Part shown: positions 1-64,000 of the stretch, in pieces
Layout: each line of letters opens with the position of its first letter
How positions within the stretch are numbered: the first letter of the stretch is position 1
Source of the DNA: Candidatus Omnitrophota bacterium
Lineage (GTDB): Bacteria > Omnitrophota > Gorgyraeia > JAFGHF01
NCBI GenBank assembly: GCA_042571705.1
Contig: JBHPFV010000004.1
Span: 7,167-71,166, forward strand
Length of the DNA stretch: 64,000 nt
Direction of reading: 5' to 3'
Made by a program: the position numbers and the translations under genes
The notes under the pieces: model-generated
Told to the model about the DNA's origin: nothing
The model's database searches: none
Seen by the model: only the letters and a program-made list of their open reading frames with translations

Positions 1-559
1 GTGGGGCCACATCATACCCCCAAACCTGCTCCAGCAGCAGATCTCTGGTAACCACTTCGCCTTTTTTAGAAACCAGAAAACGCAATAGCTTAAATTCAAA
101 AGGGGTTAATTTCAGCTGTTTGTTGCCTTTTTTAGCCTGATAGCTTTTAAAGTTGATCTGTAAAGTATCATCTTCGTATTCCTCGGCCGGCGCCAGATTA
201 CGCCTCCTTAATACTGCCTTAATCCTAGACTTCAGCTCCTGGAGGCTAAACGGCTTAGTAATATAGTCATCGGCTCCCAACTCCAGCCCCTTAACTTTAT
301 CTACTACCTGGTCACGGGCAGTGAGCATGATTACCGAAGCGTCAATGCCCTGCTGTTTAAGTTTACGGCAAACCTCAAACCCATCCAAATCAGGAAGAAT
401 CAGGTCTAATAGGATTAACTGCGGCTGCTCCAGGCCAGCCAGCTCTAAGCCTTGAACTCCGTTAGCCGCCGTAAAGGTAATGTATTCTTCAGATAGCTCA
501 TCTTTTAAACCTAAAAGAATCGCCGGCTCATCTTCGATAATCAAAATTTTAGTTTTCAC
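1..559 (-). CDS. OmpR/PhoB-family response regulator (receiver + winged-helix), C-terminus cut by window edge
   Basis: Hand translation of the minus strand from GTG at 559: VKTKILIIEDEPAILLGL...LILLDLILPDLDGFEVCRKLK...VIMLTARD...GLELGADDYITKPFSLQELKSRIKAVLRR, then ...LTPFEFKLLRFLVSKKGEVVTRDLLLEQVWGYD. It starts 4 nt after the kinase stop. It is absent from the ORF track because no stop codon lies inside the window. Confidence 0.85.
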   Translation of the reverse strand, partial: MKTKILIIEDEPAILLGLKDELSEEYITFTAANGVQGLELAGLEQPQLILLDLILPDLDGFEVCRKLKQQGIDASVIMLTARDQVVDKVKGLELGADDYITKPFSLQELKSRIKAVLRRRNLAPAEEYEDDTLQINFKSYQAKKGNKQLKLTPFEFKLLRFLVSKKGEVVTRDLLLEQVWGYDVAP

Positions 560-563
560 CTGC

Positions 564-1526
564 TCACCCTAACTTTATCGGCAAGACTACCCGGAAGGTG
601 CTGCCCTTGCCTTTTTGACTCTCTAATTCTATTCGGCCTTGATGGCCTTCGACGATTTTTTTGACTAACGCCAGGCCTAAGCCCGTCCCTTTACCCTGAT
701 GGTAAAAACGCTGAAAGACTTTCTTCTTTTCCTGCGCGTCCAAGCCCGGACCACGGTCGACAATTTCAAAGAACACCTCTTGGGCATTTTTCCCGGTATT
801 TATCCTGACCTTGCTAAAAGAAGGAGAAAATTTTAAGGCATTGTCTAAGAGATTAACAAAGGCCCGGGAAATAGCTTCTTTATCCAGTAAGGTGGCGGGC
901 AACTCAGCGGCAACATTCGCTGTTTCCAGCTTACAGTCCGGACGAATCAAACCGGCCGGGTAATCTGAAATAGACTGACGGACAATCTCAGCTAAATTAG
1001 TCCGCTCAAACTTGTACATCTCTTTTCCTTCTTGTTCCAATTTAGAAAAATCCAGGATGTTACCGATCAAATGGCTCAATTGATAGCTCTGGGCCAAAAT
1101 TAGCTCTAAATACTCTTTCCGCTTATCTTGCTGGTTTGGCTGCAGTTTAAGTGAGCGTTCTGTAAGCAGCCGAATAGAGGTCAAGGGTGTTTTTAACTCG
1201 TGAGACACGGTCGAGACAAAATCATTCTTCAGTTTAGCTACCTCAAACTGTCTTTGCATATTTTGCGCGCTTAAATAGCTGCCGATAATCAAAATCATTA
1301 ACAGCGCGAAGATAATCATCCCAAAGGCAAAGATGCTTACTCGGCTAAATGCCCCGAACATTTCCCCGCCAGCTACGGCAGCAGCTTGTGTCCTAATGTG
1401 ATAATCAATCACATTATATTGCCTGATTAAGGCCCAGAGCGCCACCGCGGCCAGGATGATACTGGGAATAATCACCGCGGCCAGGTAGTAATCGATACGT
1501 CTTTCTTCCGGCACCACCTTGATCAT
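564..1526 (-). CDS. Sensor histidine kinase (two TM helices with a ~30-aa loop, HisKA + HATPase_c; no obvious sensor or HAMP domain)
   Basis: H-box FVSTVSHELKTPLTSI, N-box LLDNALKFS, G-boxes DRGPGL and GTGLGLALV. There are two N-terminal hydrophobic segments. Confidence 0.9.
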   Translation of the reverse strand: MIKVVPEERRIDYYLAAVIIPSIILAAVALWALIRQYNVIDYHIRTQAAAVAGGEMFGAFSRVSIFAFGMIIFALLMILIIGSYLSAQNMQRQFEVAKLKNDFVSTVSHELKTPLTSIRLLTERSLKLQPNQQDKRKEYLELILAQSYQLSHLIGNILDFSKLEQEGKEMYKFERTNLAEIVRQSISDYPAGLIRPDCKLETANVAAELPATLLDKEAISRAFVNLLDNALKFSPSFSKVRINTGKNAQEVFFEIVDRGPGLDAQEKKKVFQRFYHQGKGTGLGLALVKKIVEGHQGRIELESQKGKGSTFRVVLPIKLG

Positions 1527-1565
1527 TGCTCACCTCTTTAACATAATGTAACACATACAGTTATA

Positions 1566-1593
1566 ATTGTAAAGCAAATATTAGAATTGTAAA
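1566..1593 (-). promoter_or_regulatory. Candidate sigma70 promoter for the kinase/regulator operon (TTTACA-16 nt-TACAAT). An overlapping second candidate is TTTACA (1568-1573)-17 nt-TACATT (1545-1550).
   Basis: Hexamers read on the minus strand in the 149-nt divergent intergenic region. SD GAGGTG lies upstream of ATG 1526. Confidence 0.45.
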
Positions 1594-1675
1594 AAAATGT
1601 AAAATCATCCCCCTTTGCATTGCGCTCAGCTTTAAATTCGGGCATACTTATATTGGAAGCAAAAACTTAAAGTGA

Positions 1676-4510
1676 GTGATTACGATGGTGAATTTAAGTC
1701 GTCAAAAAGGCGCGGTATTAATCATGGCCTATTTCTTCGTGGTGGTATTATTTGGTTTTTGCGCGGTGGTGTTTATGCGCTCAATCCAGGAGAATCGCGC
1801 AGCTAGCGTTTCTAACGATGCCCAGCTGGCCTTTTATGAGGCCGAGGCCGGGGTCTCCTTTGCTTATTACGAGCTGCGCAATATCGGGAATTTTAACTGG
1901 TTTACCCACATAGCTCGAGACATCCCTATAGCTATACCTCCGGCAACCAACTATCCACCCGGCTTCATAGACGTCAATGGCAACTATAGAGTCCCGGCAA
2001 GAGACTTCCAGGTCCAGACCTTCCCTGACCCTGTTGTTCCGGGCATGGTGGTGATCCTTTCCCAGGCTACAGTCGGCGCGGTTACCCGCACGATTGAATT
2101 TCGCGTAGAACAAGAATCGGCCTACCAATACCTTTTCTTCTATCCGGACACTCAAACTTTTGGAGACGGTTTTTATAACGGGCTTAACTCCGGCTCTATC
2201 CATGTAAATGGGGATATTATCATAGACGGTAAGATTACTTTTGCCTTTTTAAAGGAATTGACCTCCGGCTCCTTAAGCGCTGATGAAGGATATATCAAAA
2301 TGAAAATGGTGTCTCAGTTTCCTGATTTGCACGGAGGGCTCGGCTACTACACCACCATTTACGATCCGACTAATTTGCCCGAGTATATGTATAAGAACAC
2401 CACTTACCACTTCCGTTATGACTATACTCAGTTCCGCACCGGGGAGATCAGTGACTATGAACAGGCAACACTGGCCTATTACTTAAAAGGAGCGGACTCA
2501 GAGTGGGAATGGGATAAATATGCCGGCAATGGCAGCAATACCACTCCGGCCCGTTATAAAGTCGATAACCGGGACCGCTACAATTTGGCTGTGTATGAAA
2601 TGAGCGGACATCGCGGCGGTGTCTCTTTGTGTTCGGACAGAGAAAAAGTAAAAATAAGCATACCACATGTGGGCAAGTTTAATGACTCAGAACGTACAGT
2701 ATTTGAACAAATATACAATCTGAATTTGCCTTACGCAGATAAAACAAACGCCTTCAATGCTTTTTGGAGAGAATGGGAAAAAAATCACAAAGACGATGCC
2801 AGTTATTCAGACGGCAAAAATCCTGACCGGCGCTTTTTCGCCGCGGCTTATAATTGGGGTGATCTGGAAACCCCTGACGGTATAAACATGGAATGGTGGG
2901 AAGACATGAGTTACGGTGATGACCGGCGCCATCTAGTTAATGACATGGCCCCGGCGCAAGTAGAAAGGTACACTACCGGAAAACCGCTGGATCTGTATTT
3001 TCTGAACACAAAAGAACAGCCTCGGGCTTGGGACGCTTGGCTCAATAATAATAATCTCAACGAAGCCGGCGAAAATCAAACCCTGATTAAAGACCGCAGC
3101 CAAGGCGGCGCATATGTGGATCCGGGCTGTATCATCACCGAAGACTACACTACCCACAACAACATCCGGGCCAAGGCTAAAGCTGGCGGAATATTTTTAG
3201 GCCGCCGACAAACTGAAGAATATACTGCCTGGGTCTTGGGTGGCCGCGTGGGCCCGGAACCTTCACCGCGCTGGGAAGAAATTGACCCCGAGACCGAACA
3301 ATTTTTGGCCAATTTTGTTACTGAAAAACAATTTTTTAATGCTCTGCATCCTGCGGGTCATGATGACAAGTGGCACCATTACAGACCTACCAGAGTGCTG
3401 GAAATAGACGTCAATAATTTAAGAGCGGCCTTAGCGGCAAAAGGCATGGAGTTTAACGGAGTAGTCTACGCTGATCTGGCCAGCTATCCCTGGGAAACTC
3501 AAGGGTATGATCAAGATTCCGACGGGATCATGGTCACTAACGGGGAAAGGCTCCCCGATGGTGGTTTAAGCATTGTCACGCCGGGCAATATCTTTATTAA
3601 GGGCAATTACAATCTCGATCCAATCGGTGAGTCGGAAATAAACCGCAACCCGGATGATGAGGGAGTCATTGACCGTGTAGTGTCCAATAAAAGTTACCTT
3701 GATGATGCTGATGACCTAGAATGGCAGCCGGCGGAGGTATTGACTAAGCGCAAGGTTTACACGCTTTCTGAAGACTTTCCTGAACCCTCTTACATGCCCA
3801 TGGCTGATTATTACGTTGAGCAACATGTTGAGGAACAGTATCGGATCGCCCAGTGGCTTGACCCGCAGGATTTTGTCAGCGGAGACCGCTACTATCCTTC
3901 AGATTACTGGGTCCCCGATGTATCAAGAACCCGGGCATATAAAAAAATTGTTGACGATTGGTTTAGATATTATGACTATTCTGGCTTTAGCACGCAACCT
4001 AAATTAACATGGGGTAGCTGGGTCAATAGCTTTTGGGACAAAAATAAATCCTATACGGTTGAGACCCCAGATGGAACACAACACATCTTGGGTCGGGATT
4101 TACAACTGGCCGTACAGGATGTTATTGAAAAGCATTACGATAGTAAGTATAGATATGCTAAAATCCACGGCAAGGACCCGCAAAACCCGAATAATCCCGA
4201 TGTCCCTTCACAAATAAACAGTGTCAAAGAAAAACATATTTACAATACAGCGATTGTTACTCCTTATGCCACCGAACCCTACGTATTAGAATACTGGCGC
4301 TATGCTTCCCGAATAATCAATGGCGCCAACGTGCAACTGCCCGCGGAGCATAAAAGCCACACGCCCATCTCAGCTGAGTATGATCGGACCTACAACCCTA
4401 GTGAGACTTATAATTACGAGCCCCGTTATGGCGCGGGTGTCGGCGCGGGTTTCTTGCCTCCCGTGGGCCTGAGTTTTGCGGCGAAAGGCTCTTGGCGAGA
4501 GATAAACTGA
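1676..4510 (+). CDS. Giant GspK/PilX-like minor-pseudopilin-family protein (paralog A, ~941-944 aa); putative pilus-tip protein
   Basis: The N-terminus ...RQKG|AVLIMAYFFVVVLFGFCAVVFMRSIQENRAASVSNDAQLAFYEAEAGVSFAYYEL resembles PilX_N/GspK: a Gly followed by a hydrophobic helix, with no Glu at +5. The remainder has no motif I recognise. ATG 1685 (MVNLSRQKG...) aligns better with paralog B than GTG 1676. Confidence 0.65.
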   Translation: MITMVNLSRQKGAVLIMAYFFVVVLFGFCAVVFMRSIQENRAASVSNDAQLAFYEAEAGVSFAYYELRNIGNFNWFTHIARDIPIAIPPATNYPPGFIDVNGNYRVPARDFQVQTFPDPVVPGMVVILSQATVGAVTRTIEFRVEQESAYQYLFFYPDTQTFGDGFYNGLNSGSIHVNGDIIIDGKITFAFLKELTSGSLSADEGYIKMKMVSQFPDLHGGLGYYTTIYDPTNLPEYMYKNTTYHFRYDYTQFRTGEISDYEQATLAYYLKGADSEWEWDKYAGNGSNTTPARYKVDNRDRYNLAVYEMSGHRGGVSLCSDREKVKISIPHVGKFNDSERTVFEQIYNLNLPYADKTNAFNAFWREWEKNHKDDASYSDGKNPDRRFFAAAYNWGDLETPDGINMEWWEDMSYGDDRRHLVNDMAPAQVERYTTGKPLDLYFLNTKEQPRAWDAWLNNNNLNEAGENQTLIKDRSQGGAYVDPGCIITEDYTTHNNIRAKAKAGGIFLGRRQTEEYTAWVLGGRVGPEPSPRWEEIDPETEQFLANFVTEKQFFNALHPAGHDDKWHHYRPTRVLEIDVNNLRAALAAKGMEFNGVVYADLASYPWETQGYDQDSDGIMVTNGERLPDGGLSIVTPGNIFIKGNYNLDPIGESEINRNPDDEGVIDRVVSNKSYLDDADDLEWQPAEVLTKRKVYTLSEDFPEPSYMPMADYYVEQHVEEQYRIAQWLDPQDFVSGDRYYPSDYWVPDVSRTRAYKKIVDDWFRYYDYSGFSTQPKLTWGSWVNSFWDKNKSYTVETPDGTQHILGRDLQLAVQDVIEKHYDSKYRYAKIHGKDPQNPNNPDVPSQINSVKEKHIYNTAIVTPYATEPYVLEYWRYASRIINGANVQLPAEHKSHTPISAEYDRTYNPSETYNYEPRYGAGVGAGFLPPVGLSFAAKGSWREIN

Positions 4511-4523
4511 AAGGAAAAATGAA

Positions 4524-4931
4524 ATGGACAAAAAAGGGTTTACGATGATTGAGCTGCTGATTGCCACCACAGTGATGGTAACCATATTATTGGCCGTAGT
4601 CTATAGCCTGATGCAAGCTCAGGAAGTTACCAGCATCGCCAATAATCAGGATATTGCCTTAAGCGCTATACAAGATAAGCTTGAAGAAATCGCCAATGAC
4701 CTGGGTAATATTATGAATTATGACCAACAGACCTTCGCCGTAGAGGCTGATCAAGGAGGCGGCGTGATGACCCCGCTACTCAATACCCCTCCGGGTCTGG
4801 CTAACCCCGGACAAGTTACAGTCAACCAGATTGCGGGCACTAATCTTTTCGATGTCACGGTCACGGTCAGCTGGGAACAAAAGCCGGGCCGGATAGTCTC
4901 TCGAGACCTATCCACTACTTTTATCCAGTGA
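4524..4931 (+). CDS. Prepilin-type minor pseudopilin (class III signal peptide), GspI/PilV-like size
   Basis: MDKKG|FTMIELLIATTVMVTILLAVV: cleavage/methylation motif G|FTxxE with Glu+5. 135 aa, 13 nt after paralog A. Confidence 0.85.
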   Translation: MDKKGFTMIELLIATTVMVTILLAVVYSLMQAQEVTSIANNQDIALSAIQDKLEEIANDLGNIMNYDQQTFAVEADQGGGVMTPLLNTPPGLANPGQVTVNQIAGTNLFDVTVTVSWEQKPGRIVSRDLSTTFIQ

Positions 4932-4941
4932 GGGATTTAAA

Positions 4942-5574
4942 ATGAAGAAAAAAAATAAAGCCGGTTTTACCTTGGTCGAAGTACTGGTAGTCTTAGGTAT
5001 CTTCACCTTGGCCTTTGGCTTGAGTTTTGCGGCCTTATCTACCAGTAGGCTATCCGCCAACATTAACGAAGCCCAGATCCAGGCCCAAGAACTCGCCCGT
5101 CGGGCCCTGCAGCAAATTACTAATGAGCTACGCTCAGCCAGCCCCACGCGGGTCCAGCTTTTTAATGGCCTGCTCCCACAAGCTAATCGGCTTTCAGGAA
5201 ATGTAGTATTTTTCCAAGTCCCACTGGAAACCCCTGCCGGGGACCTAAACTTAACAGCCGCCGGGGACCTACAGTGGGGATCCAAGGATGTAGCAGCCGG
5301 CTACACTGCCAATCAATGGATTTCTTATTCAGCGGAACTAATTGATCCTAATGACCCAAATTCCGGCTGGCAACTGGTTAAAAGGACACATCCAAGTCCG
5401 GGAGGAGCGGTGTTAAGCACTCAGATAATCTGCCGGCACATTAGTGATTTAGATTTCACGCGCACCAGCCCGACTGACCCAGAGATTACAGTGCAATTAG
5501 TGAGTACGGTCGATTCTAATGTTGCGCCTTTACAGCAGACTCTACGCACCAGGATACTACTCAGAAACCAATAA
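4942..5574 (+). CDS. Prepilin-type minor pseudopilin, GspJ/PilW-like size
   Basis: MKKKNKAG|FTLVEVLVVLGIFTLAFG: canonical prepilin motif. 210 aa. Confidence 0.85.
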   Translation: MKKKNKAGFTLVEVLVVLGIFTLAFGLSFAALSTSRLSANINEAQIQAQELARRALQQITNELRSASPTRVQLFNGLLPQANRLSGNVVFFQVPLETPAGDLNLTAAGDLQWGSKDVAAGYTANQWISYSAELIDPNDPNSGWQLVKRTHPSPGGAVLSTQIICRHISDLDFTRTSPTDPEITVQLVSTVDSNVAPLQQTLRTRILLRNQ

Positions 5575-5605
5575 GTGTTAATGGGTTGTTTAGAAAGAGC
5601 GGGAC

Positions 5606-8476
5606 ATGATCAATCCAATTAAAAACAACCAAGGCGTGGTGTTAATCATCGCCTACTTCTGCGTGGTCGTATTATTTGGATTTACCACGATTACCTTTAT
5701 GCGCTCCATGCACGAAAACCGGGCAGCCAACCTGGGTAATAACTCCTCCCGGGCCTTTTATGAAGCTGAATCCGGCTTGGCCTTTGCTTACCACGAATTA
5801 TCTCAAGGCAATAACTTTCAATGGTATACGCACCTGGGTCGGAATCCGGACGTTTTGGCCGCACCCAGCCCTCCTACCTCACCGGGCGGATTAATTTCTC
5901 CAGCCGATGGGACCTTTCAGGTAGCCGGCCGAAACTTTAGAGTTATGACCATGCCTGACCCTAATTTTGCCGATTTTGTGCTGATCCTCTCTCAGGCCAC
6001 CGTAAGTGGAGTTACGCGCACAATAGAACAACGCTTGGCCTTAACCCGTGCTTTTGAATATTTATTTTTCTATCCCGATACTCACGTCTTTGAAACGGCC
6101 ACTATCGACGGCCGTAACTTCGGAGGCATTCATGTTAACGGAAATATTGAATTCATCGGAAATCCCCGCTTTCGTTTTTTGACTGAACTTAGCTCTGGTT
6201 CGAACGCCTCAGACAAGGGTTACATCTTACGTCCGCTAACGCAGCAATTTTATGAGGGCCGTTACGATAATCCCGATGCTTTTGGCGTAGCGGAATATCG
6301 GACCACCGCCTCTGATCCGCTCAACTTGCAGACCAGCGTATATAGAAATACTAATTATCATTTTAGCACCGGTAACACCTATTTTGAGACTGGAGCTATT
6401 GAGGACCCGGTATCGATCACACTTCCCTACTATCTTGAAGGCGCAGGCGCGGCCTGGGAATTTGACAAGTATCTTGGTGACCGAGGAGATAGTAATGACA
6501 ATCTGGCGTTAAGCTATAATATCAGCAATGAAGATTTGAAGAACTTAGGCCTGTATGAGTCGAGCCGATCCGCGGGAAACACCGGCTTGCTTGATGAGGA
6601 AAAACGGATCAATATTCCAACCGGGCCTAGCGGCAACGAGGTGGATGTATTTAAAGAGCTTTGCGGGCAATACGATGACAATACTGAATACTGGGATGAC
6701 TTTTGGTCGCGATGGAAACAAAATCACAGACATGATTACCAAGATTATCAAGACAGCTATACGGGAGGAGAAGACTGGGAACGCCGGTTCTGGCTTGCTG
6801 GTTACGAGTGGAGTGGCGACCCAGGGACACCCAATAACATGAACATGGAATGGTGGTCAGACCTGAGTTATGGCGATGACCGCAGCCGATTGTTGAACGA
6901 TTTGGCCCCGGCGCAAGTAGTAGATAATTATACCGGTGAGGAGCTTGATGCCTATTTCTTAAACTCAGAACAACAAGCTCAACCATGGGAAAGCTGGCTG
7001 AACAACAACAATTTGAATGAGAAAGGTGAAAACAAAACTTTGGTCCAGGACCGCAGTCAAGGCGGAAGCTATATCGACCCGGGAGAAATAATCAACACCC
7101 AAACCGACTCTAGCGGAATAAAGAATAAGGCCTTAAACGGCGGTATCTACATCGGCATGCACGATGGAGAGCTCGTGAACAACATCTCTAACTGCACGAG
7201 CGAAAAGGCGTTCTATAACGCCCGTAATCCCGCCGGCTGCTATAAAAGGGAAAACCCCAGAGACTGGAACTGGTCAGCGTATAAAGTTTATACTGACGGA
7301 ATGGAATATCGACCAAGCAATATCTTAGAGATTGATATCCAGCAGTTGCTCGATACCATCGCCGCCGGCCAAATACAAGATTTTAACGGCGTAATTTTCG
7401 TCGATCTTACCGATTATAGCTGGGACGACACTCATTATGATGCTAATGCCGATGGAGTGATGCTAGTAAATGCTGAGCGGCTCCCCGATGGCGGCTTAAG
7501 TCTGGTTACCCCCAACAATATCTACGTGAAGGGCAACTACAATCTTGATCCGCAAGGCTATTCCGAGCGCTACCGGGACCCGGACGACCCGGCAGTAATC
7601 CAGCGAGTAATTAATGAAAAAACCTATATTGAGAATGAAGAAGATTTGCAATGGCAGCCGGCAGAATTAATAACTTCCCGGGCTGTATATACCCTCTCTG
7701 ATGACTTTTCCGAACCACAGACAATGCCTTTAACCGGCTATCAATACATTCAATATTACGATAACTACCGTGGCTTTACTGACGCCGACGTAATTCAGCA
7801 TCGGCGTTACGGCACTGCTGATGCCTCCTGGATGCCCTCTTCATCCGATACCTCCTGGTCCAGCACAATAGACGATTGGTTTGATCTGGAAGGCATAGAC
7901 AGACCGACGAATGGCTGGGATGTGGCCTGGATTGAACAGAATTGGGGCTCTTTTAGCTGGAGTGACGATTATGTGTATCAATATAATACGGAAGATAGCG
8001 ACCCGGAAAACGATGTTTTTATATTGCGCCGGGACCTAAAATCTGACCTATACTCGAAGGTTGACAACTGTTACCGCGCGCACTACGCTTACGACCCAAC
8101 TCGCCCGCCGGATGCGTATCAAATGAGTAATTTGGTAAATGAAAAACATATTTACAATACAGCTATTGTCAGTCCTTATAACCCTGAAGGATCTACTATT
8201 GAAATTTGGGGTTACAACTATATCCCCGGAAGCCAAGATACCGATAGGGTGATTAACGGCGCATTTATTCAACTGCCGTCTAGCCACAAGGAACCCATTC
8301 CAGATGAATCGTTTGACTCTCCAAATATTAATCGGGGCCGCCGGGTTAGCTGGCCGGTGAAGACCTTTAATTATGAGACCCGCTTTGGTGGACAAGGAGC
8401 CAACGTAGCAGCTCAGACTCCGGTGAACTTGAGATTTGGTCTGGTTGGTTCGTGGAGAGAAATTAACAACTTTTAA
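5606..8476 (+). CDS. Giant GspK/PilX-like protein (paralog B, 956 aa)
   Basis: N-terminus ...NNQG|VVLIIAYFCVVVLFGFTTITFMRSMHENRAANLGNNSSRAFYEAESGLAFAYHEL. It shares long collinear blocks with paralog A (MEWW.D.SYGDDR, WLNNNNLNE.GEN.TL..DRSQGG, ERLPDGGLS.VTP.NI..KGNYNLDP, EKHIYNTAIV.PY, terminal GSWREIN). Confidence 0.65.
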   Translation: MINPIKNNQGVVLIIAYFCVVVLFGFTTITFMRSMHENRAANLGNNSSRAFYEAESGLAFAYHELSQGNNFQWYTHLGRNPDVLAAPSPPTSPGGLISPADGTFQVAGRNFRVMTMPDPNFADFVLILSQATVSGVTRTIEQRLALTRAFEYLFFYPDTHVFETATIDGRNFGGIHVNGNIEFIGNPRFRFLTELSSGSNASDKGYILRPLTQQFYEGRYDNPDAFGVAEYRTTASDPLNLQTSVYRNTNYHFSTGNTYFETGAIEDPVSITLPYYLEGAGAAWEFDKYLGDRGDSNDNLALSYNISNEDLKNLGLYESSRSAGNTGLLDEEKRINIPTGPSGNEVDVFKELCGQYDDNTEYWDDFWSRWKQNHRHDYQDYQDSYTGGEDWERRFWLAGYEWSGDPGTPNNMNMEWWSDLSYGDDRSRLLNDLAPAQVVDNYTGEELDAYFLNSEQQAQPWESWLNNNNLNEKGENKTLVQDRSQGGSYIDPGEIINTQTDSSGIKNKALNGGIYIGMHDGELVNNISNCTSEKAFYNARNPAGCYKRENPRDWNWSAYKVYTDGMEYRPSNILEIDIQQLLDTIAAGQIQDFNGVIFVDLTDYSWDDTHYDANADGVMLVNAERLPDGGLSLVTPNNIYVKGNYNLDPQGYSERYRDPDDPAVIQRVINEKTYIENEEDLQWQPAELITSRAVYTLSDDFSEPQTMPLTGYQYIQYYDNYRGFTDADVIQHRRYGTADASWMPSSSDTSWSSTIDDWFDLEGIDRPTNGWDVAWIEQNWGSFSWSDDYVYQYNTEDSDPENDVFILRRDLKSDLYSKVDNCYRAHYAYDPTRPPDAYQMSNLVNEKHIYNTAIVSPYNPEGSTIEIWGYNYIPGSQDTDRVINGAFIQLPSSHKEPIPDESFDSPNINRGRRVSWPVKTFNYETRFGGQGANVAAQTPVNLRFGLVGSWREINNF

Positions 8477-8497
8477 GAGGAGATAAGATAGAGTAAG

Positions 8498-9763
8498 CTA
8501 CTCTTTTTTAGATAGGAGGCGCTGAACGTGGCTGGGCGCCTCCCCTTTTTTTATGGTGCTAATCTCGGCCGTCTTTCTAAGCTTGATCTCGACTTGGTCA
8601 TTCTTGATCTTCTTCTCACCGATAATAACCTGCAGCGGCACACCGATTAAATCGGCGTCTTTGAGCTTAATCCCGGCGCGCTCATCACGCTCATCGAGCA
8701 AGACATCAATATTATTCTTTTTAAGTTCGGCATAGATCTGAAAGGCCTCATCTCTTGACTGTTGGTCCTGCATATTTAAGGCCAGGATTAACACCTGATA
8801 GGGACTAATTTCCGCCGGCCAGACAATGCCATGTTGATCGTGTCCCTGTTCAATCGCGCAGGCAATAATCCGGTTGACCCCAATACCGTAACAGCCCATA
8901 ATTATCGGCTGTTCTTTCCCCTGCTCATCTAAAAACTTAGCGCCTAAGACCTGGCTATATTTAGTCCCCAATTTAAAGATGTGCCCGACTTCAATCGCGG
9001 TCTTAAACTCCAACTCGCCGTCACACTTAGGGCAACTCTTGGTCTTTTTCAATTGCTCACTGATGCTACTGCTGGCCCAGGCACAGCGCGTGCATTTGGC
9101 CACGCTATCCTCACCACCTTCAGCTGGAACCATAAATTCATGCGAAACATCGCCGCCCATGATGCCGGGGTCGGCCTCCACGGCCAGAAAGTCCAGGCCG
9201 CTGCGGGTAAAGATGCGCAGATAGGCATCGTACATTTTTGAATAGTTTTGATTTAACCCCTCAAGATCCCGATCAAAGCTGTAGGCGTCTTTCATAATAA
9301 ACTCACAACTCCTTAACACCCCGAATCTGGGCCGCGGCTCATCGCGAAACTTAGTCTGGATCTGATATAGAATCTGAGGCAGCTGCCGATAAGATTTAAA
9401 ATAAGCCCCAGCCAACTCAGTAATCACCTCTTCGTGAGTGGGGCCCAAAATCATCTCCTTGTCCCGGCGGTCACGAAAAGAAATCAGCACCTTACCGATT
9501 TCTTTATAACGCCCGGAATCCTTCCAGAGTTTGGCCGGCTGTAAAGCCGGTAACAGCAGCTCTTGGCCAGCGCAGGCATTCATCTCTGAGCGAATAATCT
9601 GCTTGACTTTATGCAGTACCCTCAAGCCCAATGGCAAATAGGAATAGACCCCTGAGGAAAGTTGCCGGATCAGGCCGGCGCGCAGCATCAATTTATGACT
9701 GCTGGCCTCGGCGTCCTGGGGCACCTCTTTTAAAGTCGGGATTAGGCTCTCACTCCAAAGCAT
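8498..9763 (-). CDS. proS: Prolyl-tRNA synthetase, bacterial-type core without an INS editing domain
   Basis: MLWSESLIPTLKEVP...SSHKLMLRAGLIRQL..SGVYSYLPLG, motif 2 FRDEPRPRFGVLRSCEFIMKDAYSF, motif 3 GCYGIGVNRIIACAIEQ. 421 aa. Confidence 0.9.
   Translation of the reverse strand: MLWSESLIPTLKEVPQDAEASSHKLMLRAGLIRQLSSGVYSYLPLGLRVLHKVKQIIRSEMNACAGQELLLPALQPAKLWKDSGRYKEIGKVLISFRDRRDKEMILGPTHEEVITELAGAYFKSYRQLPQILYQIQTKFRDEPRPRFGVLRSCEFIMKDAYSFDRDLEGLNQNYSKMYDAYLRIFTRSGLDFLAVEADPGIMGGDVSHEFMVPAEGGEDSVAKCTRCAWASSSISEQLKKTKSCPKCDGELEFKTAIEVGHIFKLGTKYSQVLGAKFLDEQGKEQPIIMGCYGIGVNRIIACAIEQGHDQHGIVWPAEISPYQVLILALNMQDQQSRDEAFQIYAELKKNNIDVLLDERDERAGIKLKDADLIGVPLQVIIGEKKIKNDQVEIKLRKTAEISTIKKGEAPSHVQRLLSKKE
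8515..8552 (+). terminator. Rho-independent terminator of the plus-strand pseudopilin operon
   Basis: GGAGGCGC (8515-8522), 13-nt loop, GCGCCTCC (8536-8543), then CC + T7 (8546-8552). It lies inside the last codons of the convergent proS. A smaller hairpin GAGTA-AGC-TACTC + T6 sits at 8491-8509. Confidence 0.6.
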
Positions 9764-10805
9764 TTTTCACCTCGGAAATTAATGTTTTTACGATTCTGTC
9801 TTGTTTAATTATTCTAACGATTTTACCTTTTCTAAATAAAGCCGCGCGATTATTTCCGCAGGCCACACCTAAATCGGCCTCTTGAGCCTCACCCGGACCA
9901 TTGACCTCACAGCCCATAATCGCTATCTTTAATCCTCGTTTAGCGTTGAGCGGATAGCGTAGAGCGGACAGCTGCCGCTCAAATTGTTGCGCAATCTTAA
10001 CCAAATCAACTTTGGTTCGGCCGCAGGTAGGACAGGAAATTACCTGTGGACCAAACCTACGCAGCTCTAAGGTCTTGAGAATCTGCCTGGCTACAGCCAC
10101 CTCTTCTTCCGGATTTCCGGTCAAAGAGACTCTAATCGTATCACCCAGGCCATCTAATAAAAGCGAACCGATGCCCAGGACTGAATTGACTGTCCCCTGC
10201 CTGGGCAACCCGGAGGCGGTAACTCCTAAGTGTAGCGGATAATTACAGCGCCGCGCTATCTTTCTATAAGCGCTGACAGTGGTCAAGACATCTGAGGCCT
10301 TAAGTGAAACGATAATATCATCGAAACCAAAGCCCTCCAGCATCTTGATGTAATTTAACGCCGCCTTAACCATCGGATCGGTAACTCGCGTATTACGTAA
10401 CGAACCGGAATTAACCCCAACTCGAATCGGCACCCTTCTTTTTTTAGCCGCACCGGCAACCTGGCGCACTTCTTCGCTGCGGTAAATATTACCGGGATTT
10501 AAACGTATACAATCAACGCCCCGGGCCAAGGCCTCCAACGCCAACCGGTAGTTAAAGTGGATGTCGGCCACTAAAGGGATATTGATCTTTTTCTTGATCT
10601 TATCTAATGCCCTGGCGCTGGCAGTGTCTTGTACAGCCACACGGACAATTTCACAACCGCACTTTTCTAACGCTCTAATTTGTCTGACCGTGGCGTGAAC
10701 CTGGGCGGTCTTGGTCTTGGCCATCGATTGGATCGAAACCGGGAATTTAGAACCTATTTTTACTTTGCCGATCGAAACTGTTTTCGTTTTTCTGCGCTGG
10801 ATCAT
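9750..10805 (-). CDS. ispG: 4-hydroxy-3-methylbut-2-en-1-yl diphosphate synthase (MEP pathway)
   Basis: KTVSIGKVKIGSKFPVSIQSM, VRVAV, PLVADIHF, C-terminal CPTCGR...MGCEVNGPGEA. Confidence 0.95.
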   Translation of the reverse strand: MIQRRKTKTVSIGKVKIGSKFPVSIQSMAKTKTAQVHATVRQIRALEKCGCEIVRVAVQDTASARALDKIKKKINIPLVADIHFNYRLALEALARGVDCIRLNPGNIYRSEEVRQVAGAAKKRRVPIRVGVNSGSLRNTRVTDPMVKAALNYIKMLEGFGFDDIIVSLKASDVLTTVSAYRKIARRCNYPLHLGVTASGLPRQGTVNSVLGIGSLLLDGLGDTIRVSLTGNPEEEVAVARQILKTLELRRFGPQVISCPTCGRTKVDLVKIAQQFERQLSALRYPLNAKRGLKIAIMGCEVNGPGEAQEADLGVACGNNRAALFRKGKIVRIIKQDRIVKTLISEVKNALE

Positions 10806-11905
10806 TGCCCCTGCCCAAAGCTATTCCAGAATTCGCCCACTTTATCTAACCAGCCGGAACGCATTACATCATAATAAGAAATTAAAAGCATTAAAGAGAC
10901 CAGTACTAATATCCCGGCTTGAGTAGCCAGCTCCTGAGTCTTGGGCTGCACCGGACGCTTCCTTAATTTTTCCAAAGAAATGAATAACAGGTGGCCGCCG
11001 TCTAAGACCGGGACCGGCAAAAAATTAAAAATTGCCAAACTCATGCTCAACACCGCCATTAAGTACAATAGCGAGACAAAACCCATCCTGGCGGCTGAGC
11101 CGGTCAGCTGAAAGATCATGATCGGACCGGCAAAAGACTCCTTGAAGGAGAGCCGGCGGGTAATCACCAGCCAGAGCGACTTAAGGGTCAGGCCGGTGAG
11201 CTGGATTAATTTTTTTCCGCCTTCATAAAAAGACTCAGCGACGTTATATTTAAGCGTGGTGATTTCTTCAGAAGGTGAAATCCCGATCAGGCCAACGCTG
11301 GTTTTTTGCCCGAAAAGGTCGGGGTGCTCTTCCACTCTGGGAATCACGCCCAGCGTCAACACCTGGTCCTGGCGCTGGACTTCTAAAATAACCCGCTGAT
11401 TTTCAGTCTTTTGATGGATAATCTCGGCTAAATCATCCCAGTATTTAACTTCTTTTCCGTCAATTGACAGGATCTGGTCAGCGCTCTTGAGGCCTGCCGC
11501 CTGTGCGGGATAATCATCAACTACCTCGCCCACTTTAGTTGTTAAGGTCGGCGCGCCAATAATAAAAATGAAAGAGAATAGTAAAAAGGCTAACAGGTAA
11601 TTCAAGACCGGACCGGCGGCCACAATCTGAGCCCGCTGGCCGCAGCTTTTGGAAAGGAACTCACCTGGGGCGCCTTTAAGTTCCTGATTAGGCTCATCGC
11701 CGGCCATCTTAATATAGCCGCCCAGGGGGATGGCGCTAATTAGATATTCGGTCTGGCCAATCTTTTTGCTCCAAAGTTTGCGGCCAAAACCAAAAGAAAA
11801 TTTCTCAATCTGCACGCCATTTTTTTTAGCCAAAATAAAATGGCCGAATTCATGGATAAACACCAAAATGCCAAACACAAACAAGAACGCTAAAATTGAA
11901 ATCAT
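10802..11905 (-). CDS. rseP: RIP site-2 zinc metalloprotease (M50, RseP family, single PDZ)
   Basis: HEFGHFILAK, PDZ-like centre, NFLPVPVLDGGHLLF. ATGA overlap with ispG. Confidence 0.9.
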   Translation of the reverse strand: MISILAFLFVFGILVFIHEFGHFILAKKNGVQIEKFSFGFGRKLWSKKIGQTEYLISAIPLGGYIKMAGDEPNQELKGAPGEFLSKSCGQRAQIVAAGPVLNYLLAFLLFSFIFIIGAPTLTTKVGEVVDDYPAQAAGLKSADQILSIDGKEVKYWDDLAEIIHQKTENQRVILEVQRQDQVLTLGVIPRVEEHPDLFGQKTSVGLIGISPSEEITTLKYNVAESFYEGGKKLIQLTGLTLKSLWLVITRRLSFKESFAGPIMIFQLTGSAARMGFVSLLYLMAVLSMSLAIFNFLPVPVLDGGHLLFISLEKLRKRPVQPKTQELATQAGILVLVSLMLLISYYDVMRSGWLDKVGEFWNSFGQGQ

Positions 11906-11920
11906 AATTTTTCCTTTATT

Positions 11921-13081
11921 TTAGTTTAAGTAGCTTAAGGTCTGTTCCCTGGCCCACTGATCGGTCTGGATGATCTCGGTTAAGCTGGGTCGCGGCTTAT
12001 TCTTTAGCCTACTTAACACCCGCTCAATTATCCGCGGAATATCGGTAATCCTAATCTTTCCCGCCAGATAGGCCCAGACACACTGCTCATCTGAAGCATT
12101 GAGTACTGCCGGGGCCAGGCCATTGCTTTTGAGCGCCTGCAGGGCCAGTTGCAAGCAGGGAAATTTAGCCAGGTCCGGCGCGCGAAAAGAAAGCTTGGCC
12201 GCTTGGGAGAAATCCAGCCGGGCAATCTTAGCTGATAGTCTTTGCGGATAGGTTAAAGAATATTGAATCGGGATGCGCATATCCGCAACTCCCAGCTGGG
12301 CAATTACCGAACCGTCGATAAACTGGACCAAAGAATGCACTATCGCTTCCGGATGAATCAGGACCTCTATTCTTTCGGCCGGTAAATTAAACAGATGATG
12401 GGCCTCGATTACCTCCAGGCCCTTATTCATCAAGGTGGCCGAATCAATGGTAATCTTTTTACCCATTTTCCAATGGGGATGATTCAGGGCCAAGGCCGGC
12501 CCCACAGTCTTAAGATCCTCGCGGGTATGATCTTTAAACGGGCCTCCGGAACCGGTTAAATATATCTTCTCCAGGCTTTGCTTGGGCTCATCCTTTAAAC
12601 ATTGAAAGATAGCGCTATGCTCACTGTCAATAGGGATAATCTCCACGCCATTCCTTTTAGCCTGGCGCATTAATATATCTCCGGCCATCACCAGGCTCTC
12701 TTTATTGGCCAGGGCCAGGCGCTTAGTGTGCTTTAATGCCTGTAATGTAGGCAAAAGCGCGGCGCTGGCGCCGATGGCCATAATTGTTATGTCGGCACCA
12801 TAAGCGGCAACCTGCTCAATTCCTTCCGGGCCACAGTGTAATTTCGTCGGCGCGCTTATTTGCTTTTTCAGCGTGGAAAACTTATCCTGATCCATAATCG
12901 CGGCTATCCGCGGCTTGAATTGCTTGATCTGCCGGGCAAAGACCGAATCATTGGCTCCTGTGGCTAAAGCTACAACTTTAAACTTATCTTTTAGCCGGGA
13001 GATAACCTTCAGGGCGTTTTGCCCAATTGAACCGGTAGAGCCGAGAATAGCAACTGTCTTGATTTGTTTTTGTGTTTTCAT
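11921..13081 (-). CDS. dxr: 1-deoxy-D-xylulose 5-phosphate reductoisomerase
   Basis: VAILGSTGSIGQNAL, LANKESLV, PIDSEHSAIFQCL, MNKGLEVIEAHHLF. Confidence 0.95.
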   Translation of the reverse strand: MKTQKQIKTVAILGSTGSIGQNALKVISRLKDKFKVVALATGANDSVFARQIKQFKPRIAAIMDQDKFSTLKKQISAPTKLHCGPEGIEQVAAYGADITIMAIGASAALLPTLQALKHTKRLALANKESLVMAGDILMRQAKRNGVEIIPIDSEHSAIFQCLKDEPKQSLEKIYLTGSGGPFKDHTREDLKTVGPALALNHPHWKMGKKITIDSATLMNKGLEVIEAHHLFNLPAERIEVLIHPEAIVHSLVQFIDGSVIAQLGVADMRIPIQYSLTYPQRLSAKIARLDFSQAAKLSFRAPDLAKFPCLQLALQALKSNGLAPAVLNASDEQCVWAYLAGKIRITDIPRIIERVLSRLKNKPRPSLTEIIQTDQWAREQTLSYLN

Positions 13082-13893
13082 CGCATAAACACTTTTACGT
13101 AGAAGTAGAATGCGGGGGCGGTAAACAACAGGCTGTCAATGGCATCCAAAATTCCACCTAGGCCGGGTAAACTACGGCCGGAATCCTTAACGCCGCAATC
13201 GCGCTTGATTAGTGATTCGGAAAGGTCGCCAATCTGGGCCAAGGCCCCTAGGACCAATCCTAAGATCAGTAAACTGAAGACGGAAAATGTAGGCAGAAAT
13301 GCCCCGGCGGCAACGGAAACCGCGACACTAAACGCAAGACCTCCGATCGCCCCTTCCACGGTTTTTTTAGCGCTAATATGGGGAATCAGGCTGTGCTTGC
13401 CAAATTTGGATCCAATTAGATAAGCGCCGATATCGCCTGACTTAGTGACTAGAATAAGATAAGCCACCAAAGACCGCCGAAAGGCCTCAGTTCCCACAGG
13501 CATCGCCCTGATTCTGATCATAAAACTTAAGAACCAGCTGACATATAGCAAACCAAAAAGAATAGTCGAGATACTGATTACGGCCCGTTGATCGCGTTTT
13601 GTAAATTGGACAATAATGATGATCAGGCAAACAACCGGGATAAATACCAGCGACCAATCATAGGGCAGGCGATAATCAAAATATGTGGCCCCGGCCACAA
13701 CCGCGCCTAAACATACGCCAAATTTTCTATTTACCCCAATCTGCTTTTTGCCGACCAGCACGAAAAATTCATTCAGCCCCAGGGCAACAAAGATTGTGAC
13801 TAAAATCGCAAATGCCCAGGCCGGGGCCAGAAACAGAGTCGCCGCGCAAGCTCCAATAATGATTAAACTAGTCCTTAATCTCTCGATCAGCAT
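13078..13893 (-). CDS. cdsA: Phosphatidate cytidylyltransferase family (CDP-diglyceride synthase), with a divergent C-terminal signature
   Basis: Polytopic membrane protein. SESLIKRDCGVKDSGRSLPGLGGILDAIDS corresponds to the CdsA signature. Position is between uppS and dxr. Confidence 0.8.
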   Translation of the reverse strand: MLIERLRTSLIIIGACAATLFLAPAWAFAILVTIFVALGLNEFFVLVGKKQIGVNRKFGVCLGAVVAGATYFDYRLPYDWSLVFIPVVCLIIIIVQFTKRDQRAVISISTILFGLLYVSWFLSFMIRIRAMPVGTEAFRRSLVAYLILVTKSGDIGAYLIGSKFGKHSLIPHISAKKTVEGAIGGLAFSVAVSVAAGAFLPTFSVFSLLILGLVLGALAQIGDLSESLIKRDCGVKDSGRSLPGLGGILDAIDSLLFTAPAFYFYVKVFMR

Positions 13894-13917
13894 AATCCCT
13901 CTGAGCGCTACTTTAGG

Positions 13918-14625
13918 TTACTTGCCAAATCTTCTTTCTCGACTCTGAAAATCAAGAATAGCTTCTTTTAAGTCCTGTTTTTTAAAATCCGGCCAAAACT
14001 TAGGAGTGAAATAGAGTTCGGCATAGCTGATTTGCCAGAGTAAAAAGTTACTGACCCTGAGCTCTCCGCTGGTGCGGATTAATAACTCCGGATCCGGTAA
14101 ACCGGCGGTATAAAGATGAGCAGCAAAAAGCTCCTGATTGATGTCATTGGGCCCAATCTTTTTCTGCTGGGCGGCGTGGGCAATTGCTTTTACCGCGCGG
14201 ATAATTTCTTCCCGGGAGCCATAATTCAGCGCCAGATTCAAAATCAGCCGGGAGTTCTCCTTGGTTTCGTTGATCGCCTTTTGCATCTTCTGGTGTAAAA
14301 ATAAAGGCAGCATTTGGCTGTCGCCTGAAATCATCAACCGAATCCCATTTTTTTTGAGCCGGCGGAGTTGGCTGTCAATATATTGGCCGAATAATTTCAT
14401 CAGCGCGCTGACTTCTTTTTTCGGACGCTGCCAATTTTCCGTAGAGAAGGCATACAGCGTCAGCGCCTGCACTCCAAAATCGATGCAGGCTTTAACTACC
14501 ACCTCAACGGTATTGGCCCCGGCCCGGTGCCCATCGAGTTTAGGCCGGCCCCGGCTTCTGGCCCAGCGGCCATTGCCATCCATGATTATCGCAATATGCC
14601 TGGGGACGCCCTTTTTATCAATCAT
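13918..14625 (-). CDS. uppS: Di-trans,poly-cis-undecaprenyl-diphosphate synthase
   Basis: HIAIIMDGNGRWA, LTLYAFSTENW.RP, IRTSGE.R.SNFLLWQ.AYAE. Confidence 0.95.
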   Translation of the reverse strand: MIDKKGVPRHIAIIMDGNGRWARSRGRPKLDGHRAGANTVEVVVKACIDFGVQALTLYAFSTENWQRPKKEVSALMKLFGQYIDSQLRRLKKNGIRLMISGDSQMLPLFLHQKMQKAINETKENSRLILNLALNYGSREEIIRAVKAIAHAAQQKKIGPNDINQELFAAHLYTAGLPDPELLIRTSGELRVSNFLLWQISYAELYFTPKFWPDFKKQDLKEAILDFQSRERRFGK

Positions 14626-14649
14626 TAAACATTACCTTTTATATAAACA

Positions 14650-14690
14650 AGGGGGATTTTCAAGAATAGATCCCCCTGTTTTAGTTTTTA
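14650..14690. terminator. Hairpin with U-rich flanks on both strands (possible bidirectional terminator downstream of the OmpA-like gene)
   Basis: aGGGGGAT (14650-14657), 12-nt loop, ATCCCCCt (14670-14677). The plus strand continues gTTTTagTTTTT. The minus-strand RNA continues UUGUUUAUAU. Confidence 0.45.
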
Positions 14691-14713
14691 GTTTTGCGCT
14701 TTAAATTTTAAGT

Positions 14714-15379
14714 TTATTTAACGTATCTTCCTGAGCTGGACCCGCTGGTCCGCTTAATCTTCTCCGGTAAAACCACAATCTCTACCCTTCTGTTCTTCTG
14801 CCGGTCGAGATCGGATCTATTCGTCGCTACCGGACGGTATTCACCGAAACCAGTCGCCGAAAGCCGCTCACCGGTAATACCTTTTTTCTCGAGATAATGC
14901 AGCACGCTGATCGCTCGGGCCGTGGAAAGCTCCCAATTAGACTTCCATCCGGAGTGTTTAATCGGCTGATTGTCGGTATGGCCTTCAATGCCAATCTCTC
15001 TATCCACGACCACGGTCCTGCCGACCTTGACCACTTTATCTAAGGTGGGAAAGGCCTCGCTGCGTAATTCAGCCTTGCCGGAATCGAAAAGCACGCTATC
15101 GACAATGGTGATTACCAGACCACGGCGGGCTATATCCAAAGTAACTTTATCATCATCAATCTCTTGGCTTAAGCTTTTTTCCAGGGCCCCATAGGCGTCT
15201 TTGAGCTTAAGATACTCCTCTTCGGTCATTCTTAATCTTTCTAAATCTTCGCTTAGAGATTCGATCTTCTCGACATCGCTGGCATGCCTTTTCTGCAGCA
15301 CCACTGTACAGCCGGACAAAACAATGACTAAACAGCCGACTAACAAAAATTTTCCCAAATTCACAAAACTCCTCATCAT
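14714..15379 (-). CDS. OmpA/MotB-domain lipoprotein (peptidoglycan-binding)
   Basis: Signal plus lipobox VLSGC, a coiled-coil-like segment, then LFDSGKAEL...IEGHTDN.P...NWELSTARA...NRRVEIVV. Confidence 0.8.
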   Translation of the reverse strand: MMRSFVNLGKFLLVGCLVIVLSGCTVVLQKRHASDVEKIESLSEDLERLRMTEEEYLKLKDAYGALEKSLSQEIDDDKVTLDIARRGLVITIVDSVLFDSGKAELRSEAFPTLDKVVKVGRTVVVDREIGIEGHTDNQPIKHSGWKSNWELSTARAISVLHYLEKKGITGERLSATGFGEYRPVATNRSDLDRQKNRRVEIVVLPEKIKRTSGSSSGRYVK

Positions 15380-15406
15380 TTCACCCTCCTATTATTTGTG
15401 CCTTTA

Positions 15407-15435
15407 ACTATAACATTGCCCTAATTCGAAGTCAA
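15407..15435 (-). promoter_or_regulatory. Candidate sigma70 promoter for the OmpA-like gene (TTGACT-17 nt-TATAGT)
   Basis: Read on the minus strand: -35 at 15430-15435, -10 at 15407-15412. A strong SD AGGAGGG lies before ATG. Confidence 0.5.
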
Positions 15436-15465
15436 TACTTTTTTGCTTTGCTTTTTTCTTTACGA

Positions 15466-15498
15466 GGTGCCTTTGCATAGCGAGCGAGCAAAGGCACC
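15466..15498. other. 11-bp GC-rich stem-loop directly 3' of hppA, with no downstream U-tract on either strand
   Basis: GGTGCCTTTGC (15466-15476), 11-nt loop, GCAAAGGCACC (15488-15498). Confidence 0.5.
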
Positions 15499-15519
15499 GA
15501 AGTAAAAGAAAAATGATAC

Positions 15520-17607
15520 TTATTTGATCAGGGTATTGCCGACTACGAATGAGGCGAACACCACCGAGACCATCGACATCAATTTAATCAGAATATTCAA
15601 AGAAGGGCCGGCGGTGTCTTTGAATGGATCGCCGACCGTATCGCCGACTACGCTGGCTTTATGGGCCGCTGAACCCTTGCCGCCCAGGGCGCCGCCTTCA
15701 ATGTATTTTTTGGCATTATCCCAGGTGCCGCCGGCATTGGCCATCATCACCGCCAGGACAAACCCGCAGACCAAAGCACCGGTCAACAAACCCACCGCCG
15801 CCTCAACCCCCAGGCAGATCCCGGTCGCTATCGGGGCAATAATCGCTAAAAGTGAGGGCAGGATCATCTCTTTCTGCGCCGTAGCGGTAGCGATGTCTAC
15901 GCATTTGGCGCAATCGGCCTGAGCCTCACCGGCCATCAACCCTTTAATTTCCCTAAATTGCCGGCGTACCTCAACGACAATCTCGCTGGCTGCCCGGCCC
16001 ACTGAGCGCATGGTCAATGAAGAAAAAGCAAACGGCAGCATCCCGCCAATAAATAGCCCGACCAGAATCTTTGGATTCAAAAGCGATAATTGTAACTCTT
16101 TGCCCAGGATCATTACTTCGTTGCGGTAGGCGGCAATCAAGGCTAAGGCGGTTAAGGCCGCCGCGCCAATCGCAAAACCCTTACCTGTTGCCGCGGTAGT
16201 ATTGCCTAACGAATCCAAGGCATCAGTACGCTTCCTGACATATTCCGGTAACCCGGCCATCTGGGCGTTGCCCCCGGCATTATCCGCTACCGGCCCATAG
16301 GCGTCGGAAGCTAAAGTAATCCCCAGAGTAGAAAGCATCCCCACCGCGGCAATACCAACGCCGTAGAGCCCCTGGCTAAAATTAACCGCGCCTCCGGCAA
16401 AATAAAAACTGCCTAAAATAGCTGCCCCGACAACGAGAATCGGAACGATTGTCGATGCCATGCCGCAAGATAAACCGGCGATAATTACCGTTGCCGGTCC
16501 AGTTAAGGCCGCCGCGGCAACATTGCGGGTCGGGCCATATTTATCTGAGGTAAAGAATTCCGTGGATAGGCCGATTAAGATGCCGGCCGCCAATCCGGTA
16601 ACTACTGCCGCGTAAACGCCAATATGTTCCATGCCTAAAGTATGCTTAATCACAAAGAATGAAAGCACCGCCACCGAGCCGGCGGCGACAAATACCCCCC
16701 GGCGCAGGGCCTTCAGCAGCACTTCCTGGGAGGGTTCGCCTTTTGAGCGCACAAAGAAAGTGCCAATGATTGAAGAGACTACTCCTACCGCGGCCATGGT
16801 CATTGGCACTGTTACTCCAGCCAAGCCTAATCCCGCCACCGCGGCCAGGGCCATGGTCGCTACTATTGAACCGACATATGACTCATAAAGGTCAGCGCCC
16901 ATCCCGGCGATGTCCCCGACGTTGTCACCGACGTTGTCGGCGATTACCGCCGGATTTCGCGGGTCATCTTCAGGAATCCCGGCCTCGACCTTACCGACTA
17001 AATCCGCGCCCACATCGGCGGCCTTGGTAAAGATTCCACCGCCGACCCTGGCAAAAAGCGCCTGTAAAGAAGCGCCCATCTCAAAGGTCAGCATCGTCGA
17101 AGTAATCGCCCCGATCTTGTCCAGATGTAAAGGCAAAGGATGCGTAGAATAATACCAGTTTAAAACGTAATACCAGATACTCAAGTCGAGAAGCCCCAGA
17201 CCGACTACCACCAGGCCCATTACCGTGCCGCTGGAAAAACTGATCCTCAGCGCGCCGTTTAAGCCCTGGCTAGCCGCCTGCGCCGTGCGGGCCGAAGTCC
17301 GGGTGGCAATCCACATGCCGATATATCCGGCCAGCGCGGAAAAGAAGCCGCCGCTTAAGAAAGCAAACGGGACAAAAATAACCAGATATCCTTTACGGAC
17401 CATTAAAAATAGGAGTAGAAATACTACCAAAAAGAAGATCCCTACCCCGGTATATTGCCTCTTCAGATAGGCCAGGGAACCCTCTCTGACCCAAGCGGCA
17501 ATCTGCCGCATTTTATCGGTGCCTTCATCTTGCCGTAATATAAATCTAATTAAATATCCCGCGAATAAAAGCGCCATAATTGAACCCACAGGTGCCAGCC
17601 AAATCAA
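15520..17607 (-). CDS. hppA: Membrane-integral pyrophosphate-energised cation pump (K+-dependent subtype by motif)
   Basis: 695 aa, about 16 TM segments. Motifs: [23 protein letters not shown] (Ala where K+-independent enzymes carry Lys), [11 protein letters not shown]. Confidence 0.95.
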
Positions 17608-17608
17608 A

Positions 17609-20133
<2,525 letters not shown>

Positions 20134-20138
20134 CTCAC

Positions 20139-21728
20139 TTATAGTTTGATCAGCTTGGCATCATATACATTTTTTGCTTTTTTGATTTTTTCTAAAATAT
20201 TTTTGGAGATGTCGCTGTCCACATTACAGACGCTAACCGCTTGTCCGCCGGCCTTCTCGCGGCCAAAAGTCATCTCGGCGATATTTATTTTGTTTTGACC
20301 TAAAATAGTCCCGATCTCTCCCACCACACCCGGTAAATCTTTATTGCGGATCACTAACATATGCCCGCCGGGATGGGCCTCGACATAAAACCTGTTGATT
20401 TGCACAATCCGCGGGTCAGATTTGCCAAACACCGTCCCGCAAACAGTTAATTCTTCCTTTTCGGTCTTCATTTCGACCGAAAGCAGGTTAGCGAAGTTCT
20501 TGACCTTTTCTGTCTTGGTCTCTTCAATACCGATCTTTCTCTCCTTGGCTAGTACGCAGGCATTAACGTAGTTAACCGTCTCGCCCATAAAAGGCTGTAA
20601 CATGCCCTTGACGCAAGCAATTGTAATCGGCGTGGTATCATAACTTCCGATATCACCCCGATATTCAATCTTTAACCGCGAGATCCGGCCTACGGAAAGT
20701 TGGCTTAATAGTGAACCCATCTTCTCAGCCAAAGTCACATATGGCTGAACAATCTCGGCCACTTCCGGAGTTAAGCAAGGGGCATTAACCGCGTTGCACA
20801 TCCCCCGGCCCAAAAGCGCATCACGCATTTGGGCGGCGATATCAATAGCCACATTAACCTGGGCCTCTTCTGTTGAGGCCCCCAGATGCGGCGTAGCGAT
20901 GACATTATCTATCTGCAGCAACGGGCTGGCCAACGGCGGCTCATGCTCAAAGACGTCTAAAGCGCAACCGGCAATCTTGCCGGATTTAAGGCCTTTAACC
21001 AGGGCCTGCTCATCAATGATCCCGCCGCGGGCGCAATTAACGATTCGCACCCCTGTTTTCATCGCCGCGATCTCTTTATCTGAAATCAAATGTTTTGTAT
21101 CCGCGGTTAACGGCGTATGCACAGTAAGATAATCCGCGCGCTTAAGCAGCTCACTTAACTTAACCGACTCGATCTTTAAGGCCTGGGCCTTCTCTAAAGC
21201 CAGGTAAGGGTCAAAGGCCAGGATCTTCATCCCGAAACTCAACGCCCGCTTGGCGACCTCAGTACCAATCCGGCCTAAGCCGATAATGCCTAAGTTCTTG
21301 CCGTAAATTTCAACTCCCATAAATTTTTTGCGATCCCACTTTCCGTCTTTTAAAGAATGGTGAGATTGGGAGATGTTGCGCGAAAGGGCCAAGATCATGC
21401 TGATGGTATGCTCGGCCGTAGAGATAGTGTTGCCCCCGGGGGCATTCATCACTACGATCCCCTTTCTGGAGGCAGCTTCCACATCCACGTTATCCAGGCC
21501 GACACCGGCCCGGCCGATAATCTTTAATTTTTTTGCCGCCTCAATAATATCTTTGGTGACCTTGGTGCTGCTGCGGACAATTAAACCCTCATAATCGCGA
21601 ATAGCCTTTTTTAATTCCTCAGGGCTCAAGCCGGTCTTAACATCAACTTGAATCGACTTAGCCGCCTGCAGAATCTTTAGCCCCTCCGGAGCCAACTTAT
21701 CACTGATCAAGACCTTCATTTCACTCAC
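20139..21728 (-). CDS. serA: D-3-phosphoglycerate dehydrogenase (long form with ASB + ACT domains)
   Basis: [33 protein letters not shown]. 529 aa. Confidence 0.9.
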
Positions 21729-22816
21729 TCCTTATTATGTCCCAATTCTACCAGCGCCTTCTCCAGCACTGAAATTCCGAAGTTAAGATCCTCTTGTGTA
21801 ATGTGGCCCAGATGGGCTACGCGAATTACTTTTCCTTTTAGTTCGGCCTGGCCATTGGCAATGCTCACCCCATATTTGGTGCGCATTAATTTAACTAACG
21901 CCGTGCTGTCAATCCCATCCGGCACCAGCGCTGAGGTAACTACATTACAAAAAGTCTGAGCAAACAGCTTAAAACCCAGCGCCTGCAACGCCGCCCTGGT
22001 CGCCTCAGCCATTAGCTTGTGCCTTTTAATCACATTTTCTAACCCTTCGGTTCTAATTAAGTTCAGGGCCTCACGTAAGGCCACGATTAAGGATACAGCC
22101 GGAGTAAACGGTGTATCATTCTTGGCGAAAGACTTTTTGGCTTTTTTAAAATCAAAATAATATTTTGGCAGTTTAGATTGATCAAGCAGTTTTTCTGCCT
22201 TTCCACTTAAGGTGCAAAAACCTAAGCCCGGAGGCAGCATCATTGCTTTTTGCGAGCCGGCGACCGCGCAGTCAACATGCCAATTGTCAGTTTGTAATTC
22301 TTCGGCGCCTAAGCCGCTGATCGCGTCAACAACCAGGACTGCTGCAGTATCTTTAACAATCTGACCAATCGCCTGGATATCCGTCACTGCCCCGGTGGAG
22401 GTCTCGCATAAAGTGGTAAACACGGCCTTGGCGTCCTTGTGTTCGCTGAGTAAGCTTTTGATTTGCTCAGGCGAAACCGCCCGGCCCCATTCAACATTAA
22501 TCGCGATCACTTGCACGCCGCAAGCCGCGCAGATCTCCTGCCAGCGCTCGCCAAACTTACCGGCGCAAACCACGATCGCCTTATCTGTGGGTGAAAGCAG
22601 ATTGACCACCGCCGCTTCCATCACGCCTGTACCCGAAGCGGAGAAAGTAAACACCGGGCCTTTGGTCTGGAACAAATACTGCAACCCCTGGTTAACTTCG
22701 CCGAGTATCTGTTGAAATTCAGCAGTCCGGTGGTGGATGATCGGTTTCCCTAAGGCCTTAAGGACTGCCTCCGGTAAAGGCGTTGGCCCGGGAGTAAGTA
22801 AATACTTCTTTTGCAT
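21725..22816 (-). CDS. Class-V aminotransferase (serine-glyoxylate / phosphoserine aminotransferase type), coupled to serA
   Basis: LLTPGPTPLPEAV, GSQKAMMLPPG (PLP Lys). ATGA overlap with serA. Confidence 0.8.
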   Translation of the reverse strand: MQKKYLLTPGPTPLPEAVLKALGKPIIHHRTAEFQQILGEVNQGLQYLFQTKGPVFTFSASGTGVMEAAVVNLLSPTDKAIVVCAGKFGERWQEICAACGVQVIAINVEWGRAVSPEQIKSLLSEHKDAKAVFTTLCETSTGAVTDIQAIGQIVKDTAAVLVVDAISGLGAEELQTDNWHVDCAVAGSQKAMMLPPGLGFCTLSGKAEKLLDQSKLPKYYFDFKKAKKSFAKNDTPFTPAVSLIVALREALNLIRTEGLENVIKRHKLMAEATRAALQALGFKLFAQTFCNVVTSALVPDGIDSTALVKLMRTKYGVSIANGQAELKGKVIRVAHLGHITQEDLNFGISVLEKALVELGHNKE

Positions 22817-22836
22817 AATGACTCCTTTAAGCTTAT

Positions 22837-23454
22837 TTATTTTTTCTTCTTCTTAACGTTACTGGCTTGGATGACCTCGTCTACGAGACCGTAATTTTTG
22901 GCTTCCTCTGCGGACATAAAGAAATCGCGATCGCAATCCCGCTTAATCTTGTCTAAATCTTGGCCGGTGTGTTTAACTAAAATATCGTAGAGCTTATCAC
23001 GCATATTCAAGATCTCCTTAGCCTGGATACTAATATCCGCGGCCGCCCCCTGGACCCCGCCCCAGGGCTGATGAATCATCACCCGGGAATGCGGCAAGGC
23101 ATATCTTTTTCCTTTGGTGCCGGCGGCCAAGAGCACCGCCCCCATGCTGGTGGCCTGGCCCATACAGTAGGTAGAGACTTCCGGCTTTAGAAATTGCATA
23201 GTATCATAGATGGCCAGCCCGGAGGTAACGATCCCGCCGGGTGTATTAATGTAGACATTGATCTCTCGATCCGGGTCTTCCATTTGCAAGAATAACATTT
23301 GGGCAATCACCAGGTTGGCGATTACGTCGTTGATCGCGTCGCCAATAAAAATTATCCGGTCTTTGAGCAAACGTGAATAGATGTCGTATGCCCGCTCGCC
23401 TCTTGATGTAGTCTCGACTACTATTGGCACTAAGGCCTGCATCTTCTCATTCAT
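22837..23454 (-). CDS. clpP: ATP-dependent Clp protease proteolytic subunit
   Basis: [36 protein letters not shown] Lys-rich tail is present. Confidence 0.95.
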
Positions 23455-23470
23455 TTCCTACCCCCCTTTT

Positions 23471-24469
23471 TCATTCCTTAATCTCTGCCTCTTTCATTAA
23501 AAATGCCACGGTTTTGCCATCCCGGAGTTCCGCTTTAATCCCGCCTAATAAATTTTCTTTTTCCAGATAGGCCTGGACTTCATCTTTGCTCTTGCCGGTG
23601 TGTTGAGCTAAGCCTTCTATCCTGGCTTCCAAATCCTGCTGTTCGACCTGAATATTCTCTAGCTCGGCAATCTTATCGAGCATAAAAGACAGCTTTACTC
23701 TTTGTGCGGCTAAGGCTTGTGCCTGCTGTTGCAATTGCGTCTCCTTGGCTTGAATATCTTCCTCTTTCTCCCCGCGCAAAATACAATTCATTCTGATCTG
23801 CTTAAAGGTCTCCTGGGTTTGGGCTTTGACTAGAGACTCTGGGACATCTAAAGCAGCCCGCTTTAACAGCTGCTCCAGCAGCTGTCGTTCTAAATCTCTT
23901 TTTGCTTCCGCTTCGGCCTGAGCATTTAAGTTGTCCCGGACCACATCTTGCAAATGCGTCAAGGAATTAAAGCCCAGATCCTTGGCCAGCTGATCATCCA
24001 GCTTGGGGGGTTGTTGCTGATCTTTGGCTTTAGACGCTCTTAAGCGCTCCAGGGCCTGGTTGATTTGCTCCTGCGTAACGGCAATATTTTTTTTGGCCAA
24101 TTTTAATTTTTTATAAGACTTTATTTTGACCTCCGGCCGGACATCGACCTTGGCGCTAAACTTAAGCGAATCGTCTTGCAATTGCACATTTTCTATGTCC
24201 GGAGGCGCAACCGGAAAAAGTTCCTGTTGCTTGACCGCTAACATGTAATATTCTGGAATCGCCCGGCGCAATAGTTCTTCTTTGGCCTGGCCGCCGAAAC
24301 GCGTCTCAATCAAATCCCGCGGGGCCTTTCCCGGCCTAAACCCCGGGATCCGGGCGGATTTACGGATGTCGGCATAGACCCGCTCAAAACCCGCGCTTAA
24401 CTCAGTCCCGGAAATTTCAATATTAATTTGTTTCTGACAACCACTGATGTTTTTAACGTCGCACTTCAC
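23471..24469 (-). CDS. tig: Trigger factor lacking the central FKBP/PPIase domain
   Basis: N-terminal ribosome-binding signature GFRPGKAP plus a C-terminal helical arm domain. 332 aa, versus roughly 430 aa typically. Position is upstream of clpP. Confidence 0.8.
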   Translation of the reverse strand: MKCDVKNISGCQKQINIEISGTELSAGFERVYADIRKSARIPGFRPGKAPRDLIETRFGGQAKEELLRRAIPEYYMLAVKQQELFPVAPPDIENVQLQDDSLKFSAKVDVRPEVKIKSYKKLKLAKKNIAVTQEQINQALERLRASKAKDQQQPPKLDDQLAKDLGFNSLTHLQDVVRDNLNAQAEAEAKRDLERQLLEQLLKRAALDVPESLVKAQTQETFKQIRMNCILRGEKEEDIQAKETQLQQQAQALAAQRVKLSFMLDKIAELENIQVEQQDLEARIEGLAQHTGKSKDEVQAYLEKENLLGGIKAELRDGKTVAFLMKEAEIKE

Positions 24470-24495
24470 GTGGCCTCCATAAGTCTGGTCCTCAC

Positions 24496-25221
24496 TTACA
24501 TGTGGAATTTTTCACCTAAATAGATCTCTCTGGCCCGGGCATCGGTAATCAACTGTTTGGCCGTGCCGGAAATCAGGATCTTGCCCTCAGCCATAATGTA
24601 GGCCCGGTCGGTAATCGCCAATGTTTCGCGCACACTATGATCGGTAAGCAGCACCGCCAAGCCTTTACTTTTTAGAGAGTTAATTATTTCCTGGGTCTCA
24701 AATACGGCAATCGGATCGATCCCGCTAAAAGGCTCATCTAAAAGAATGAAGCTGGGATTAGTAGCTAAGGCCCGGGTGATCTCCAGACGCCTTCTTTCTC
24801 CTCCGGACAGAGTGTAGGCCTTATTTTTCGCTAAGTATGAGATATTTAATTCGGCTAAAAGTCTTTTTAGCCGGCGCGTTCTTTCTTTACGCGAAATATT
24901 TAAAGTCTCCAGTATCGACATAATATTATCTTCCACTGAGAGCTTACGAAAAACAGAGCTCTCCTGGGCCAGGTAACCGATGCCCCGGCGAGCCCGCTGA
25001 TACATCGGCAGGGCGCTAATCTCTTTATTGTGAAAGGTAATCTTACCTTGATCAGGAGTAATCGCGCCCACGATCATATAAAAGGTAGTGGTCTTACCGG
25101 CGCCGTTAGGCCCTAACAGGCCGACTACTTCGCCTTTTTGCACGTTGATATTCACATGGTTGACCACCCGGCGACCGCCATAAGCCTTAACTAATTCTTT
25201 GGTTTCCAGTAAGTATTTCAT
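24496..25221 (-). CDS. lptB: LPS export ABC transporter ATP-binding protein
   Basis: GLLGPNGAGKTTTFYMIVG, LSGGERRRLEI, LLDEPF.GIDP. Confidence 0.9.
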   Translation of the reverse strand: MKYLLETKELVKAYGGRRVVNHVNINVQKGEVVGLLGPNGAGKTTTFYMIVGAITPDQGKITFHNKEISALPMYQRARRGIGYLAQESSVFRKLSVEDNIMSILETLNISRKERTRRLKRLLAELNISYLAKNKAYTLSGGERRRLEITRALATNPSFILLDEPFSGIDPIAVFETQEIINSLKSKGLAVLLTDHSVRETLAITDRAYIMAEGKILISGTAKQLITDARAREIYLGEKFHM

Positions 25222-26162
25222 TGTCCCTCTTTAGCTCCGGACATTTGAGCCAAATCATCAGCAGAATAAATTACTAATTGCGGCTGACCGGTAAGCGTCA
25301 GTTTCCCGGTCCGGGTATCATAAACTGCCTTTTGGCTGTAGGTAGTATTCTCTCCGTGGTGAATCTGCACATCTCCCCAAGCTACTACCTTGTCGATGCC
25401 CACACCCTCCATGCCCGCGACTTGTTTGGCGGCATCAGCGGCAGAGTCTCCCGCGCCGAAATATACATCCATTTTATTAGAAAAGATCTCACCGCGCGCA
25501 TCCTGGACGTTAACATTGTCGTGAAAAATAGCCAAATTGTTTTGGTAATCTACATCTAAAGGGCCGTCGCAGGTAATCACTGTGCTGCTTGGCTGGCTGG
25601 CCTCCAAACCAGCAGACTCTTTTGCAAATGAGACTTCCACAGTCACGTCTTTTTTCAGGGCCACTTTCTGCAATTCCGGTTGCGCCATTAGGCCGACGCC
25701 CTTAGCCTGCATCACCCCTCTTTGAATCCAGACCGGGCTATCCGTGGCCATGGTCTGATTTTGGGCATTCCAATCCAGATAATCAGCGGTTAGCCTGGCG
25801 CCGTCATCGGAAGTAACTACGACATTCTTCTCCAGATGCACATTATTATCGGCCCGGTTTAAACTACCGGTCTCGGCCACAATATTCATATTGGTATCCT
25901 GACCATAAACTTTCGCTTTGACATTTTCTAATTTAATTTCCTGCGTCATAATATCGGCGCTGGTGCCTTCCAGGTCCCACTGGCGCATCCCGTTTTCCCC
26001 ATATCCGCTGACCGAAAAACTGGAAAGCATCTCATCCGGGGCCTCGGCTAAATCTTCTTGGTCGGTTTGATCTACCGGCTCAGCTTGATCTGCTTGGTCC
26101 GTCCCGGCGCAGCCCAGAGCCACAATGCTAATCAAGCAGAGAAATAGGAAAATTGGTCTCAC
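25218..26162 (-). CDS. OstA-fold protein occupying the lptC+lptA slot (putative LptC-LptA fusion lipoprotein)
   Basis: Signal plus LGC lipobox-like site, acidic DQ-rich linker, then two successive OstA-like beta-rich halves. It sits between kdsC and lptB. Confidence 0.55.
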   Translation of the reverse strand: MRPIFLFLCLISIVALGCAGTDQADQAEPVDQTDQEDLAEAPDEMLSSFSVSGYGENGMRQWDLEGTSADIMTQEIKLENVKAKVYGQDTNMNIVAETGSLNRADNNVHLEKNVVVTSDDGARLTADYLDWNAQNQTMATDSPVWIQRGVMQAKGVGLMAQPELQKVALKKDVTVEVSFAKESAGLEASQPSSTVITCDGPLDVDYQNNLAIFHDNVNVQDARGEIFSNKMDVYFGAGDSAADAAKQVAGMEGVGIDKVVAWGDVQIHHGENTTYSQKAVYDTRTGKLTLTGQPQLVIYSADDLAQMSGAKEGQ

Positions 26163-26684
26163 TTACCGCAAATATTTTTCAATCAACTTACGCCATTTAT
26201 TCTGCGCCCGCAAAATAATCTCAATAACCTCTCTGACCGCGCCTGCTCCACCCTTTTTTTTAGTGACATAATGGGCTAGTGTTTTAACCTCAGCACAGGC
26301 ATTAGCCACGGCCACGGCTAATCCGGCGCGCCTGATAACCGGCAAATCCAATAGATCGTCACCAATGAAGCAAGTATCTTCTTTGTTTAAATTATATTTC
26401 TTGAGCAACTGTTTAAAGGCCAGGGATTTATCGTGAGCACCCTGCTTGACCTCTACCGCGCCAATGTCACGGGCGCGGCGTAAGAGGGCCTTTGAGCTCT
26501 TGGCCGTAATTAAAGCCACTTTGATCTGAGTTCGCTTTAAAAGGGCCAGGCCCATGCCATCTAAGACGTGGAAGCATTTCAGCTGTTCACCCTGGCGATC
26601 ATAGATAATCCGGCCATCGGTGAGCACGCCGTCAACATCCAAAACCAGCATCTTGATCTTTTTCGCGCGGTCTCTAATATTCAT
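26163..26684 (-). CDS. kdsC: 3-deoxy-D-manno-octulosonate 8-phosphate phosphatase
   Basis: LDVDGVLTDGRIIY, GDDLLDLP. 173 aa. Confidence 0.85.
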   Translation of the reverse strand: MNIRDRAKKIKMLVLDVDGVLTDGRIIYDRQGEQLKCFHVLDGMGLALLKRTQIKVALITAKSSKALLRRARDIGAVEVKQGAHDKSLAFKQLLKKYNLNKEDTCFIGDDLLDLPVIRRAGLAVAVANACAEVKTLAHYVTKKKGGAGAVREVIEIILRAQNKWRKLIEKYLR

Positions 26685-26695
26685 CGCTTTTTGGT

Positions 26696-27661
26696 CTAAA
26701 CCAAACCAGCTTTCAACAGATCTTGTACGTCTAACAAACCAATCGGCCGGCCCTTTTTATCAACCACCGGCACCTCATCTATCTTTTTGCTTTGCATCAC
26801 ACCCAAGGCCTCAGCTGCCAGCCGTTCGCCCTCAATCAGTATCGGGGTTTTAGTCATTACTTCTTTTATCTTCCGCTGGGATAAATGCTCATCGTGTTCT
26901 AGGTGGCGGCGCAGGTCGCCATCGGTAAAGATACCGATTAAAGCGCCCTTTTTATTGACAATACACGCGGCTCCCGAGCGGGCCTTAGTAATCGCCAGGA
27001 GCACATCTTTAACTAAGGTATTTTCTTTAACAATCGGGTTGGTCTTGCCTTTGCGCATAATATCGGCGGTTTTCAGTAATAGCTTCTTGCCTAAATTCCC
27101 TCCGGGATGATAAAAAGCAAATTCTTCCTTCTTCAGCCCCTTCTTTTCCAAAACGGCTACGGAAAGGGCATCTCCCATAGCTAACATTACCGTGGTGCTG
27201 GCGGTAGGCACCAGGCCCAACGGACAGGCCTCCTCGCGCACGCTGACATCCAGGACAATATTGCTATTTTTGGCTAGCGTGGATCTGAGATTGCCAGTTA
27301 AACAGATCAGCTCAACCCCCATCTTCTTAATTGTCGGCAGCAGCCTTAAAATCTCTTCGGTCTCTCCGCTATTTGAAATAGCTAATACTACATCATCGCG
27401 GATCACCCGGCCTAAATCTCCGTGCAGCGCCTCAGCCGGATGCAGCCAAAGACTGGGCCGACCGATCGAAGACAAGGTCGCGGAGATCTTCTGGCCAATT
27501 ATCCCGCCCTTGCCCATACCGGTAACCACAATCCTGCCTTTACAGGAAAAGAGCAAATCCACCGCCTGTTGAAAGCTCTGATCAAGCCGCTGGCTCAAAC
27601 GGCGAATCGCTTCCGACTCAATTCTTAACACTTCTTTTGCCCGCTTAATTGACACAACCAC
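26696..27661 (-). CDS. kdsD: Arabinose 5-phosphate isomerase (SIS + tandem CBS)
   Basis: GRIVVTGMGKGG, ISNSGET.E, C-terminal CBS pair. Confidence 0.9.
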   Translation of the reverse strand: MVVSIKRAKEVLRIESEAIRRLSQRLDQSFQQAVDLLFSCKGRIVVTGMGKGGIIGQKISATLSSIGRPSLWLHPAEALHGDLGRVIRDDVVLAISNSGETEEILRLLPTIKKMGVELICLTGNLRSTLAKNSNIVLDVSVREEACPLGLVPTASTTVMLAMGDALSVAVLEKKGLKKEEFAFYHPGGNLGKKLLLKTADIMRKGKTNPIVKENTLVKDVLLAITKARSGAACIVNKKGALIGIFTDGDLRRHLEHDEHLSQRKIKEVMTKTPILIEGERLAAEALGVMQSKKIDEVPVVDKKGRPIGLLDVQDLLKAGLV

Positions 27662-27671
27662 CGCCTTTATT

Positions 27672-28517
27672 TTATCCCTTAAGACTTTTTACAATTTTAT
27701 CGATCGGCTTGACTTCTTTGAGCAGGTCCTCTAATTGGCGAAAATTAATCGAATTCGGACCGTCACATGGGGCCTGGGCAGGTTTAGGGTGCACTTCCAG
27801 GAACAGCCCGGCGCAGCCCACCGCTACCGCGGCCCGGGATAAAGATGAGATAAATTGCCGCTCGCCGCCCGATGCGCAGCCCCCGGCCCCGGGAAGTTGC
27901 ACGCTATGCGTGCCGTCAAAGATTACCGGCCAGCCATACCCAGCCAAAATACTTAACGACCGCATATCGCTGACTAAATTATTGTAACCAAAAGAACTGC
28001 CGCGTTCGGTGAGAATAATACTTTTATTGCCGGAGGAGGTCAGTTTCTTGAGTATATTTTTTACATCCCAGGGCGCTAAAAATTGGCCCTTCTTGATATT
28101 GATCGGTTTTTTTGTTTTGGCGCAAGCAATCAGCAAATCAGTCTGGCGTGATAAAAATGCCGGGATTTGAATAATATCTAAAACGTCGGACGCCTGCTCG
28201 ACTTCACTGCGGCAATGCACATCACTAATTACCGGCAAAGACAAGTCTTGCTTTATTTTTTTTAAAATTTCCAAGCCCGGCTTAATGCCCGGCCCGCGAT
28301 AGGAGCGCAAAGAGGAACGATTAGCTTTATCATAGCTGGATTTAAAGATCAGCGGGACATCCAGCTTTTGAGCAATTTTCTTTAACTGCCGGGCGCAATT
28401 AAAAGAAAACTTTTCTGTTTCGATCACGCAAGGCCCGGCAATCAGCACCAGCGGCCTGGCGTTGCTCAGTCTTATTTTTCCTATCCTGATTTCCTGTTTT
28501 CTTTTCATTATCATCAT
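27672..28517 (-). CDS. kdsA: 2-dehydro-3-deoxyphosphooctonate aldolase (Kdo8P synthase)
   Basis: LIAGPCVIE, FKSSYDKANRSS, QIPAFLSRQTDLL, FDGTHSVQ. Confidence 0.9.
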   Translation of the reverse strand: MMIMKRKQEIRIGKIRLSNARPLVLIAGPCVIETEKFSFNCARQLKKIAQKLDVPLIFKSSYDKANRSSLRSYRGPGIKPGLEILKKIKQDLSLPVISDVHCRSEVEQASDVLDIIQIPAFLSRQTDLLIACAKTKKPINIKKGQFLAPWDVKNILKKLTSSGNKSIILTERGSSFGYNNLVSDMRSLSILAGYGWPVIFDGTHSVQLPGAGGCASGGERQFISSLSRAAVAVGCAGLFLEVHPKPAQAPCDGPNSINFRQLEDLLKEVKPIDKIVKSLKG

Positions 28518-28530
28518 TACAACCTTTAAA

Positions 28531-29283
28531 CTAAACGCTTCTGGCCTTCTCTTTTTGGATCCGGGCCTTGACCTTCTCTAAATCTTCCGGTGTATCCACG
28601 CCAATAGTATCAAAATTGGTCTCAATAAGTTTAATCTTATATCCGTGCTCTAAGGCCCGCAGCTGCTCTAAGCGCTCGACCTGCTCCAGCTCGCCCACCG
28701 GCAAATTTGTAAAAGTAAAAAGAAAATCTTTTGTATAGGCGTAAAGGCCGATGTGCTTATAAAAAAGCAGCTGATCGGGGATATTAAAAGAAGAGCGGGG
28801 ATGCGGGATCAGTGAACGTGAAAAATAAATGGCGAAATTATTTTTATCCTTGACCGCCTTGACCACATTAGGGTCTCGTAATTCATTTTGGTCCTCAATG
28901 CGGTGAATTAGCGTAGCCATGGGCGGGTCAGACTGCTGCTCAAGAGCATCGACTAAATCGTTAATCATCGAGAAGTGAATTAAGGGCTCATCGGCTTGAA
29001 TATTGACCACAATCTCAGCGTCGATCGGGTTAACCACCTCAGTTAAGCGATCCGTACCCGATTGATGCTCTTTCGCGGTCAGCACCGCCCGGCCGCCAAA
29101 TTTTTCTACGGCCTGGACAATCCTTTCATCATCGGTAGCGATCAGTAACTCTTCTAAGGAGGTAGCCTTCAGCGCCGCTTCGTAAGTATATTGAATTAAC
29201 GGCCGGTCAAATATTGGGGCCAGGCATTTTCCTGGAAAACGGCTAGATTCATATCGTGCCGGGATTACGCCAATTGCTTTCAT
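28531..29283 (-). CDS. kdsB: 3-deoxy-manno-octulosonate cytidylyltransferase (CMP-Kdo synthetase)
   Basis: IPARYESSRFPGK, GTDR, VNIQADEP. Confidence 0.9.
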   Translation of the reverse strand: MKAIGVIPARYESSRFPGKCLAPIFDRPLIQYTYEAALKATSLEELLIATDDERIVQAVEKFGGRAVLTAKEHQSGTDRLTEVVNPIDAEIVVNIQADEPLIHFSMINDLVDALEQQSDPPMATLIHRIEDQNELRDPNVVKAVKDKNNFAIYFSRSLIPHPRSSFNIPDQLLFYKHIGLYAYTKDFLFTFTNLPVGELEQVERLEQLRALEHGYKIKLIETNFDTIGVDTPEDLEKVKARIQKEKARSV

Positions 29284-29313
29284 GTGTTAAGCACCTCCTA
29301 AAAACCAACGGGT

Positions 29314-30300
29314 TTATTTATCTAGCCGATCTGATAACTCTTTGGCTGTGGCTACAGTTACCCCTACTTTGCCGACCACGATGCCAGCGGCATAATTAGC
29401 AATATGCGCGGCTTCTAACATCGAGGCCCCGCTGGCTAAAGCCGCGGTAGCGGTGGCGATTACGGTGTCTCCGGCGCCGGAGACGTCGAATACCTCCTGA
29501 GCCACAGTGGGGATATGAATTGACTTAGCGTCGCGTTCAAACAGCCGCATCCCATCCTCACCAAGAGTAACTAAAATCGCTTGAGCAGACTGCTCAGCTA
29601 GTAAGCTCTGTCCGGCTTGCTCTAAATCCTGTTCATTCTTAATTTCCTTGCCGGTGACCTTGGCGGCCTCGTGGTGATTAGGGGTAATCAGGGTCGTATT
29701 TTGATAAAAAGAGAAATGATTTTCTTTCGGATCCACGGTAATAATTTTATCGTGCTGCTGAGCCAGTTTTACCGTTTCCTCTAAAAGCTCGGGCACGATT
29801 ACGCCTTTGCCATAGTCCTCAATCAGCACCGCATCGACATCAGCTATCTTTTCTTTTAAGTAGCTGAGCATCTGCTTAACGACATTACTATCTATGTTAT
29901 TAACGTCTTCCCGGTCGATCCGCACTACCTGCTGATGGTGGGCAATCACCCGCGTCTTCAAAGTAGTCGGCCGCTCATGGTCAACGATCACCCCGGCGAC
30001 ATCAATATCCTTCCTGCGCAAATCATCCGTAATCACCCGGCCGCGCTCATCACCGCCGATTACGCCGCAGATCAGGCATTTTGGCCCTAAGGCATGAATA
30101 TTGTTGGCTACGTTAGCCGCGCCACCCGGCATAAATGACTCAGAATTGACCCAGACCACAGGTACCGGCGCCTCCGGGGAAATTCGCGAGACTTTGCCCC
30201 AAATAAATTCGTCTAAGATCAAATCGCCGATAACTAATACCTTGGCCCGCTTGAAATTAGTCACAATCTTCTTCAGATTCGCTTTATTCAGCTTTGCCAT
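29314..30300 (-). CDS. hldA: D-glycero-beta-D-manno-heptose-7-phosphate kinase (RfaE/HldE domain I only)
   Basis: pfkB-type kinase: VLVIGDLILDEFIWGKVSRISPEAPVPVV, DVSGAGDTV. There is no fused adenylyltransferase domain. Confidence 0.85.
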   Translation of the reverse strand: MAKLNKANLKKIVTNFKRAKVLVIGDLILDEFIWGKVSRISPEAPVPVVWVNSESFMPGGAANVANNIHALGPKCLICGVIGGDERGRVITDDLRRKDIDVAGVIVDHERPTTLKTRVIAHHQQVVRIDREDVNNIDSNVVKQMLSYLKEKIADVDAVLIEDYGKGVIVPELLEETVKLAQQHDKIITVDPKENHFSFYQNTTLITPNHHEAAKVTGKEIKNEQDLEQAGQSLLAEQSAQAILVTLGEDGMRLFERDAKSIHIPTVAQEVFDVSGAGDTVIATATAALASGASMLEAAHIANYAAGIVVGKVGVTVATAKELSDRLDK

Positions 30301-30333
30301 TTTTTCCCCTTCTTTTGTCTCAACAGAAGAAAT

Positions 30334-30362
30334 ATTTTAGCACGTAACGCATGCTCTGTCAA
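30334..30362 (-). promoter_or_regulatory. Strong sigma70-type promoter for the heptose/Kdo/Lpt operon (TTGACA-17 nt-TAAAAT)
   Basis: Minus-strand read: -35 at 30357-30362, -10 at 30334-30339. SD AAGAAGGGG lies before ATG 30300. Confidence 0.6.
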
Positions 30363-30419
30363 ATAAATAAGTTAACGTCTGCGCTATCTTGGTAAGGGGG
30401 TCAGGCGGGCTTGAAGGGG

Positions 30420-32141
30420 CTATTCTTCCTGCGTCACCCTGATTACTTCCGCAGGGGTGGTTAAACCGCTTTTTACCTTTCCCCAGCCATCCTGGCGCAG
30501 GGTGTGCATCCCGCTGGCAATGGCCTGCTTGCGGATTTCGCTGGCTGAGGCCCGATTAAGAATTAGCTCCCGGACTGGATCCTTCATCAGTAAAAACTCA
30601 TAAATACCGGTCCGGCCGCGGTAGCCGGTAAATTTACAAAATTCACAACCCCGGCCGGAAAAGAATTTCATTGTGGCTGAGTCTGCTTCGGGAGGAAGTT
30701 GCAATTCGCGCAAGACTTCAGGTTCAAGTTTTGTTTGCTGTTTGCATTTCGGACAAACCAGACGGACCAGCCGCTGGGCGACAAAACATTCTACCGAGGA
30801 AGAAATCAAATAGGGCTCAATTCCGATATCCAGCAGCCTGACTACCCCGCCGGCGGCATCAGAGGTATGCACGGTACTAAAAACCAAGTGGCCGGTCAAA
30901 GCCACCCGGATAGTAATTTCGGCTGTCTCGATGTCCCGGACCTCTCCAACCATCATTACGTCGGGATCGTGCCTGAGCATCGAACGTAACCCTTGAGCAA
31001 AACTTAAACCAATCAAAGGCTGGACCTGGATCTGGGTAATCCCGCGGATTTGATATTCAATCGGGTCTTCGATAGTGATAATCTTCTTTTTGGCGTCATT
31101 GATTTGGTTCAGGCAGGCATAAAGGGTGGTGGTCTTGCCGCTTCCGGTAGGTCCGGTAACAAAAATAATCCCGTTTGGATTTTTGATCAACTTTTCCAAG
31201 ATCTCTAAATCATTTTTTGAAATGCCTAAGTTCTCAAGATTATAAAGCATGCTCGGCACCAGAATCCGGATATCGATGCTTTCCCCGTAAGGAGTAGGCA
31301 GGATTGAAATCCGCAGGTCCAAATCCCGGTCTTCAAACCTGACCAGGATCCGTCCGTCTTGCGGCAGGCGTCTTTCGGCAATATCCAGATTAGACATGAT
31401 TTTAATCCGCGAGACAATACTGGAATGAAAATGTTTAATCTCCTCCGGGACATTAGCGTCATAAAGCACGCCGTCAACCCGATACCTGATCCGCAGCTGG
31501 TTCTCAAACGGCTCAATATGAATATCAGTGGCCCGATCAGTGACAGCCTGGTGAATGATTTGATTAACAAATTTGACTATCGAGGCATCCTCAGCCATGT
31601 CTGCTAAGTCTTCGACTCCGGCCTGATAAGTCGTCAACCCCTGCAGGCCTTCAGGCGCAGCCACCATTTTCTCTACCGTGTCCGCCCCCACGCCATAGTA
31701 TTTCCTGATGCTCTCTAAAATATCTTTTTCCGCAGCCAGGACTGGATTAATTTCTAAATCTAACAAAAGGCGTAAATCATCTAAGACCTGGATATTCATT
31801 GGATCGCTAACCGCAATAGTCAGGACCTGATCTTTCTTTTTTAAGGGGATTAATCTGTAGTGGCAGGCAAATTTCGCCGGGACTACTTTAATTACTTCGG
31901 GACTAACTTTAATCTCGCCTAACTTGACATAAGTAAAGCCTAATTGCTCCGAGAGCACAGGCAAAAGTTGTTCGTCTTTTATGAACCCCAACTTAGTGAT
32001 AATTGTGCCAATAAACCCGCCGGTTTTCTTTTGTTCCTGCAAGGCCAGGTCTAACTGATCAATAGTCAGCAATCCTTTATTGATCAACAACTCTCCCAGC
32101 AATGCATCTTTTCTGCTGCTATCTTCCATATTCGGGCTCAA
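30420..32141 (-). CDS. Type II/IV secretion ATPase (GspE/PilB/MshE family) with an N-terminal T2SSE_N/MshEN-type domain
   Basis: Walker A GPTGSGKTTTLYA, Asp/His boxes, tetracysteine CPKC...CEFC. The N-terminus is LLGELLINKGLLTIDQLDLALQEQ. Confidence 0.9.
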   Translation of the reverse strand: MSPNMEDSSRKDALLGELLINKGLLTIDQLDLALQEQKKTGGFIGTIITKLGFIKDEQLLPVLSEQLGFTYVKLGEIKVSPEVIKVVPAKFACHYRLIPLKKKDQVLTIAVSDPMNIQVLDDLRLLLDLEINPVLAAEKDILESIRKYYGVGADTVEKMVAAPEGLQGLTTYQAGVEDLADMAEDASIVKFVNQIIHQAVTDRATDIHIEPFENQLRIRYRVDGVLYDANVPEEIKHFHSSIVSRIKIMSNLDIAERRLPQDGRILVRFEDRDLDLRISILPTPYGESIDIRILVPSMLYNLENLGISKNDLEILEKLIKNPNGIIFVTGPTGSGKTTTLYACLNQINDAKKKIITIEDPIEYQIRGITQIQVQPLIGLSFAQGLRSMLRHDPDVMMVGEVRDIETAEITIRVALTGHLVFSTVHTSDAAGGVVRLLDIGIEPYLISSSVECFVAQRLVRLVCPKCKQQTKLEPEVLRELQLPPEADSATMKFFSGRGCEFCKFTGYRGRTGIYEFLLMKDPVRELILNRASASEIRKQAIASGMHTLRQDGWGKVKSGLTTPAEVIRVTQEE

Positions 32142-34096
32142 TTTCCAAATTCTACGCTTAAAATAAAGGTCTCCTGGTCCTGAAGATAGTCCTTGGGAAA
32201 AGGCGAAAACGGGGCCGCCCCGGAAACACTTTGCACAATTAAATCTTCTACTTCTTGATCTACAAAAGATAGAATCTCAGGCCGGCCTTGTAAAGAACCA
32301 TCGTAAGCCAGGACAAAACTTAATTCGGCTTCCTGGCGCTTGATTTGCCTGGGCGTGTTCTGCTGCAACTGTTGCTCAATCTCATCGGTCAAATAATCGC
32401 AATATTCCCGGAAATTGCCATAAAACCCAATCGGCTCAGCGGTAATTTTAGACAGCTCCAGGTCTAAGTCGGCTGACTCTAGCTCCGGCTCTAGCCAAAT
32501 CAATTGATCATCTTTTTTCGTATTTAGGGCCAGTTGATCCGGCTCTGCTTCAGCATCGACTCCGGTCTGTTGGTGATCATCTAAATAAGGAATCATCTCG
32601 CCCTCAAAATCATCGTCTTCTGAAATAATCGTGGGGGTGAGAAAAATTACTAATTCTATTTTCTCATCTTCCTGACCCCGGCTCTGAAAGACGTGACCGA
32701 TGATCGGGATATCGGCTAAGAAGGGCAGCCGTTCAGTATTATCTTTACGGGTATCCTTCATTAGCCCGGCCATAATAATAGTCGTGCCGTCTTTAACCAT
32801 TAGTTGGGTCTCGGCCTCAGAGGTGGTCACAATGGGCACGCTGGTGCGTACGCTACCGTCGGGATTGGTTAATTCCAAGGTGGTCGGGGCTGAGCTGACC
32901 TCCGGCTTAATCTTCATGGAGATGTAACCGTCGCGGCTAATTGTCGGGGTCACCGCCAGACTTACTCCGACATTGACAAATTCGACATTGTCGGCGGTAG
33001 TAGTGGTGCCGTCGGTCTGAGTAACGGTCGAGGTCACATAGGCCTCTCTGGTTCCGATCAATACTTTTGCCTCTTCGTTGTTAGAGACTACAATTCTAGG
33101 CGTGGAAAGCACATTGGCCTTACCCAACGTATCCAAAAGACGTAAGATTACTTGGTCGCCATATTCAGTCGCCCCATGAGCCCGGGTATATGTAAAAGTA
33201 GTGTCTTCGGTCACACCGGCTAGATTAATCGAAAGGTCGGACCGGGCGATTGTATCAATGCCGGCAAAGACATTATTCCAGTTAACCCCGTAACCAAGAT
33301 CTTTATTTAAAGTAAGCTGAATGATCTTGGCCTCAATCAGCACGACCATGTCCTTCTCATCAAAATCATCGATCACCCTGGAGATATACTCAATCCTTTC
33401 CGGCAGATCGGTAATAATTAGTTTGTTCATCCGCTCATCAACTTTAACCTGACCTAAATTTTTAGTCAATGACTCACTTATCTTTTCCGCGACATCTTTG
33501 GCCTGGGCAAAGTTTAGCGTAAAGGTCTCGGTAGTGGTGGCTAAATCCATGCTTTTGACTGCCGCTTCCATCTGTTTAATTTTATCAGGCACATCCATCA
33601 GCACCAGCGTATTGGAGCTCTGATCAACAATAACTTTGCCGATTTTGCTTTTGATTTGATTAAGCGCTTTACTCACCTCCACGGCTTTGGCAAATTCCAG
33701 CCGAATGATTTTCGCTATTTTCTTATCATAACTTTTCTCACCATACAAAAGCTCATAATCTCTTTCGCTCATCACATTGATAATCTCACCCTGCTTTTCA
33801 TAGGCTAAGTCATTGGCGGCTAAAATAATCTCTAAGGCATCGATCACTTCTACATTTTTAAGAAACAGGGTTACTTTGCCGCGGACGTTCTTGCCGGCCA
33901 CTATATTAAGATTTCCGCGCATGGCTAAGATTTTTAGCACATCAACAATATCCATCCCCTTCATATCCAGAGAGACCTTTCCCGCCGAGACGCTGGAGCT
34001 CTGGGCATCGGCAACTTGACTCTCCGGCTGAGCCGATAAAATCGCAGGGATAATTAATAAGCAGGTTAAAAGATAGATCGTGACCGGCTTTTTCAT
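32138..34096 (-). CDS. Secretin (GspD/PilQ/MshL family) with a 160-aa C-terminal extension
   Basis: Signal peptide, N0-like domain (DIVDVLKILA...NIV...V), secretin core (VLSTPRIVVSNNEEAKVLIG...IELVIFLTPTII), then an acidic linker and a TonB-C/TolA-like tail. Confidence 0.9.
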   Translation of the reverse strand: MKKPVTIYLLTCLLIIPAILSAQPESQVADAQSSSVSAGKVSLDMKGMDIVDVLKILAMRGNLNIVAGKNVRGKVTLFLKNVEVIDALEIILAANDLAYEKQGEIINVMSERDYELLYGEKSYDKKIAKIIRLEFAKAVEVSKALNQIKSKIGKVIVDQSSNTLVLMDVPDKIKQMEAAVKSMDLATTTETFTLNFAQAKDVAEKISESLTKNLGQVKVDERMNKLIITDLPERIEYISRVIDDFDEKDMVVLIEAKIIQLTLNKDLGYGVNWNNVFAGIDTIARSDLSINLAGVTEDTTFTYTRAHGATEYGDQVILRLLDTLGKANVLSTPRIVVSNNEEAKVLIGTREAYVTSTVTQTDGTTTTADNVEFVNVGVSLAVTPTISRDGYISMKIKPEVSSAPTTLELTNPDGSVRTSVPIVTTSEAETQLMVKDGTTIIMAGLMKDTRKDNTERLPFLADIPIIGHVFQSRGQEDEKIELVIFLTPTIISEDDDFEGEMIPYLDDHQQTGVDAEAEPDQLALNTKKDDQLIWLEPELESADLDLELSKITAEPIGFYGNFREYCDYLTDEIEQQLQQNTPRQIKRQEAELSFVLAYDGSLQGRPEILSFVDQEVEDLIVQSVSGAAPFSPFPKDYLQDQETFILSVEFGN

Positions 34097-34136
34097 CTTT
34101 TTCGCTCCCTTAATTTTAGCCTACGTTTTTTTGCTT

Positions 34137-34700
34137 TTATAACGCTAACTCCGCTTCTTGCCCGTGATAATTTAACTTAACTTTTCCCGGAAGGATTTCT
34201 GTCAATTCAATCTCGCCGATATATCCGCCTGGAGAAAGAAAATGAACTTTTTTTGTCCGCGTATCTTCAATCACCGCTTGTGGTTCTGGTCCGGAAATAA
34301 TCCCTTGTAGCTTCAATTGGGAAACTATTTCAGTAAACGTTGCCGAAGGCGCAAGCGCTGCTGTTGTCGGGCCGGAATCTGCGAACAGGCCTTTTGCCTT
34401 TATCGGCTCCAGATAATAAGCTAGTGGCTTGGCCGTTTCAACTTCAGGGGATAACTGTCGCGGCAAGCTCAACGCCTGCGGAGTAAACTGAACCGGTCTT
34501 TGCGGCCGAGCGCTGAGCAAATCGAAGATGAAATATGCCGCTAACAGCGCTAAGACCGGCAACAGGATCGGGAAAAACCTTTGCTCTGGATCGCGCTTAG
34601 TCAGTTTAGGTTGAGCAATCTGATTTTTCTGAGCTGTTTTTTTAGCTGGTTTACGAATCAGGCGCAACAGCCGTTCTTCCGGGCTAATATTGTCCTGCAT
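34137..34700 (-). CDS. Bitopic inner-membrane protein, GspC/PilP-like (putative secretin-coupling component)
   Basis: One TM segment (FFPILLPVLALLAAYFIFDLL). The C-terminus LKLQGIISGPEPQAVIED..TKKVHFLSPGGYIGEIELTEILPGKVKL resembles the GspC-HR/PilP beta-sandwich pattern. Position is immediately upstream of the secretin. Confidence 0.35.
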   Translation of the reverse strand: MQDNISPEERLLRLIRKPAKKTAQKNQIAQPKLTKRDPEQRFFPILLPVLALLAAYFIFDLLSARPQRPVQFTPQALSLPRQLSPEVETAKPLAYYLEPIKAKGLFADSGPTTAALAPSATFTEIVSQLKLQGIISGPEPQAVIEDTRTKKVHFLSPGGYIGEIELTEILPGKVKLNYHGQEAELAL

Positions 34701-34703
34701 CTT

Positions 34704-35531
34704 TTATCCTATTCCTACCTTAACTTCATCTTCAATTAACGACTGGATCAAATCGGTATCAACTATCTCCCGGCCGCTCATTACACAGGCCTCCAGGGCG
34801 TTATGGCACAAAATGGAAATCCGGCGCGGGTACCCTTGAGTCTGCTCAAAAATTAACTTGATCGCCTCTTCAGTGAACAGGCTGCCCGCGGAATCAAGTC
34901 CGGCCTGTTGCAGCCGAAACAGGATCATCTCTTTGGTTTCCTGCTGATCCAGCGGATTGATAATATATTTTAGACTGACCCGGTCTAAAAAGTTCTTAAT
35001 CTTTTTAAGCCGCGGCAAGATTTCCATCTGGGCGACAATGACTAATTGTAAAAGTTTATACTCATTGGTTTCGTAATTTAGCAAAATCCGCAAAATCTCC
35101 AAAAAATCGGGGGTCAGCTTCTGGCCTTCATCGATCAGTAAGACGATGGTCTTATTTTCTTCTACTCCCTGTTTGAATAAAAATTTCTCCAAGGCCTCTT
35201 TATAGTCTAACGTCGAACGGAAGTTGGGTTTAGTGTCCATCATCCGGGTCAGCGCCGCTAAGAATTGAAATTCAGATTTGTAAGAGGGGTCTAAAATCAT
35301 GTAAAACCGGAAGTCCTCCTCGTCATGAAAGTTCTGCAGCAGGGTCCGGCTTAATGTCGTCTTGCCGGTACCCACGTCACCTAAAATCAGGCTCAAGCCC
35401 CTTCTTAATCTAATCGCGATTTCCAATCTTTGCAGGGCCGTATTGTGAGCAAAAGAGCGATAAAAAAAAGCCGGATCAGGGCTTGTAGAAAAAGGCTCTT
35501 TGGTTAAATTAAGCTGGTTAAAATAACTCAT
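34704..35531 (-). CDS. ExeA/GspA/MshM-like AAA ATPase
   Basis: LTKEPFSTSPDPAFFYRS..H..AL..L...I....G...ILGDVGTGKTTL, LLIDEGQ. Confidence 0.85.
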   Translation of the reverse strand: MSYFNQLNLTKEPFSTSPDPAFFYRSFAHNTALQRLEIAIRLRRGLSLILGDVGTGKTTLSRTLLQNFHDEEDFRFYMILDPSYKSEFQFLAALTRMMDTKPNFRSTLDYKEALEKFLFKQGVEENKTIVLLIDEGQKLTPDFLEILRILLNYETNEYKLLQLVIVAQMEILPRLKKIKNFLDRVSLKYIINPLDQQETKEMILFRLQQAGLDSAGSLFTEEAIKLIFEQTQGYPRRISILCHNALEACVMSGREIVDTDLIQSLIEDEVKVGIG

Positions 35532-35761
35532 CAGTCCAAACGCTCCTTGATTTCCCTGATTGGACGATTTAGTTTACGTAATTGGCGGATGCGCAGTAAC
35601 CTTTCTAACGTACTTGAATTAAAATAACGAAACCGTGTTTCCGGACAGCGTCCGACCTCTTTAATTAAAGCAATTTTCAAATAGTACTTAATCGTATGCA
35701 CAGACTGTCCGGAGAGCCGGGCCAGATCTTTGACTAGATAAATATCTCTCATCTTGAACAC
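35531..35761 (-). CDS. Small MerR-type helix-turn-helix DNA-binding protein (no effector domain)
   Basis: YLVKDLARLSGQSVHTIKYYLKIALI...RFRYFNSSTLERLLRIRQLR. 76 aa, with a 1-nt overlap with the ExeA-like gene. Confidence 0.7.
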   Translation of the reverse strand: MFKMRDIYLVKDLARLSGQSVHTIKYYLKIALIKEVGRCPETRFRYFNSSTLERLLRIRQLRKLNRPIREIKERLD

Positions 35762-35764
35762 TCC

Positions 35765-35782
35765 ACTCTCTACCTAGAGAGT
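35765..35782. promoter_or_regulatory. Perfect 8+8 palindrome ACTCTCTA-CC-TAGAGAGT abutting the -10 element (candidate operator or 5' stem-loop)
   Basis: Read directly from the sequence. It lies between the -10 hexamer (35783-35788) and the SD GGAG of the HTH gene. Confidence 0.4.
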
Positions 35783-35811
35783 AGTTTAACACTAAAACAT
35801 AATGTTGTCAA
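35783..35811 (-). promoter_or_regulatory. Internal sigma70-type promoter (TTGACA-17 nt-TAAACT) ahead of the HTH-exeA-gspC-secretin-ATPase genes
   Basis: Minus-strand read: -35 at 35806-35811, -10 at 35783-35788, in the only sizeable gap (119 nt) of the pilus cluster. Confidence 0.55.
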
Positions 35812-35880
35812 CTATTTTATTATAAATTTACTTAGACTTACTTATGCTTTTAGATAGCTGGGGATTGAAAAAGGCTAGGG

Positions 35881-36417
35881 TTACTGGCTGGCTAAAATTT
35901 TGCTAATAATTAGGCGGGCTTTAAGCTGGGGGCTGGAGCTCTTTGCAGCCGTGATCCTTAAATTCTCTACCCTGATTAATTGTTCGGACTGCTGCAAGGT
36001 ATAAATAAACTTGATGTAGCCTTCCATGGTGGCTTGGCAATTCATCTCTAAAATGTATTTCTTACAAAACACCAAATCTTTGATCGGCTTGGGTCTGATG
36101 TTGGAGATATGGAGGGTTGAGTCTTTGGCCGTTTTTTCCACAAAGCGTAACAACGCGGTTACCTCTTCTTCGTCCACTCCCCCTTTCTGAATAACACCGG
36201 CCAGCTGACGATAGATATCCCTGACCTGCTCTTTTTGGCTAATGTATCTGATGTTGCTTTTCAGCTCTATTTCCTGTTCAAGAATTTGGCGATTGAGCTC
36301 TTGCCAGTTCGCGGCCAGCGGTCTGACAATAAAACTATAAACCACGGTCAAGCTAATCACCGCCAGCGTCAGCTGGATCAGCCGCCTTTCTCTTTGGGAA
36401 AGATTCGCAAAAAACAA
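35881..36417 (-). CDS. PilO/GspM-like bitopic pilus-assembly protein
   Basis: N-terminal TM (LIQLTLAVISLTVVYSFIV), a coiled-coil, and a ferredoxin-like C-terminus. Position is after the PilM-N gene. Confidence 0.5.
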   Translation of the reverse strand: MFFANLSQRERRLIQLTLAVISLTVVYSFIVRPLAANWQELNRQILEQEIELKSNIRYISQKEQVRDIYRQLAGVIQKGGVDEEEVTALLRFVEKTAKDSTLHISNIRPKPIKDLVFCKKYILEMNCQATMEGYIKFIYTLQQSEQLIRVENLRITAAKSSSPQLKARLIISKILASQ

Positions 36418-36428
36418 TTAGCGCTCCT

Positions 36429-37868
36429 CTATTTTTCCAGACTGCATAATATCTTAAAGTTAATCGCACCCAACGCCTTGGCCTTTTTCTCACTGACGTA
36501 CTTCAACTCAACGCTCTTAAAGTAGTCTGACTTCTCCAGAGTGTTCACAAACTGAAAGATTAGCGACATCTCTTCGGATGAACCTTCCAGAGTCAGCTGG
36601 GCCTTTTCTTCAGCGTAATCAAATACGGAAAAGGCAATCTGCTCCGGGGTGAGTAGATGCAGTTGACGCAAAATATCCACGCTGGAGCCGCTAATTTTCC
36701 GGCGTCGCTGAATCAGTTCAATATTTTTGATCATGTTCTTGATCTCGTTGGCGGCGGGGCTGGTGCTGGTAATCTCTCTTTTTAAGTAAGTTAAACGTTT
36801 CTGCTTGTCGCTAAACTGCTTAATCATAATTAGCGCACCCAATAAGAAAATGGCCGCTGAGATACTTAAGAACCTGGCGATTGTTTTCTTTCTCAATCGC
36901 AATGATTGTTTCTCGCGCAAGGGCGCAGGCAAAAGATTCAGCCGCTTGCCGTCAGTCTTAAGGACTAATCCAAGAATTCTAGCTAATGAAGACTCGGACT
37001 GATATTGGGCGGCGAAGACATCTTTCTGATAATTAAGTTTTTTAAACGGTGAAATTGTTTCGCCGATTAACGTAAACTCCTGCTTTAACAACTCGGTTAA
37101 TTCATCGGCGACCTGGAAAGATTGGGCAAAAATAAACCTTTCTATCTTTCGAGTCTGTTCATACCTTTGATAGCCCTCAATAGTCCGGCGGAATTCCTGG
37201 AGTAATTTGTCTTTTACTGATCCGCCTTTACGCAATTGGTTGATGCCAAAAGTTAATCCCCGCGTAAAATCTAAACAACGGTTATGAAAAATTACAATAT
37301 CAGTGTCATCTTCATTTAAATCAATCAAAGCCAGGCTCCCGCTAATCTGTTCCTGCTTAAATACCAGCCGATACCAGCTTAAAATCGACTCGCTGCTGAA
37401 GGTAATCCTGGCCGGCTCAAGATTAAGTTTTTTGAAGATATCTAAATAACGATTCAGGACATGCTTTTGCACAATCACTAAAGCAACTTTGGAATAGCCA
37501 TCGGGGCTCTGTTCGGTAATTAGGTGGTCACTAACGATCTCGTCTTTGTGAAAGGGCAGTTCCCTGGCCGACTGTAAAGCGACCATATTGGCCACCTCTT
37601 TTTCATTTACTGAGGGAAAGCGCAAGAAACGCACGGTCACTTTATGCCGGGGGATGCAGAAAGTCAAGTGGCCGACTCGGCCTTTAATTTCGCTGACTAT
37701 ATCTCGCAAGGCGGCAGTGATGTTCTCTTGCGTATCGGCTGGCATGCGCTTGAGGATTAGCTTAGTAATTCTTCTTGAGCCCGGATGGTCTTGGGCCTGC
37801 ACAAACTTAACCAAGCCCGGCTCAATCTCCAACCCTGAATATAGTTGCTTAGTTTTCAGAGGACTCAT
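36429..37868 (-). CDS. PilM-PilN fusion (actin-like ATPase-fold PilM/MshI + TM + PilN-like domain)
   Basis: The N-terminal ~320 aa are PilM-like (GLEIEPGLVKFVQA...). A TM segment IARFLSISAAIFLLGALIMI follows, then a ~130-aa PilN-like domain. Confidence 0.7.
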   Translation of the reverse strand: MSPLKTKQLYSGLEIEPGLVKFVQAQDHPGSRRITKLILKRMPADTQENITAALRDIVSEIKGRVGHLTFCIPRHKVTVRFLRFPSVNEKEVANMVALQSARELPFHKDEIVSDHLITEQSPDGYSKVALVIVQKHVLNRYLDIFKKLNLEPARITFSSESILSWYRLVFKQEQISGSLALIDLNEDDTDIVIFHNRCLDFTRGLTFGINQLRKGGSVKDKLLQEFRRTIEGYQRYEQTRKIERFIFAQSFQVADELTELLKQEFTLIGETISPFKKLNYQKDVFAAQYQSESSLARILGLVLKTDGKRLNLLPAPLREKQSLRLRKKTIARFLSISAAIFLLGALIMIKQFSDKQKRLTYLKREITSTSPAANEIKNMIKNIELIQRRRKISGSSVDILRQLHLLTPEQIAFSVFDYAEEKAQLTLEGSSEEMSLIFQFVNTLEKSDYFKSVELKYVSEKKAKALGAINFKILCSLEK

Positions 37869-37871
37869 CGG

Positions 37872-38933
37872 CTAACCTTTCACTATAACCGTTTCCGTTT
37901 TGAGTAGCTGTTCGGCTGCCTGAGACACTGCATCAACAGAAACCGCTGCCAAACAGGCAAAGCCTTTGTGGCAATTGTGCGCTTGGCACGGCTGACAACC
38001 TAGGTCGCGATGTAGGATTAGATCGCTTTTTCCCGTTGGGCCCCAGCGACGGGGACTGAGGCCTGGTTGGCGGCGGCCAAAGATGCTGACTACCGGCACC
38101 CCTAACGCGGCGGCGATATGCACCGGCCCGCTGTCGTTGGAAATAAACAGCGCGCACCTGCTCAACAGACTGGCTAATTGGCTCACTGAAGTCCGGCCGC
38201 TAAAGTCAAAACATTCAGCCCGAATTAGGCCAGCTAGCTTTTTACCGATCTCAACATCATTAGGTCCGGCGACAATAACCGGTTTTACTTTAAATTGCTC
38301 CACTAAGCGATTGGTCACTTGGGCAAACCTCTCGGTTGACCAAACTTTAGATGGACAGCTGGCGCCCGGATGAAAGGCCACCAGCTTCTGGTTGCTCTCC
38401 AGGCCAAAATTTTCCAGTAACCGCTGAATATACTCCTCGCTGTCTTTTCTCACCGGCATAAACAGATCTGTTCCAGAGGCCTGAACCCCCAGCCTGCGGA
38501 TAAAATCCAGCGCATATTGCGTTTCATGTCTTTGGCCTTTTTGTTTTTCATGTTCAACCTTGTCGGTGAGCAAGAAATCAAGATTCCGCCGATAGCCCAC
38601 TCTGCTTTTTATCCCGGCTAAAAAGGTGACTAAATGCGCCCGGTTGGTAGGATGTAACACTAAAGCCAGGTCAAACTTTTTGCGCCTTAAGCCCTGAGCA
38701 AAGATTAAACTTCGCCAGAGGCTCTTCTGGCGGCCATACTTATCATAAATAATCACTTCATCTAAATAGGGATTTCCTAAGACTATGTCTTCGGCATAGG
38801 GCCTGACCATCATCGCGATATAGCTTTTAGGGAAATTTTTTCGCAAGGCCTTAATCACCGGCGTGGAAAGCAAGACATCGCCGATGCGATCGGTGCGGAC
38901 AATTAATATTTTTTGAAATTTTTTTGCGCTCAT
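37872..38933 (-). CDS. Glycosyltransferase family 9 (LPS heptosyltransferase family)
   Basis: KILIVRTDRIGDVLLSTPVIKALRKNFP, NDSGPVHIAAALGVP. I prefer ATG 38933 (ATGA coupling to the upstream stop) over the track start at 38951. Confidence 0.85.
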   Translation of the reverse strand: MSAKKFQKILIVRTDRIGDVLLSTPVIKALRKNFPKSYIAMMVRPYAEDIVLGNPYLDEVIIYDKYGRQKSLWRSLIFAQGLRRKKFDLALVLHPTNRAHLVTFLAGIKSRVGYRRNLDFLLTDKVEHEKQKGQRHETQYALDFIRRLGVQASGTDLFMPVRKDSEEYIQRLLENFGLESNQKLVAFHPGASCPSKVWSTERFAQVTNRLVEQFKVKPVIVAGPNDVEIGKKLAGLIRAECFDFSGRTSVSQLASLLSRCALFISNDSGPVHIAAALGVPVVSIFGRRQPGLSPRRWGPTGKSDLILHRDLGCQPCQAHNCHKGFACLAAVSVDAVSQAAEQLLKTETVIVKG

Positions 38934-39904
38934 CCTAATATCTTCTGGCAAGCCGCGAAAACCTGATCAACATTAATTAGCTTCATGCAATCACGCGTCC
39001 CCTTAAAGCAGAGAGATTTTCCACAAGGGGCGCAATCTAAAATTTTGCGGATCACCACGTCCTTTGGTCCCCGGGGTCCATATTTTCTATCGTCGGTCGG
39101 CCCAAATATAGAAACCACCGGTGTGCCTACAGCCCAAGCCAGATGCATCGGGGCGGAATCATTAGAAATCAACAGCTTGCATTTTGTCAACAGGTAAGCC
39201 AGCTCGCCAATCTCGGTTCGGCCGCAGGCGTTAATCGGCTGAGGCCTAATTGAGCTGATGATTTCTTCTACCAAAGGCCGGTCGTCTGAATCACCAACGT
39301 TAATAATCCGGGCATTATAGCTGCCCTTTAATTTTTCAATCAATTGAGCATAGGCCTGTTTTTCCCAACGCTTGGTCTTATTGCGGGCACCCGGGGCTAA
39401 GGCGATTAAGACTTGATTATTTTTAACCTGCCATTTTTTAAGCAATTTACTTACGTTCAGCTGCTCTTCTGCCCCAAGCTCAACTGATGGCCCTTGTGTA
39501 TTATCCACGGTCAAGCCGAGTGAACTTACCTTCCAGAGATGCCTGTCTTTCATATGCAATAAAGATTTCGGAGGCTTCAAGATAACTGAGGTCCGGTAGC
39601 GTGACCCCAGTAAGATGCTGAAGAAAGACTCGCGTAAATCAACGACTAGATCGTAGTTATCATGCCTGAGCCGATTGGTCAGGGCCAACTTATTCTTCCA
39701 GGTAATTGACTTATCGTAAATAATCTTTTGATTGATCCGCCGGTCAGATTTGAACACACCGAAGGCCCGCGGTCCAACTAAAACAGCCAGATGGGCATGA
39801 GGAAAGTTATCTCTTAACGATTGCACAACCGGCGTAGTTAATACCGCGTCCCCGATATTGCTCAAATTCACTATCAGGATCCTGCTGATTTTGCTTTTAT
39901 CCAT
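38930..39904 (-). CDS. Glycosyltransferase family 9 (heptosyltransferase family)
   Basis: RILIVNLSNIGDAVLTTPVVQSLRDNFP, NDSAPMHLAWAVGTP. Confidence 0.85.
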   Translation of the reverse strand: MDKSKISRILIVNLSNIGDAVLTTPVVQSLRDNFPHAHLAVLVGPRAFGVFKSDRRINQKIIYDKSITWKNKLALTNRLRHDNYDLVVDLRESFFSILLGSRYRTSVILKPPKSLLHMKDRHLWKVSSLGLTVDNTQGPSVELGAEEQLNVSKLLKKWQVKNNQVLIALAPGARNKTKRWEKQAYAQLIEKLKGSYNARIINVGDSDDRPLVEEIISSIRPQPINACGRTEIGELAYLLTKCKLLISNDSAPMHLAWAVGTPVVSIFGPTDDRKYGPRGPKDVVIRKILDCAPCGKSLCFKGTRDCMKLINVDQVFAACQKILG

Positions 39905-40919
39905 TTACAGTCACCTTTTCTACTGCCTGCAGGACATCATCGACTGAAATTTCCCGCAGGCATTGTTTCCGGTCGCAATCAGGCTGATAACAAGGAATCC
40001 GGCAGCCGATATCTTTCTGGATCACAGTATAGTTACCTTTTCCGTAAGGTCCGGTAATCTTAGCTGAGGTCGGACCAAACAGCGCAATTACTTTAGCTCC
40101 TTGACTAACGGCAATATGCATCGGCCCGGAATCATTAGCGATCACCAGTTTTACTTGGGACATTAAAGCAGCCAGTTGGCCCAATGTGGTTTGGCCAGAT
40201 AAAACAACTGCCTCGCCCTTAAGCTGCCCGGCAATATCTTCCGCTAACTTCAGATCGGAGTCGGCTCCGGTAATAATAATCTTAGCCTGATGCTTCTCGA
40301 TTAACCGATCAGCCAGGTGAATAAAGTATTCCTCAGGCCAGCGCTTCGGCGCCCAATTGCCTCCGGGATTGATAATTACCGAGAAGTCGTTGCTATTGAT
40401 TCCTTTTTGCGCTAAAAGCCTCTGCACATAATCCTGATCTTCCCGGCTAAAATAAAATTCATAGCTTTTATCTTCGGCATCAATAGCCAAGCTTGAGGCA
40501 ATGTTTAAAAAATAATCTACCTTATGCAGATCAGGCCTGGGGACCGGGATGCTTTTGGTCAGCAACAGCGACCGTTTCCTTGTATAATAACCAATTCTCT
40601 GCGGAATTCCGGCCAGCCAGCAAATAAATGCCCTGGTAGTAGAACGATGTAAAAGAAAGGCCGTATCAAAGCTCTTGGACTTCAACGCCTTGACTAATTC
40701 CAGCTTACCCCTTAAACCGCTGTGCTGGCCCTCTTCGTCAAATATGATAATTTCATTCAGGTGGGGATTGAGCTCCAAAAGCGCAGCGCAGCGCGGAACT
40801 ACCAGCGTGGCAATGTAACTATCCGGAAACTTCTTTCTCAGCGCGCGGATAAACGGGGTAGTAAACAACACATCCCCGCGCCAGTTAACATTCACTATTA
40901 GGATGCGTTTGATTTCCAT
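39897..40919 (-). CDS. Glycosyltransferase family 9 (heptosyltransferase family)
   Basis: RILIVNVNWRGDVLFTTPFIRALRKKFP, NDSGPMHIAVSQGAK. Confidence 0.85.
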   Translation of the reverse strand: MEIKRILIVNVNWRGDVLFTTPFIRALRKKFPDSYIATLVVPRCAALLELNPHLNEIIIFDEEGQHSGLRGKLELVKALKSKSFDTAFLLHRSTTRAFICWLAGIPQRIGYYTRKRSLLLTKSIPVPRPDLHKVDYFLNIASSLAIDAEDKSYEFYFSREDQDYVQRLLAQKGINSNDFSVIINPGGNWAPKRWPEEYFIHLADRLIEKHQAKIIITGADSDLKLAEDIAGQLKGEAVVLSGQTTLGQLAALMSQVKLVIANDSGPMHIAVSQGAKVIALFGPTSAKITGPYGKGNYTVIQKDIGCRIPCYQPDCDRKQCLREISVDDVLQAVEKVTVNG

Positions 40920-41711
40920 TTATTTATGCGGCTCCACGACTGATCTAAAAGAATTATAGTATCCGGAGATCTTCACCCAAAACACAAATAAATTGGCAAA
41001 GCCGTCTCTGACTTTGATTCGTTTTAAGGCATAGATATCGTTATTTAAATAGGCGCTGATCTTCCCGCGATTGGTTGAGCAAGCAGCTTGATATCCGGAG
41101 TCTTTGACAATTTTCTGTATTTGCGCGGTATAGCCGCCAATGGGATAACAAAAAAATCTAACTGCGCGGTTTAGCTTCAGTTCCAAGTCCAGCTTAGATT
41201 GGCTGATTTCCCGCTCCAGTTCAAGTAAATCTCGTCCGGGCAAATAGGCCCCGGATAAGCTATGACTGCCAATCTCGATTAATCCTGAACCGGCCATCTG
41301 CTGAATCTGTCGATCAGTTAGATAGCCAGGCTGACCGATTTTATCCACAATTACAAACATTGTTGCGGGCAGATCATGTTTTTTAAGCTCCGGATAAGCA
41401 ATAGTATAGTTATCTAAATAACCGTCATCAAATGTGATCACCAGGCTATTGGGCGGCAATTTATCTTCATTCTTTAAGGCCTGCACTAATTCAGACAAAG
41501 AAATTACATTGTAATCCCGTTTTGCCAAAAAGCGCATTTGCCGCTTGAAGTTTTCCGGACTAACGCTAAGAGAAGATTGCCCGCCGTTGTGATCAACGTG
41601 ATGATACATCAAAATCGGGACTTGATATTTCGGCCTGATGTATAGATAGCAGCCTACTATAATTATAATAATCAGTACACCGAAAATTTTAAATATTCTT
41701 CTTAAGTTCAT
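40920..41711 (-). CDS. Membrane-anchored polysaccharide deacetylase (NodB/CE4 family)
   Basis: N-terminal TM, ITFDDGY, GSHS, and other NodB motifs. Confidence 0.8.
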   Translation of the reverse strand: MNLRRIFKIFGVLIIIIIVGCYLYIRPKYQVPILMYHHVDHNGGQSSLSVSPENFKRQMRFLAKRDYNVISLSELVQALKNEDKLPPNSLVITFDDGYLDNYTIAYPELKKHDLPATMFVIVDKIGQPGYLTDRQIQQMAGSGLIEIGSHSLSGAYLPGRDLLELEREISQSKLDLELKLNRAVRFFCYPIGGYTAQIQKIVKDSGYQAACSTNRGKISAYLNNDIYALKRIKVRDGFANLFVFWVKISGYYNSFRSVVEPHK

Positions 41712-42826
41712 CTTTTCGCCTTGACACTGAGGACCTGGGCGTAAACACGCTCAATGCCGTCCACCATTTGTTTCAAACCAAACTGACCAAGCATTTGTCT
41801 TCTGCCCTGCCCGCCAAAGGCAATGGCTTTGTTTCTATCTTTGAGTAAACCGACAATGGCCTCGGCTAATCTTTGCGAGTTTCCCGGCCGGACCAAAAGA
41901 CCGTTAACCCCCTCTTTGACCACAGTATAAATACCTCCTACGTCGGAAGCGACCACCGGAAGACCCATCGCCTGAGCCTCAATAATAGCCAAGCCCAACC
42001 CCTCCATCAATGAAGGAAAAACAAATATATCCATAATCGACAAAGGCACGGAAGTATCCAGAGTGGAAGGGCTGAAAAAAATATTATTTGCCAGGCCCAA
42101 TTCCTGGACCTGAGTCAGCAGTCTCTGTTTTTCCGGACCATCTCCCACTAACAGTAGCTGGACCTCAGGACATGCCTTGATTACCTCCCTCATCGCGAAG
42201 ATCAGATAGCGCTGTCCCTTGACAGAAGAGAGTCTGGCCACTGTGCCGATTATCGGCGCTTCGCTTTTGAGGCCGTAATCTCTTTTAAGTTGTTGTTTCT
42301 GTTTTTGGCTAAATTTTTGCGGAGAAAATCGTTCTGCCTCGACGCCATTATGAACCACGGAAATATCTTCTTTTTTCACGGACAGATCATTAACTAGATG
42401 CTCTCTGACCGCCTCACTAATCGCCACACAGTGATCCCCCCAACACGGAAACACCTTTCTCAACAATCGGGGCTTAAAGAACCCGTGACAAGTACTGACA
42501 TAAGGTATATTTGCTACTTTTGCGGCTAAATGCGCCAGGACCTGCGTGACTCTGGTGTGGGCATGAATTATCTCAATCTCATTTTCTTTGATGATCCGCA
42601 CCAGCCTTGACGCGGCCGGATAAAGTTTCGGGTTTAACGCCGATTTAGTCTTGATATTTAAGTTAAAATGGCGCACGCCACAAGATGAAAGTGGAGCCAC
42701 CAAATCTCCGCCGCTGGAAACTACAAACAACTGATGGCCTTTTCGAACCAGGACTTTAGCCAAAGAGAGCACATAGACCCCAATTCCCCCGAGATTCAAA
42801 TGCGTGGTTAACAGCAGTATTTTCAT
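41708..42826 (-). CDS. Glycosyltransferase family 4 (GT-B, retaining type)
   Basis: MKILLLTTHLNLGGIGVYV, FPSLMEGLGLAIIEAQAMGLPVVASDVGG. Confidence 0.85.
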   Translation of the reverse strand: MKILLLTTHLNLGGIGVYVLSLAKVLVRKGHQLFVVSSGGDLVAPLSSCGVRHFNLNIKTKSALNPKLYPAASRLVRIIKENEIEIIHAHTRVTQVLAHLAAKVANIPYVSTCHGFFKPRLLRKVFPCWGDHCVAISEAVREHLVNDLSVKKEDISVVHNGVEAERFSPQKFSQKQKQQLKRDYGLKSEAPIIGTVARLSSVKGQRYLIFAMREVIKACPEVQLLLVGDGPEKQRLLTQVQELGLANNIFFSPSTLDTSVPLSIMDIFVFPSLMEGLGLAIIEAQAMGLPVVASDVGGIYTVVKEGVNGLLVRPGNSQRLAEAIVGLLKDRNKAIAFGGQGRRQMLGQFGLKQMVDGIERVYAQVLSVKAKR

Positions 42827-44901
42827 CTTAAGAGTGCCTTGACTGCTTCAAATACTTCCTCTACTGAAATTTCTTTCATGCATTTATGTTGCTGACAATT
42901 GCGCTTATAGCAAGGACTGCAAGAGACATCTTTTCTAATCACAGCCTGGTTATTACTGCTTAAGGTATGCCGGCGCGGGTCGGTGGGCCCAAATAAAGCC
43001 ACCACCGGAGTCTGCATCGCGTAGGCAACATGTAAGGGGGCGCTGTCACCGGTGATATAGACATCGCAGCGTTTAATTAAGCTGGCTAACTGCAAAATTT
43101 CCGTCTGACCTACTGCGTTAATAAAGTTTCCCGAGGCAAGTGCAGCAAGCTTTTCGGCTAAGTATTGTTGCTGCCCCTTACCGGTAATAACTACCTGCAT
43201 CCCCGATTGCCGCAGTCTGTTTATAAGCTCGGCAAAATTTTCAATCGGCCAGTTCTTTGATCCCCACTCGGGAGAGGCCTGAAGATTCAAGCCGACCAGG
43301 GGTAAGGTTTTGTCTTTCTGCTGCGACTTTAAGAAATCCTCAGCCCAAATCCGATCTTTTTCCTCAGGCCACAATTCCAAATCTTGGCTGACAGTCTCAA
43401 TGCCGAGAAGTCTTAAAGTGCGGGCCTGGTGCTCTACAGGTGAAATGGCCGCTTTTGCCTCTTTTGCTTTATGATTTAAAAGAAAACTCAATTTGCCATT
43501 ATTATAGCCGTATCTTCTGTTGCCCGCGCTCAAATAGGCTAATAAATGGCTTTTGCGGTTATTTTGTAAGTCCACTACAATATTAAAGTCGGCTCGGCGC
43601 AACCCTTTAGTAATCTGCCAGAGTTCGCTAACCTTAAGCTTCTCGGAAGGAAATTCAAGAATATGGTTGATGTAGGGACAATTTTGTAAAATGGGCTTAA
43701 AATCCCGGGCAACCAAAACCGAGATTTCAGCATGAGGAAACCTTTCGCGTAAAGCCCGTAAAGAAGGAATGGCTAAGATTACATCTCCTAAGGCGCTTAT
43801 TTTAAGCACTAAGATCCTTAAGCTGCCTTGCACTTCCTCATAGACAGCAATGGTTTTTTCGGCCATTTTCCTCAAGCTAAACTGCTGTTCCACCTTTTTT
43901 CGGCCTTGGAGGATAATTTTTTCTGTTAATTTGGGCTGCTCAAAGATATTGAGCATCGCCCGGGCCAGATCGTCAGAATCACCGGGAGCAACCAAAATAC
44001 CATTTGTGCCGTCCTCAATAATATCAACCACCCCGCCGACTTTAGTGGCAATTACCGGTATGCCGCTGGCTCCGGCTTCAATTAGTACCCGGCCAAATGC
44101 TTCCTGGGTAACCGTAGGCAAAACTAAGAGATCAAGCTGTTTGTAGACCTGGGCCACATCATTAACCCGGCCGGAAAATTCGACATATTTATCTAAGCTC
44201 AGTCTCCTGACCAGCATCTTCAGTTCTTCTTTATAATTTTCTTTACCATCTCCAACAATTAAGCCTTTGACCCGCGGTAAGGTGCGCGCTACCCGAGCTA
44301 AAGCCTCTAAAAAATACTTATGCCCTTTAATCGGGCTCAGCCTTCCAACTACTCCAATAATAAAGGCCTGATGCTTACGCTGAGTGATTGGCGCCTTTGG
44401 GATCAGCTTAAAGCTAGCCAAATCTACCCCGCGGGGGATTAGTTTGATTCGCTCAGGAGGAACGTCAAAATCCTCAACCATATGGCGGGCAATTGCGCTG
44501 CTGGACACAATCACCCGTTTCCCCCAACCCATTACCCGGCTAAAAAATCCTTGATTGTAGTAGCCATGGGCAGTGGTCACAAAATTTACTCCTGTTTGCC
44601 TGCAGGCTAAGAAGGCGATTAGCCCCGGTACCCGCGAGCGGGCATGGACGATATCAATCTTTTCTTCATGCAAAATTTTGACCAGCTGAGGCACACAAGC
44701 CAAAATAGTAAATAAAGACTTCTTGTGTACCGGAAGATTAAAATGTTTGGCGCCGAGCTGCTCTAAATCTTTGACCAGGCCCCCGCCATTGGAAACCACA
44801 AAGGCTTGATGATTACGCCGGATCAACTCACCGGCCAAATCAACCGTGCCCCGTTCCACTCCACCGATATTCAATTCCGGCAAAATTTGCAGAATCTTCA
44901 T
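42823..44901 (-). CDS. Two-domain glycosyltransferase: N-terminal GT4 fused to C-terminal GT9 (heptosyltransferase-like)
   Basis: GT4 half (about 43831-44901): MKILQILPELNIGGVERGT...EAFGRVLIEAGASGIPVIATKVGG. GT9 half (about 42823-43830): LRILVLKISALGDVILAIPSLRALRERFP...GDSAPLHVAYAMQTP. Confidence 0.85.
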   Translation of the reverse strand: MKILQILPELNIGGVERGTVDLAGELIRRNHQAFVVSNGGGLVKDLEQLGAKHFNLPVHKKSLFTILACVPQLVKILHEEKIDIVHARSRVPGLIAFLACRQTGVNFVTTAHGYYNQGFFSRVMGWGKRVIVSSSAIARHMVEDFDVPPERIKLIPRGVDLASFKLIPKAPITQRKHQAFIIGVVGRLSPIKGHKYFLEALARVARTLPRVKGLIVGDGKENYKEELKMLVRRLSLDKYVEFSGRVNDVAQVYKQLDLLVLPTVTQEAFGRVLIEAGASGIPVIATKVGGVVDIIEDGTNGILVAPGDSDDLARAMLNIFEQPKLTEKIILQGRKKVEQQFSLRKMAEKTIAVYEEVQGSLRILVLKISALGDVILAIPSLRALRERFPHAEISVLVARDFKPILQNCPYINHILEFPSEKLKVSELWQITKGLRRADFNIVVDLQNNRKSHLLAYLSAGNRRYGYNNGKLSFLLNHKAKEAKAAISPVEHQARTLRLLGIETVSQDLELWPEEKDRIWAEDFLKSQQKDKTLPLVGLNLQASPEWGSKNWPIENFAELINRLRQSGMQVVITGKGQQQYLAEKLAALASGNFINAVGQTEILQLASLIKRCDVYITGDSAPLHVAYAMQTPVVALFGPTDPRRHTLSSNNQAVIRKDVSCSPCYKRNCQQHKCMKEISVEEVFEAVKALLR

Positions 44902-44905
44902 CTGG

Positions 44906-47056
44906 CTATCTTATTATTTTGCTCAATGCCTGATCGATTAACTCTTTGTCGTCTAATTGCTTTTTTTTCGGTTTTTCCCGCCATAATCTGTCAATTTCCG
45001 CATGCAGCGCTTGCGTTGGAATAACCTTAATCAACCCTGCTTCTTCCAGACGCCGCAAAAACCGCTCTTGTTTGCTTAAGGCCTTGGTTTTTCTATCCGG
45101 CATAAAAACCAAAACATATTTTCCTGAACTAACCGCCTCCGAAACCATCGAGATGCTTTCTCCAGAGACAACAATCACATCACTCAAACCAAAGATTCCG
45201 CCTACGGCCTCGGGAATATTCTCCTGATTAGCAATAACTAACAATTTACAGGATGAAAAACCCGCCAGACTCTGTTTGAGTGAGTCCTCCACAGGCCGGG
45301 GAGTCCGTCGCGAAGTAGTTAGTAAAATCTGAGCACCTAACTGCTTGGCTGATTGTTTTAACTGTGTGATCAGGACATCTATTTTCTCAACAGTCAATCT
45401 GAAATTCTTGGCGTCTCCTCCAATCAACAGCCCGATGATCGGCCGATCAGAGTTAACCCTTAATTCCTGGCCCTGAATTTTATTACGCAGAGCGAGGCCT
45501 TGAGTCCTTAAATACGCTGAATCGATTATATTGGGAGTTATTTTAGTGATCAGCAGTTTCTGGCGCGGTTTTGGCCGGTCATGCTCAGGGACAATAGTTA
45601 AATCAAAATTGCTTGAATTGATTAAAGGCGGCCGCATTAGAATTATATTCTTGGCCTTATTTTTATAGGCAATCAGCAGATTTACCGCCGCCAGAGACGA
45701 CCCGGCTGAAATCACTAAGTCACCTGGCGTATTCAATAGTCGCTCGGCTGAATCTTTGCGCAAACAAATCTTTAGGCAGCGTAAACAGCCGGCGCAATTG
45801 GCCGCGCTAAAGAATGAGCAAATTGAAAGCAGCTGCCTAAAAACGCGATTTTTGAATTTTACCTCAACAGTGCTGATAGCGGCGGATTGATCATCTTTGG
45901 TCTGCTGGATTTTTCTCTTCTGGGCCAATTTAGCCACGGCCTGGGCTTGATTCAGGTGTCCGGCCTTGCCGTCACTTAAAATTAAAATGGAATAGGACCG
46001 CCGGGGATCCTGAGCAGTTAAGACAAATTGATTAAACTGATCCTGCATCGGCTGATCGATCCGTAACTCAACAACCAGCACTAAGATCTTAACCTTTAGG
46101 TTCCGGGCTTTGGCTATCTTCTTTAATTTCGGCGCGTCCTTTTCTGTAGTCACGACGGCATCAATCTGGCTGTTTAGACATTGCCGCTCTATTCTTTCTA
46201 GATCACAGGATCTGTACTGGAAATGATCTGAAAAACTAAACTGAACGACCGTCTCTACTCCCAGTGAATTTAGGCTTGCATAAAAAGAATCAGGATTCCC
46301 CAGCCCGCAGACTGCGGCAATCCTGCGGCCCTTGATCGCTGAATCAACGAACTCCTCTTTAGAAACCAAATCATAAAATCTCAAGGGGCGATAGTTAGCC
46401 AGATAAATCGGCGCCTGAGGATTATAACCGCGCAACCTGGCCCGAAGGCGCTCCTGGGCCTTCTCGCCAGTCTTGGTCCCGGTTAAAATCAATATATCGG
46501 CCCGGGCCAAAGCCGAAACGGGTTCTCTGAGTATTCCCCGCGGGATCAATCGGCCATTCCCGAAAGGGTTCCCGGCGTCAATTAAGACAATGTCTAAGTC
46601 CCGCCCCAGACGCCAGTGCTGAAATCCATCCTCCAAAATAACTGTAACTTCGGGGCCCTTATTTTGGAGTTGGCGGATAAGCTTAACTCTATTTTTTCCG
46701 GCCAGAATAGGCCGGTCGGGAAATTTATCTTTAAGCATCTCCAGCTCATCTTGACCATAGCCGCGCATCAATACGGCTGGATTCTTCCCTTGTTGCTTAA
46801 ATAGCGCGACCAGACTGGCAGTGAAAGATGTTTTTCCGGTACCGCCCCAAGTGATATTACCCACACTAATCACTTGGTAATCCGAATCGAGCCGGCGGCA
46901 GAGGCCGGACCGATAACTTGCCAGGACTATTTTAAGCACGCATCCGTATAGCAAGGAAACCAAAAATAGAAAAAAGCAAAATAGCCGGTCTAACCCGCGG
47001 GGGTTTTTATCTTTGACTAAATGTAAATACCACTGCTTTAGCTTTTCAGATCTCAC
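44906..47056 (-). CDS. lpxK: Tetraacyldisaccharide 4'-kinase fused to an ELM1/DUF1022 (GtrOC1-like putative glycosyltransferase) domain
   Basis: N-terminal half (about 46006-47056): VISVGNITWGGTGKTSF...LMRGYG...EDGFQH. C-terminal half (about 44906-46005): ILILSDGKAGHLNQAQAVAKL...TSRRTP... Confidence 0.8.
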   Translation of the reverse strand: MRSEKLKQWYLHLVKDKNPRGLDRLFCFFLFLVSLLYGCVLKIVLASYRSGLCRRLDSDYQVISVGNITWGGTGKTSFTASLVALFKQQGKNPAVLMRGYGQDELEMLKDKFPDRPILAGKNRVKLIRQLQNKGPEVTVILEDGFQHWRLGRDLDIVLIDAGNPFGNGRLIPRGILREPVSALARADILILTGTKTGEKAQERLRARLRGYNPQAPIYLANYRPLRFYDLVSKEEFVDSAIKGRRIAAVCGLGNPDSFYASLNSLGVETVVQFSFSDHFQYRSCDLERIERQCLNSQIDAVVTTEKDAPKLKKIAKARNLKVKILVLVVELRIDQPMQDQFNQFVLTAQDPRRSYSILILSDGKAGHLNQAQAVAKLAQKRKIQQTKDDQSAAISTVEVKFKNRVFRQLLSICSFFSAANCAGCLRCLKICLRKDSAERLLNTPGDLVISAGSSLAAVNLLIAYKNKAKNIILMRPPLINSSNFDLTIVPEHDRPKPRQKLLITKITPNIIDSAYLRTQGLALRNKIQGQELRVNSDRPIIGLLIGGDAKNFRLTVEKIDVLITQLKQSAKQLGAQILLTTSRRTPRPVEDSLKQSLAGFSSCKLLVIANQENIPEAVGGIFGLSDVIVVSGESISMVSEAVSSGKYVLVFMPDRKTKALSKQERFLRRLEEAGLIKVIPTQALHAEIDRLWREKPKKKQLDDKELIDQALSKIIR

Positions 47057-48215
47057 CGGCTTGCTCCAGGCTAATCTTGGTCAATAGCGGTCCGACGATT
47101 TCATAGATTACCGTAGTGGCCACGATCGTGGAGAAAATCATCGCTCCGAACTGAGGAAATTCGGCCTTGGCTACTAAAGCTACGCCTAAAGCTACGCCGG
47201 CTTGGGGCAATAAAGCCAAGCCCATAAAATTTCTCGTTCTTTGCGGAACTTGCGCAATCGCTCCGCCCAAGTATGACCCGGTTATTTTTCCGATCGAGCG
47301 AAAGGCAATATATCCTAAGCCCAACATCCCTAAGCTGCCCAATAAACTTAACTCCAGATTTGCCCCCGCCAGGACAAAGAACAAAAGATACAAAGGAGAG
47401 TCAATGCCCCTTAAGGACTGAAAAAATTTAAAACTGACGCTATGGACATTAACTAAAACCGCGGCCAGGACCATATTGGCTAAAAGTACTGAAAAGTTAA
47501 AAAATATCGCTAATCCCGTAGTTAAGAAAACAAAGCCTAAAGTATAAATCAACATCTCAGACTGGGTAGTGATAAAACGGGAAAGAAAAGTTAACACCAG
47601 CGCCAACATTCCCCCGAGCAAACAGGCGCCGGCAATCTCTAAAAATGCGTAAAACACAGCCTGGAATAACAAAATATTAACTACGCTGGCCTGGGTGGCT
47701 AAAACCTTGGCAATCGCGAAAGAAAAGGCAAAGATAATCAAACACCAGGCATCGTCAATAGCTACTATTCCCAGAAGCGTATCCGTAAAAGACCCTTTGG
47801 CTTTGTATTCCCTGACCACCATCATTGTCGCCGCCGGCGCGGTTGCCGAAGCAATCGCCCCAAAAAGCAAAGCAATGTAGAAGGGTTGTCTTAACAAAAG
47901 CCAAAAAGCGACAGTAACTAAAAACCACGGTCCGGCCGCGGCTAAAGTAGACATCCAAATAACCGGCCGGCCAATCTTACGGAATCTGGAAAAGGCAAAA
48001 TTTTGTCCAATGCTAAAAGCAATCAGCCCTAAGACGATATTAGAAACTAGTCCGGATGAGCGCAATAATTGCGCGCCGACCAAATTACCCGCCAGCGGTC
48101 CAATAATAATTCCTAAAAGCAGATAGGCAGTTACCACGGGGATCTTTAGGCGTTGAATCAACTTGCCCGCTAATAAACCTGCTAAAAGAACAAAACCTAA
48201 GCTTAAAATAGTCAC
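47046..48215 (-). CDS. Cation:proton antiporter (Na+/H+ exchanger, CPA family) membrane domain
   Basis: 389 aa, about 11-12 TM segments. N-terminus LLAGLLAGKLIQRLKIPVVTAYLLLGIIIGP is typical of CPA2. Confidence 0.75.
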   Translation of the reverse strand: MTILSLGFVLLAGLLAGKLIQRLKIPVVTAYLLLGIIIGPLAGNLVGAQLLRSSGLVSNIVLGLIAFSIGQNFAFSRFRKIGRPVIWMSTLAAAGPWFLVTVAFWLLLRQPFYIALLFGAIASATAPAATMMVVREYKAKGSFTDTLLGIVAIDDAWCLIIFAFSFAIAKVLATQASVVNILLFQAVFYAFLEIAGACLLGGMLALVLTFLSRFITTQSEMLIYTLGFVFLTTGLAIFFNFSVLLANMVLAAVLVNVHSVSFKFFQSLRGIDSPLYLLFFVLAGANLELSLLGSLGMLGLGYIAFRSIGKITGSYLGGAIAQVPQRTRNFMGLALLPQAGVALGVALVAKAEFPQFGAMIFSTIVATTVIYEIVGPLLTKISLEQAGEI

Positions 48216-48227
48216 CTTGAGCGCCTT

Positions 48228-48707
48228 TTACTTAATTACGCCTTTTTCCCGAAATACCGTTAAAATAATATCAAACAAGCTGATCATGCCAACCAAAACC
48301 CCTTTCTCGACCACGGCTAAATGCGTGCAATTATGTAGTTTCATTACTGCCCGGGCCTTATTGATCTGGACTTCCGGGCCGACACTGACAAAGCGGGTGT
48401 TTAAAATATCGTCGACTACGACCAGGATGCCCATTTCGCTGGTAATGTCGGCGCTTAAAAAATCTTCCTGTTTAGGCTCCAGCTCCAAAAATGGCACTGC
48501 CTGTAACATCGTGGTCAGTTCCGCCGCGAAAGGCTGAAACACCTTCATGATATCCTCAAAATTAACCACCCCGACCAAACGACGATTAGCCTCAATAACC
48601 GGAAGTGTATGAAAATTATATTTACGAAAGGTATCAATTAGCTGACTGAGGGTAGTTGATCTCTTCACTGTCACCACTTCTTTGGTCATACAGTCTTTCA
48701 CCTTCAT
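48228..48707 (-). CDS. CBS-domain pair protein
   Basis: MKVKDCMTKEVVTV...LPV...G.V plus a second CBS repeat. Start moved to ATG 48707 (TAATG overlap with the waaA stop); the track ORF begins 36 nt upstream. Confidence 0.75.
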   Translation of the reverse strand: MKVKDCMTKEVVTVKRSTTLSQLIDTFRKYNFHTLPVIEANRRLVGVVNFEDIMKVFQPFAAELTTMLQAVPFLELEPKQEDFLSADITSEMGILVVVDDILNTRFVSVGPEVQINKARAVMKLHNCTHLAVVEKGVLVGMISLFDIILTVFREKGVIK

Positions 48708-49990
48708 TATCCGCCCCCATTCGAGATTATTGCTTTTATGCACTCTATGTTTCTTAAAGTAGTGCCGCGGTTGCGCTGCACTACCTGCTTGGCCTTTTGG
48801 CCTAATGTTTTTGCCCTTGCTGAATCATTTAAAATATTAGCGCATTGTTGAGTTAATTGCTGAGGATTTTTTACCATTATCGCGGCATCATTCTTTAAAA
48901 ACACCTCGGCGATATCAGAAAAATTAGACATGTGGGCGCCGAATAGGATCGGCTTAGAAAACAGGGCCGGCTCAATCGGGTTTTGTCCGCCGTGGCGGAT
49001 AAAACTGCCGCCGATAAAAACGATTTCAGCCGCGGAATACAAGCTTCTTAACTGGCCGATGGTATCCAAGATCAAAATAGGTAGCGGGTGGTAGGTAGTA
49101 GGTGGTAGATTAGAATCCAGTTCCGAGACCCGCTGTGAGTTAAAACCAGCCTTAGCCACAATTTTTTCAACTTCCGCAGTACGCTCAATATGCCGGGGGG
49201 CAATCAATAATCTTAAATCCTGATAGCGCCGAACTAAGTCTTTGTAGACTTCCAGAACCATTTCTTCCTCTCCCCGGTGCGTGCTGCCGGCAATAAGCAG
49301 CCTCTGTTCATCGGCCAGGTCTAAATCGGCTTTGGGACTGGAGATTAACGGTTGCTCAACATCAAACTTCATATTTCCGGTTATCTTGACTTTCTCTGTT
49401 GCCGCACCTAAATTGATTATCTTTTCGGCATCAGTCTTGGTCTGCATACAAAAAAGGCTAAACTTATCAAGAATTATTTTGAAAAACGGATAAACTAACC
49501 CGTAGCCGCGATAGGAGCCGGCTGAGACCCTGCCGTTAATCAGAATAATCGGGACCTCTGCTTTGCTCAGATTAGTTACTAAATTAGGCCAGATTTCGGT
49601 CTCGGCAACAATAAATGCCCGGGGGCGCAAAAGCTTGATTACTCTTTTTACTATCCACCCAATATCTAAAGGCAGATAAATGACCGCATCCTCTGGCTGA
49701 GCCAGCCGCTGGGCAATTTTATTACCGGTTTTGGTTACCGTGGAAATAACTAAGCTAAAATCCGGATACTGCTCTCTTAAGTGTTTAACTAATTCAGCCG
49801 CTGCCTGAGCTTCGCCGACACTTACTGTATGCAGCCAGATTACTTTTTTATCCTTTAACTTATCTTTGAGCCCCGCGGGGAATATCCCTAAGCGCATTAA
49901 AGCCTGAGGATGATACTTCTTCCTGAGTAAAAAAATCGGCAAATAACACACTGTAAATATGACATACAACAGTTGGTAGACTAAAAACAT
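48707..49990 (-). CDS. waaA: 3-deoxy-D-manno-octulosonic acid (Kdo) transferase
   Basis: VIWLHTVSVGEAQAAAELVKHL, GGSF...GGQNPIEPA. 427 aa. Confidence 0.9.
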   Translation of the reverse strand: MFLVYQLLYVIFTVCYLPIFLLRKKYHPQALMRLGIFPAGLKDKLKDKKVIWLHTVSVGEAQAAAELVKHLREQYPDFSLVISTVTKTGNKIAQRLAQPEDAVIYLPLDIGWIVKRVIKLLRPRAFIVAETEIWPNLVTNLSKAEVPIILINGRVSAGSYRGYGLVYPFFKIILDKFSLFCMQTKTDAEKIINLGAATEKVKITGNMKFDVEQPLISSPKADLDLADEQRLLIAGSTHRGEEEMVLEVYKDLVRRYQDLRLLIAPRHIERTAEVEKIVAKAGFNSQRVSELDSNLPPTTYHPLPILILDTIGQLRSLYSAAEIVFIGGSFIRHGGQNPIEPALFSKPILFGAHMSNFSDIAEVFLKNDAAIMVKNPQQLTQQCANILNDSARAKTLGQKAKQVVQRNRGTTLRNIECIKAIISNGGG

Positions 49991-49991
49991 C

Positions 49992-50861
49992 TCACGCTCG
50001 CGGATGGGCCTTGTTATATACGGATTTTAGGTGCTCTGTGGTAATATGTGTATAGATTTGGGTCGTGGAAAGGCTGGCATGTCCCAAAAGCTCCTGGACG
50101 CTTCGTAAATCCGCGCCCTGATCTAATAAATGCGTGGCAAAGGAATGGCGCATAGTGTGCGGTGATATATTTTCTTTTAGCGAAGTACGCTGAATATATT
50201 TATTAAATATATTTTGCACGCCCCGGTCGGTCAGCCGCTGATTATTTTTATTCAAAAATAACGCCCGGGTATCCTTTTTTTCTTGAGGCTGCTGATCAAG
50301 ATAAGCCCGGATGGCCCTCAGCGCTTTATCTCCGATAGGCACCAGGCGTTCTTTTTTACCCTTACCGTAAACCTTAATGATTCCGCCAATAAAGTCTACT
50401 CTGGCAATATTCAGGCCGACTAACTCATTAACCCGAATGCCGGTGCTGTATAAAGTCTCCAATATTGCCCGGTCGCGCAAGCCGATCAGGGTCCTGGTAT
50501 CGGGAGATTCTAAAAATCTAGCGGTCCGGTCCACATCTAAAAATATCGGCAATTTCTTCTCCAGCTTTGGTGAAGAAACGCCGGCTAGCGGGTCAGCCTT
50601 GATATATCCCTCACGCAGTAAGAATTTAAAATACGAACGCAGGCAGGATAATTTTCTGCCTAAAGTACGTTTAGCCAATTTTTTTTCCTTTAGCTGCGCT
50701 AAGTACTTGCGGATATCCAGACGGTCTACCTGCTGCACGTCTTTATCGGGGAGAAAGCTGCGGAATTGTTTTAAATCAATATGGTAGCTAGAGAGGGTGT
50801 GCGTTGATACGTTGCGCTCAATTTCTAAATATGTCAAGAATTTACTGATGAACCGGTCCAT
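49992..50861 (-). CDS. xerC: Tyrosine site-specific recombinase XerC/XerD family
   Basis: MDRFISKFLTYLEIERNVS.HTL.SY, catalytic HTMRHSFATHLL...LLGHASLSTTQIYTH. The start is set at MDRF; the track ORF carries a 42-aa spurious N-extension overlapping topA. Confidence 0.85.
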   Translation of the reverse strand: MDRFISKFLTYLEIERNVSTHTLSSYHIDLKQFRSFLPDKDVQQVDRLDIRKYLAQLKEKKLAKRTLGRKLSCLRSYFKFLLREGYIKADPLAGVSSPKLEKKLPIFLDVDRTARFLESPDTRTLIGLRDRAILETLYSTGIRVNELVGLNIARVDFIGGIIKVYGKGKKERLVPIGDKALRAIRAYLDQQPQEKKDTRALFLNKNNQRLTDRGVQNIFNKYIQRTSLKENISPHTMRHSFATHLLDQGADLRSVQELLGHASLSTTQIYTHITTEHLKSVYNKAHPRA

Positions 50862-52842
50862 CTTCCTCTTTCTTTTCCGCTTCCGGCAACTTATTGCTGA
50901 TGTGTGTGCATTTGGGATAATTGGAGCAGCCGTAAAAGAACTTTCCTCTTTTTGTCCGCCGCTGCACCAGCCATCCGCCGCAACCATCTTCCGGACACCT
51001 GACTTCAGTAGTAATGCTCTTGGCGTGTTTACATTCCGGAAAACCGGAACAACTCAAGAATCGTCCATGCCGGCCCCATTTGACGACCATTGGCCGGCCG
51101 CAAAGCTCGCAAACTTCTTTGGTCGGGATGACCTCCTTTTTAATCTTTTTTTGGGCCAGCTCCAATTCTTTGATAAACGGCGCATAAAAAAGTTTAATCA
51201 CTTCCGCCCGGGCCAGCTTTCCCTCCTCAATCTGATCCAGGTTCTCCTCCAAAGTTGCCGTAAATTTGGCGTCGAGGATCTTGGAAAAGTATTTAATCAG
51301 CATATCATTAACCGTAAAACCTAAGTCCGTGGGGAAAAAATGCCCGCTTTCCCTGCGGATATAGTCACGCATGACAATGGTCCGCATAATCGGGGCATAA
51401 GTGCTGGGCCGGCCGATCCCCTTTTCCTCTAAAATTTTGACTAAAGAGGCATCGGTAAAGCGCGGAGGCGGCTGGGTAAAGTGTTGACTGGGATTCAGCT
51501 TGACCAGGTCTAGCAACTCGTCCTTGCTCAGGTTGGGCAGGGCCGCCGCGCTTTCTTCCTTGATGTCTTCTGGGCTTGATTCCCGAAAAACCCTTAAACA
51601 GCCGTCAAACTTTAAGCTTGAGCCGGTGGTCTTAAATAAAAATTCACCGGCCGTAATCAGAATCGTGGTTACGGTATACACGGCCGGACGCATCTGGCTA
51701 GAGAGAAATTTATTCCAGATTAAGCTGTATAATTTATATTGGTCACTGGTCAAATATTGCTTTATCGCTTCCGGTTCGTGTAATGGCAAAGTAGGCCGGA
51801 TGGCTTCATGCGCCTGCTGGGCCGACTTCTTGGATTTATATTGCGGCGGCTTAAGCGGAAGATAATTTTTTCCGTATTTGCCGTTAATATACTCGCGGGC
51901 AGCAACTTGCCCATCCTGAGAAACTCGGACTGAATCGGTGCGCATGTATGAAATTAAACCCACGCTGCCTAGATCGCCCAACTCTAAACCTTCATAAAGC
52001 TGCTGGGCAATGAGCATTGTTCTGTGCGCGGTGAAATGGAGCTGATTGTAGGCTTCTTGTTGCAATTTACTGGTAATTAGAGGCGCCTGGGGATTCCTTT
52101 TCTTCTCTCTTTGCCGAATGTCAGTGACCACAAAAGTTTGCTTACGGACCTCTTCCAGCAGCCGCTCAATTTGCTCCTGGTTGCTAATTTCCGGCTTTTT
52201 GCCGCTAATCTTATCCAGCTTGGTGAGAAAGGTGTCTTTGGCCTGTTTCTTTTTAAGCTCCGCCTCCAGCTCCCAATATTCCTGGGGCAGGAAATGCCCG
52301 ATCGCCCTTTCCCGTTCAACAATTAAGCGCACCGCGACCGACTGTACGCGCCCGGCGGAAAGCCCCCGGGTAATTTTTTTCCAAAGCAAAGGGCTTAAAC
52401 TATAACCCACCAACCGGTCTAAGACCCGGCGGGCCTGCTGGGCCTCTACTTTATTCATATCTATTTCGCCCGGATGGGCAAAGGCCGCTTTTACCGCGCG
52501 TTCAGTAATTTCGTGGAATACTACCCTGTAGACCTTGGTGCCTTTGTTTAAGGCCTGCTGTAAATGCCAGCAAATGGCCTCACCTTCACGGTCAGGATCA
52601 GCGGCCAAAAATACCGCGTCCATCTTTTTGGCCTCAGCCTTGATTTGGCTGATCGTCTTCTTGCGCGCCGGAATGATTGTATACTCAGGCAAGAAATCAT
52701 TATCGATATCTACGCCCATTTTGTTTTTAGGTAAATCCATAATATGCCCGCCGGAGGCTTGAACGGTATAATCTTGGCCTAAAAATTTATTAATCGTTTT
52801 GGCTTTCGCCGGCGATTCGACTATTACCAATCCCTTGCCCAT
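50842..52842 (-). CDS. topA: DNA topoisomerase I (type IA) with two C-terminal Zn-ribbon modules
   Basis: TOPRIM LVIVESPAKAKTI, active-site region GLISYMRTDS, CELCGR...CSGFPEC and CPEDGCGG...CSNYPKC. Confidence 0.95.
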   Translation of the reverse strand: MGKGLVIVESPAKAKTINKFLGQDYTVQASGGHIMDLPKNKMGVDIDNDFLPEYTIIPARKKTISQIKAEAKKMDAVFLAADPDREGEAICWHLQQALNKGTKVYRVVFHEITERAVKAAFAHPGEIDMNKVEAQQARRVLDRLVGYSLSPLLWKKITRGLSAGRVQSVAVRLIVERERAIGHFLPQEYWELEAELKKKQAKDTFLTKLDKISGKKPEISNQEQIERLLEEVRKQTFVVTDIRQREKKRNPQAPLITSKLQQEAYNQLHFTAHRTMLIAQQLYEGLELGDLGSVGLISYMRTDSVRVSQDGQVAAREYINGKYGKNYLPLKPPQYKSKKSAQQAHEAIRPTLPLHEPEAIKQYLTSDQYKLYSLIWNKFLSSQMRPAVYTVTTILITAGEFLFKTTGSSLKFDGCLRVFRESSPEDIKEESAAALPNLSKDELLDLVKLNPSQHFTQPPPRFTDASLVKILEEKGIGRPSTYAPIMRTIVMRDYIRRESGHFFPTDLGFTVNDMLIKYFSKILDAKFTATLEENLDQIEEGKLARAEVIKLFYAPFIKELELAQKKIKKEVIPTKEVCELCGRPMVVKWGRHGRFLSCSGFPECKHAKSITTEVRCPEDGCGGWLVQRRTKRGKFFYGCSNYPKCTHISNKLPEAEKKEEDGPVHQ

Positions 52843-52854
52843 TACCGATCCTTT

Positions 52855-52992
52855 CTAGAACCACTCAAATTCATTAACAAATAACGTTGTATCCAGTATT
52901 CCAATCTGCAGCAGAAACATATATCCCGCTACCAAAACAACGCATAAAACTACGGCGATAATCCAAAAAGTATGCCAATGATGGCCGCGCAT
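52855..52992 (-). CDS. Unannotated 45-aa single-TM small protein between dprA and topA
   Basis: Hand translation: MRGHHWHTFWIIAVVLCVVLVAGYMFLLQIGILDTTLFVNEFEWF*. SD AGGAG lies 6 nt before the ATG, and the ATG begins 3 nt after the dprA stop. The ORF stop lies 12 nt before the topA ATG. It is below the track length cutoff. Confidence 0.45.
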   Translation of the reverse strand: MRGHHWHTFWIIAVVLCVVLVAGYMFLLQIGILDTTLFVNEFEWF

Positions 52993-52995
52993 AAT

Positions 52996-53889
52996 TTAGC
53001 TCCTGGCGAATAGTTTGCCTGGTAACTCTTTGACCAGTTTGCGGTGCTGAAGCCGTAAGAGACAGCCGAGTAATTTACCGCTGGATAAACCAAGGCCCTG
53101 CGTGATTTCATCAATATGTATCGGCTCACTGCCTAAACACGCATAAACCTTGTTTTCCTGATCTGGCAAATCCAGTTTGCGGTTAATCTTGTTTTGATCC
53201 CGGGCCAGCCGCAAAAATTTTAGCGCCTCTAATTCTTCGATTACGTCGGCACTGGTTTCAACCAATTTGGCGCCCTGCTTAATTAGCCCATGCACGCCGA
53301 CTGAGGAAAAAGAATCGATCTTTCCCGGCAGGGCAAATACCTCCCGACCCTGCTCTAAGGCGCAATTAGCGGTAATTAAGGCCCCGCTTCTTTTTGCGGC
53401 CTCGACCACGATAATCCCTAAAGTAAGTCCGCTGATAATCCGATTGCGTTTGGGGAAATTTCCCGGATAAGGCGCAGTGTCCAGGGGAAATTCCGAGATT
53501 ACGGCGCCGTGATTGGCAATCCTGGCTGATAATTCCAGGTTTTCCGGAGGATAGATTACGTTTAAGCCACTGCCTAAAACAGCTATTGTTCTTCCTCCGG
53601 CGGCTAATGCGGCTTTGTGCGCTGCGCTATCAATGCCCCGGGCTAAACCGCTGACTATGGTAATGCCCTGGGCGGCTAACTCAAAACCCAACTTTTCTGC
53701 GTTTTGTAATCCGTAATAAGTAGCCCGGCGCGAACCAACAATAGCGATCGCGATATTATCATCCTCGACAATATTGCCTTGCAGATAAATAGCCTGCGGG
53801 GGATCGTAAATATATCTGAGATTGGTCGGATACCCTTTATCCCGAATGGTTATCTTGCGAATTTTGTTCTTGTTCAGCAGCGTTGACAT
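52996..53889 (-). CDS. dprA: DNA-processing protein DprA/Smf (short form)
   Basis: YP..L..I.DPP..LY..G, AIVGSRRATYYG, SGLARGIDSAAH. ATG 53889 is preferred over the TTG at 53892. It overlaps the aroK 3' end by about 53 nt. Confidence 0.85.
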   Translation of the reverse strand: MSTLLNKNKIRKITIRDKGYPTNLRYIYDPPQAIYLQGNIVEDDNIAIAIVGSRRATYYGLQNAEKLGFELAAQGITIVSGLARGIDSAAHKAALAAGGRTIAVLGSGLNVIYPPENLELSARIANHGAVISEFPLDTAPYPGNFPKRNRIISGLTLGIIVVEAAKRSGALITANCALEQGREVFALPGKIDSFSSVGVHGLIKQGAKLVETSADVIEELEALKFLRLARDQNKINRKLDLPDQENKVYACLGSEPIHIDEITQGLGLSSGKLLGCLLRLQHRKLVKELPGKLFARS

Positions 53890-54382
53890 CAATATTTTTT
53901 TTCACCTCGTCCACAACCTGATCAATAGTCAGATTGGTAGTATCAACGGTATGATCGGCCAAAGCGTAGAACGGCGCCCGATCCGCAAGCAGCTGCTCAA
54001 CTTTTGCCTTGGGATCGGCCACATTTAACAACGGACGGTGATGGTACCTCTTGGTCCGTTCTAAAATTACTTCCGGTGTGGCCGCCAGACAGATAATCTT
54101 GCCATTTTTTCTTAAATCGGCGATGTTTTCCTGATCCAAGACTACTCCGCCTCCGGCATCGATTATAAACTTGTTAAGTTGGGCGACTTTTTTGACCACT
54201 TCTTTTTCCAACCGGCGAAAATACGGCTCGCCGTTTTTCTTAAAGATATCATTGATTGAGCGCCGTTCGCGGTCCTCAATCACCTCATCAGTGGAAATAT
54301 ATTTCATCTCCAATGCCTTAGCTAACGCGCGAGCCACCTGTGTTTTTCCGGTACCCATAAATCCTACCAGCACTACGTTCAT
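53837..54382 (-). CDS. aroK: Shikimate kinase
   Basis: MNVVLVGFMGTGKTQVARALA, STDEVIE, GGGVV. Confidence 0.85.
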   Translation of the reverse strand: MNVVLVGFMGTGKTQVARALAKALEMKYISTDEVIEDRERRSINDIFKKNGEPYFRRLEKEVVKKVAQLNKFIIDAGGGVVLDQENIADLRKNGKIICLAATPEVILERTKRYHHRPLLNVADPKAKVEQLLADRAPFYALADHTVDTTNLTIDQVVDEVKKNIDVNAAEQEQNSQDNHSG

Positions 54383-55506
54383 CGGCGTCCCTTTATTCTC
54401 CTTAAGTAATCCTGGTAATTCCTTTTTGTCTGGATCAGCGCATCGGCGCCAAACTTATCAAGCAAGGCCCGGGCCAGACAGAAAGCTACCATCGCCTCAG
54501 CAACAACTCCCGCAGCCGGCAACGCGCAAACATCGGCCCGCTCTACGCTGGCCTGTTGGCGGCGTTTAGTCTTGATGTTCACACTGGCTAAGGGCCGGCT
54601 TAAAGTAGCAATCGGCTTCATCGCCGCGCGCAAAACCAGAGGCTGGCCATTTGTCATGCCACCTTCTAAGCCTCCGGCCCGATTGGTCGTTCTAAAGTAA
54701 CCTTGTTCAGCTGTATAAAATATCGGGTCATGAACATGCGCTCCCGTACTGGCTGCAGCGGCCAGGCCGGCTCCAATCTCAACCGCCTTGATTGCCGGGA
54801 TCGAGACCAGGCTACCCGCCAGCTGCGCATCCAAACGCCGATCCCACTGCATAAAACTACCCAGTCCCGGAGGCAGGTTAAGCGCAATGACCTCAAAAGT
54901 GCCGCCTAAGGAATCGCCCTGTTTTTTCACCCGGTCAATGGCCGCAATCATCTTCTTTTCGGCGGCTTGATCGGCACAATTTAACCGCGACTTGGCTGTC
55001 TTTTGCCTGATTTGCTTAAACGACAAATTGTTAGTTTGGGCAATAACCTCACCAATGCTCAGTACGTGGCTGGCTATTTCAATCTTAAACACCCGCAACA
55101 GGGCTTTAGCTAATGCGCCGATAGCTACACGCATCGCTGTTTCTCTGGCACTGGCCCTTTCCAGGATGTTTCTGATGTCTTGAGTTTCATACTTTAAAGC
55201 ACCGGCTAAGTCGGCATGGCCCGGCCGGGGACAAACAATTTCCGGCAAACTGTTAATTTTATAATCTTTATTTTTAATCAAGATGGTTAGGGGGCTGCCG
55301 ATGGTCTGACCCTTTCTTAATCCGGAAAGTACCTGGGCCTTGTCCTTTTCGATCTTCATCCTTAAGCCCCGGCCATAACCTTTCTGCCTACGGCTAAGCT
55401 CCAGATTGATCGCGGCCTGATCAATAACCAGTCCTGCCGGCAGGCCTTCAAGAATGCCGATCAGACCTTGGCCGTGCGACTCTCCCGCAGTTAAAAATCT
55501 TAGCAT
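54379..55506 (-). CDS. aroC: Chorismate synthase
   Basis: MLRFLTAGESHGQGL, GRGLRMKIE, RPGHAD, ERASARETA. Confidence 0.95.
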   Translation of the reverse strand: MLRFLTAGESHGQGLIGILEGLPAGLVIDQAAINLELSRRQKGYGRGLRMKIEKDKAQVLSGLRKGQTIGSPLTILIKNKDYKINSLPEIVCPRPGHADLAGALKYETQDIRNILERASARETAMRVAIGALAKALLRVFKIEIASHVLSIGEVIAQTNNLSFKQIRQKTAKSRLNCADQAAEKKMIAAIDRVKKQGDSLGGTFEVIALNLPPGLGSFMQWDRRLDAQLAGSLVSIPAIKAVEIGAGLAAAASTGAHVHDPIFYTAEQGYFRTTNRAGGLEGGMTNGQPLVLRAAMKPIATLSRPLASVNIKTKRRQQASVERADVCALPAAGVVAEAMVAFCLARALLDKFGADALIQTKRNYQDYLRRIKGRR

Positions 55507-55534
55507 CTTGGACTCCTCTGTTTTTCTCCACGAA

Positions 55535-55900
55535 TTAGATTAACTTAAATACATACTTGGATAATTTTTGGCGATCTTCTTCTTTAATTTGCGTAAATTC
55601 AATACCTAAATCATAACGGTCCCGGCTGTCCGCATCCATAGTAAAATAGCTGCTCCAAATAACATGGCCTTCGGCCGCTACAGTTAAGTTAATATCCGCA
55701 AGGTACAGTCGCAAAGATAAAAACGTCCCCGGCTCAATCTTTTCATAAACGATCAGGCAAATCCCCCCGGCACTGATATTTTTTGTAATCGACTCAGCAC
55801 CCAGCGAGCTGTTCTTGAGTACGGTGTATTCCACGTCAACAGTAGTAGCCAGGCGCGGAAAGTTTCTCCTCTCCTGCTGATTATTGAACTCTTCCGTCAT
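55535..55900 (-). CDS. PilZ-domain protein (putative c-di-GMP receptor)
   Basis: RRNFPR (RxxxR) plus NISAGG ([D/N]xSxxG), spaced about 30 aa apart. 121 aa. Confidence 0.75.
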   Translation of the reverse strand: MTEEFNNQQERRNFPRLATTVDVEYTVLKNSSLGAESITKNISAGGICLIVYEKIEPGTFLSLRLYLADINLTVAAEGHVIWSSYFTMDADSRDRYDLGIEFTQIKEEDRQKLSKYVFKLI

Positions 55901-55917
55901 CGCTTACCTCCCGCTTT

Positions 55918-56700
55918 TTAAGGATAAAGCAAATAGTTAATTATCCTTTCTCCCCAAACAATGGCGATCAAAGCAGCTAAAGACAAAAAAGGACCGTAAG
56001 GAATCAGGCTTTCTCCTTTTTTAATCTTTAGGGTAATTCCCACTACTGCCCCAAAAAAAGGGGCCAGGAAGAATGTCAGCAATGCCAATTTCCAGCCAAT
56101 GAACGCGCCGATCATGCCCATTAGCTTGACATCTCCACCCCCCATACTCTCTTTCTTGAAAATTGCGTCACCGATTATGCCGGTCAGATAGATGCTTCCG
56201 CCCCCGGCCAGCACTCCCAGAAATGAACGCAATAGCGCAAGTGAATGTAAATTCGTTTGTTGTAATTGCGGAAAAATAACACTGATCAGCATTCCAATCA
56301 AGATACCGGACAAGCTGATCTCATCAGGAATTTCGCGGATATCAATATCAATAAAGCTCACCACTACTAAACTGGAGCTTAAGCCCAGGTAGACCCAAAA
56401 AATTGCCGATGAGCCAAAATGCTTAAATAAGAAAAGAAATAGCCCGGCCGTCAGCAACTCAACTAAAAAATAACGAAACGAAATCTTACCCCGACAGTGG
56501 CGACAGCGCCTCCTGAGCAGCAGGTAGCTTAAAAAGGGTATGTTATCATACCAGTTAATTTCATGTTTGCAAGCCGGGCAATGCGAGCCCGGCCGAACAA
56601 TCGATTCTTTGCGCGGCAGGCGATAAATGCAAACATTCAAGAAGCTGCCCACCACCGCCCCAAAGCAAAAAATAAATATATGAATAATTATCTCGGTCAT
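55918..56700 (-). CDS. pilD: Prepilin peptidase / N-methyltransferase (A24 family)
   Basis: CPACKHEINWYDNIPFLSYLLLRRRCRHCRGKIS, GGGDVKLMGMIGAFIGW, multi-TM. Confidence 0.9.
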   Translation of the reverse strand: MTEIIIHIFIFCFGAVVGSFLNVCIYRLPRKESIVRPGSHCPACKHEINWYDNIPFLSYLLLRRRCRHCRGKISFRYFLVELLTAGLFLFLFKHFGSSAIFWVYLGLSSSLVVVSFIDIDIREIPDEISLSGILIGMLISVIFPQLQQTNLHSLALLRSFLGVLAGGGSIYLTGIIGDAIFKKESMGGGDVKLMGMIGAFIGWKLALLTFFLAPFFGAVVGITLKIKKGESLIPYGPFLSLAALIAIVWGERIINYLLYP

Positions 56701-57542
56701 TAGTTCTGGTTTAACACCTTTCTTAAGGACTCTTCCATCACCGCGATCGGCGGATCAATACCCAGCCAGATTTTAAAAGCCAATACACCCTGATATAAAA
56801 GCAGGCCCAAACCATTAAAGATGCCCGCGCAGCCCTTTCTTTTTGCTTCCTGCAATAGCGCGGTCTGGGCCGGGTTATAAATTAAATCATAGACCATTAA
56901 TTTAGAATGGAAAAGCCCTGGGTCAAACACCAGCTGATCCTCTTGATGCATCCCCACAGGAGTGGCGTTAATTAACAGCGCCGTCTCATCTCTGAGCAGC
57001 TGATTGGGCTCAGCCGCTAAGACTGTTTTGACCCCTGAGAAATTATCGGTCAATTTATCGGCTAAGCCTTGGGCCTTATCTTTGTCGATATCAAAAAGAG
57101 TAATCTGTTTGGCCCCGGCGCTAGCTAATTGCAAAGAAACAGCTTTAGCAGCGCCGCCGGCACCGAGGATCGAAACCTGCTTATCCTTCGGGTCAAAACC
57201 CACTGCCTGCACCAGATGCTCAATAAATCCGGGGCCGTCAGTGTTAAAACCCTGGGTAGTTTTGTCCGGATTGACTTTTATCGTATTGACCGCGCCAATC
57301 AACTCCGCCTCGGGTGTAACCTGGTCTAAGCTGGCAATAATTTTTTCCTTATGCGGAATAGTTACATTGAAACCGCAGATGCCGGCCTCGATCAACCCTT
57401 GAACATCTGCGGCTAGTTTTTCCGGCCTGACCTCGAATAACTCATAACTGGCAGCAATACCTAATTCCTGAAAAGCCGCATTATGCATTATGGCCGAGTA
57501 GCTATGTTGGACCGGATAGCCGATTAGTCCAAATTTATTCAT
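56700..57542 (-). CDS. aroE: Shikimate 5-dehydrogenase
   Basis: FGLIGYPVQHSYSAIMHNAAF, NVTIPHK, GFNTDG, ILGAGGAAKA. Confidence 0.9.
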   Translation of the reverse strand: MNKFGLIGYPVQHSYSAIMHNAAFQELGIAASYELFEVRPEKLAADVQGLIEAGICGFNVTIPHKEKIIASLDQVTPEAELIGAVNTIKVNPDKTTQGFNTDGPGFIEHLVQAVGFDPKDKQVSILGAGGAAKAVSLQLASAGAKQITLFDIDKDKAQGLADKLTDNFSGVKTVLAAEPNQLLRDETALLINATPVGMHQEDQLVFDPGLFHSKLMVYDLIYNPAQTALLQEAKRKGCAGIFNGLGLLLYQGVLAFKIWLGIDPPIAVMEESLRKVLNQN

Positions 57543-57593
57543 GCTTTCCTTTTTGCGCTTCGCTTATGGATCGCCCTAGCTCCGATTGTACTG

Positions 57594-57626
57594 AAGGGCG
57601 AGATTGTCTCGCCCTTGCCATTTTTT
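57594..57626 (+). terminator. Canonical hairpin + U-tract oriented on the plus strand (antisense to all neighbouring genes)
   Basis: AAGGGCGAG (57594-57602), ATTGT, CTCGCCCTT (57608-57616), GCCA, TTTTTT (57621-57626). The minus-strand RNA has no trailing U-tract. Confidence 0.4.
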
Positions 57627-57648
57627 CTCAAAAATTAACCAAACTTAC

Positions 57649-59154
57649 TTATAAGACTTTATTTATGGCATCTAAGTAGGCCTTAACTGAGGCCTCAATA
57701 ATATCCGTACTGGCTGAGCGGCCGCTAATCTCTTTTTTCTTAGCCCGGATTACTATCCGCACCTCACCTAAAGCATCCTTGCCCCTGGTTACAGCTTGAA
57801 TAGAATAGTCTAAAAGTTTGCCCTTGATCCCGGTAATTTTATCGACCGCCTTATAACAGGCATCGACTGGTCCGTCTCCCGAAGAGCCCTGTGTATAATT
57901 CTTTCTTTTAGACTTTAACTTAACCGTTGCCGTAGGCACAATCTTATTGCCGCTTTTGACTTCAAAGCTGACCAGCTGCCAAATCTTTGGCGTCAGAGAG
58001 ATTTCCTCTTCCACTAAAGAAATCAAGTCCTCATTAAAGATCTCTTTTTTCTTATCCGCCAGTTTCTTAAACCGCTGAAAAAATAGTTTGTCAATCTGAG
58101 CGGCGCTTAAGTGAAAACCCAATTTTTTCAAACGCTCTGAGAAGGCATGCCGTCCGGAATGTTTACCTAATACTAAGCGCGCGGCCTCAGCCACCAAACC
58201 AATATCCTGGGGACGCATAATCTCATAAGTCGTGCGCCGTTTTAAGATCCCGTCTTGATGAATACCCGCTTCGTGACGGAAGGCATTATGACCGACTACG
58301 GCCTTGTTAGGCTGAACGATAATTCCGGTCAGTTTGCTGACCAACCGCGAAGTCCGGTAAATTTGCTCCGTCTTAATATTAGTTGTTTTCTTTAAGAAAT
58401 CTCGCCTGGTCTTAATCGCCATCACTGTTTCTTCCAGAGAGGCATTCCCGGCTCGTTCGCCTAAGCCGTTGATGGTACACTCTACCTGTCCGGCGCCATT
58501 TTCCACAGCGGTTAAAGAATTGGCTACCGCTAAGCCTAAGTCGTTATGACAATGCACGCTTAAGACGGCCTGGTCAATGTTAGACACATTTTCCTTAATC
58601 TCTCTAATCAACCGGGCAAATTCTTCCGGGATGGCATAGCCTACGGTATCAGGAATGTTAATCGTCTGAGCACCTGCGGTTATCGCCGCCTCAATCACGC
58701 GAAACAGAAACTCTTTTTCTGTGCGCGAGGCATCCTCCGGGGAAAACTCCACATCGCTGATCAGACTCCTGGCGTACTTTACAGCTTCCTTAGCTTGGCG
58801 CAGAATCTCCGCTTCAGCTTTTTTCAGCTTATACTTCATATGTATTTTGGAGGTCGCCAAAAATACATGAATCCGCTTCTTGGGCGCAGGGGAAACCGCG
58901 CCAAAGGCCGCGTCAATATCCTTTTTTATCGCCCGGGCCAAGCCACAGATAACCGGACCCCTAATTTGGCTGGCTACGGCTTTGACTGCCGAAAAGTCGC
59001 CAGGTGAAGAAATGGGAAAACCGGCCTCGATCACATCGACCTTCAGCCTGGCCAATTGATGGGCAATCTCCAATTTCTTCTGCGCGTCTAGACTTGCGCC
59101 CGGAGACTGTTCCCCGTCCCTTAATGTCGTATCAAATATTATGATTCTTTCCAT
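57649..59154 (-). CDS. leuA: 2-isopropylmalate synthase (short LeuA type; citramalate synthase not excluded)
   Basis: [40 protein letters not shown], plus a C-terminal LeuA-dimer/regulatory domain. It sits in the ilv cluster. Confidence 0.85.
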
Positions 59155-59166
59155 TGGATTTTAGTT

Positions 59167-60162
59167 TTACGCTTTCTTCATCCAGGGCATCATGTTGCGC
59201 AACTCTGCCCCAATCTTTTCCACCGGATGATCGGCCTGATCCTTTCTGAGCTGGTCAAATTTTTGACGGCCGTCTTCATTTTCCTTAATCCATTCGCGGG
59301 CGAATTTTCCCGACTGCACATCTTTAAGAATCTTCTTCATCTTTTTGCGCACCCGCTGATCAATTACTGCCTTACCTCTGGTCATATCTCCGTATTCAGC
59401 GGTGTCCGAAACGCGCTCGCGCATACCCTGAATACCATATTGATAAATCAAATCCGTAATCAGCTTCAGTTCGTGCAGACATTCAAAGTAAGCAATCTCC
59501 GGTTGATACCCGGCCTCAACCAGGGTATCGAACCCGGCCTTGACCAATTCCGAGGCCCCGCCGCAGAGTACCGACTGCTCACCAAAAAGATCAGTCTCGG
59601 TCTCTTCGGAAAAAGTAGTCTCGATTACTCCGGCACGGGTGGCGCCAATCCCTTTGGCGTAAGCTAAGCCCAGCTGTTTGGCGCGCCCGGAGGCATCTTG
59701 AAACACCGCTAAGAGCGCCGGGACGCCTTTACCCTCTTCATACATCCTGCGGACCAAGGCCCCGGGTCCTTTGGGGGCGACCATAAACACATCTACTTTT
59801 TTGGGTGGCTTGATTTGTTTGTAGCGAATATTAAAACCGTGCGAAAAGACCAGGGCCTTACCCTTGCGCAAATACTTTTTGATTGCTTCGTTATAAACTT
59901 TTTTCTGGACATGGTCTTGGGTCAAAATTTGAATGACGTCGGCGCTACCGGCGGCCTGCTCAGCGGTCACAGGAATAAAACCGTCATTCTTGGCCTGTTC
60001 GTAATTGGGTATTCCTTCCAATTCAGAGACAATTACGTCTAAACCGGAATCGCGCAAATTCAGCGCCTGAGCGCGTCCCTGGATGCCATATCCAATAATC
60101 GCGATCTTTTTCCCCTGTAAAATCTGCAAGTCTGCGTCTTGATCATAGTAAATCTTAGCCAT
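59167..60162 (-). CDS. ilvC: Ketol-acid reductoisomerase (class I)
   Basis: [37 protein letters not shown]. Start set at ATG 60162 (SD GGAGGG); the track ORF has a 29-aa upstream extension. Confidence 0.9.
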
Positions 60163-60262
60163 CTTCTCTCTTTCCCTCCAGTTAGTTAATTTTACGAGGT
60201 GTTGTTGCGAAACGAGCCGTTCCTTTTTGGCGTGAGCTGTCGGCATCACGCGCGCTGCTGCT

Positions 60263-60312
60263 CAGGAACAGTTCCCTGCTTTTGCTAATAATCTGGTAGG
60301 AACAGTTCCTGG
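60263..60312. promoter_or_regulatory. Two copies of the palindromic 12-mer AGGAACAGTTCC, 34 bp apart, in the 166-nt ilvN-ilvC spacer
   Basis: Copy 1 is at 60264-60275. Copy 2 is at 60298-60310 and forms a perfect 13-bp palindrome AGGAAC-A-GTTCCT. Confidence 0.4.
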
Positions 60313-60328
60313 AGGCATTGGTACCTTC

Positions 60329-60805
60329 TTATTTACGGCTCATGGCGATGCGTCCGGTGCGCACCAGCTCCTTGACTTCAAAAACCTTCAACAGCTCTAA
60401 GAACGTATGGATTTTATTGGCGTCTCCGGATACCTCTAATGTTAAGGCGTTAGTTGCCGCCTCATCAATCTTAGCCTCCATGGTCTGGGCAATCTCTAAA
60501 ATCTGCGGCCTGGTCTTAGGGGAAACCGCCACCTTGACTAAGAGCAGTTCCCGATCGATGAAGTTTTCACCGGTTAAATCCTGGACTCTGACCGTATCCA
60601 CCAGCTTATTTAACTGCTTTTTAATTTGCTCTAAAATTCGCTCATCCGGGGCATTGACCACAATGGTCATGTGCGAAACAGTAGGGTCGTTAGTCGGACT
60701 GACCGCCAAAGACTCAATGTTAAATCCCCTGGCGGCAAAAAGCCCGGCCACCCTGGCCAACACGCCAAATTTATTATCTACTAAAACGGAGAAAGTATGC
60801 TTCAC
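60329..60805 (-). CDS. ilvN: Acetolactate synthase small (regulatory) subunit
   Basis: [31 protein letters not shown] (ACT) plus a C-terminal ALS_ss_C-like part. Confidence 0.9.
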
Positions 60806-62472
60806 GCCATACCTCCTATCATTCTGTTTATGGCCTCGCCCGCGGGGACCATCGGAAAGACATTTTCTTCCTTCTCAACCTTAAAATCAAGCACCACCGG
60901 CCGGTCTTTTATTGACAGGGCCTTCTTGATCGCCGCCCGGACATCTTTTTTCTTCTCAACCCTAATGCCGCAGGCGCCATAAGCCTCGGCGACTTTGACA
61001 AAATCAGGATTGTGCAAAGTAGTGTGCGCGTATCTTTTCTTGTAAAAGAGTTCCTGCCATTGTCGGACCATCCCTAAAAAGCCATTATTGAGAATCGCGA
61101 TCTTCACCGGCAATTTATTGGCCACCGCTGTTGCTAATTCCTGAATATTCATCTGAATACTGCCATCGCCGGCAATGTCAAAGACAATCTCCTTAGGCCG
61201 GCCGACTTGGGCACCAATCGCGGCCGGAAAACCATAGCCCATGGTCCCTAATCCGCCACTGGAAATATAAGTCCGTGGGCTATTATACTGATAAAACTGA
61301 GCTGCCCACATCTGATTTTGCCCGACCTCGGTACAGATAATCGCTTTGCCTTTAGTCAGCTGATCAATCTGCTCCACGACATACTGGGGCCTGAGCTTCT
61401 GATCAGCTTTATACTTCAAAGGATACTTTTCCTTCCAGCCAAACACCTTTTCCAGCCATTTCTTGATGCTGGGTTTTTTAACCACCTTGTTCAGCTGGGT
61501 CAGGACATCGTGGGCATCACCGACAATAGGAATATTCACCACCACATTCTTACTGATCGCTGAAGGATCAATGTCAATATGGATAATCTTGGCGCTCGGA
61601 GCAAAGGCGTCCAGCCGGCCGGTAACCCGGTCATCAAACCTGGCCCCCACAGCGATAATCAGGTCTGATTCCATAATCGCATGATTGGCATAAGCGGTAC
61701 CGTGCATCCCCAGCATGCCCAAAGCCAGCTTGTGGGTTTCCGGAAATCCGCCTAGACCCAAAAGAGTAGTAGTGACGGGTATCGATGTCTTCTCGGCTAA
61801 TTTCTTTAATTCCCGCGCCGCGCCGGAAATGATTACTCCTCCCCCGGCATAAATAATTGGCTTTTTGCTCCGGCTGATTAAATCAGCGGCCTTCTTAATC
61901 TGGCCCGGGTGTCCGGATAAAGTAGGTTTATAACCCCGTAAATCCGGCTGCTTAGGATAATGAAAGTCGCACTCGGCTAAAGTAACGTCCACCGGCAGGT
62001 CAATTACTACGGGGCCGGGCCGGCCGCTTCTGGCCAGATGGAAAGCGTTCTTAATTGTCTGGGCCAGCTCCCGCACGTCTTTAACTAAATAGTTATGTTT
62101 AGTTACGGGTCTGGTGATACCGGTAACATCGGCCTCCTGAAAGGCATCGTTGCCGATCAAATTGGTCTTGACTTGACCGGTAATCGCCACCATAGGTATT
62201 GAATCCATATAAGCGGTGGCCAGGCCGGTAACTAAATTAGTCGCTCCGGGTCCGGAAGTGGCGATACAGACGCCAACCTTGCCGGTAGCACGGGCAAATC
62301 CATCAGCGGCATGCGCCGCCCCTTGTTCGTGACGGGTCAAAATAAAATTTACCGAAGCGTCGTAGAGCACATCGAAAATAGGCAATACCGAACCGCCGGG
62401 ATAGCCAAAAATAACCTCCACTGCTTCCTTCTTTAAACTCTCAATTAATATCTTTGCGCCGCTAATTTTCAT
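60802..62472 (-). CDS. ilvB: Acetolactate synthase large (catalytic, ThDP) subunit
   Basis: [38 protein letters not shown]. Confidence 0.95.
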
Positions 62473-64000
62473 TTGAAGACCGCTCCTTCGCTGGCTGAGG
62501 AGACTAACCGGGCATAGCGCGACAAATAGCCATCCTTAATCTTCGGCTGCGGGGGTCTCCATTTAGCCAGTCTTTCTTTAATCTCTTTTTGTGAAAGTTT
62601 CAGTTCCAGCTTTCTTTTGGGAATATCGATTACGATTTGGTCGCCATCCTTGATAATAGCCAGGGCGCCGCCGGCCTGGGCCTCAGGCGCAATATGCCCA
62701 ATGCAGGGACCTCTGGTCCCTCCGGAAAATCTTCCGTCGGTAATCAGGGCCACGTGCTCAGCAAGCCCCAGACCAACAACTGCTGAAGTAGGCGAAAGCA
62801 TCTCGCGCATTCCCGGACCGCCTTTTGGTCCCTCATAGCGAATGACCAATACTTCGGCCCTTTTAATTTTTCCGTCTAAAATTGCCCGCATCGCCTCTTC
62901 CTCAGAATTAAAACAGCGGGCATGGCCGGAAAAATGCTGCATCTTCTTGCTCACCGCTGACTGTTTCACTACCGCCCCCTCAGGAGCTAAATTGCCCTTC
63001 AGTACCGCGATGCCACCCTGCTCATGGTAAGGATTATTCAGCCTCCGAATTACATCTTCATCGTAGATCTGAGCTGAGGCCGCGATTTGACTAAGATGTT
63101 TGCCGCTGACAGTGTTGACATTATTTAAATGATTCTTTAGCCGTTTAAACACAGCCGGGATTCCGCCTGCGGCATCTAAATCCTCCATGAAATATTCCCC
63201 GCCAGGTCGCAGATTGACAATATGACGGGTCTGCTTGCTTAACTTATCGAAGGTATCTAGAGTTAACTTGATCCCTAATTCATGGGTCAGCGCCGGAAGA
63301 TGCAGCACTGTATTAGTTGAGCCGCCTAAAGCTAAGTCCACAATCACCGCATTTTCAATGGCCTGCTTCTTCAAAATTGAGCGCGGGGTAATATTCTGCC
63401 GGGCTAAAGCCACCACCCGTTCACCGCTACTATAGGCGATTCTTTCTTTTTTCGCCGAAACCGCCAGGGCCGTGGCACAGCCGGGTAAAGACATGCCCAT
63501 CGCCTCGGTCAGGCAACTCATCGTGTTGGCGGTGTAGAGCCCTTGACAGGAACCGGTCCCCGGACAAGCCTCAACTTCTAAATTGCATAACTCATCTTGC
63601 GAGATCTCACCCTTCTTAAATCTGGCCAGGGCCTCAAAAGTATCTCTAACTAAAGAAAGCCGCCTACCCTTGTAAACTCCCGAAAGCATCGGTCCTGCGG
63701 TCACTACGATTGCCGGGACATTCAGTCTAGCCAGCCCCATCAACATCCCGGGAGTAATCTTATCACAGTTGGTTAAACAAACTAAACCGTCAAAATTGTG
63801 CGCGCGGATCACAGTTTCTAAGGCGTCGGCAATCAACTCACGCGAAGCTAAAGAATACTTCATCCCGGCATGTCCCATGGCAATGCCGTCGCATATTCCG
63901 GGTAAACCAAAGAAGAACGGCACGCCCCCACCGGAACAAACTCCGCGCTCAATAAAGCGCTCCAGTCTGCGCATGCCGGCATGGCCAGGAATAATGTCGG
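62469..64000 (-). CDS. ilvD: Dihydroxy-acid dehydratase, N-terminus beyond the window edge
   Basis: [31 protein letters not shown]. The frame stays open upstream of the track Met (...[15 protein letters not shown]...) to position 64000. Confidence 0.9.

Follow-up and report, generated by a model that had tools for sequence, protein, structure and literature searches.

The window analyzed here, a 64-kb stretch of DNA from a Candidatus Omnitrophota MAG, carries seven genes on its minus strand (30420-37868). In the direction of transcription, they encode a PilM-PilN fusion (L), a PilO/GspM-like protein (M), a MerR-like protein (R), an ExeA-like ATPase (A), a GspC-like protein (C), a secretin (D), and an assembly ATPase (E) (Table 1). 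Coordinates and Pfam matches agree with the gene order given in an initial annotation of this DNA, and the domain content of the seven genes supports its assignment to a T2SS/T4P-type envelope-spanning machine. As also described there, the cluster lies tightly within LPS genes: 3 bp separate the last of three GT9 genes from the PilM-PilN start, and heptose/Kdo/Lpt genes (for a PfkB/HldE-type kinase, KdsB, KdsA, KdsD, KdsC, LptC/A, and LptB) flank it downstream. No protein of the window reached an NCBIfam equivalog cut-off.

Table 1. Features of the cluster, its upstream flank, and the dispersed parts in the window
Feature	Coordinates	Strand	Basis
944-aa protein, PilX_N/GspK-like N-terminal helix and large unknown domain	1676..4510	+	Weak N-terminal similarity to GspK-position proteins
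Two prepilin-type proteins, 135 and 210 aa	4524..5574 (4524-4931, 4942-5574)	+	Pfam N_methyl
956-aa paralog of the 944-aa protein, 42% identity	5606..8476	+	Sequence comparison
PilB/GspE/MshE-type assembly ATPase, likely start ATG at 32129	30420..32141	-	Pfam T2SSE 2.3e-127, MshEN 2.4e-19
Secretin, 652 aa	32138..34096	-	Pfam STN, Secretin_N, Secretin
GspC-like bitopic protein	34137..34700	-	Weak Pfam T2SSC match; ortholog-profile match to HR domain
ExeA/GspA/MshM-family AAA+ ATPase, short (275 aa), soluble	34704..35531	-	Pfam AAA_22 2.2e-18
MerR-type winged-HTH DNA-binding domain, stand-alone, 73-76 aa, ATG at 35752	35531..35761	-	Pfam MerR_1 3e-12
Promoter and operator-like palindrome	35765..35811	-	-35 TTGACA 35811-35806, 17-nt spacer, -10 TAAACT 35788-35783
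PilO/GspM-like bitopic inner-membrane protein, 178 aa	35881..36417	-	Pfam T2SSM 3e-07, PilO 1.6e-04
PilM-PilN fusion, 479 aa (GspL/MshI-type architecture)	36429..37868	-	Pfam PilM_2 1.2e-12, PilN 2e-09
Three GT9 (heptosyltransferase-family) genes	37872..40919	-	Pfam Glyco_transf_9
Single-domain PilZ protein beside pilD	55535..55900	-	Pfam PilZ 4.8e-15
Prepilin peptidase PilD/GspO	55918..56700	-	Pfam A24_N_bact 4.5e-37, Peptidase_A24 5e-20

Components of the machine

In the PilM-PilN fusion, an actin-like PilM domain on the cytoplasmic side is joined through a transmembrane helix (~331-352) to a PilN domain in the periplasm. The protein matches PilM and PilN and not the T2SSL models, and a profile of its orthologs had M. 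xanthus PilM (5.6e-20) and PilN as PDB matches. The PilO/GspM-like protein matched NCBIfam GspM_XpsM (1.7e-09) under the cut-off. The secretin has a signal peptide, an STN/N0 domain, two Secretin_N domains, the secretin core, and a ~158-aa acidic C-terminal extension with a weak TonB_2 match. Its NCBIfam scores were 257.6 for PilQ, 244.1 for GspD, and 171.6 for MshL, all under the cut-offs, and the PDB ranking placed PilQ of Neisseria and Pseudomonas first and GspD next. The assembly ATPase has a Walker A motif, a CxxC...CxxC zinc site, and tandem 24-residue MshEN motifs at 14-37 and 43-66 (as defined in PMC5013675); in the motif alignment, the initial Arg is missing from both. It scored 593.5 on GspE and 582.9 on PilB in NCBIfam, 488 bits (PilB) and 386 bits (GspE) in the PDB search, and 55.3 on the c-di-GMP motif model NF053729 (cut-off 38). 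Based on the MshEN motifs, we suggest that the ATPase is probably c-di-GMP-responsive.

The ExeA-like ATPase is the best-conserved protein of the cluster (61-79% identity among relatives). Its best NCBIfam model is that of the ExeA/MshM-type PEP-CTERM ATPase (TIGR03015; 2e-50, 171.7 bits, under the cut-off); together with the MshEN match of the assembly ATPase (2.4e-19), this bears out the initial pairing of an ExeA/MshM-family ATPase with an MshEN-type traffic ATPase. The protein has Walker A (GDVGTGKT) and Walker B (LLIDEGQ) motifs and neither a transmembrane helix nor a peptidoglycan-binding domain. At its cytoplasmic N-terminus, the GspC-like protein carries the peptide NISPEERLLRLI; a membrane-spanning helix (~42-62) and a linker then lead to an HR domain at the C-terminus. 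A profile built from its orthologs matched the GspC HR domain 3OSS_C (4.5e-5) and OutC in 6HCG and gave no match to PilP. A peptide of the PEEKLLRLI type (strict or relaxed) is found in 42/42 distinct C proteins with an adjacent ExeA-like ATPase and is absent from both clusters without one (L011 and L012). We found no description of this peptide in searchable papers and, with its presence only alongside the ExeA-like ATPase, it appears to be a new feature. Moreover, R-A-C-D or A-C-D stand alone on long contigs (L021, L037, L041, L042, and L044), supporting this module as a functional unit. ExeA, ExeB, and their secretin provide a precedent for an ATPase-bitopic-secretin unit, in which the cytoplasmic ATPase domain of ExeA is needed for the complex with ExeB (PMC4098917, PMC9239104). 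We predict that the ExeA-like ATPase contacts the N-terminal peptide of the GspC-like protein.

Other parts are dispersed in the window. Pfam confirmed pilD and the PilZ gene at 55535-56700, as initially annotated. The only class-III signal peptides of the window are those of the 135- and 210-aa prepilins. Along its entire length, the former aligned with the protein at the GspI position of L005 (23% identity; pairwise E=7e-06); the latter matched the J profile through its N-terminal helix only (27 bits). Tentatively, these proteins are candidate minor pseudopilins (GspI-like and GspJ-like) of the cluster's system. The 944-aa protein has no Pfam match.

The promoter-palindrome unit and the MerR-like protein

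The promoter and palindrome proposed to precede merR are both real: TTGACA and TAAACT are spaced by 17 nt, and a perfect palindrome, ACTCTCTAggTAGAGAGT (35782-35765), directly abuts the -10 and occurs once in the 64-kb window. In 30 of 35 related loci, merR is preceded by a sigma-70 promoter abutted by TACTCTCT-N4-AGAGAGTA, with one copy of the unit per locus; this unit appears to be a new feature. The merR stop and the exeA start overlap by 1 nt. The MerR-like protein lacks both an effector domain and a coiled-coil domain, and its PDB matches are confined to the N-terminal DNA-binding domains of BmrR, SkgA, MtaN, CadR, and GlnR (PDB 7TEA). It had been taken for a DNA-binding protein inserted into the locus as an oddity; instead, it belongs to the conserved core of the system and has an operator of its own. 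In consisting only of a MerR winged HTH, here beside a conserved palindrome, it resembles the short effector-less repressors of the GlnR/TnrA type, and BldC is another short MerR-family DNA-binding protein without an effector domain. For classical MerR activators, the palindrome sits between the -35 and the -10, whereas here it lies downstream of a normally spaced promoter. We found no description in searchable papers of a MerR-like protein tied to a secretin operon. We suggest that the predicted binder of the palindrome is most likely the MerR-like protein and that this protein is probably an autorepressor of the R-A-C-D(-E) unit.

Alternatively, the palindrome could function not as a DNA operator but as an RNA hairpin (an mRNA stabilizer, a processing site, or a protein-binding RNA element) in a polycistronic transcript from PilMN to the secretin. 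Most one-sided variants of the palindrome are of the T-to-G type with G-U pairing kept (L013, L015, L020, L023, L024, L036, and L084), and two variants are compensatory (L025 and L039); because the variants are partly G-U-compatible, an RNA role is conceivable. However, the sequence itself is near-invariant, beyond pairing alone, and is always locked to the -10 hexamer; therefore, a transcript from this promoter would begin inside or after the left arm. The A:C mismatches in L005, L035, and L102, the tandem copies or extra half-sites in L014, L015, L024, L025, L035, and L084, the lack of an Rfam match for the palindrome, and the DNA-binding domain encoded by the adjoining gene also argue against a hairpin. 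Altogether, we consider the hairpin unlikely and favor an operator.

The operon in relatives and the LPS flanks

In 48 related loci, the same genes lie within one contiguous operon in the order GspE-F-G-H-I-J-K, PilM/N (L), PilO/GspM (M), MerR-like (R), ExeA/MshM-like (A), GspC-like (C), and secretin (D), with the PilM-PilN gene directly 3' of the GspK gene. The full system in other Omnitrophota is a single 13-gene operon. E-F-G-H-I-J-K-L-M-R-A-C-D is complete and contiguous in L014, L023, L026, L028, and L030, and F-G-H-I-J-K-L-M-R-A-C-D is contiguous in L031; E is last in some loci, as in the contiguous F-G-H-I-J-K-L-M-R-A-C-D-E of L018. The relatives' G passes the TIGR01710 GspG equivalog cut-off (117.1 versus 88.85), GspF is the best model for F (363.8), J is best on gspJ, K on T2SS_GspK, and H on XpsH/GspH. 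Based on the 48-locus operon, the GspG cut-off passed, the Gsp-best F, H, J, and K, and the GspC-HR match, it is likely that these seven genes make up the L-M-R-A-C-D-E half of a divergent, T2SS-like system of the type IV filament superfamily that is conserved across Candidatus Omnitrophota, and not an MSHA system. Large cohesin, dockerin, Ig, or BNR proteins adjoin the clusters and are candidate substrates.

The initial annotation described a machine with no platform protein or pilin. For the window, this absence stands, as a Pfam scan of all ORFs of at least 100 aa detected no major pilin and no T2SSF/PilC gene; as a description of the machine it does not, since GspF and a bona fide GspG are encoded directly adjacent in the orthologous clusters. 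The "missing" genes are the other half, separated in this lineage, and the system is therefore largely ordinary apart from its conserved built-in regulator module. This F-K half lies outside the window and was not located in this genome. No GspF, GspG, or GspH was found for this genome, and the system could therefore be incomplete here. We suggest that a break at the K|L junction split the operon in this lineage, with the F-K block elsewhere or unassembled, and that L to E would have stayed directly downstream of the three GT9 LPS genes. Independent breaks at the same junction occur in L005, L009, L019, and L020; those in L019 and L020 are due to an AbiE toxin-antitoxin insertion. In L102, F lies directly before L without the G-K block, and in CP070837.1, F-H-I are ~0.9 Mb away from J..E.

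That the half-cluster is an orphan remnant after F-K loss, its remaining genes nonfunctional or decaying, would agree with the finding that no ortholog-clade GspF match, and no GspG ortholog, is traceable to the two assemblies of this genome, although the relatives' orthologs were found. Yet all seven ORFs are intact with their catalytic motifs kept, the seven proteins are identical in the copy compared from the other assembly (L001), promoter and operator are intact, and PilD, the two prepilins, and PilZ are still present; moreover, MAGs leave parts of a genome out, and relatives often have split clusters. Such decay is, accordingly, improbable. The proposed co-inheritance with LPS genes holds in a narrow sense. 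One relative, L101, shares the junction, as genes for a GT4, a polysaccharide deacetylase, and three GT9 proteins (the latter in unchanged order and with 62-64% identity) lead there into GspF-G-H-I-J-K; none of the 20 further loci whose upstream flank spans at least 3 kb has the GT9-to-T2SS junction. In the window, the three GT9 genes are probably cotranscribed with the PilMN and PilO genes. The 3-bp spacing, the conservation of the L101 junction at ~60% protein identity, and envelope-glycan genes near the clusters of L005 (Wzy_C), L009 (GT4, WecA-like), and L002 (GT2, LpxL) might argue for a functional adjacency, in which outer-membrane glycolipid synthesis and the secretin half are coexpressed as one envelope-biogenesis unit. 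We consider this quite unlikely: of the 21 loci with an upstream flank of 3 kb or more, 1 has GT9 genes, heptose/Kdo/Lpt genes are adjacent in 0 of 21 loci with downstream flank, the genes joined to GT9 in L101 are those of the other half, the R-A-C-D-E genes have their own conserved promoter, and tight packing is the default in compact genomes with almost no intergenic space.

Proposed mechanism and comparison with known systems

In our model, the full system would comprise, as in the relatives, a GspE/PilB-like ATPase, the GspF platform, the major pseudopilin GspG, and the minor pseudopilins H/I/J/K, with the PilM-PilN fusion in the role of GspL beside PilO/GspM. PilMN and PilO would be transcribed by read-through from the GT9 genes, and the merR, exeA, gspC, secretin, and ATPase genes from the conserved internal sigma-70 promoter. 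The operator would cover the start site and, with the MerR-like protein as its most likely binder, put secretin production under negative autoregulation. The soluble ExeA-like ATPase would dock on the PEEKLLRLI peptide, on the cytoplasmic side of the GspC-like protein, whose HR domain would contact the N0 domain of the secretin in the periplasm; the two would work like GspA/GspB plus GspC in assembly and coupling and would do so without a peptidoglycan-binding domain. The assembly ATPase, probably responding to c-di-GMP via MshEN, would power a GspG endopilus on GspF that drives large surface or secreted proteins out through the secretin. We infer that the job of the machine is secretion and not pilus display.

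If the system were a type IVa machine, it would build a genuine surface pilus for attaching to host or prey cells, tipped by the ~950-aa PilX_N-like proteins (1676-8476) as adhesins. Several observations would fit this reading. PilM, PilN, PilO, PilQ, and PilB are the best matches for several parts, including PilQ for the secretin and PilB, with its MshEN N-terminus, as the best full-length PDB match; the order M/N-O-(P-like)-Q-B follows pilMNOPQ; and the giant tip-type proteins adjoin the two prepilins. Seymour et al. reported T4aP in nearly all Omnitrophota, where TXSScan labels clusters 'T4aP' (PMC10066038). However, PilM and PilN are fused here, the HR protein is transmembrane-anchored and GspC-like and not a PilP lipoprotein, AMIN domains were not seen, PilT was seen neither in the window nor in any locus, F-G-H-I-J-K-L-M is the Gsp order, and the major subunit in the orthologous clusters is of the GspG type, with F, H, J, and K best on Gsp models. 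We therefore doubt that the system is a type IVa pilus. The MSHA affinity initially suggested is extremely unlikely. With the MSHA operon of Vibrio (mshI-J-K-L-M-N-E-G-F), the cluster shares an MshI-like PilM/N fusion, a short MshM-type ATPase without a peptidoglycan-binding domain (mshM is among the mandatory genes of the TXSScan MSH model; PMC6668835), and an assembly ATPase with tandem motifs in an MshEN c-di-GMP-type N-terminus, as expected if these were MshM and MshE of a rearranged msh operon. But the secretin scored 171.6 against an MshL cut-off of 250.2, below its PilQ and GspD scores; the cluster has a MerR-like gene and no MshN-type TPR protein; the relatives follow the Gsp order E-F-G-H-I-J-K-L-M-...-C-D, not mshI-J-K-L-M-N-E-G, with GspG, J, and K-type pseudopilins; and ExeA-like genes in the order L-D-A-E-F-G (L064-L083) go with PilQ-type, not MshL-type, secretins.

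The T2SS (Gsp/Pul/Eps/Xcp) shares with the relatives the order E-F-G-H-I-J-K-L-M plus a secretin, a major pseudopilin passing the GspG cut-off, and Gsp-type F, H, J, and K, and it shares with the cluster a bitopic GspC-type HR protein, a GspM-like protein, a zinc-binding GspE-type ATPase, and a prepilin peptidase. In contrast to the T2SS, the L protein is PilM plus PilN by sequence, the ATPase N-terminus is long and of the PilB/MshE type with MshEN motifs, the secretin is nearer to PilQ and has a C-terminal extension, and the GspC-like protein lacks a PDZ or coiled-coil domain. Also, C and D are at the operon end, preceded by an internal promoter and the genes for a MerR-like protein and a short ExeA-like ATPase, and the operon is split here, with F-K not in the window. 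As in GspA/GspB (ExeA/ExeB) of Aeromonas, Vibrio, and Dickeya, an ExeA-family AAA+ gene is followed by a gene for a small bitopic protein and then by the secretin gene, and the periplasmic domain of the bitopic partner is of a type that binds the N0 domain of secretins. The ATPase differs from GspA in being soluble, with 275 aa and no transmembrane segment or peptidoglycan-binding domain. Its bitopic partner, apparently the system's sole GspC-like protein, would thus combine the B and C roles.

Gene content of the cluster and a probable split of its operon

We found that the seven cluster genes, their coordinates and their flanks were as given in the initial annotation in all particulars, based on ORF, Pfam and NCBIfam scans (see the table). 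PilD and the PilZ protein were likewise found where they had been placed. The reported lack of a platform protein and a major pilin also stood for the window: no T2SSF platform gene emerged when all ORFs ≥100 aa were scanned with Pfam, and a six-frame motif scan found just two class-III signal peptides and no GspG. The seven cluster proteins are identical in L001, the copy from the other assembly that was compared, and match exactly those of the Candidatus Omnitrophota MAG GCA_042569555.1; the protein with fused PilM and PilN (PilMN) has two accessions and, therefore, is present in two assemblies.

Features of the window and of related loci (L-numbers), with positions in the respective sequence
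Feature	Sequence	Position	Strand	Remark
L, PilM_2 + PilN fusion, 479 aa	window	36429-37868	-	Pfam
M, T2SSM/PilO-like, 178 aa	window	35881-36417	-	Pfam
Promoter TTGACA-17-TAAACT	window	35811-35783		in M-R gap
Palindrome ACTCTCTAggTAGAGAGT	window	35782-35765		in M-R gap
R, MerR_1 HTH protein, 73-76 aa	window	35531-35761	-	
A, AAA_22 ATPase, 275 aa	window	34704-35531	-	best NCBIfam match ExeA/MshM-type TIGR03015, E=2e-50
C, bitopic protein, 187 aa	window	34137-34700	-	weak T2SSC match
D, secretin, 652 aa	window	32138-34096	-	STN, two Secretin_N, Secretin domains
Acidic C-terminal extension of D, ~158 aa	window	32138-32614		past core; weak TonB_2 match, E=0.0077
E, T2SSE + MshEN ATPase, 573 aa	window	30420-32141	-	
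Three GT9 genes	window			upstream of PilMN, the last 3 bp from it
Polysaccharide deacetylase, GT4, GT4-GT9 fusion, LpxK, WaaA	window			further upstream, beyond GT9 genes
PfkB/HldE kinase, KdsB, KdsA, KdsD, KdsC, LptC/A, LptB	window			downstream of cluster
LptC fused to LptA/LptD_N-like domain, 314 aa	window	25218-26162	-	directly upstream of LptB
Fusions GT4+GT9 (692 aa) and LpxK + Mito_fiss_Elm1-type domain (716 aa)	window	42823-47056	-	LPS block
Two ~950-aa paralogs	window	1676-4510; 5606-8476	+	
Two prepilins (class-III signal peptides)	window	4524-4931; 4942-5574		
PilD and PilZ protein	window	55535-56700		
Trigger factor, merely 332 aa	window	23471-24469	-	Trigger_N + Trigger_C, no PPIase/FKBP match between
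XerC-type recombinase / topoisomerase I	window	49992-50987 / 50842-52842	-	listed ORFs overlap 146 nt; recombinase start probably mis-set by mechanical ORF listing
AbiEii/AbiEi-type pair, exactly at K|L junction	L019; L020	351-1795; 1661-3100		
Large secreted-type proteins beside clusters	L101; L102; L005; L013; L020	9653-11497; 18879-21206; 6170-8095; 38-1273; 448-1554		candidate substrates

Across 48 non-redundant related loci, the seven genes recur in identical order, with the MerR-like gene among them, and on the best-preserved contigs they are the second half of one contiguous operon. With E to K denoting Gsp-type genes and the remaining letters as in the table, this operon reads E-F-G-H-I-J-K-L-M-R-A-C-D in L014, L023, L026, L028, and L030; F-G-H-I-J-K-L-M-R-A-C-D in L031; F-G-H-I-J-K-L-M-R-A-C-D-E in L018; and F-H-I-J-K-L-M-R-A-C-D-E in L004. 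The GspF platform gene adjoins the cluster in all of these and in L101 and L102. The initial description of a machine without platform or pilin does not hold up against these relatives, most of which have F and GspG in one operon; rather, the cluster most probably represents half of a once complete system that was split. Thereby, the apparent paradox dissolves, and a system this prone to splitting calls for caution when cluster-based classifiers are applied to fragmented MAGs.

The operon breaks easily. An AbiE toxin-antitoxin pair breaks the junction between the GspK and PilMN genes (K|L) in L019 and L020; unrelated genes lie upstream of L in L005 and L009, and in L005 F-I-J follow downstream, beyond a Wzy_C gene and a TPR gene; in L102, F immediately precedes L and there is no G-K. 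In the "complete" Omnitrophota genome CP070837.1, F-H-I lie ~0.9 Mb away from the genes from J to E, with the break between I and J (the parts being L002/L010 6900-8100 and L016, at 0.128 Mb and 1.026 Mb). This junction carries runs of N and, therefore, may be a scaffolding error, with a real rearrangement as the alternative; the L004 contig, 86-90% identical, is contiguous. The most telling case is L101: there, GT4, deacetylase, GT9c, GT9b, and GT9a genes stand in the order of the window (58-64% identical) and are followed by F-G-H-I-J-K and then by a gene for a cohesin/Ig protein, while in the window the matching GT9 block is followed by L-M-R-A-C-D-E. The simplest reading is that, in an ancestor, the GT9 genes were followed by the complete operon, of which each lineage would have retained a different half there.

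We consider it likely that F and G of the window's genome exist elsewhere, because the seven genes, PilD and the two prepilins are intact and because the cluster proteins are identical in the second-assembly copy. Protein-database searches with a four-protein Omnitrophota GspF profile and with the GspF of L018 did not find a GspF for this genome: the ortholog-clade matches from NCBI belong to GCA_020341815.1, GCA_974502255.1, and GCA_964536195.1, and none has the MFC16... accessions of the window's genome. The 4 kb past the window start encode a response regulator, RimP, NusA, and IF-2 and no filament genes. A contig scan with the PilMN profile gave just 7 loci, all from Omnitrophota, and the window's genome was not among the GTDB representatives matched.

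The initial annotation had also suggested that the position of the cluster among LPS genes reflects co-inheritance or co-expression. The tight packing in the window and the GT9 junction in L101 speak for this; however, the adjacency is absent in the other 20 loci whose upstream flank spans 3 kb or more, such that GT9 genes lie upstream in only 1 of 21. Heptose/Kdo/Lpt genes are adjacent in 0 of the 21 loci with downstream flank; in L037, LptC/A and LptB are found ~9.5 kb from the cluster. Genes for Wzy_C, GT2, GT4, WecA-like, and LpxL proteins lie near the clusters of some close relatives, with no conserved partner. Thus, the LPS adjacency is a feature of a sub-lineage and not a property of the system.

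The MerR-like gene, its promoter, and the traffic ATPase

The 119-bp gap between M and R is the sole real intergenic space of the cluster and contains a promoter followed, with no space between, by a perfect palindrome. A TTGAC(A)-17-TAnAnT promoter with the −10 element abutting TACTCTCT-N4-AGAGAGTA is present in 30 of the 35 loci that have a MerR ortholog; two of the remaining five are cut by contig ends, and L015 has a variant found by a different pattern. The site occurs once per related locus and never at the operon start; in some loci it is present in tandem or accompanied by additional half-sites. No further copies that might mark a regulon were detected in the window at ≤2 mismatches.

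R consists of the MerR winged-HTH region alone, with PDB matches to the DNA-binding domains of BmrR, SkgA, MtaN, CadR, and GlnR. Regulators of the MerR family have an N-terminal winged HTH followed by a long coiled-coil and an effector domain, and their operator lies inside a 19-20-bp promoter spacer. In contrast, the unit in the window has a 17-nt spacer, a palindrome downstream of the −10 element and only the HTH region. Based on these features, R is a MerR-type DNA-binding domain and not a classical MerR activator. Because the spacer has a normal length and the expected transcription start falls within the palindrome, we infer a repressor-type operator, by which the MerR-like protein would negatively regulate its own gene together with A-C-D(-E). 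Alternatively, the palindrome may act as an RNA hairpin. This is a live rival because several variants of the palindrome retain G-U pairing and two are compensatory; however, the palindrome is locked to the −10 element and invariant in the sequence itself, A:C mismatches are seen in some variants, and no Rfam family matched at gathering thresholds anywhere in the window. In the mosaic T2SS/T4aP-like system of Omnitrophota, the secretin sub-operon has a deeply conserved promoter and predicted operator of its own, with a mini-MerR regulator.

The traffic ATPase matches the tandem MshEN 24-residue c-di-GMP motifs at residues 14-37 (LLGELLINKGLLTIDQLDLALQEQ) and 43-66 (FIGTIITKLGFIKDEQLLPVLSEQ), with a spacer of 5 residues. 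Compared with the motif definition (PMC5013675), the only conserved positions that deviate are the initial Arg, in either motif, and position 7 of the second motif (Thr for L/V/I); the pattern is conserved in the ATPase orthologs, and the NCBIfam c-di-GMP motif model NF053729 scores 55.3, above its cut-off of 38. Control of the traffic ATPase by c-di-GMP is plausible. The NCBI gene call for this ATPase (555 aa) starts within the first MshEN motif (window 32087-32141); the ATG at 32129 is more likely the true start, as the longer N-terminus is supported by the orthologs. The acidic C-terminal extension of the secretin is common to L012, L018, L019, L020, and L102 (623-649 aa) and missing in L002, L004, and L005 (502-531 aa).

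The ExeA-like ATPase, the secretin, and a possible secretion function

A is the best-conserved cluster protein (61-79% identical among relatives). This short, soluble protein retains both Walker motifs (A and B) intact and shows no PG_binding match and no hydrophobic segment. A-C-D are adjacent in every locus keeping A, and their ORFs overlap or abut. A profile of 10 C orthologs matches the GspC HR domain 3OSS_C, which was crystallised with GspD (E=4.5e-05). It also matches OutC in the 6HCG T2SS complex, together with two further GspC entries; no PilP match was obtained in this PDB comparison. At its N-terminus, C carries a conserved peptide on the cytoplasmic side, (S/T)PEEKLLRLI, and a peptide of this type is found in all 42 distinct C proteins encoded beside an A gene (strict in 33, the rest being close variants, e.g., SAEEKLLKLI and TPEEKLFAVI) and is missing in both clusters that lost A (L011 and L012). 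Via this peptide, the GspC-like protein appears to tether the short ExeA/MshM-type ATPase. To our knowledge, it is poorly understood what MshM/ExeA-type ATPases do in type IV filament machines, and the co-occurrence of peptide and ATPase provides a concrete, testable interaction. By analogy, A would dock on the N-terminal peptide of C, while the HR domain of C would engage the N0 domain of the secretin. Such an A-C-N0 arrangement would merge the roles of GspB and GspC; GspB/OutB has a GspC-like HR domain (PMC9239104).

The R-A-C-D module is widespread in Omnitrophota, inside T2SS-like operons and alone on long contigs. R-A-C-D or A-C-D stand alone in L021, L037, L041, L042, and L044, which fits a self-contained secretin sub-operon. 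The (MerR)-ExeA-GspC-like-secretin module is also alone on long contigs in L050, L057, and L063. In none of these eight loci were further type IV filament genes detected within 10 kb of the module, and L041 has two secretin genes in tandem. We speculate that R-A-C-D may be an autonomous, self-regulated secretin-installation module composed of a mini-repressor with its operator, a soluble ATPase, the PEEKLLRLI adaptor and the secretin, although we regard this as a possibility with the odds against it. If true, the module could represent a previously undescribed cytoplasmic gating and energising of secretin assembly without pilotin or peptidoglycan-binding GspA, and the half-cluster in the window could work with a platform and pilin set encoded elsewhere. 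Both the conserved MerR-operator unit and the proposed coupling of ExeA to the peptide are worth following up.

Omnitrophota are ultra-small, uncultured bacteria that may be predators or parasites. For the system as a whole, we favour a predicted function in secretion over a surface pilus, because it has GspG-, GspC-, and GspK-type parts, because PilT is absent from the sampled DNA, and because genes for large cohesin, dockerin, Ig, PKD, or BNR proteins recur as neighbours. T2SS export folded exoproteins and have no retraction ATPase; the large adhesin-like or enzyme-like neighbours are suggestive of such an exported cargo. The candidate substrates in the table include cohesin, dockerin/pectate-lyase-like, Big/PKD/cadherin, BNR/LTD, and fn3 domains; T2SS/T4P genes beside giant proteins were noted in recent work (bioRxiv 10.64898/2026.06.07.730766). 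A function as a pilus appears unlikely, and would find support in the two ~950-aa PilX_N/GspK-like proteins of the window, which flank both prepilins. Apart from their PilX_N/GspK-like N-terminal helices, these 42%-identical paralogs show no recognisable domains; Pfam at E≤1 gave nothing meaningful for either, and the GspK-position proteins of relatives have only 281-384 aa. The two prepilins of the window are divergent and, like the ~950-aa proteins, have weak similarity to this system, mostly in the N-terminal helix. Any assignment of these four proteins to the system is, therefore, tentative.

Comparison with T2SS, T4aP, MSHA, and ExeAB

Based on NCBIfam models, the G protein of the relatives scores above the GspG equivalog cut-off (117.1 vs 88.85), their F protein scores best with GspF (363.8 vs 291 for PilC), and H, I, J, and K have their top scores on Gsp models (J on gspJ, K on T2SS_GspK and H on XpsH/GspH). 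The secretin matches PilQ best and GspD second, all scores being below the cut-offs (PilQ subfamily, 257.6, cut-off 284.35; GspD equivalog, 244.1, cut-off 351; MshL TIGR02519, 171.6, cut-off 250.2). The equivalog scores of the traffic ATPase are near equal and both below cut-off (GspE, 593.5, cut-off 630; PilB, 582.9, cut-off 675.65), and it aligns end-to-end with PilB (488 bits). The L profile matches M. xanthus PilM and PilN, and the M protein matches the GspM model at 1.7e-09, below cut-off. Because Gsp-type parts are combined with parts that are T4aP-like by sequence, the system belongs to the type IV filament superfamily as a mosaic, T2SS-like member. TXSScan surveys list such Omnitrophota clusters as T4aP (PMC10066038).

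The affinity to MSHA proposed initially is not borne out, and we rejected an MSHA identity based on the MshL score and the gene order of the relatives, which includes a GspG-type subunit. In favour of MSHA, an MshM-like gene, judged by its AAA_22 and TIGR03015 matches, is present in the locus (in a short form without peptidoglycan-binding domain), and the TXSScan MSH model lists mshM as mandatory (PMC6668835). However, the MSHA operon has the order I-J-K-L-M-N-E-G in a single locus with the MshA pilin and the MshG platform, of which the window has neither. The cluster is T2SS-like and not MSHA.

ExeA-like genes, 45-50% identical, also lie between a PilQ-type secretin gene and PilB/PilC in other environmental clusters (L064-L083); therefore, this ATPase family is a recurrent type IV filament accessory. 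These clusters are of another type (e.g., L068 5195-18974), with PilM-like, (PilO), PilQ-type secretin, ExeA-like, PilB, PilC, and pilin genes, and their ExeA-like proteins are long (500-560 aa). Their order L-D-A-E-F-G looks MSH-like and resembles the MSHA operon, yet their secretins pass the PilQ cut-off and not that of MshL.

As in T2SS, the secretin in the window has N0/N1-type domains and a secretin core, and the zinc-binding CxxC pair of GspE-type ATPases is present in the traffic ATPase as CPKC...CEFC (T2SSE, 2.3e-127); L has the GspL-like architecture of fused PilM and PilN, but its sequence matches PilM and PilN and not T2SSL. In T4aP, PilM and PilN are separate and PilP is a lipoprotein, whereas in the window the former are fused and the HR protein, which matches GspC, starts with a transmembrane helix near its N-terminus and lacks a lipobox; PilT was found neither in the window nor in the sampled related loci. 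Finally, in the GspA/GspB (ExeAB) system, the AAA+ ATPase has a transmembrane segment and a periplasmic peptidoglycan-binding domain, whereas A comprises only the AAA_22 region; as in ExeAB, the ATPase gene is paired with one for a small bitopic partner, in the window a predicted secretin-binding protein encoded upstream of the secretin.
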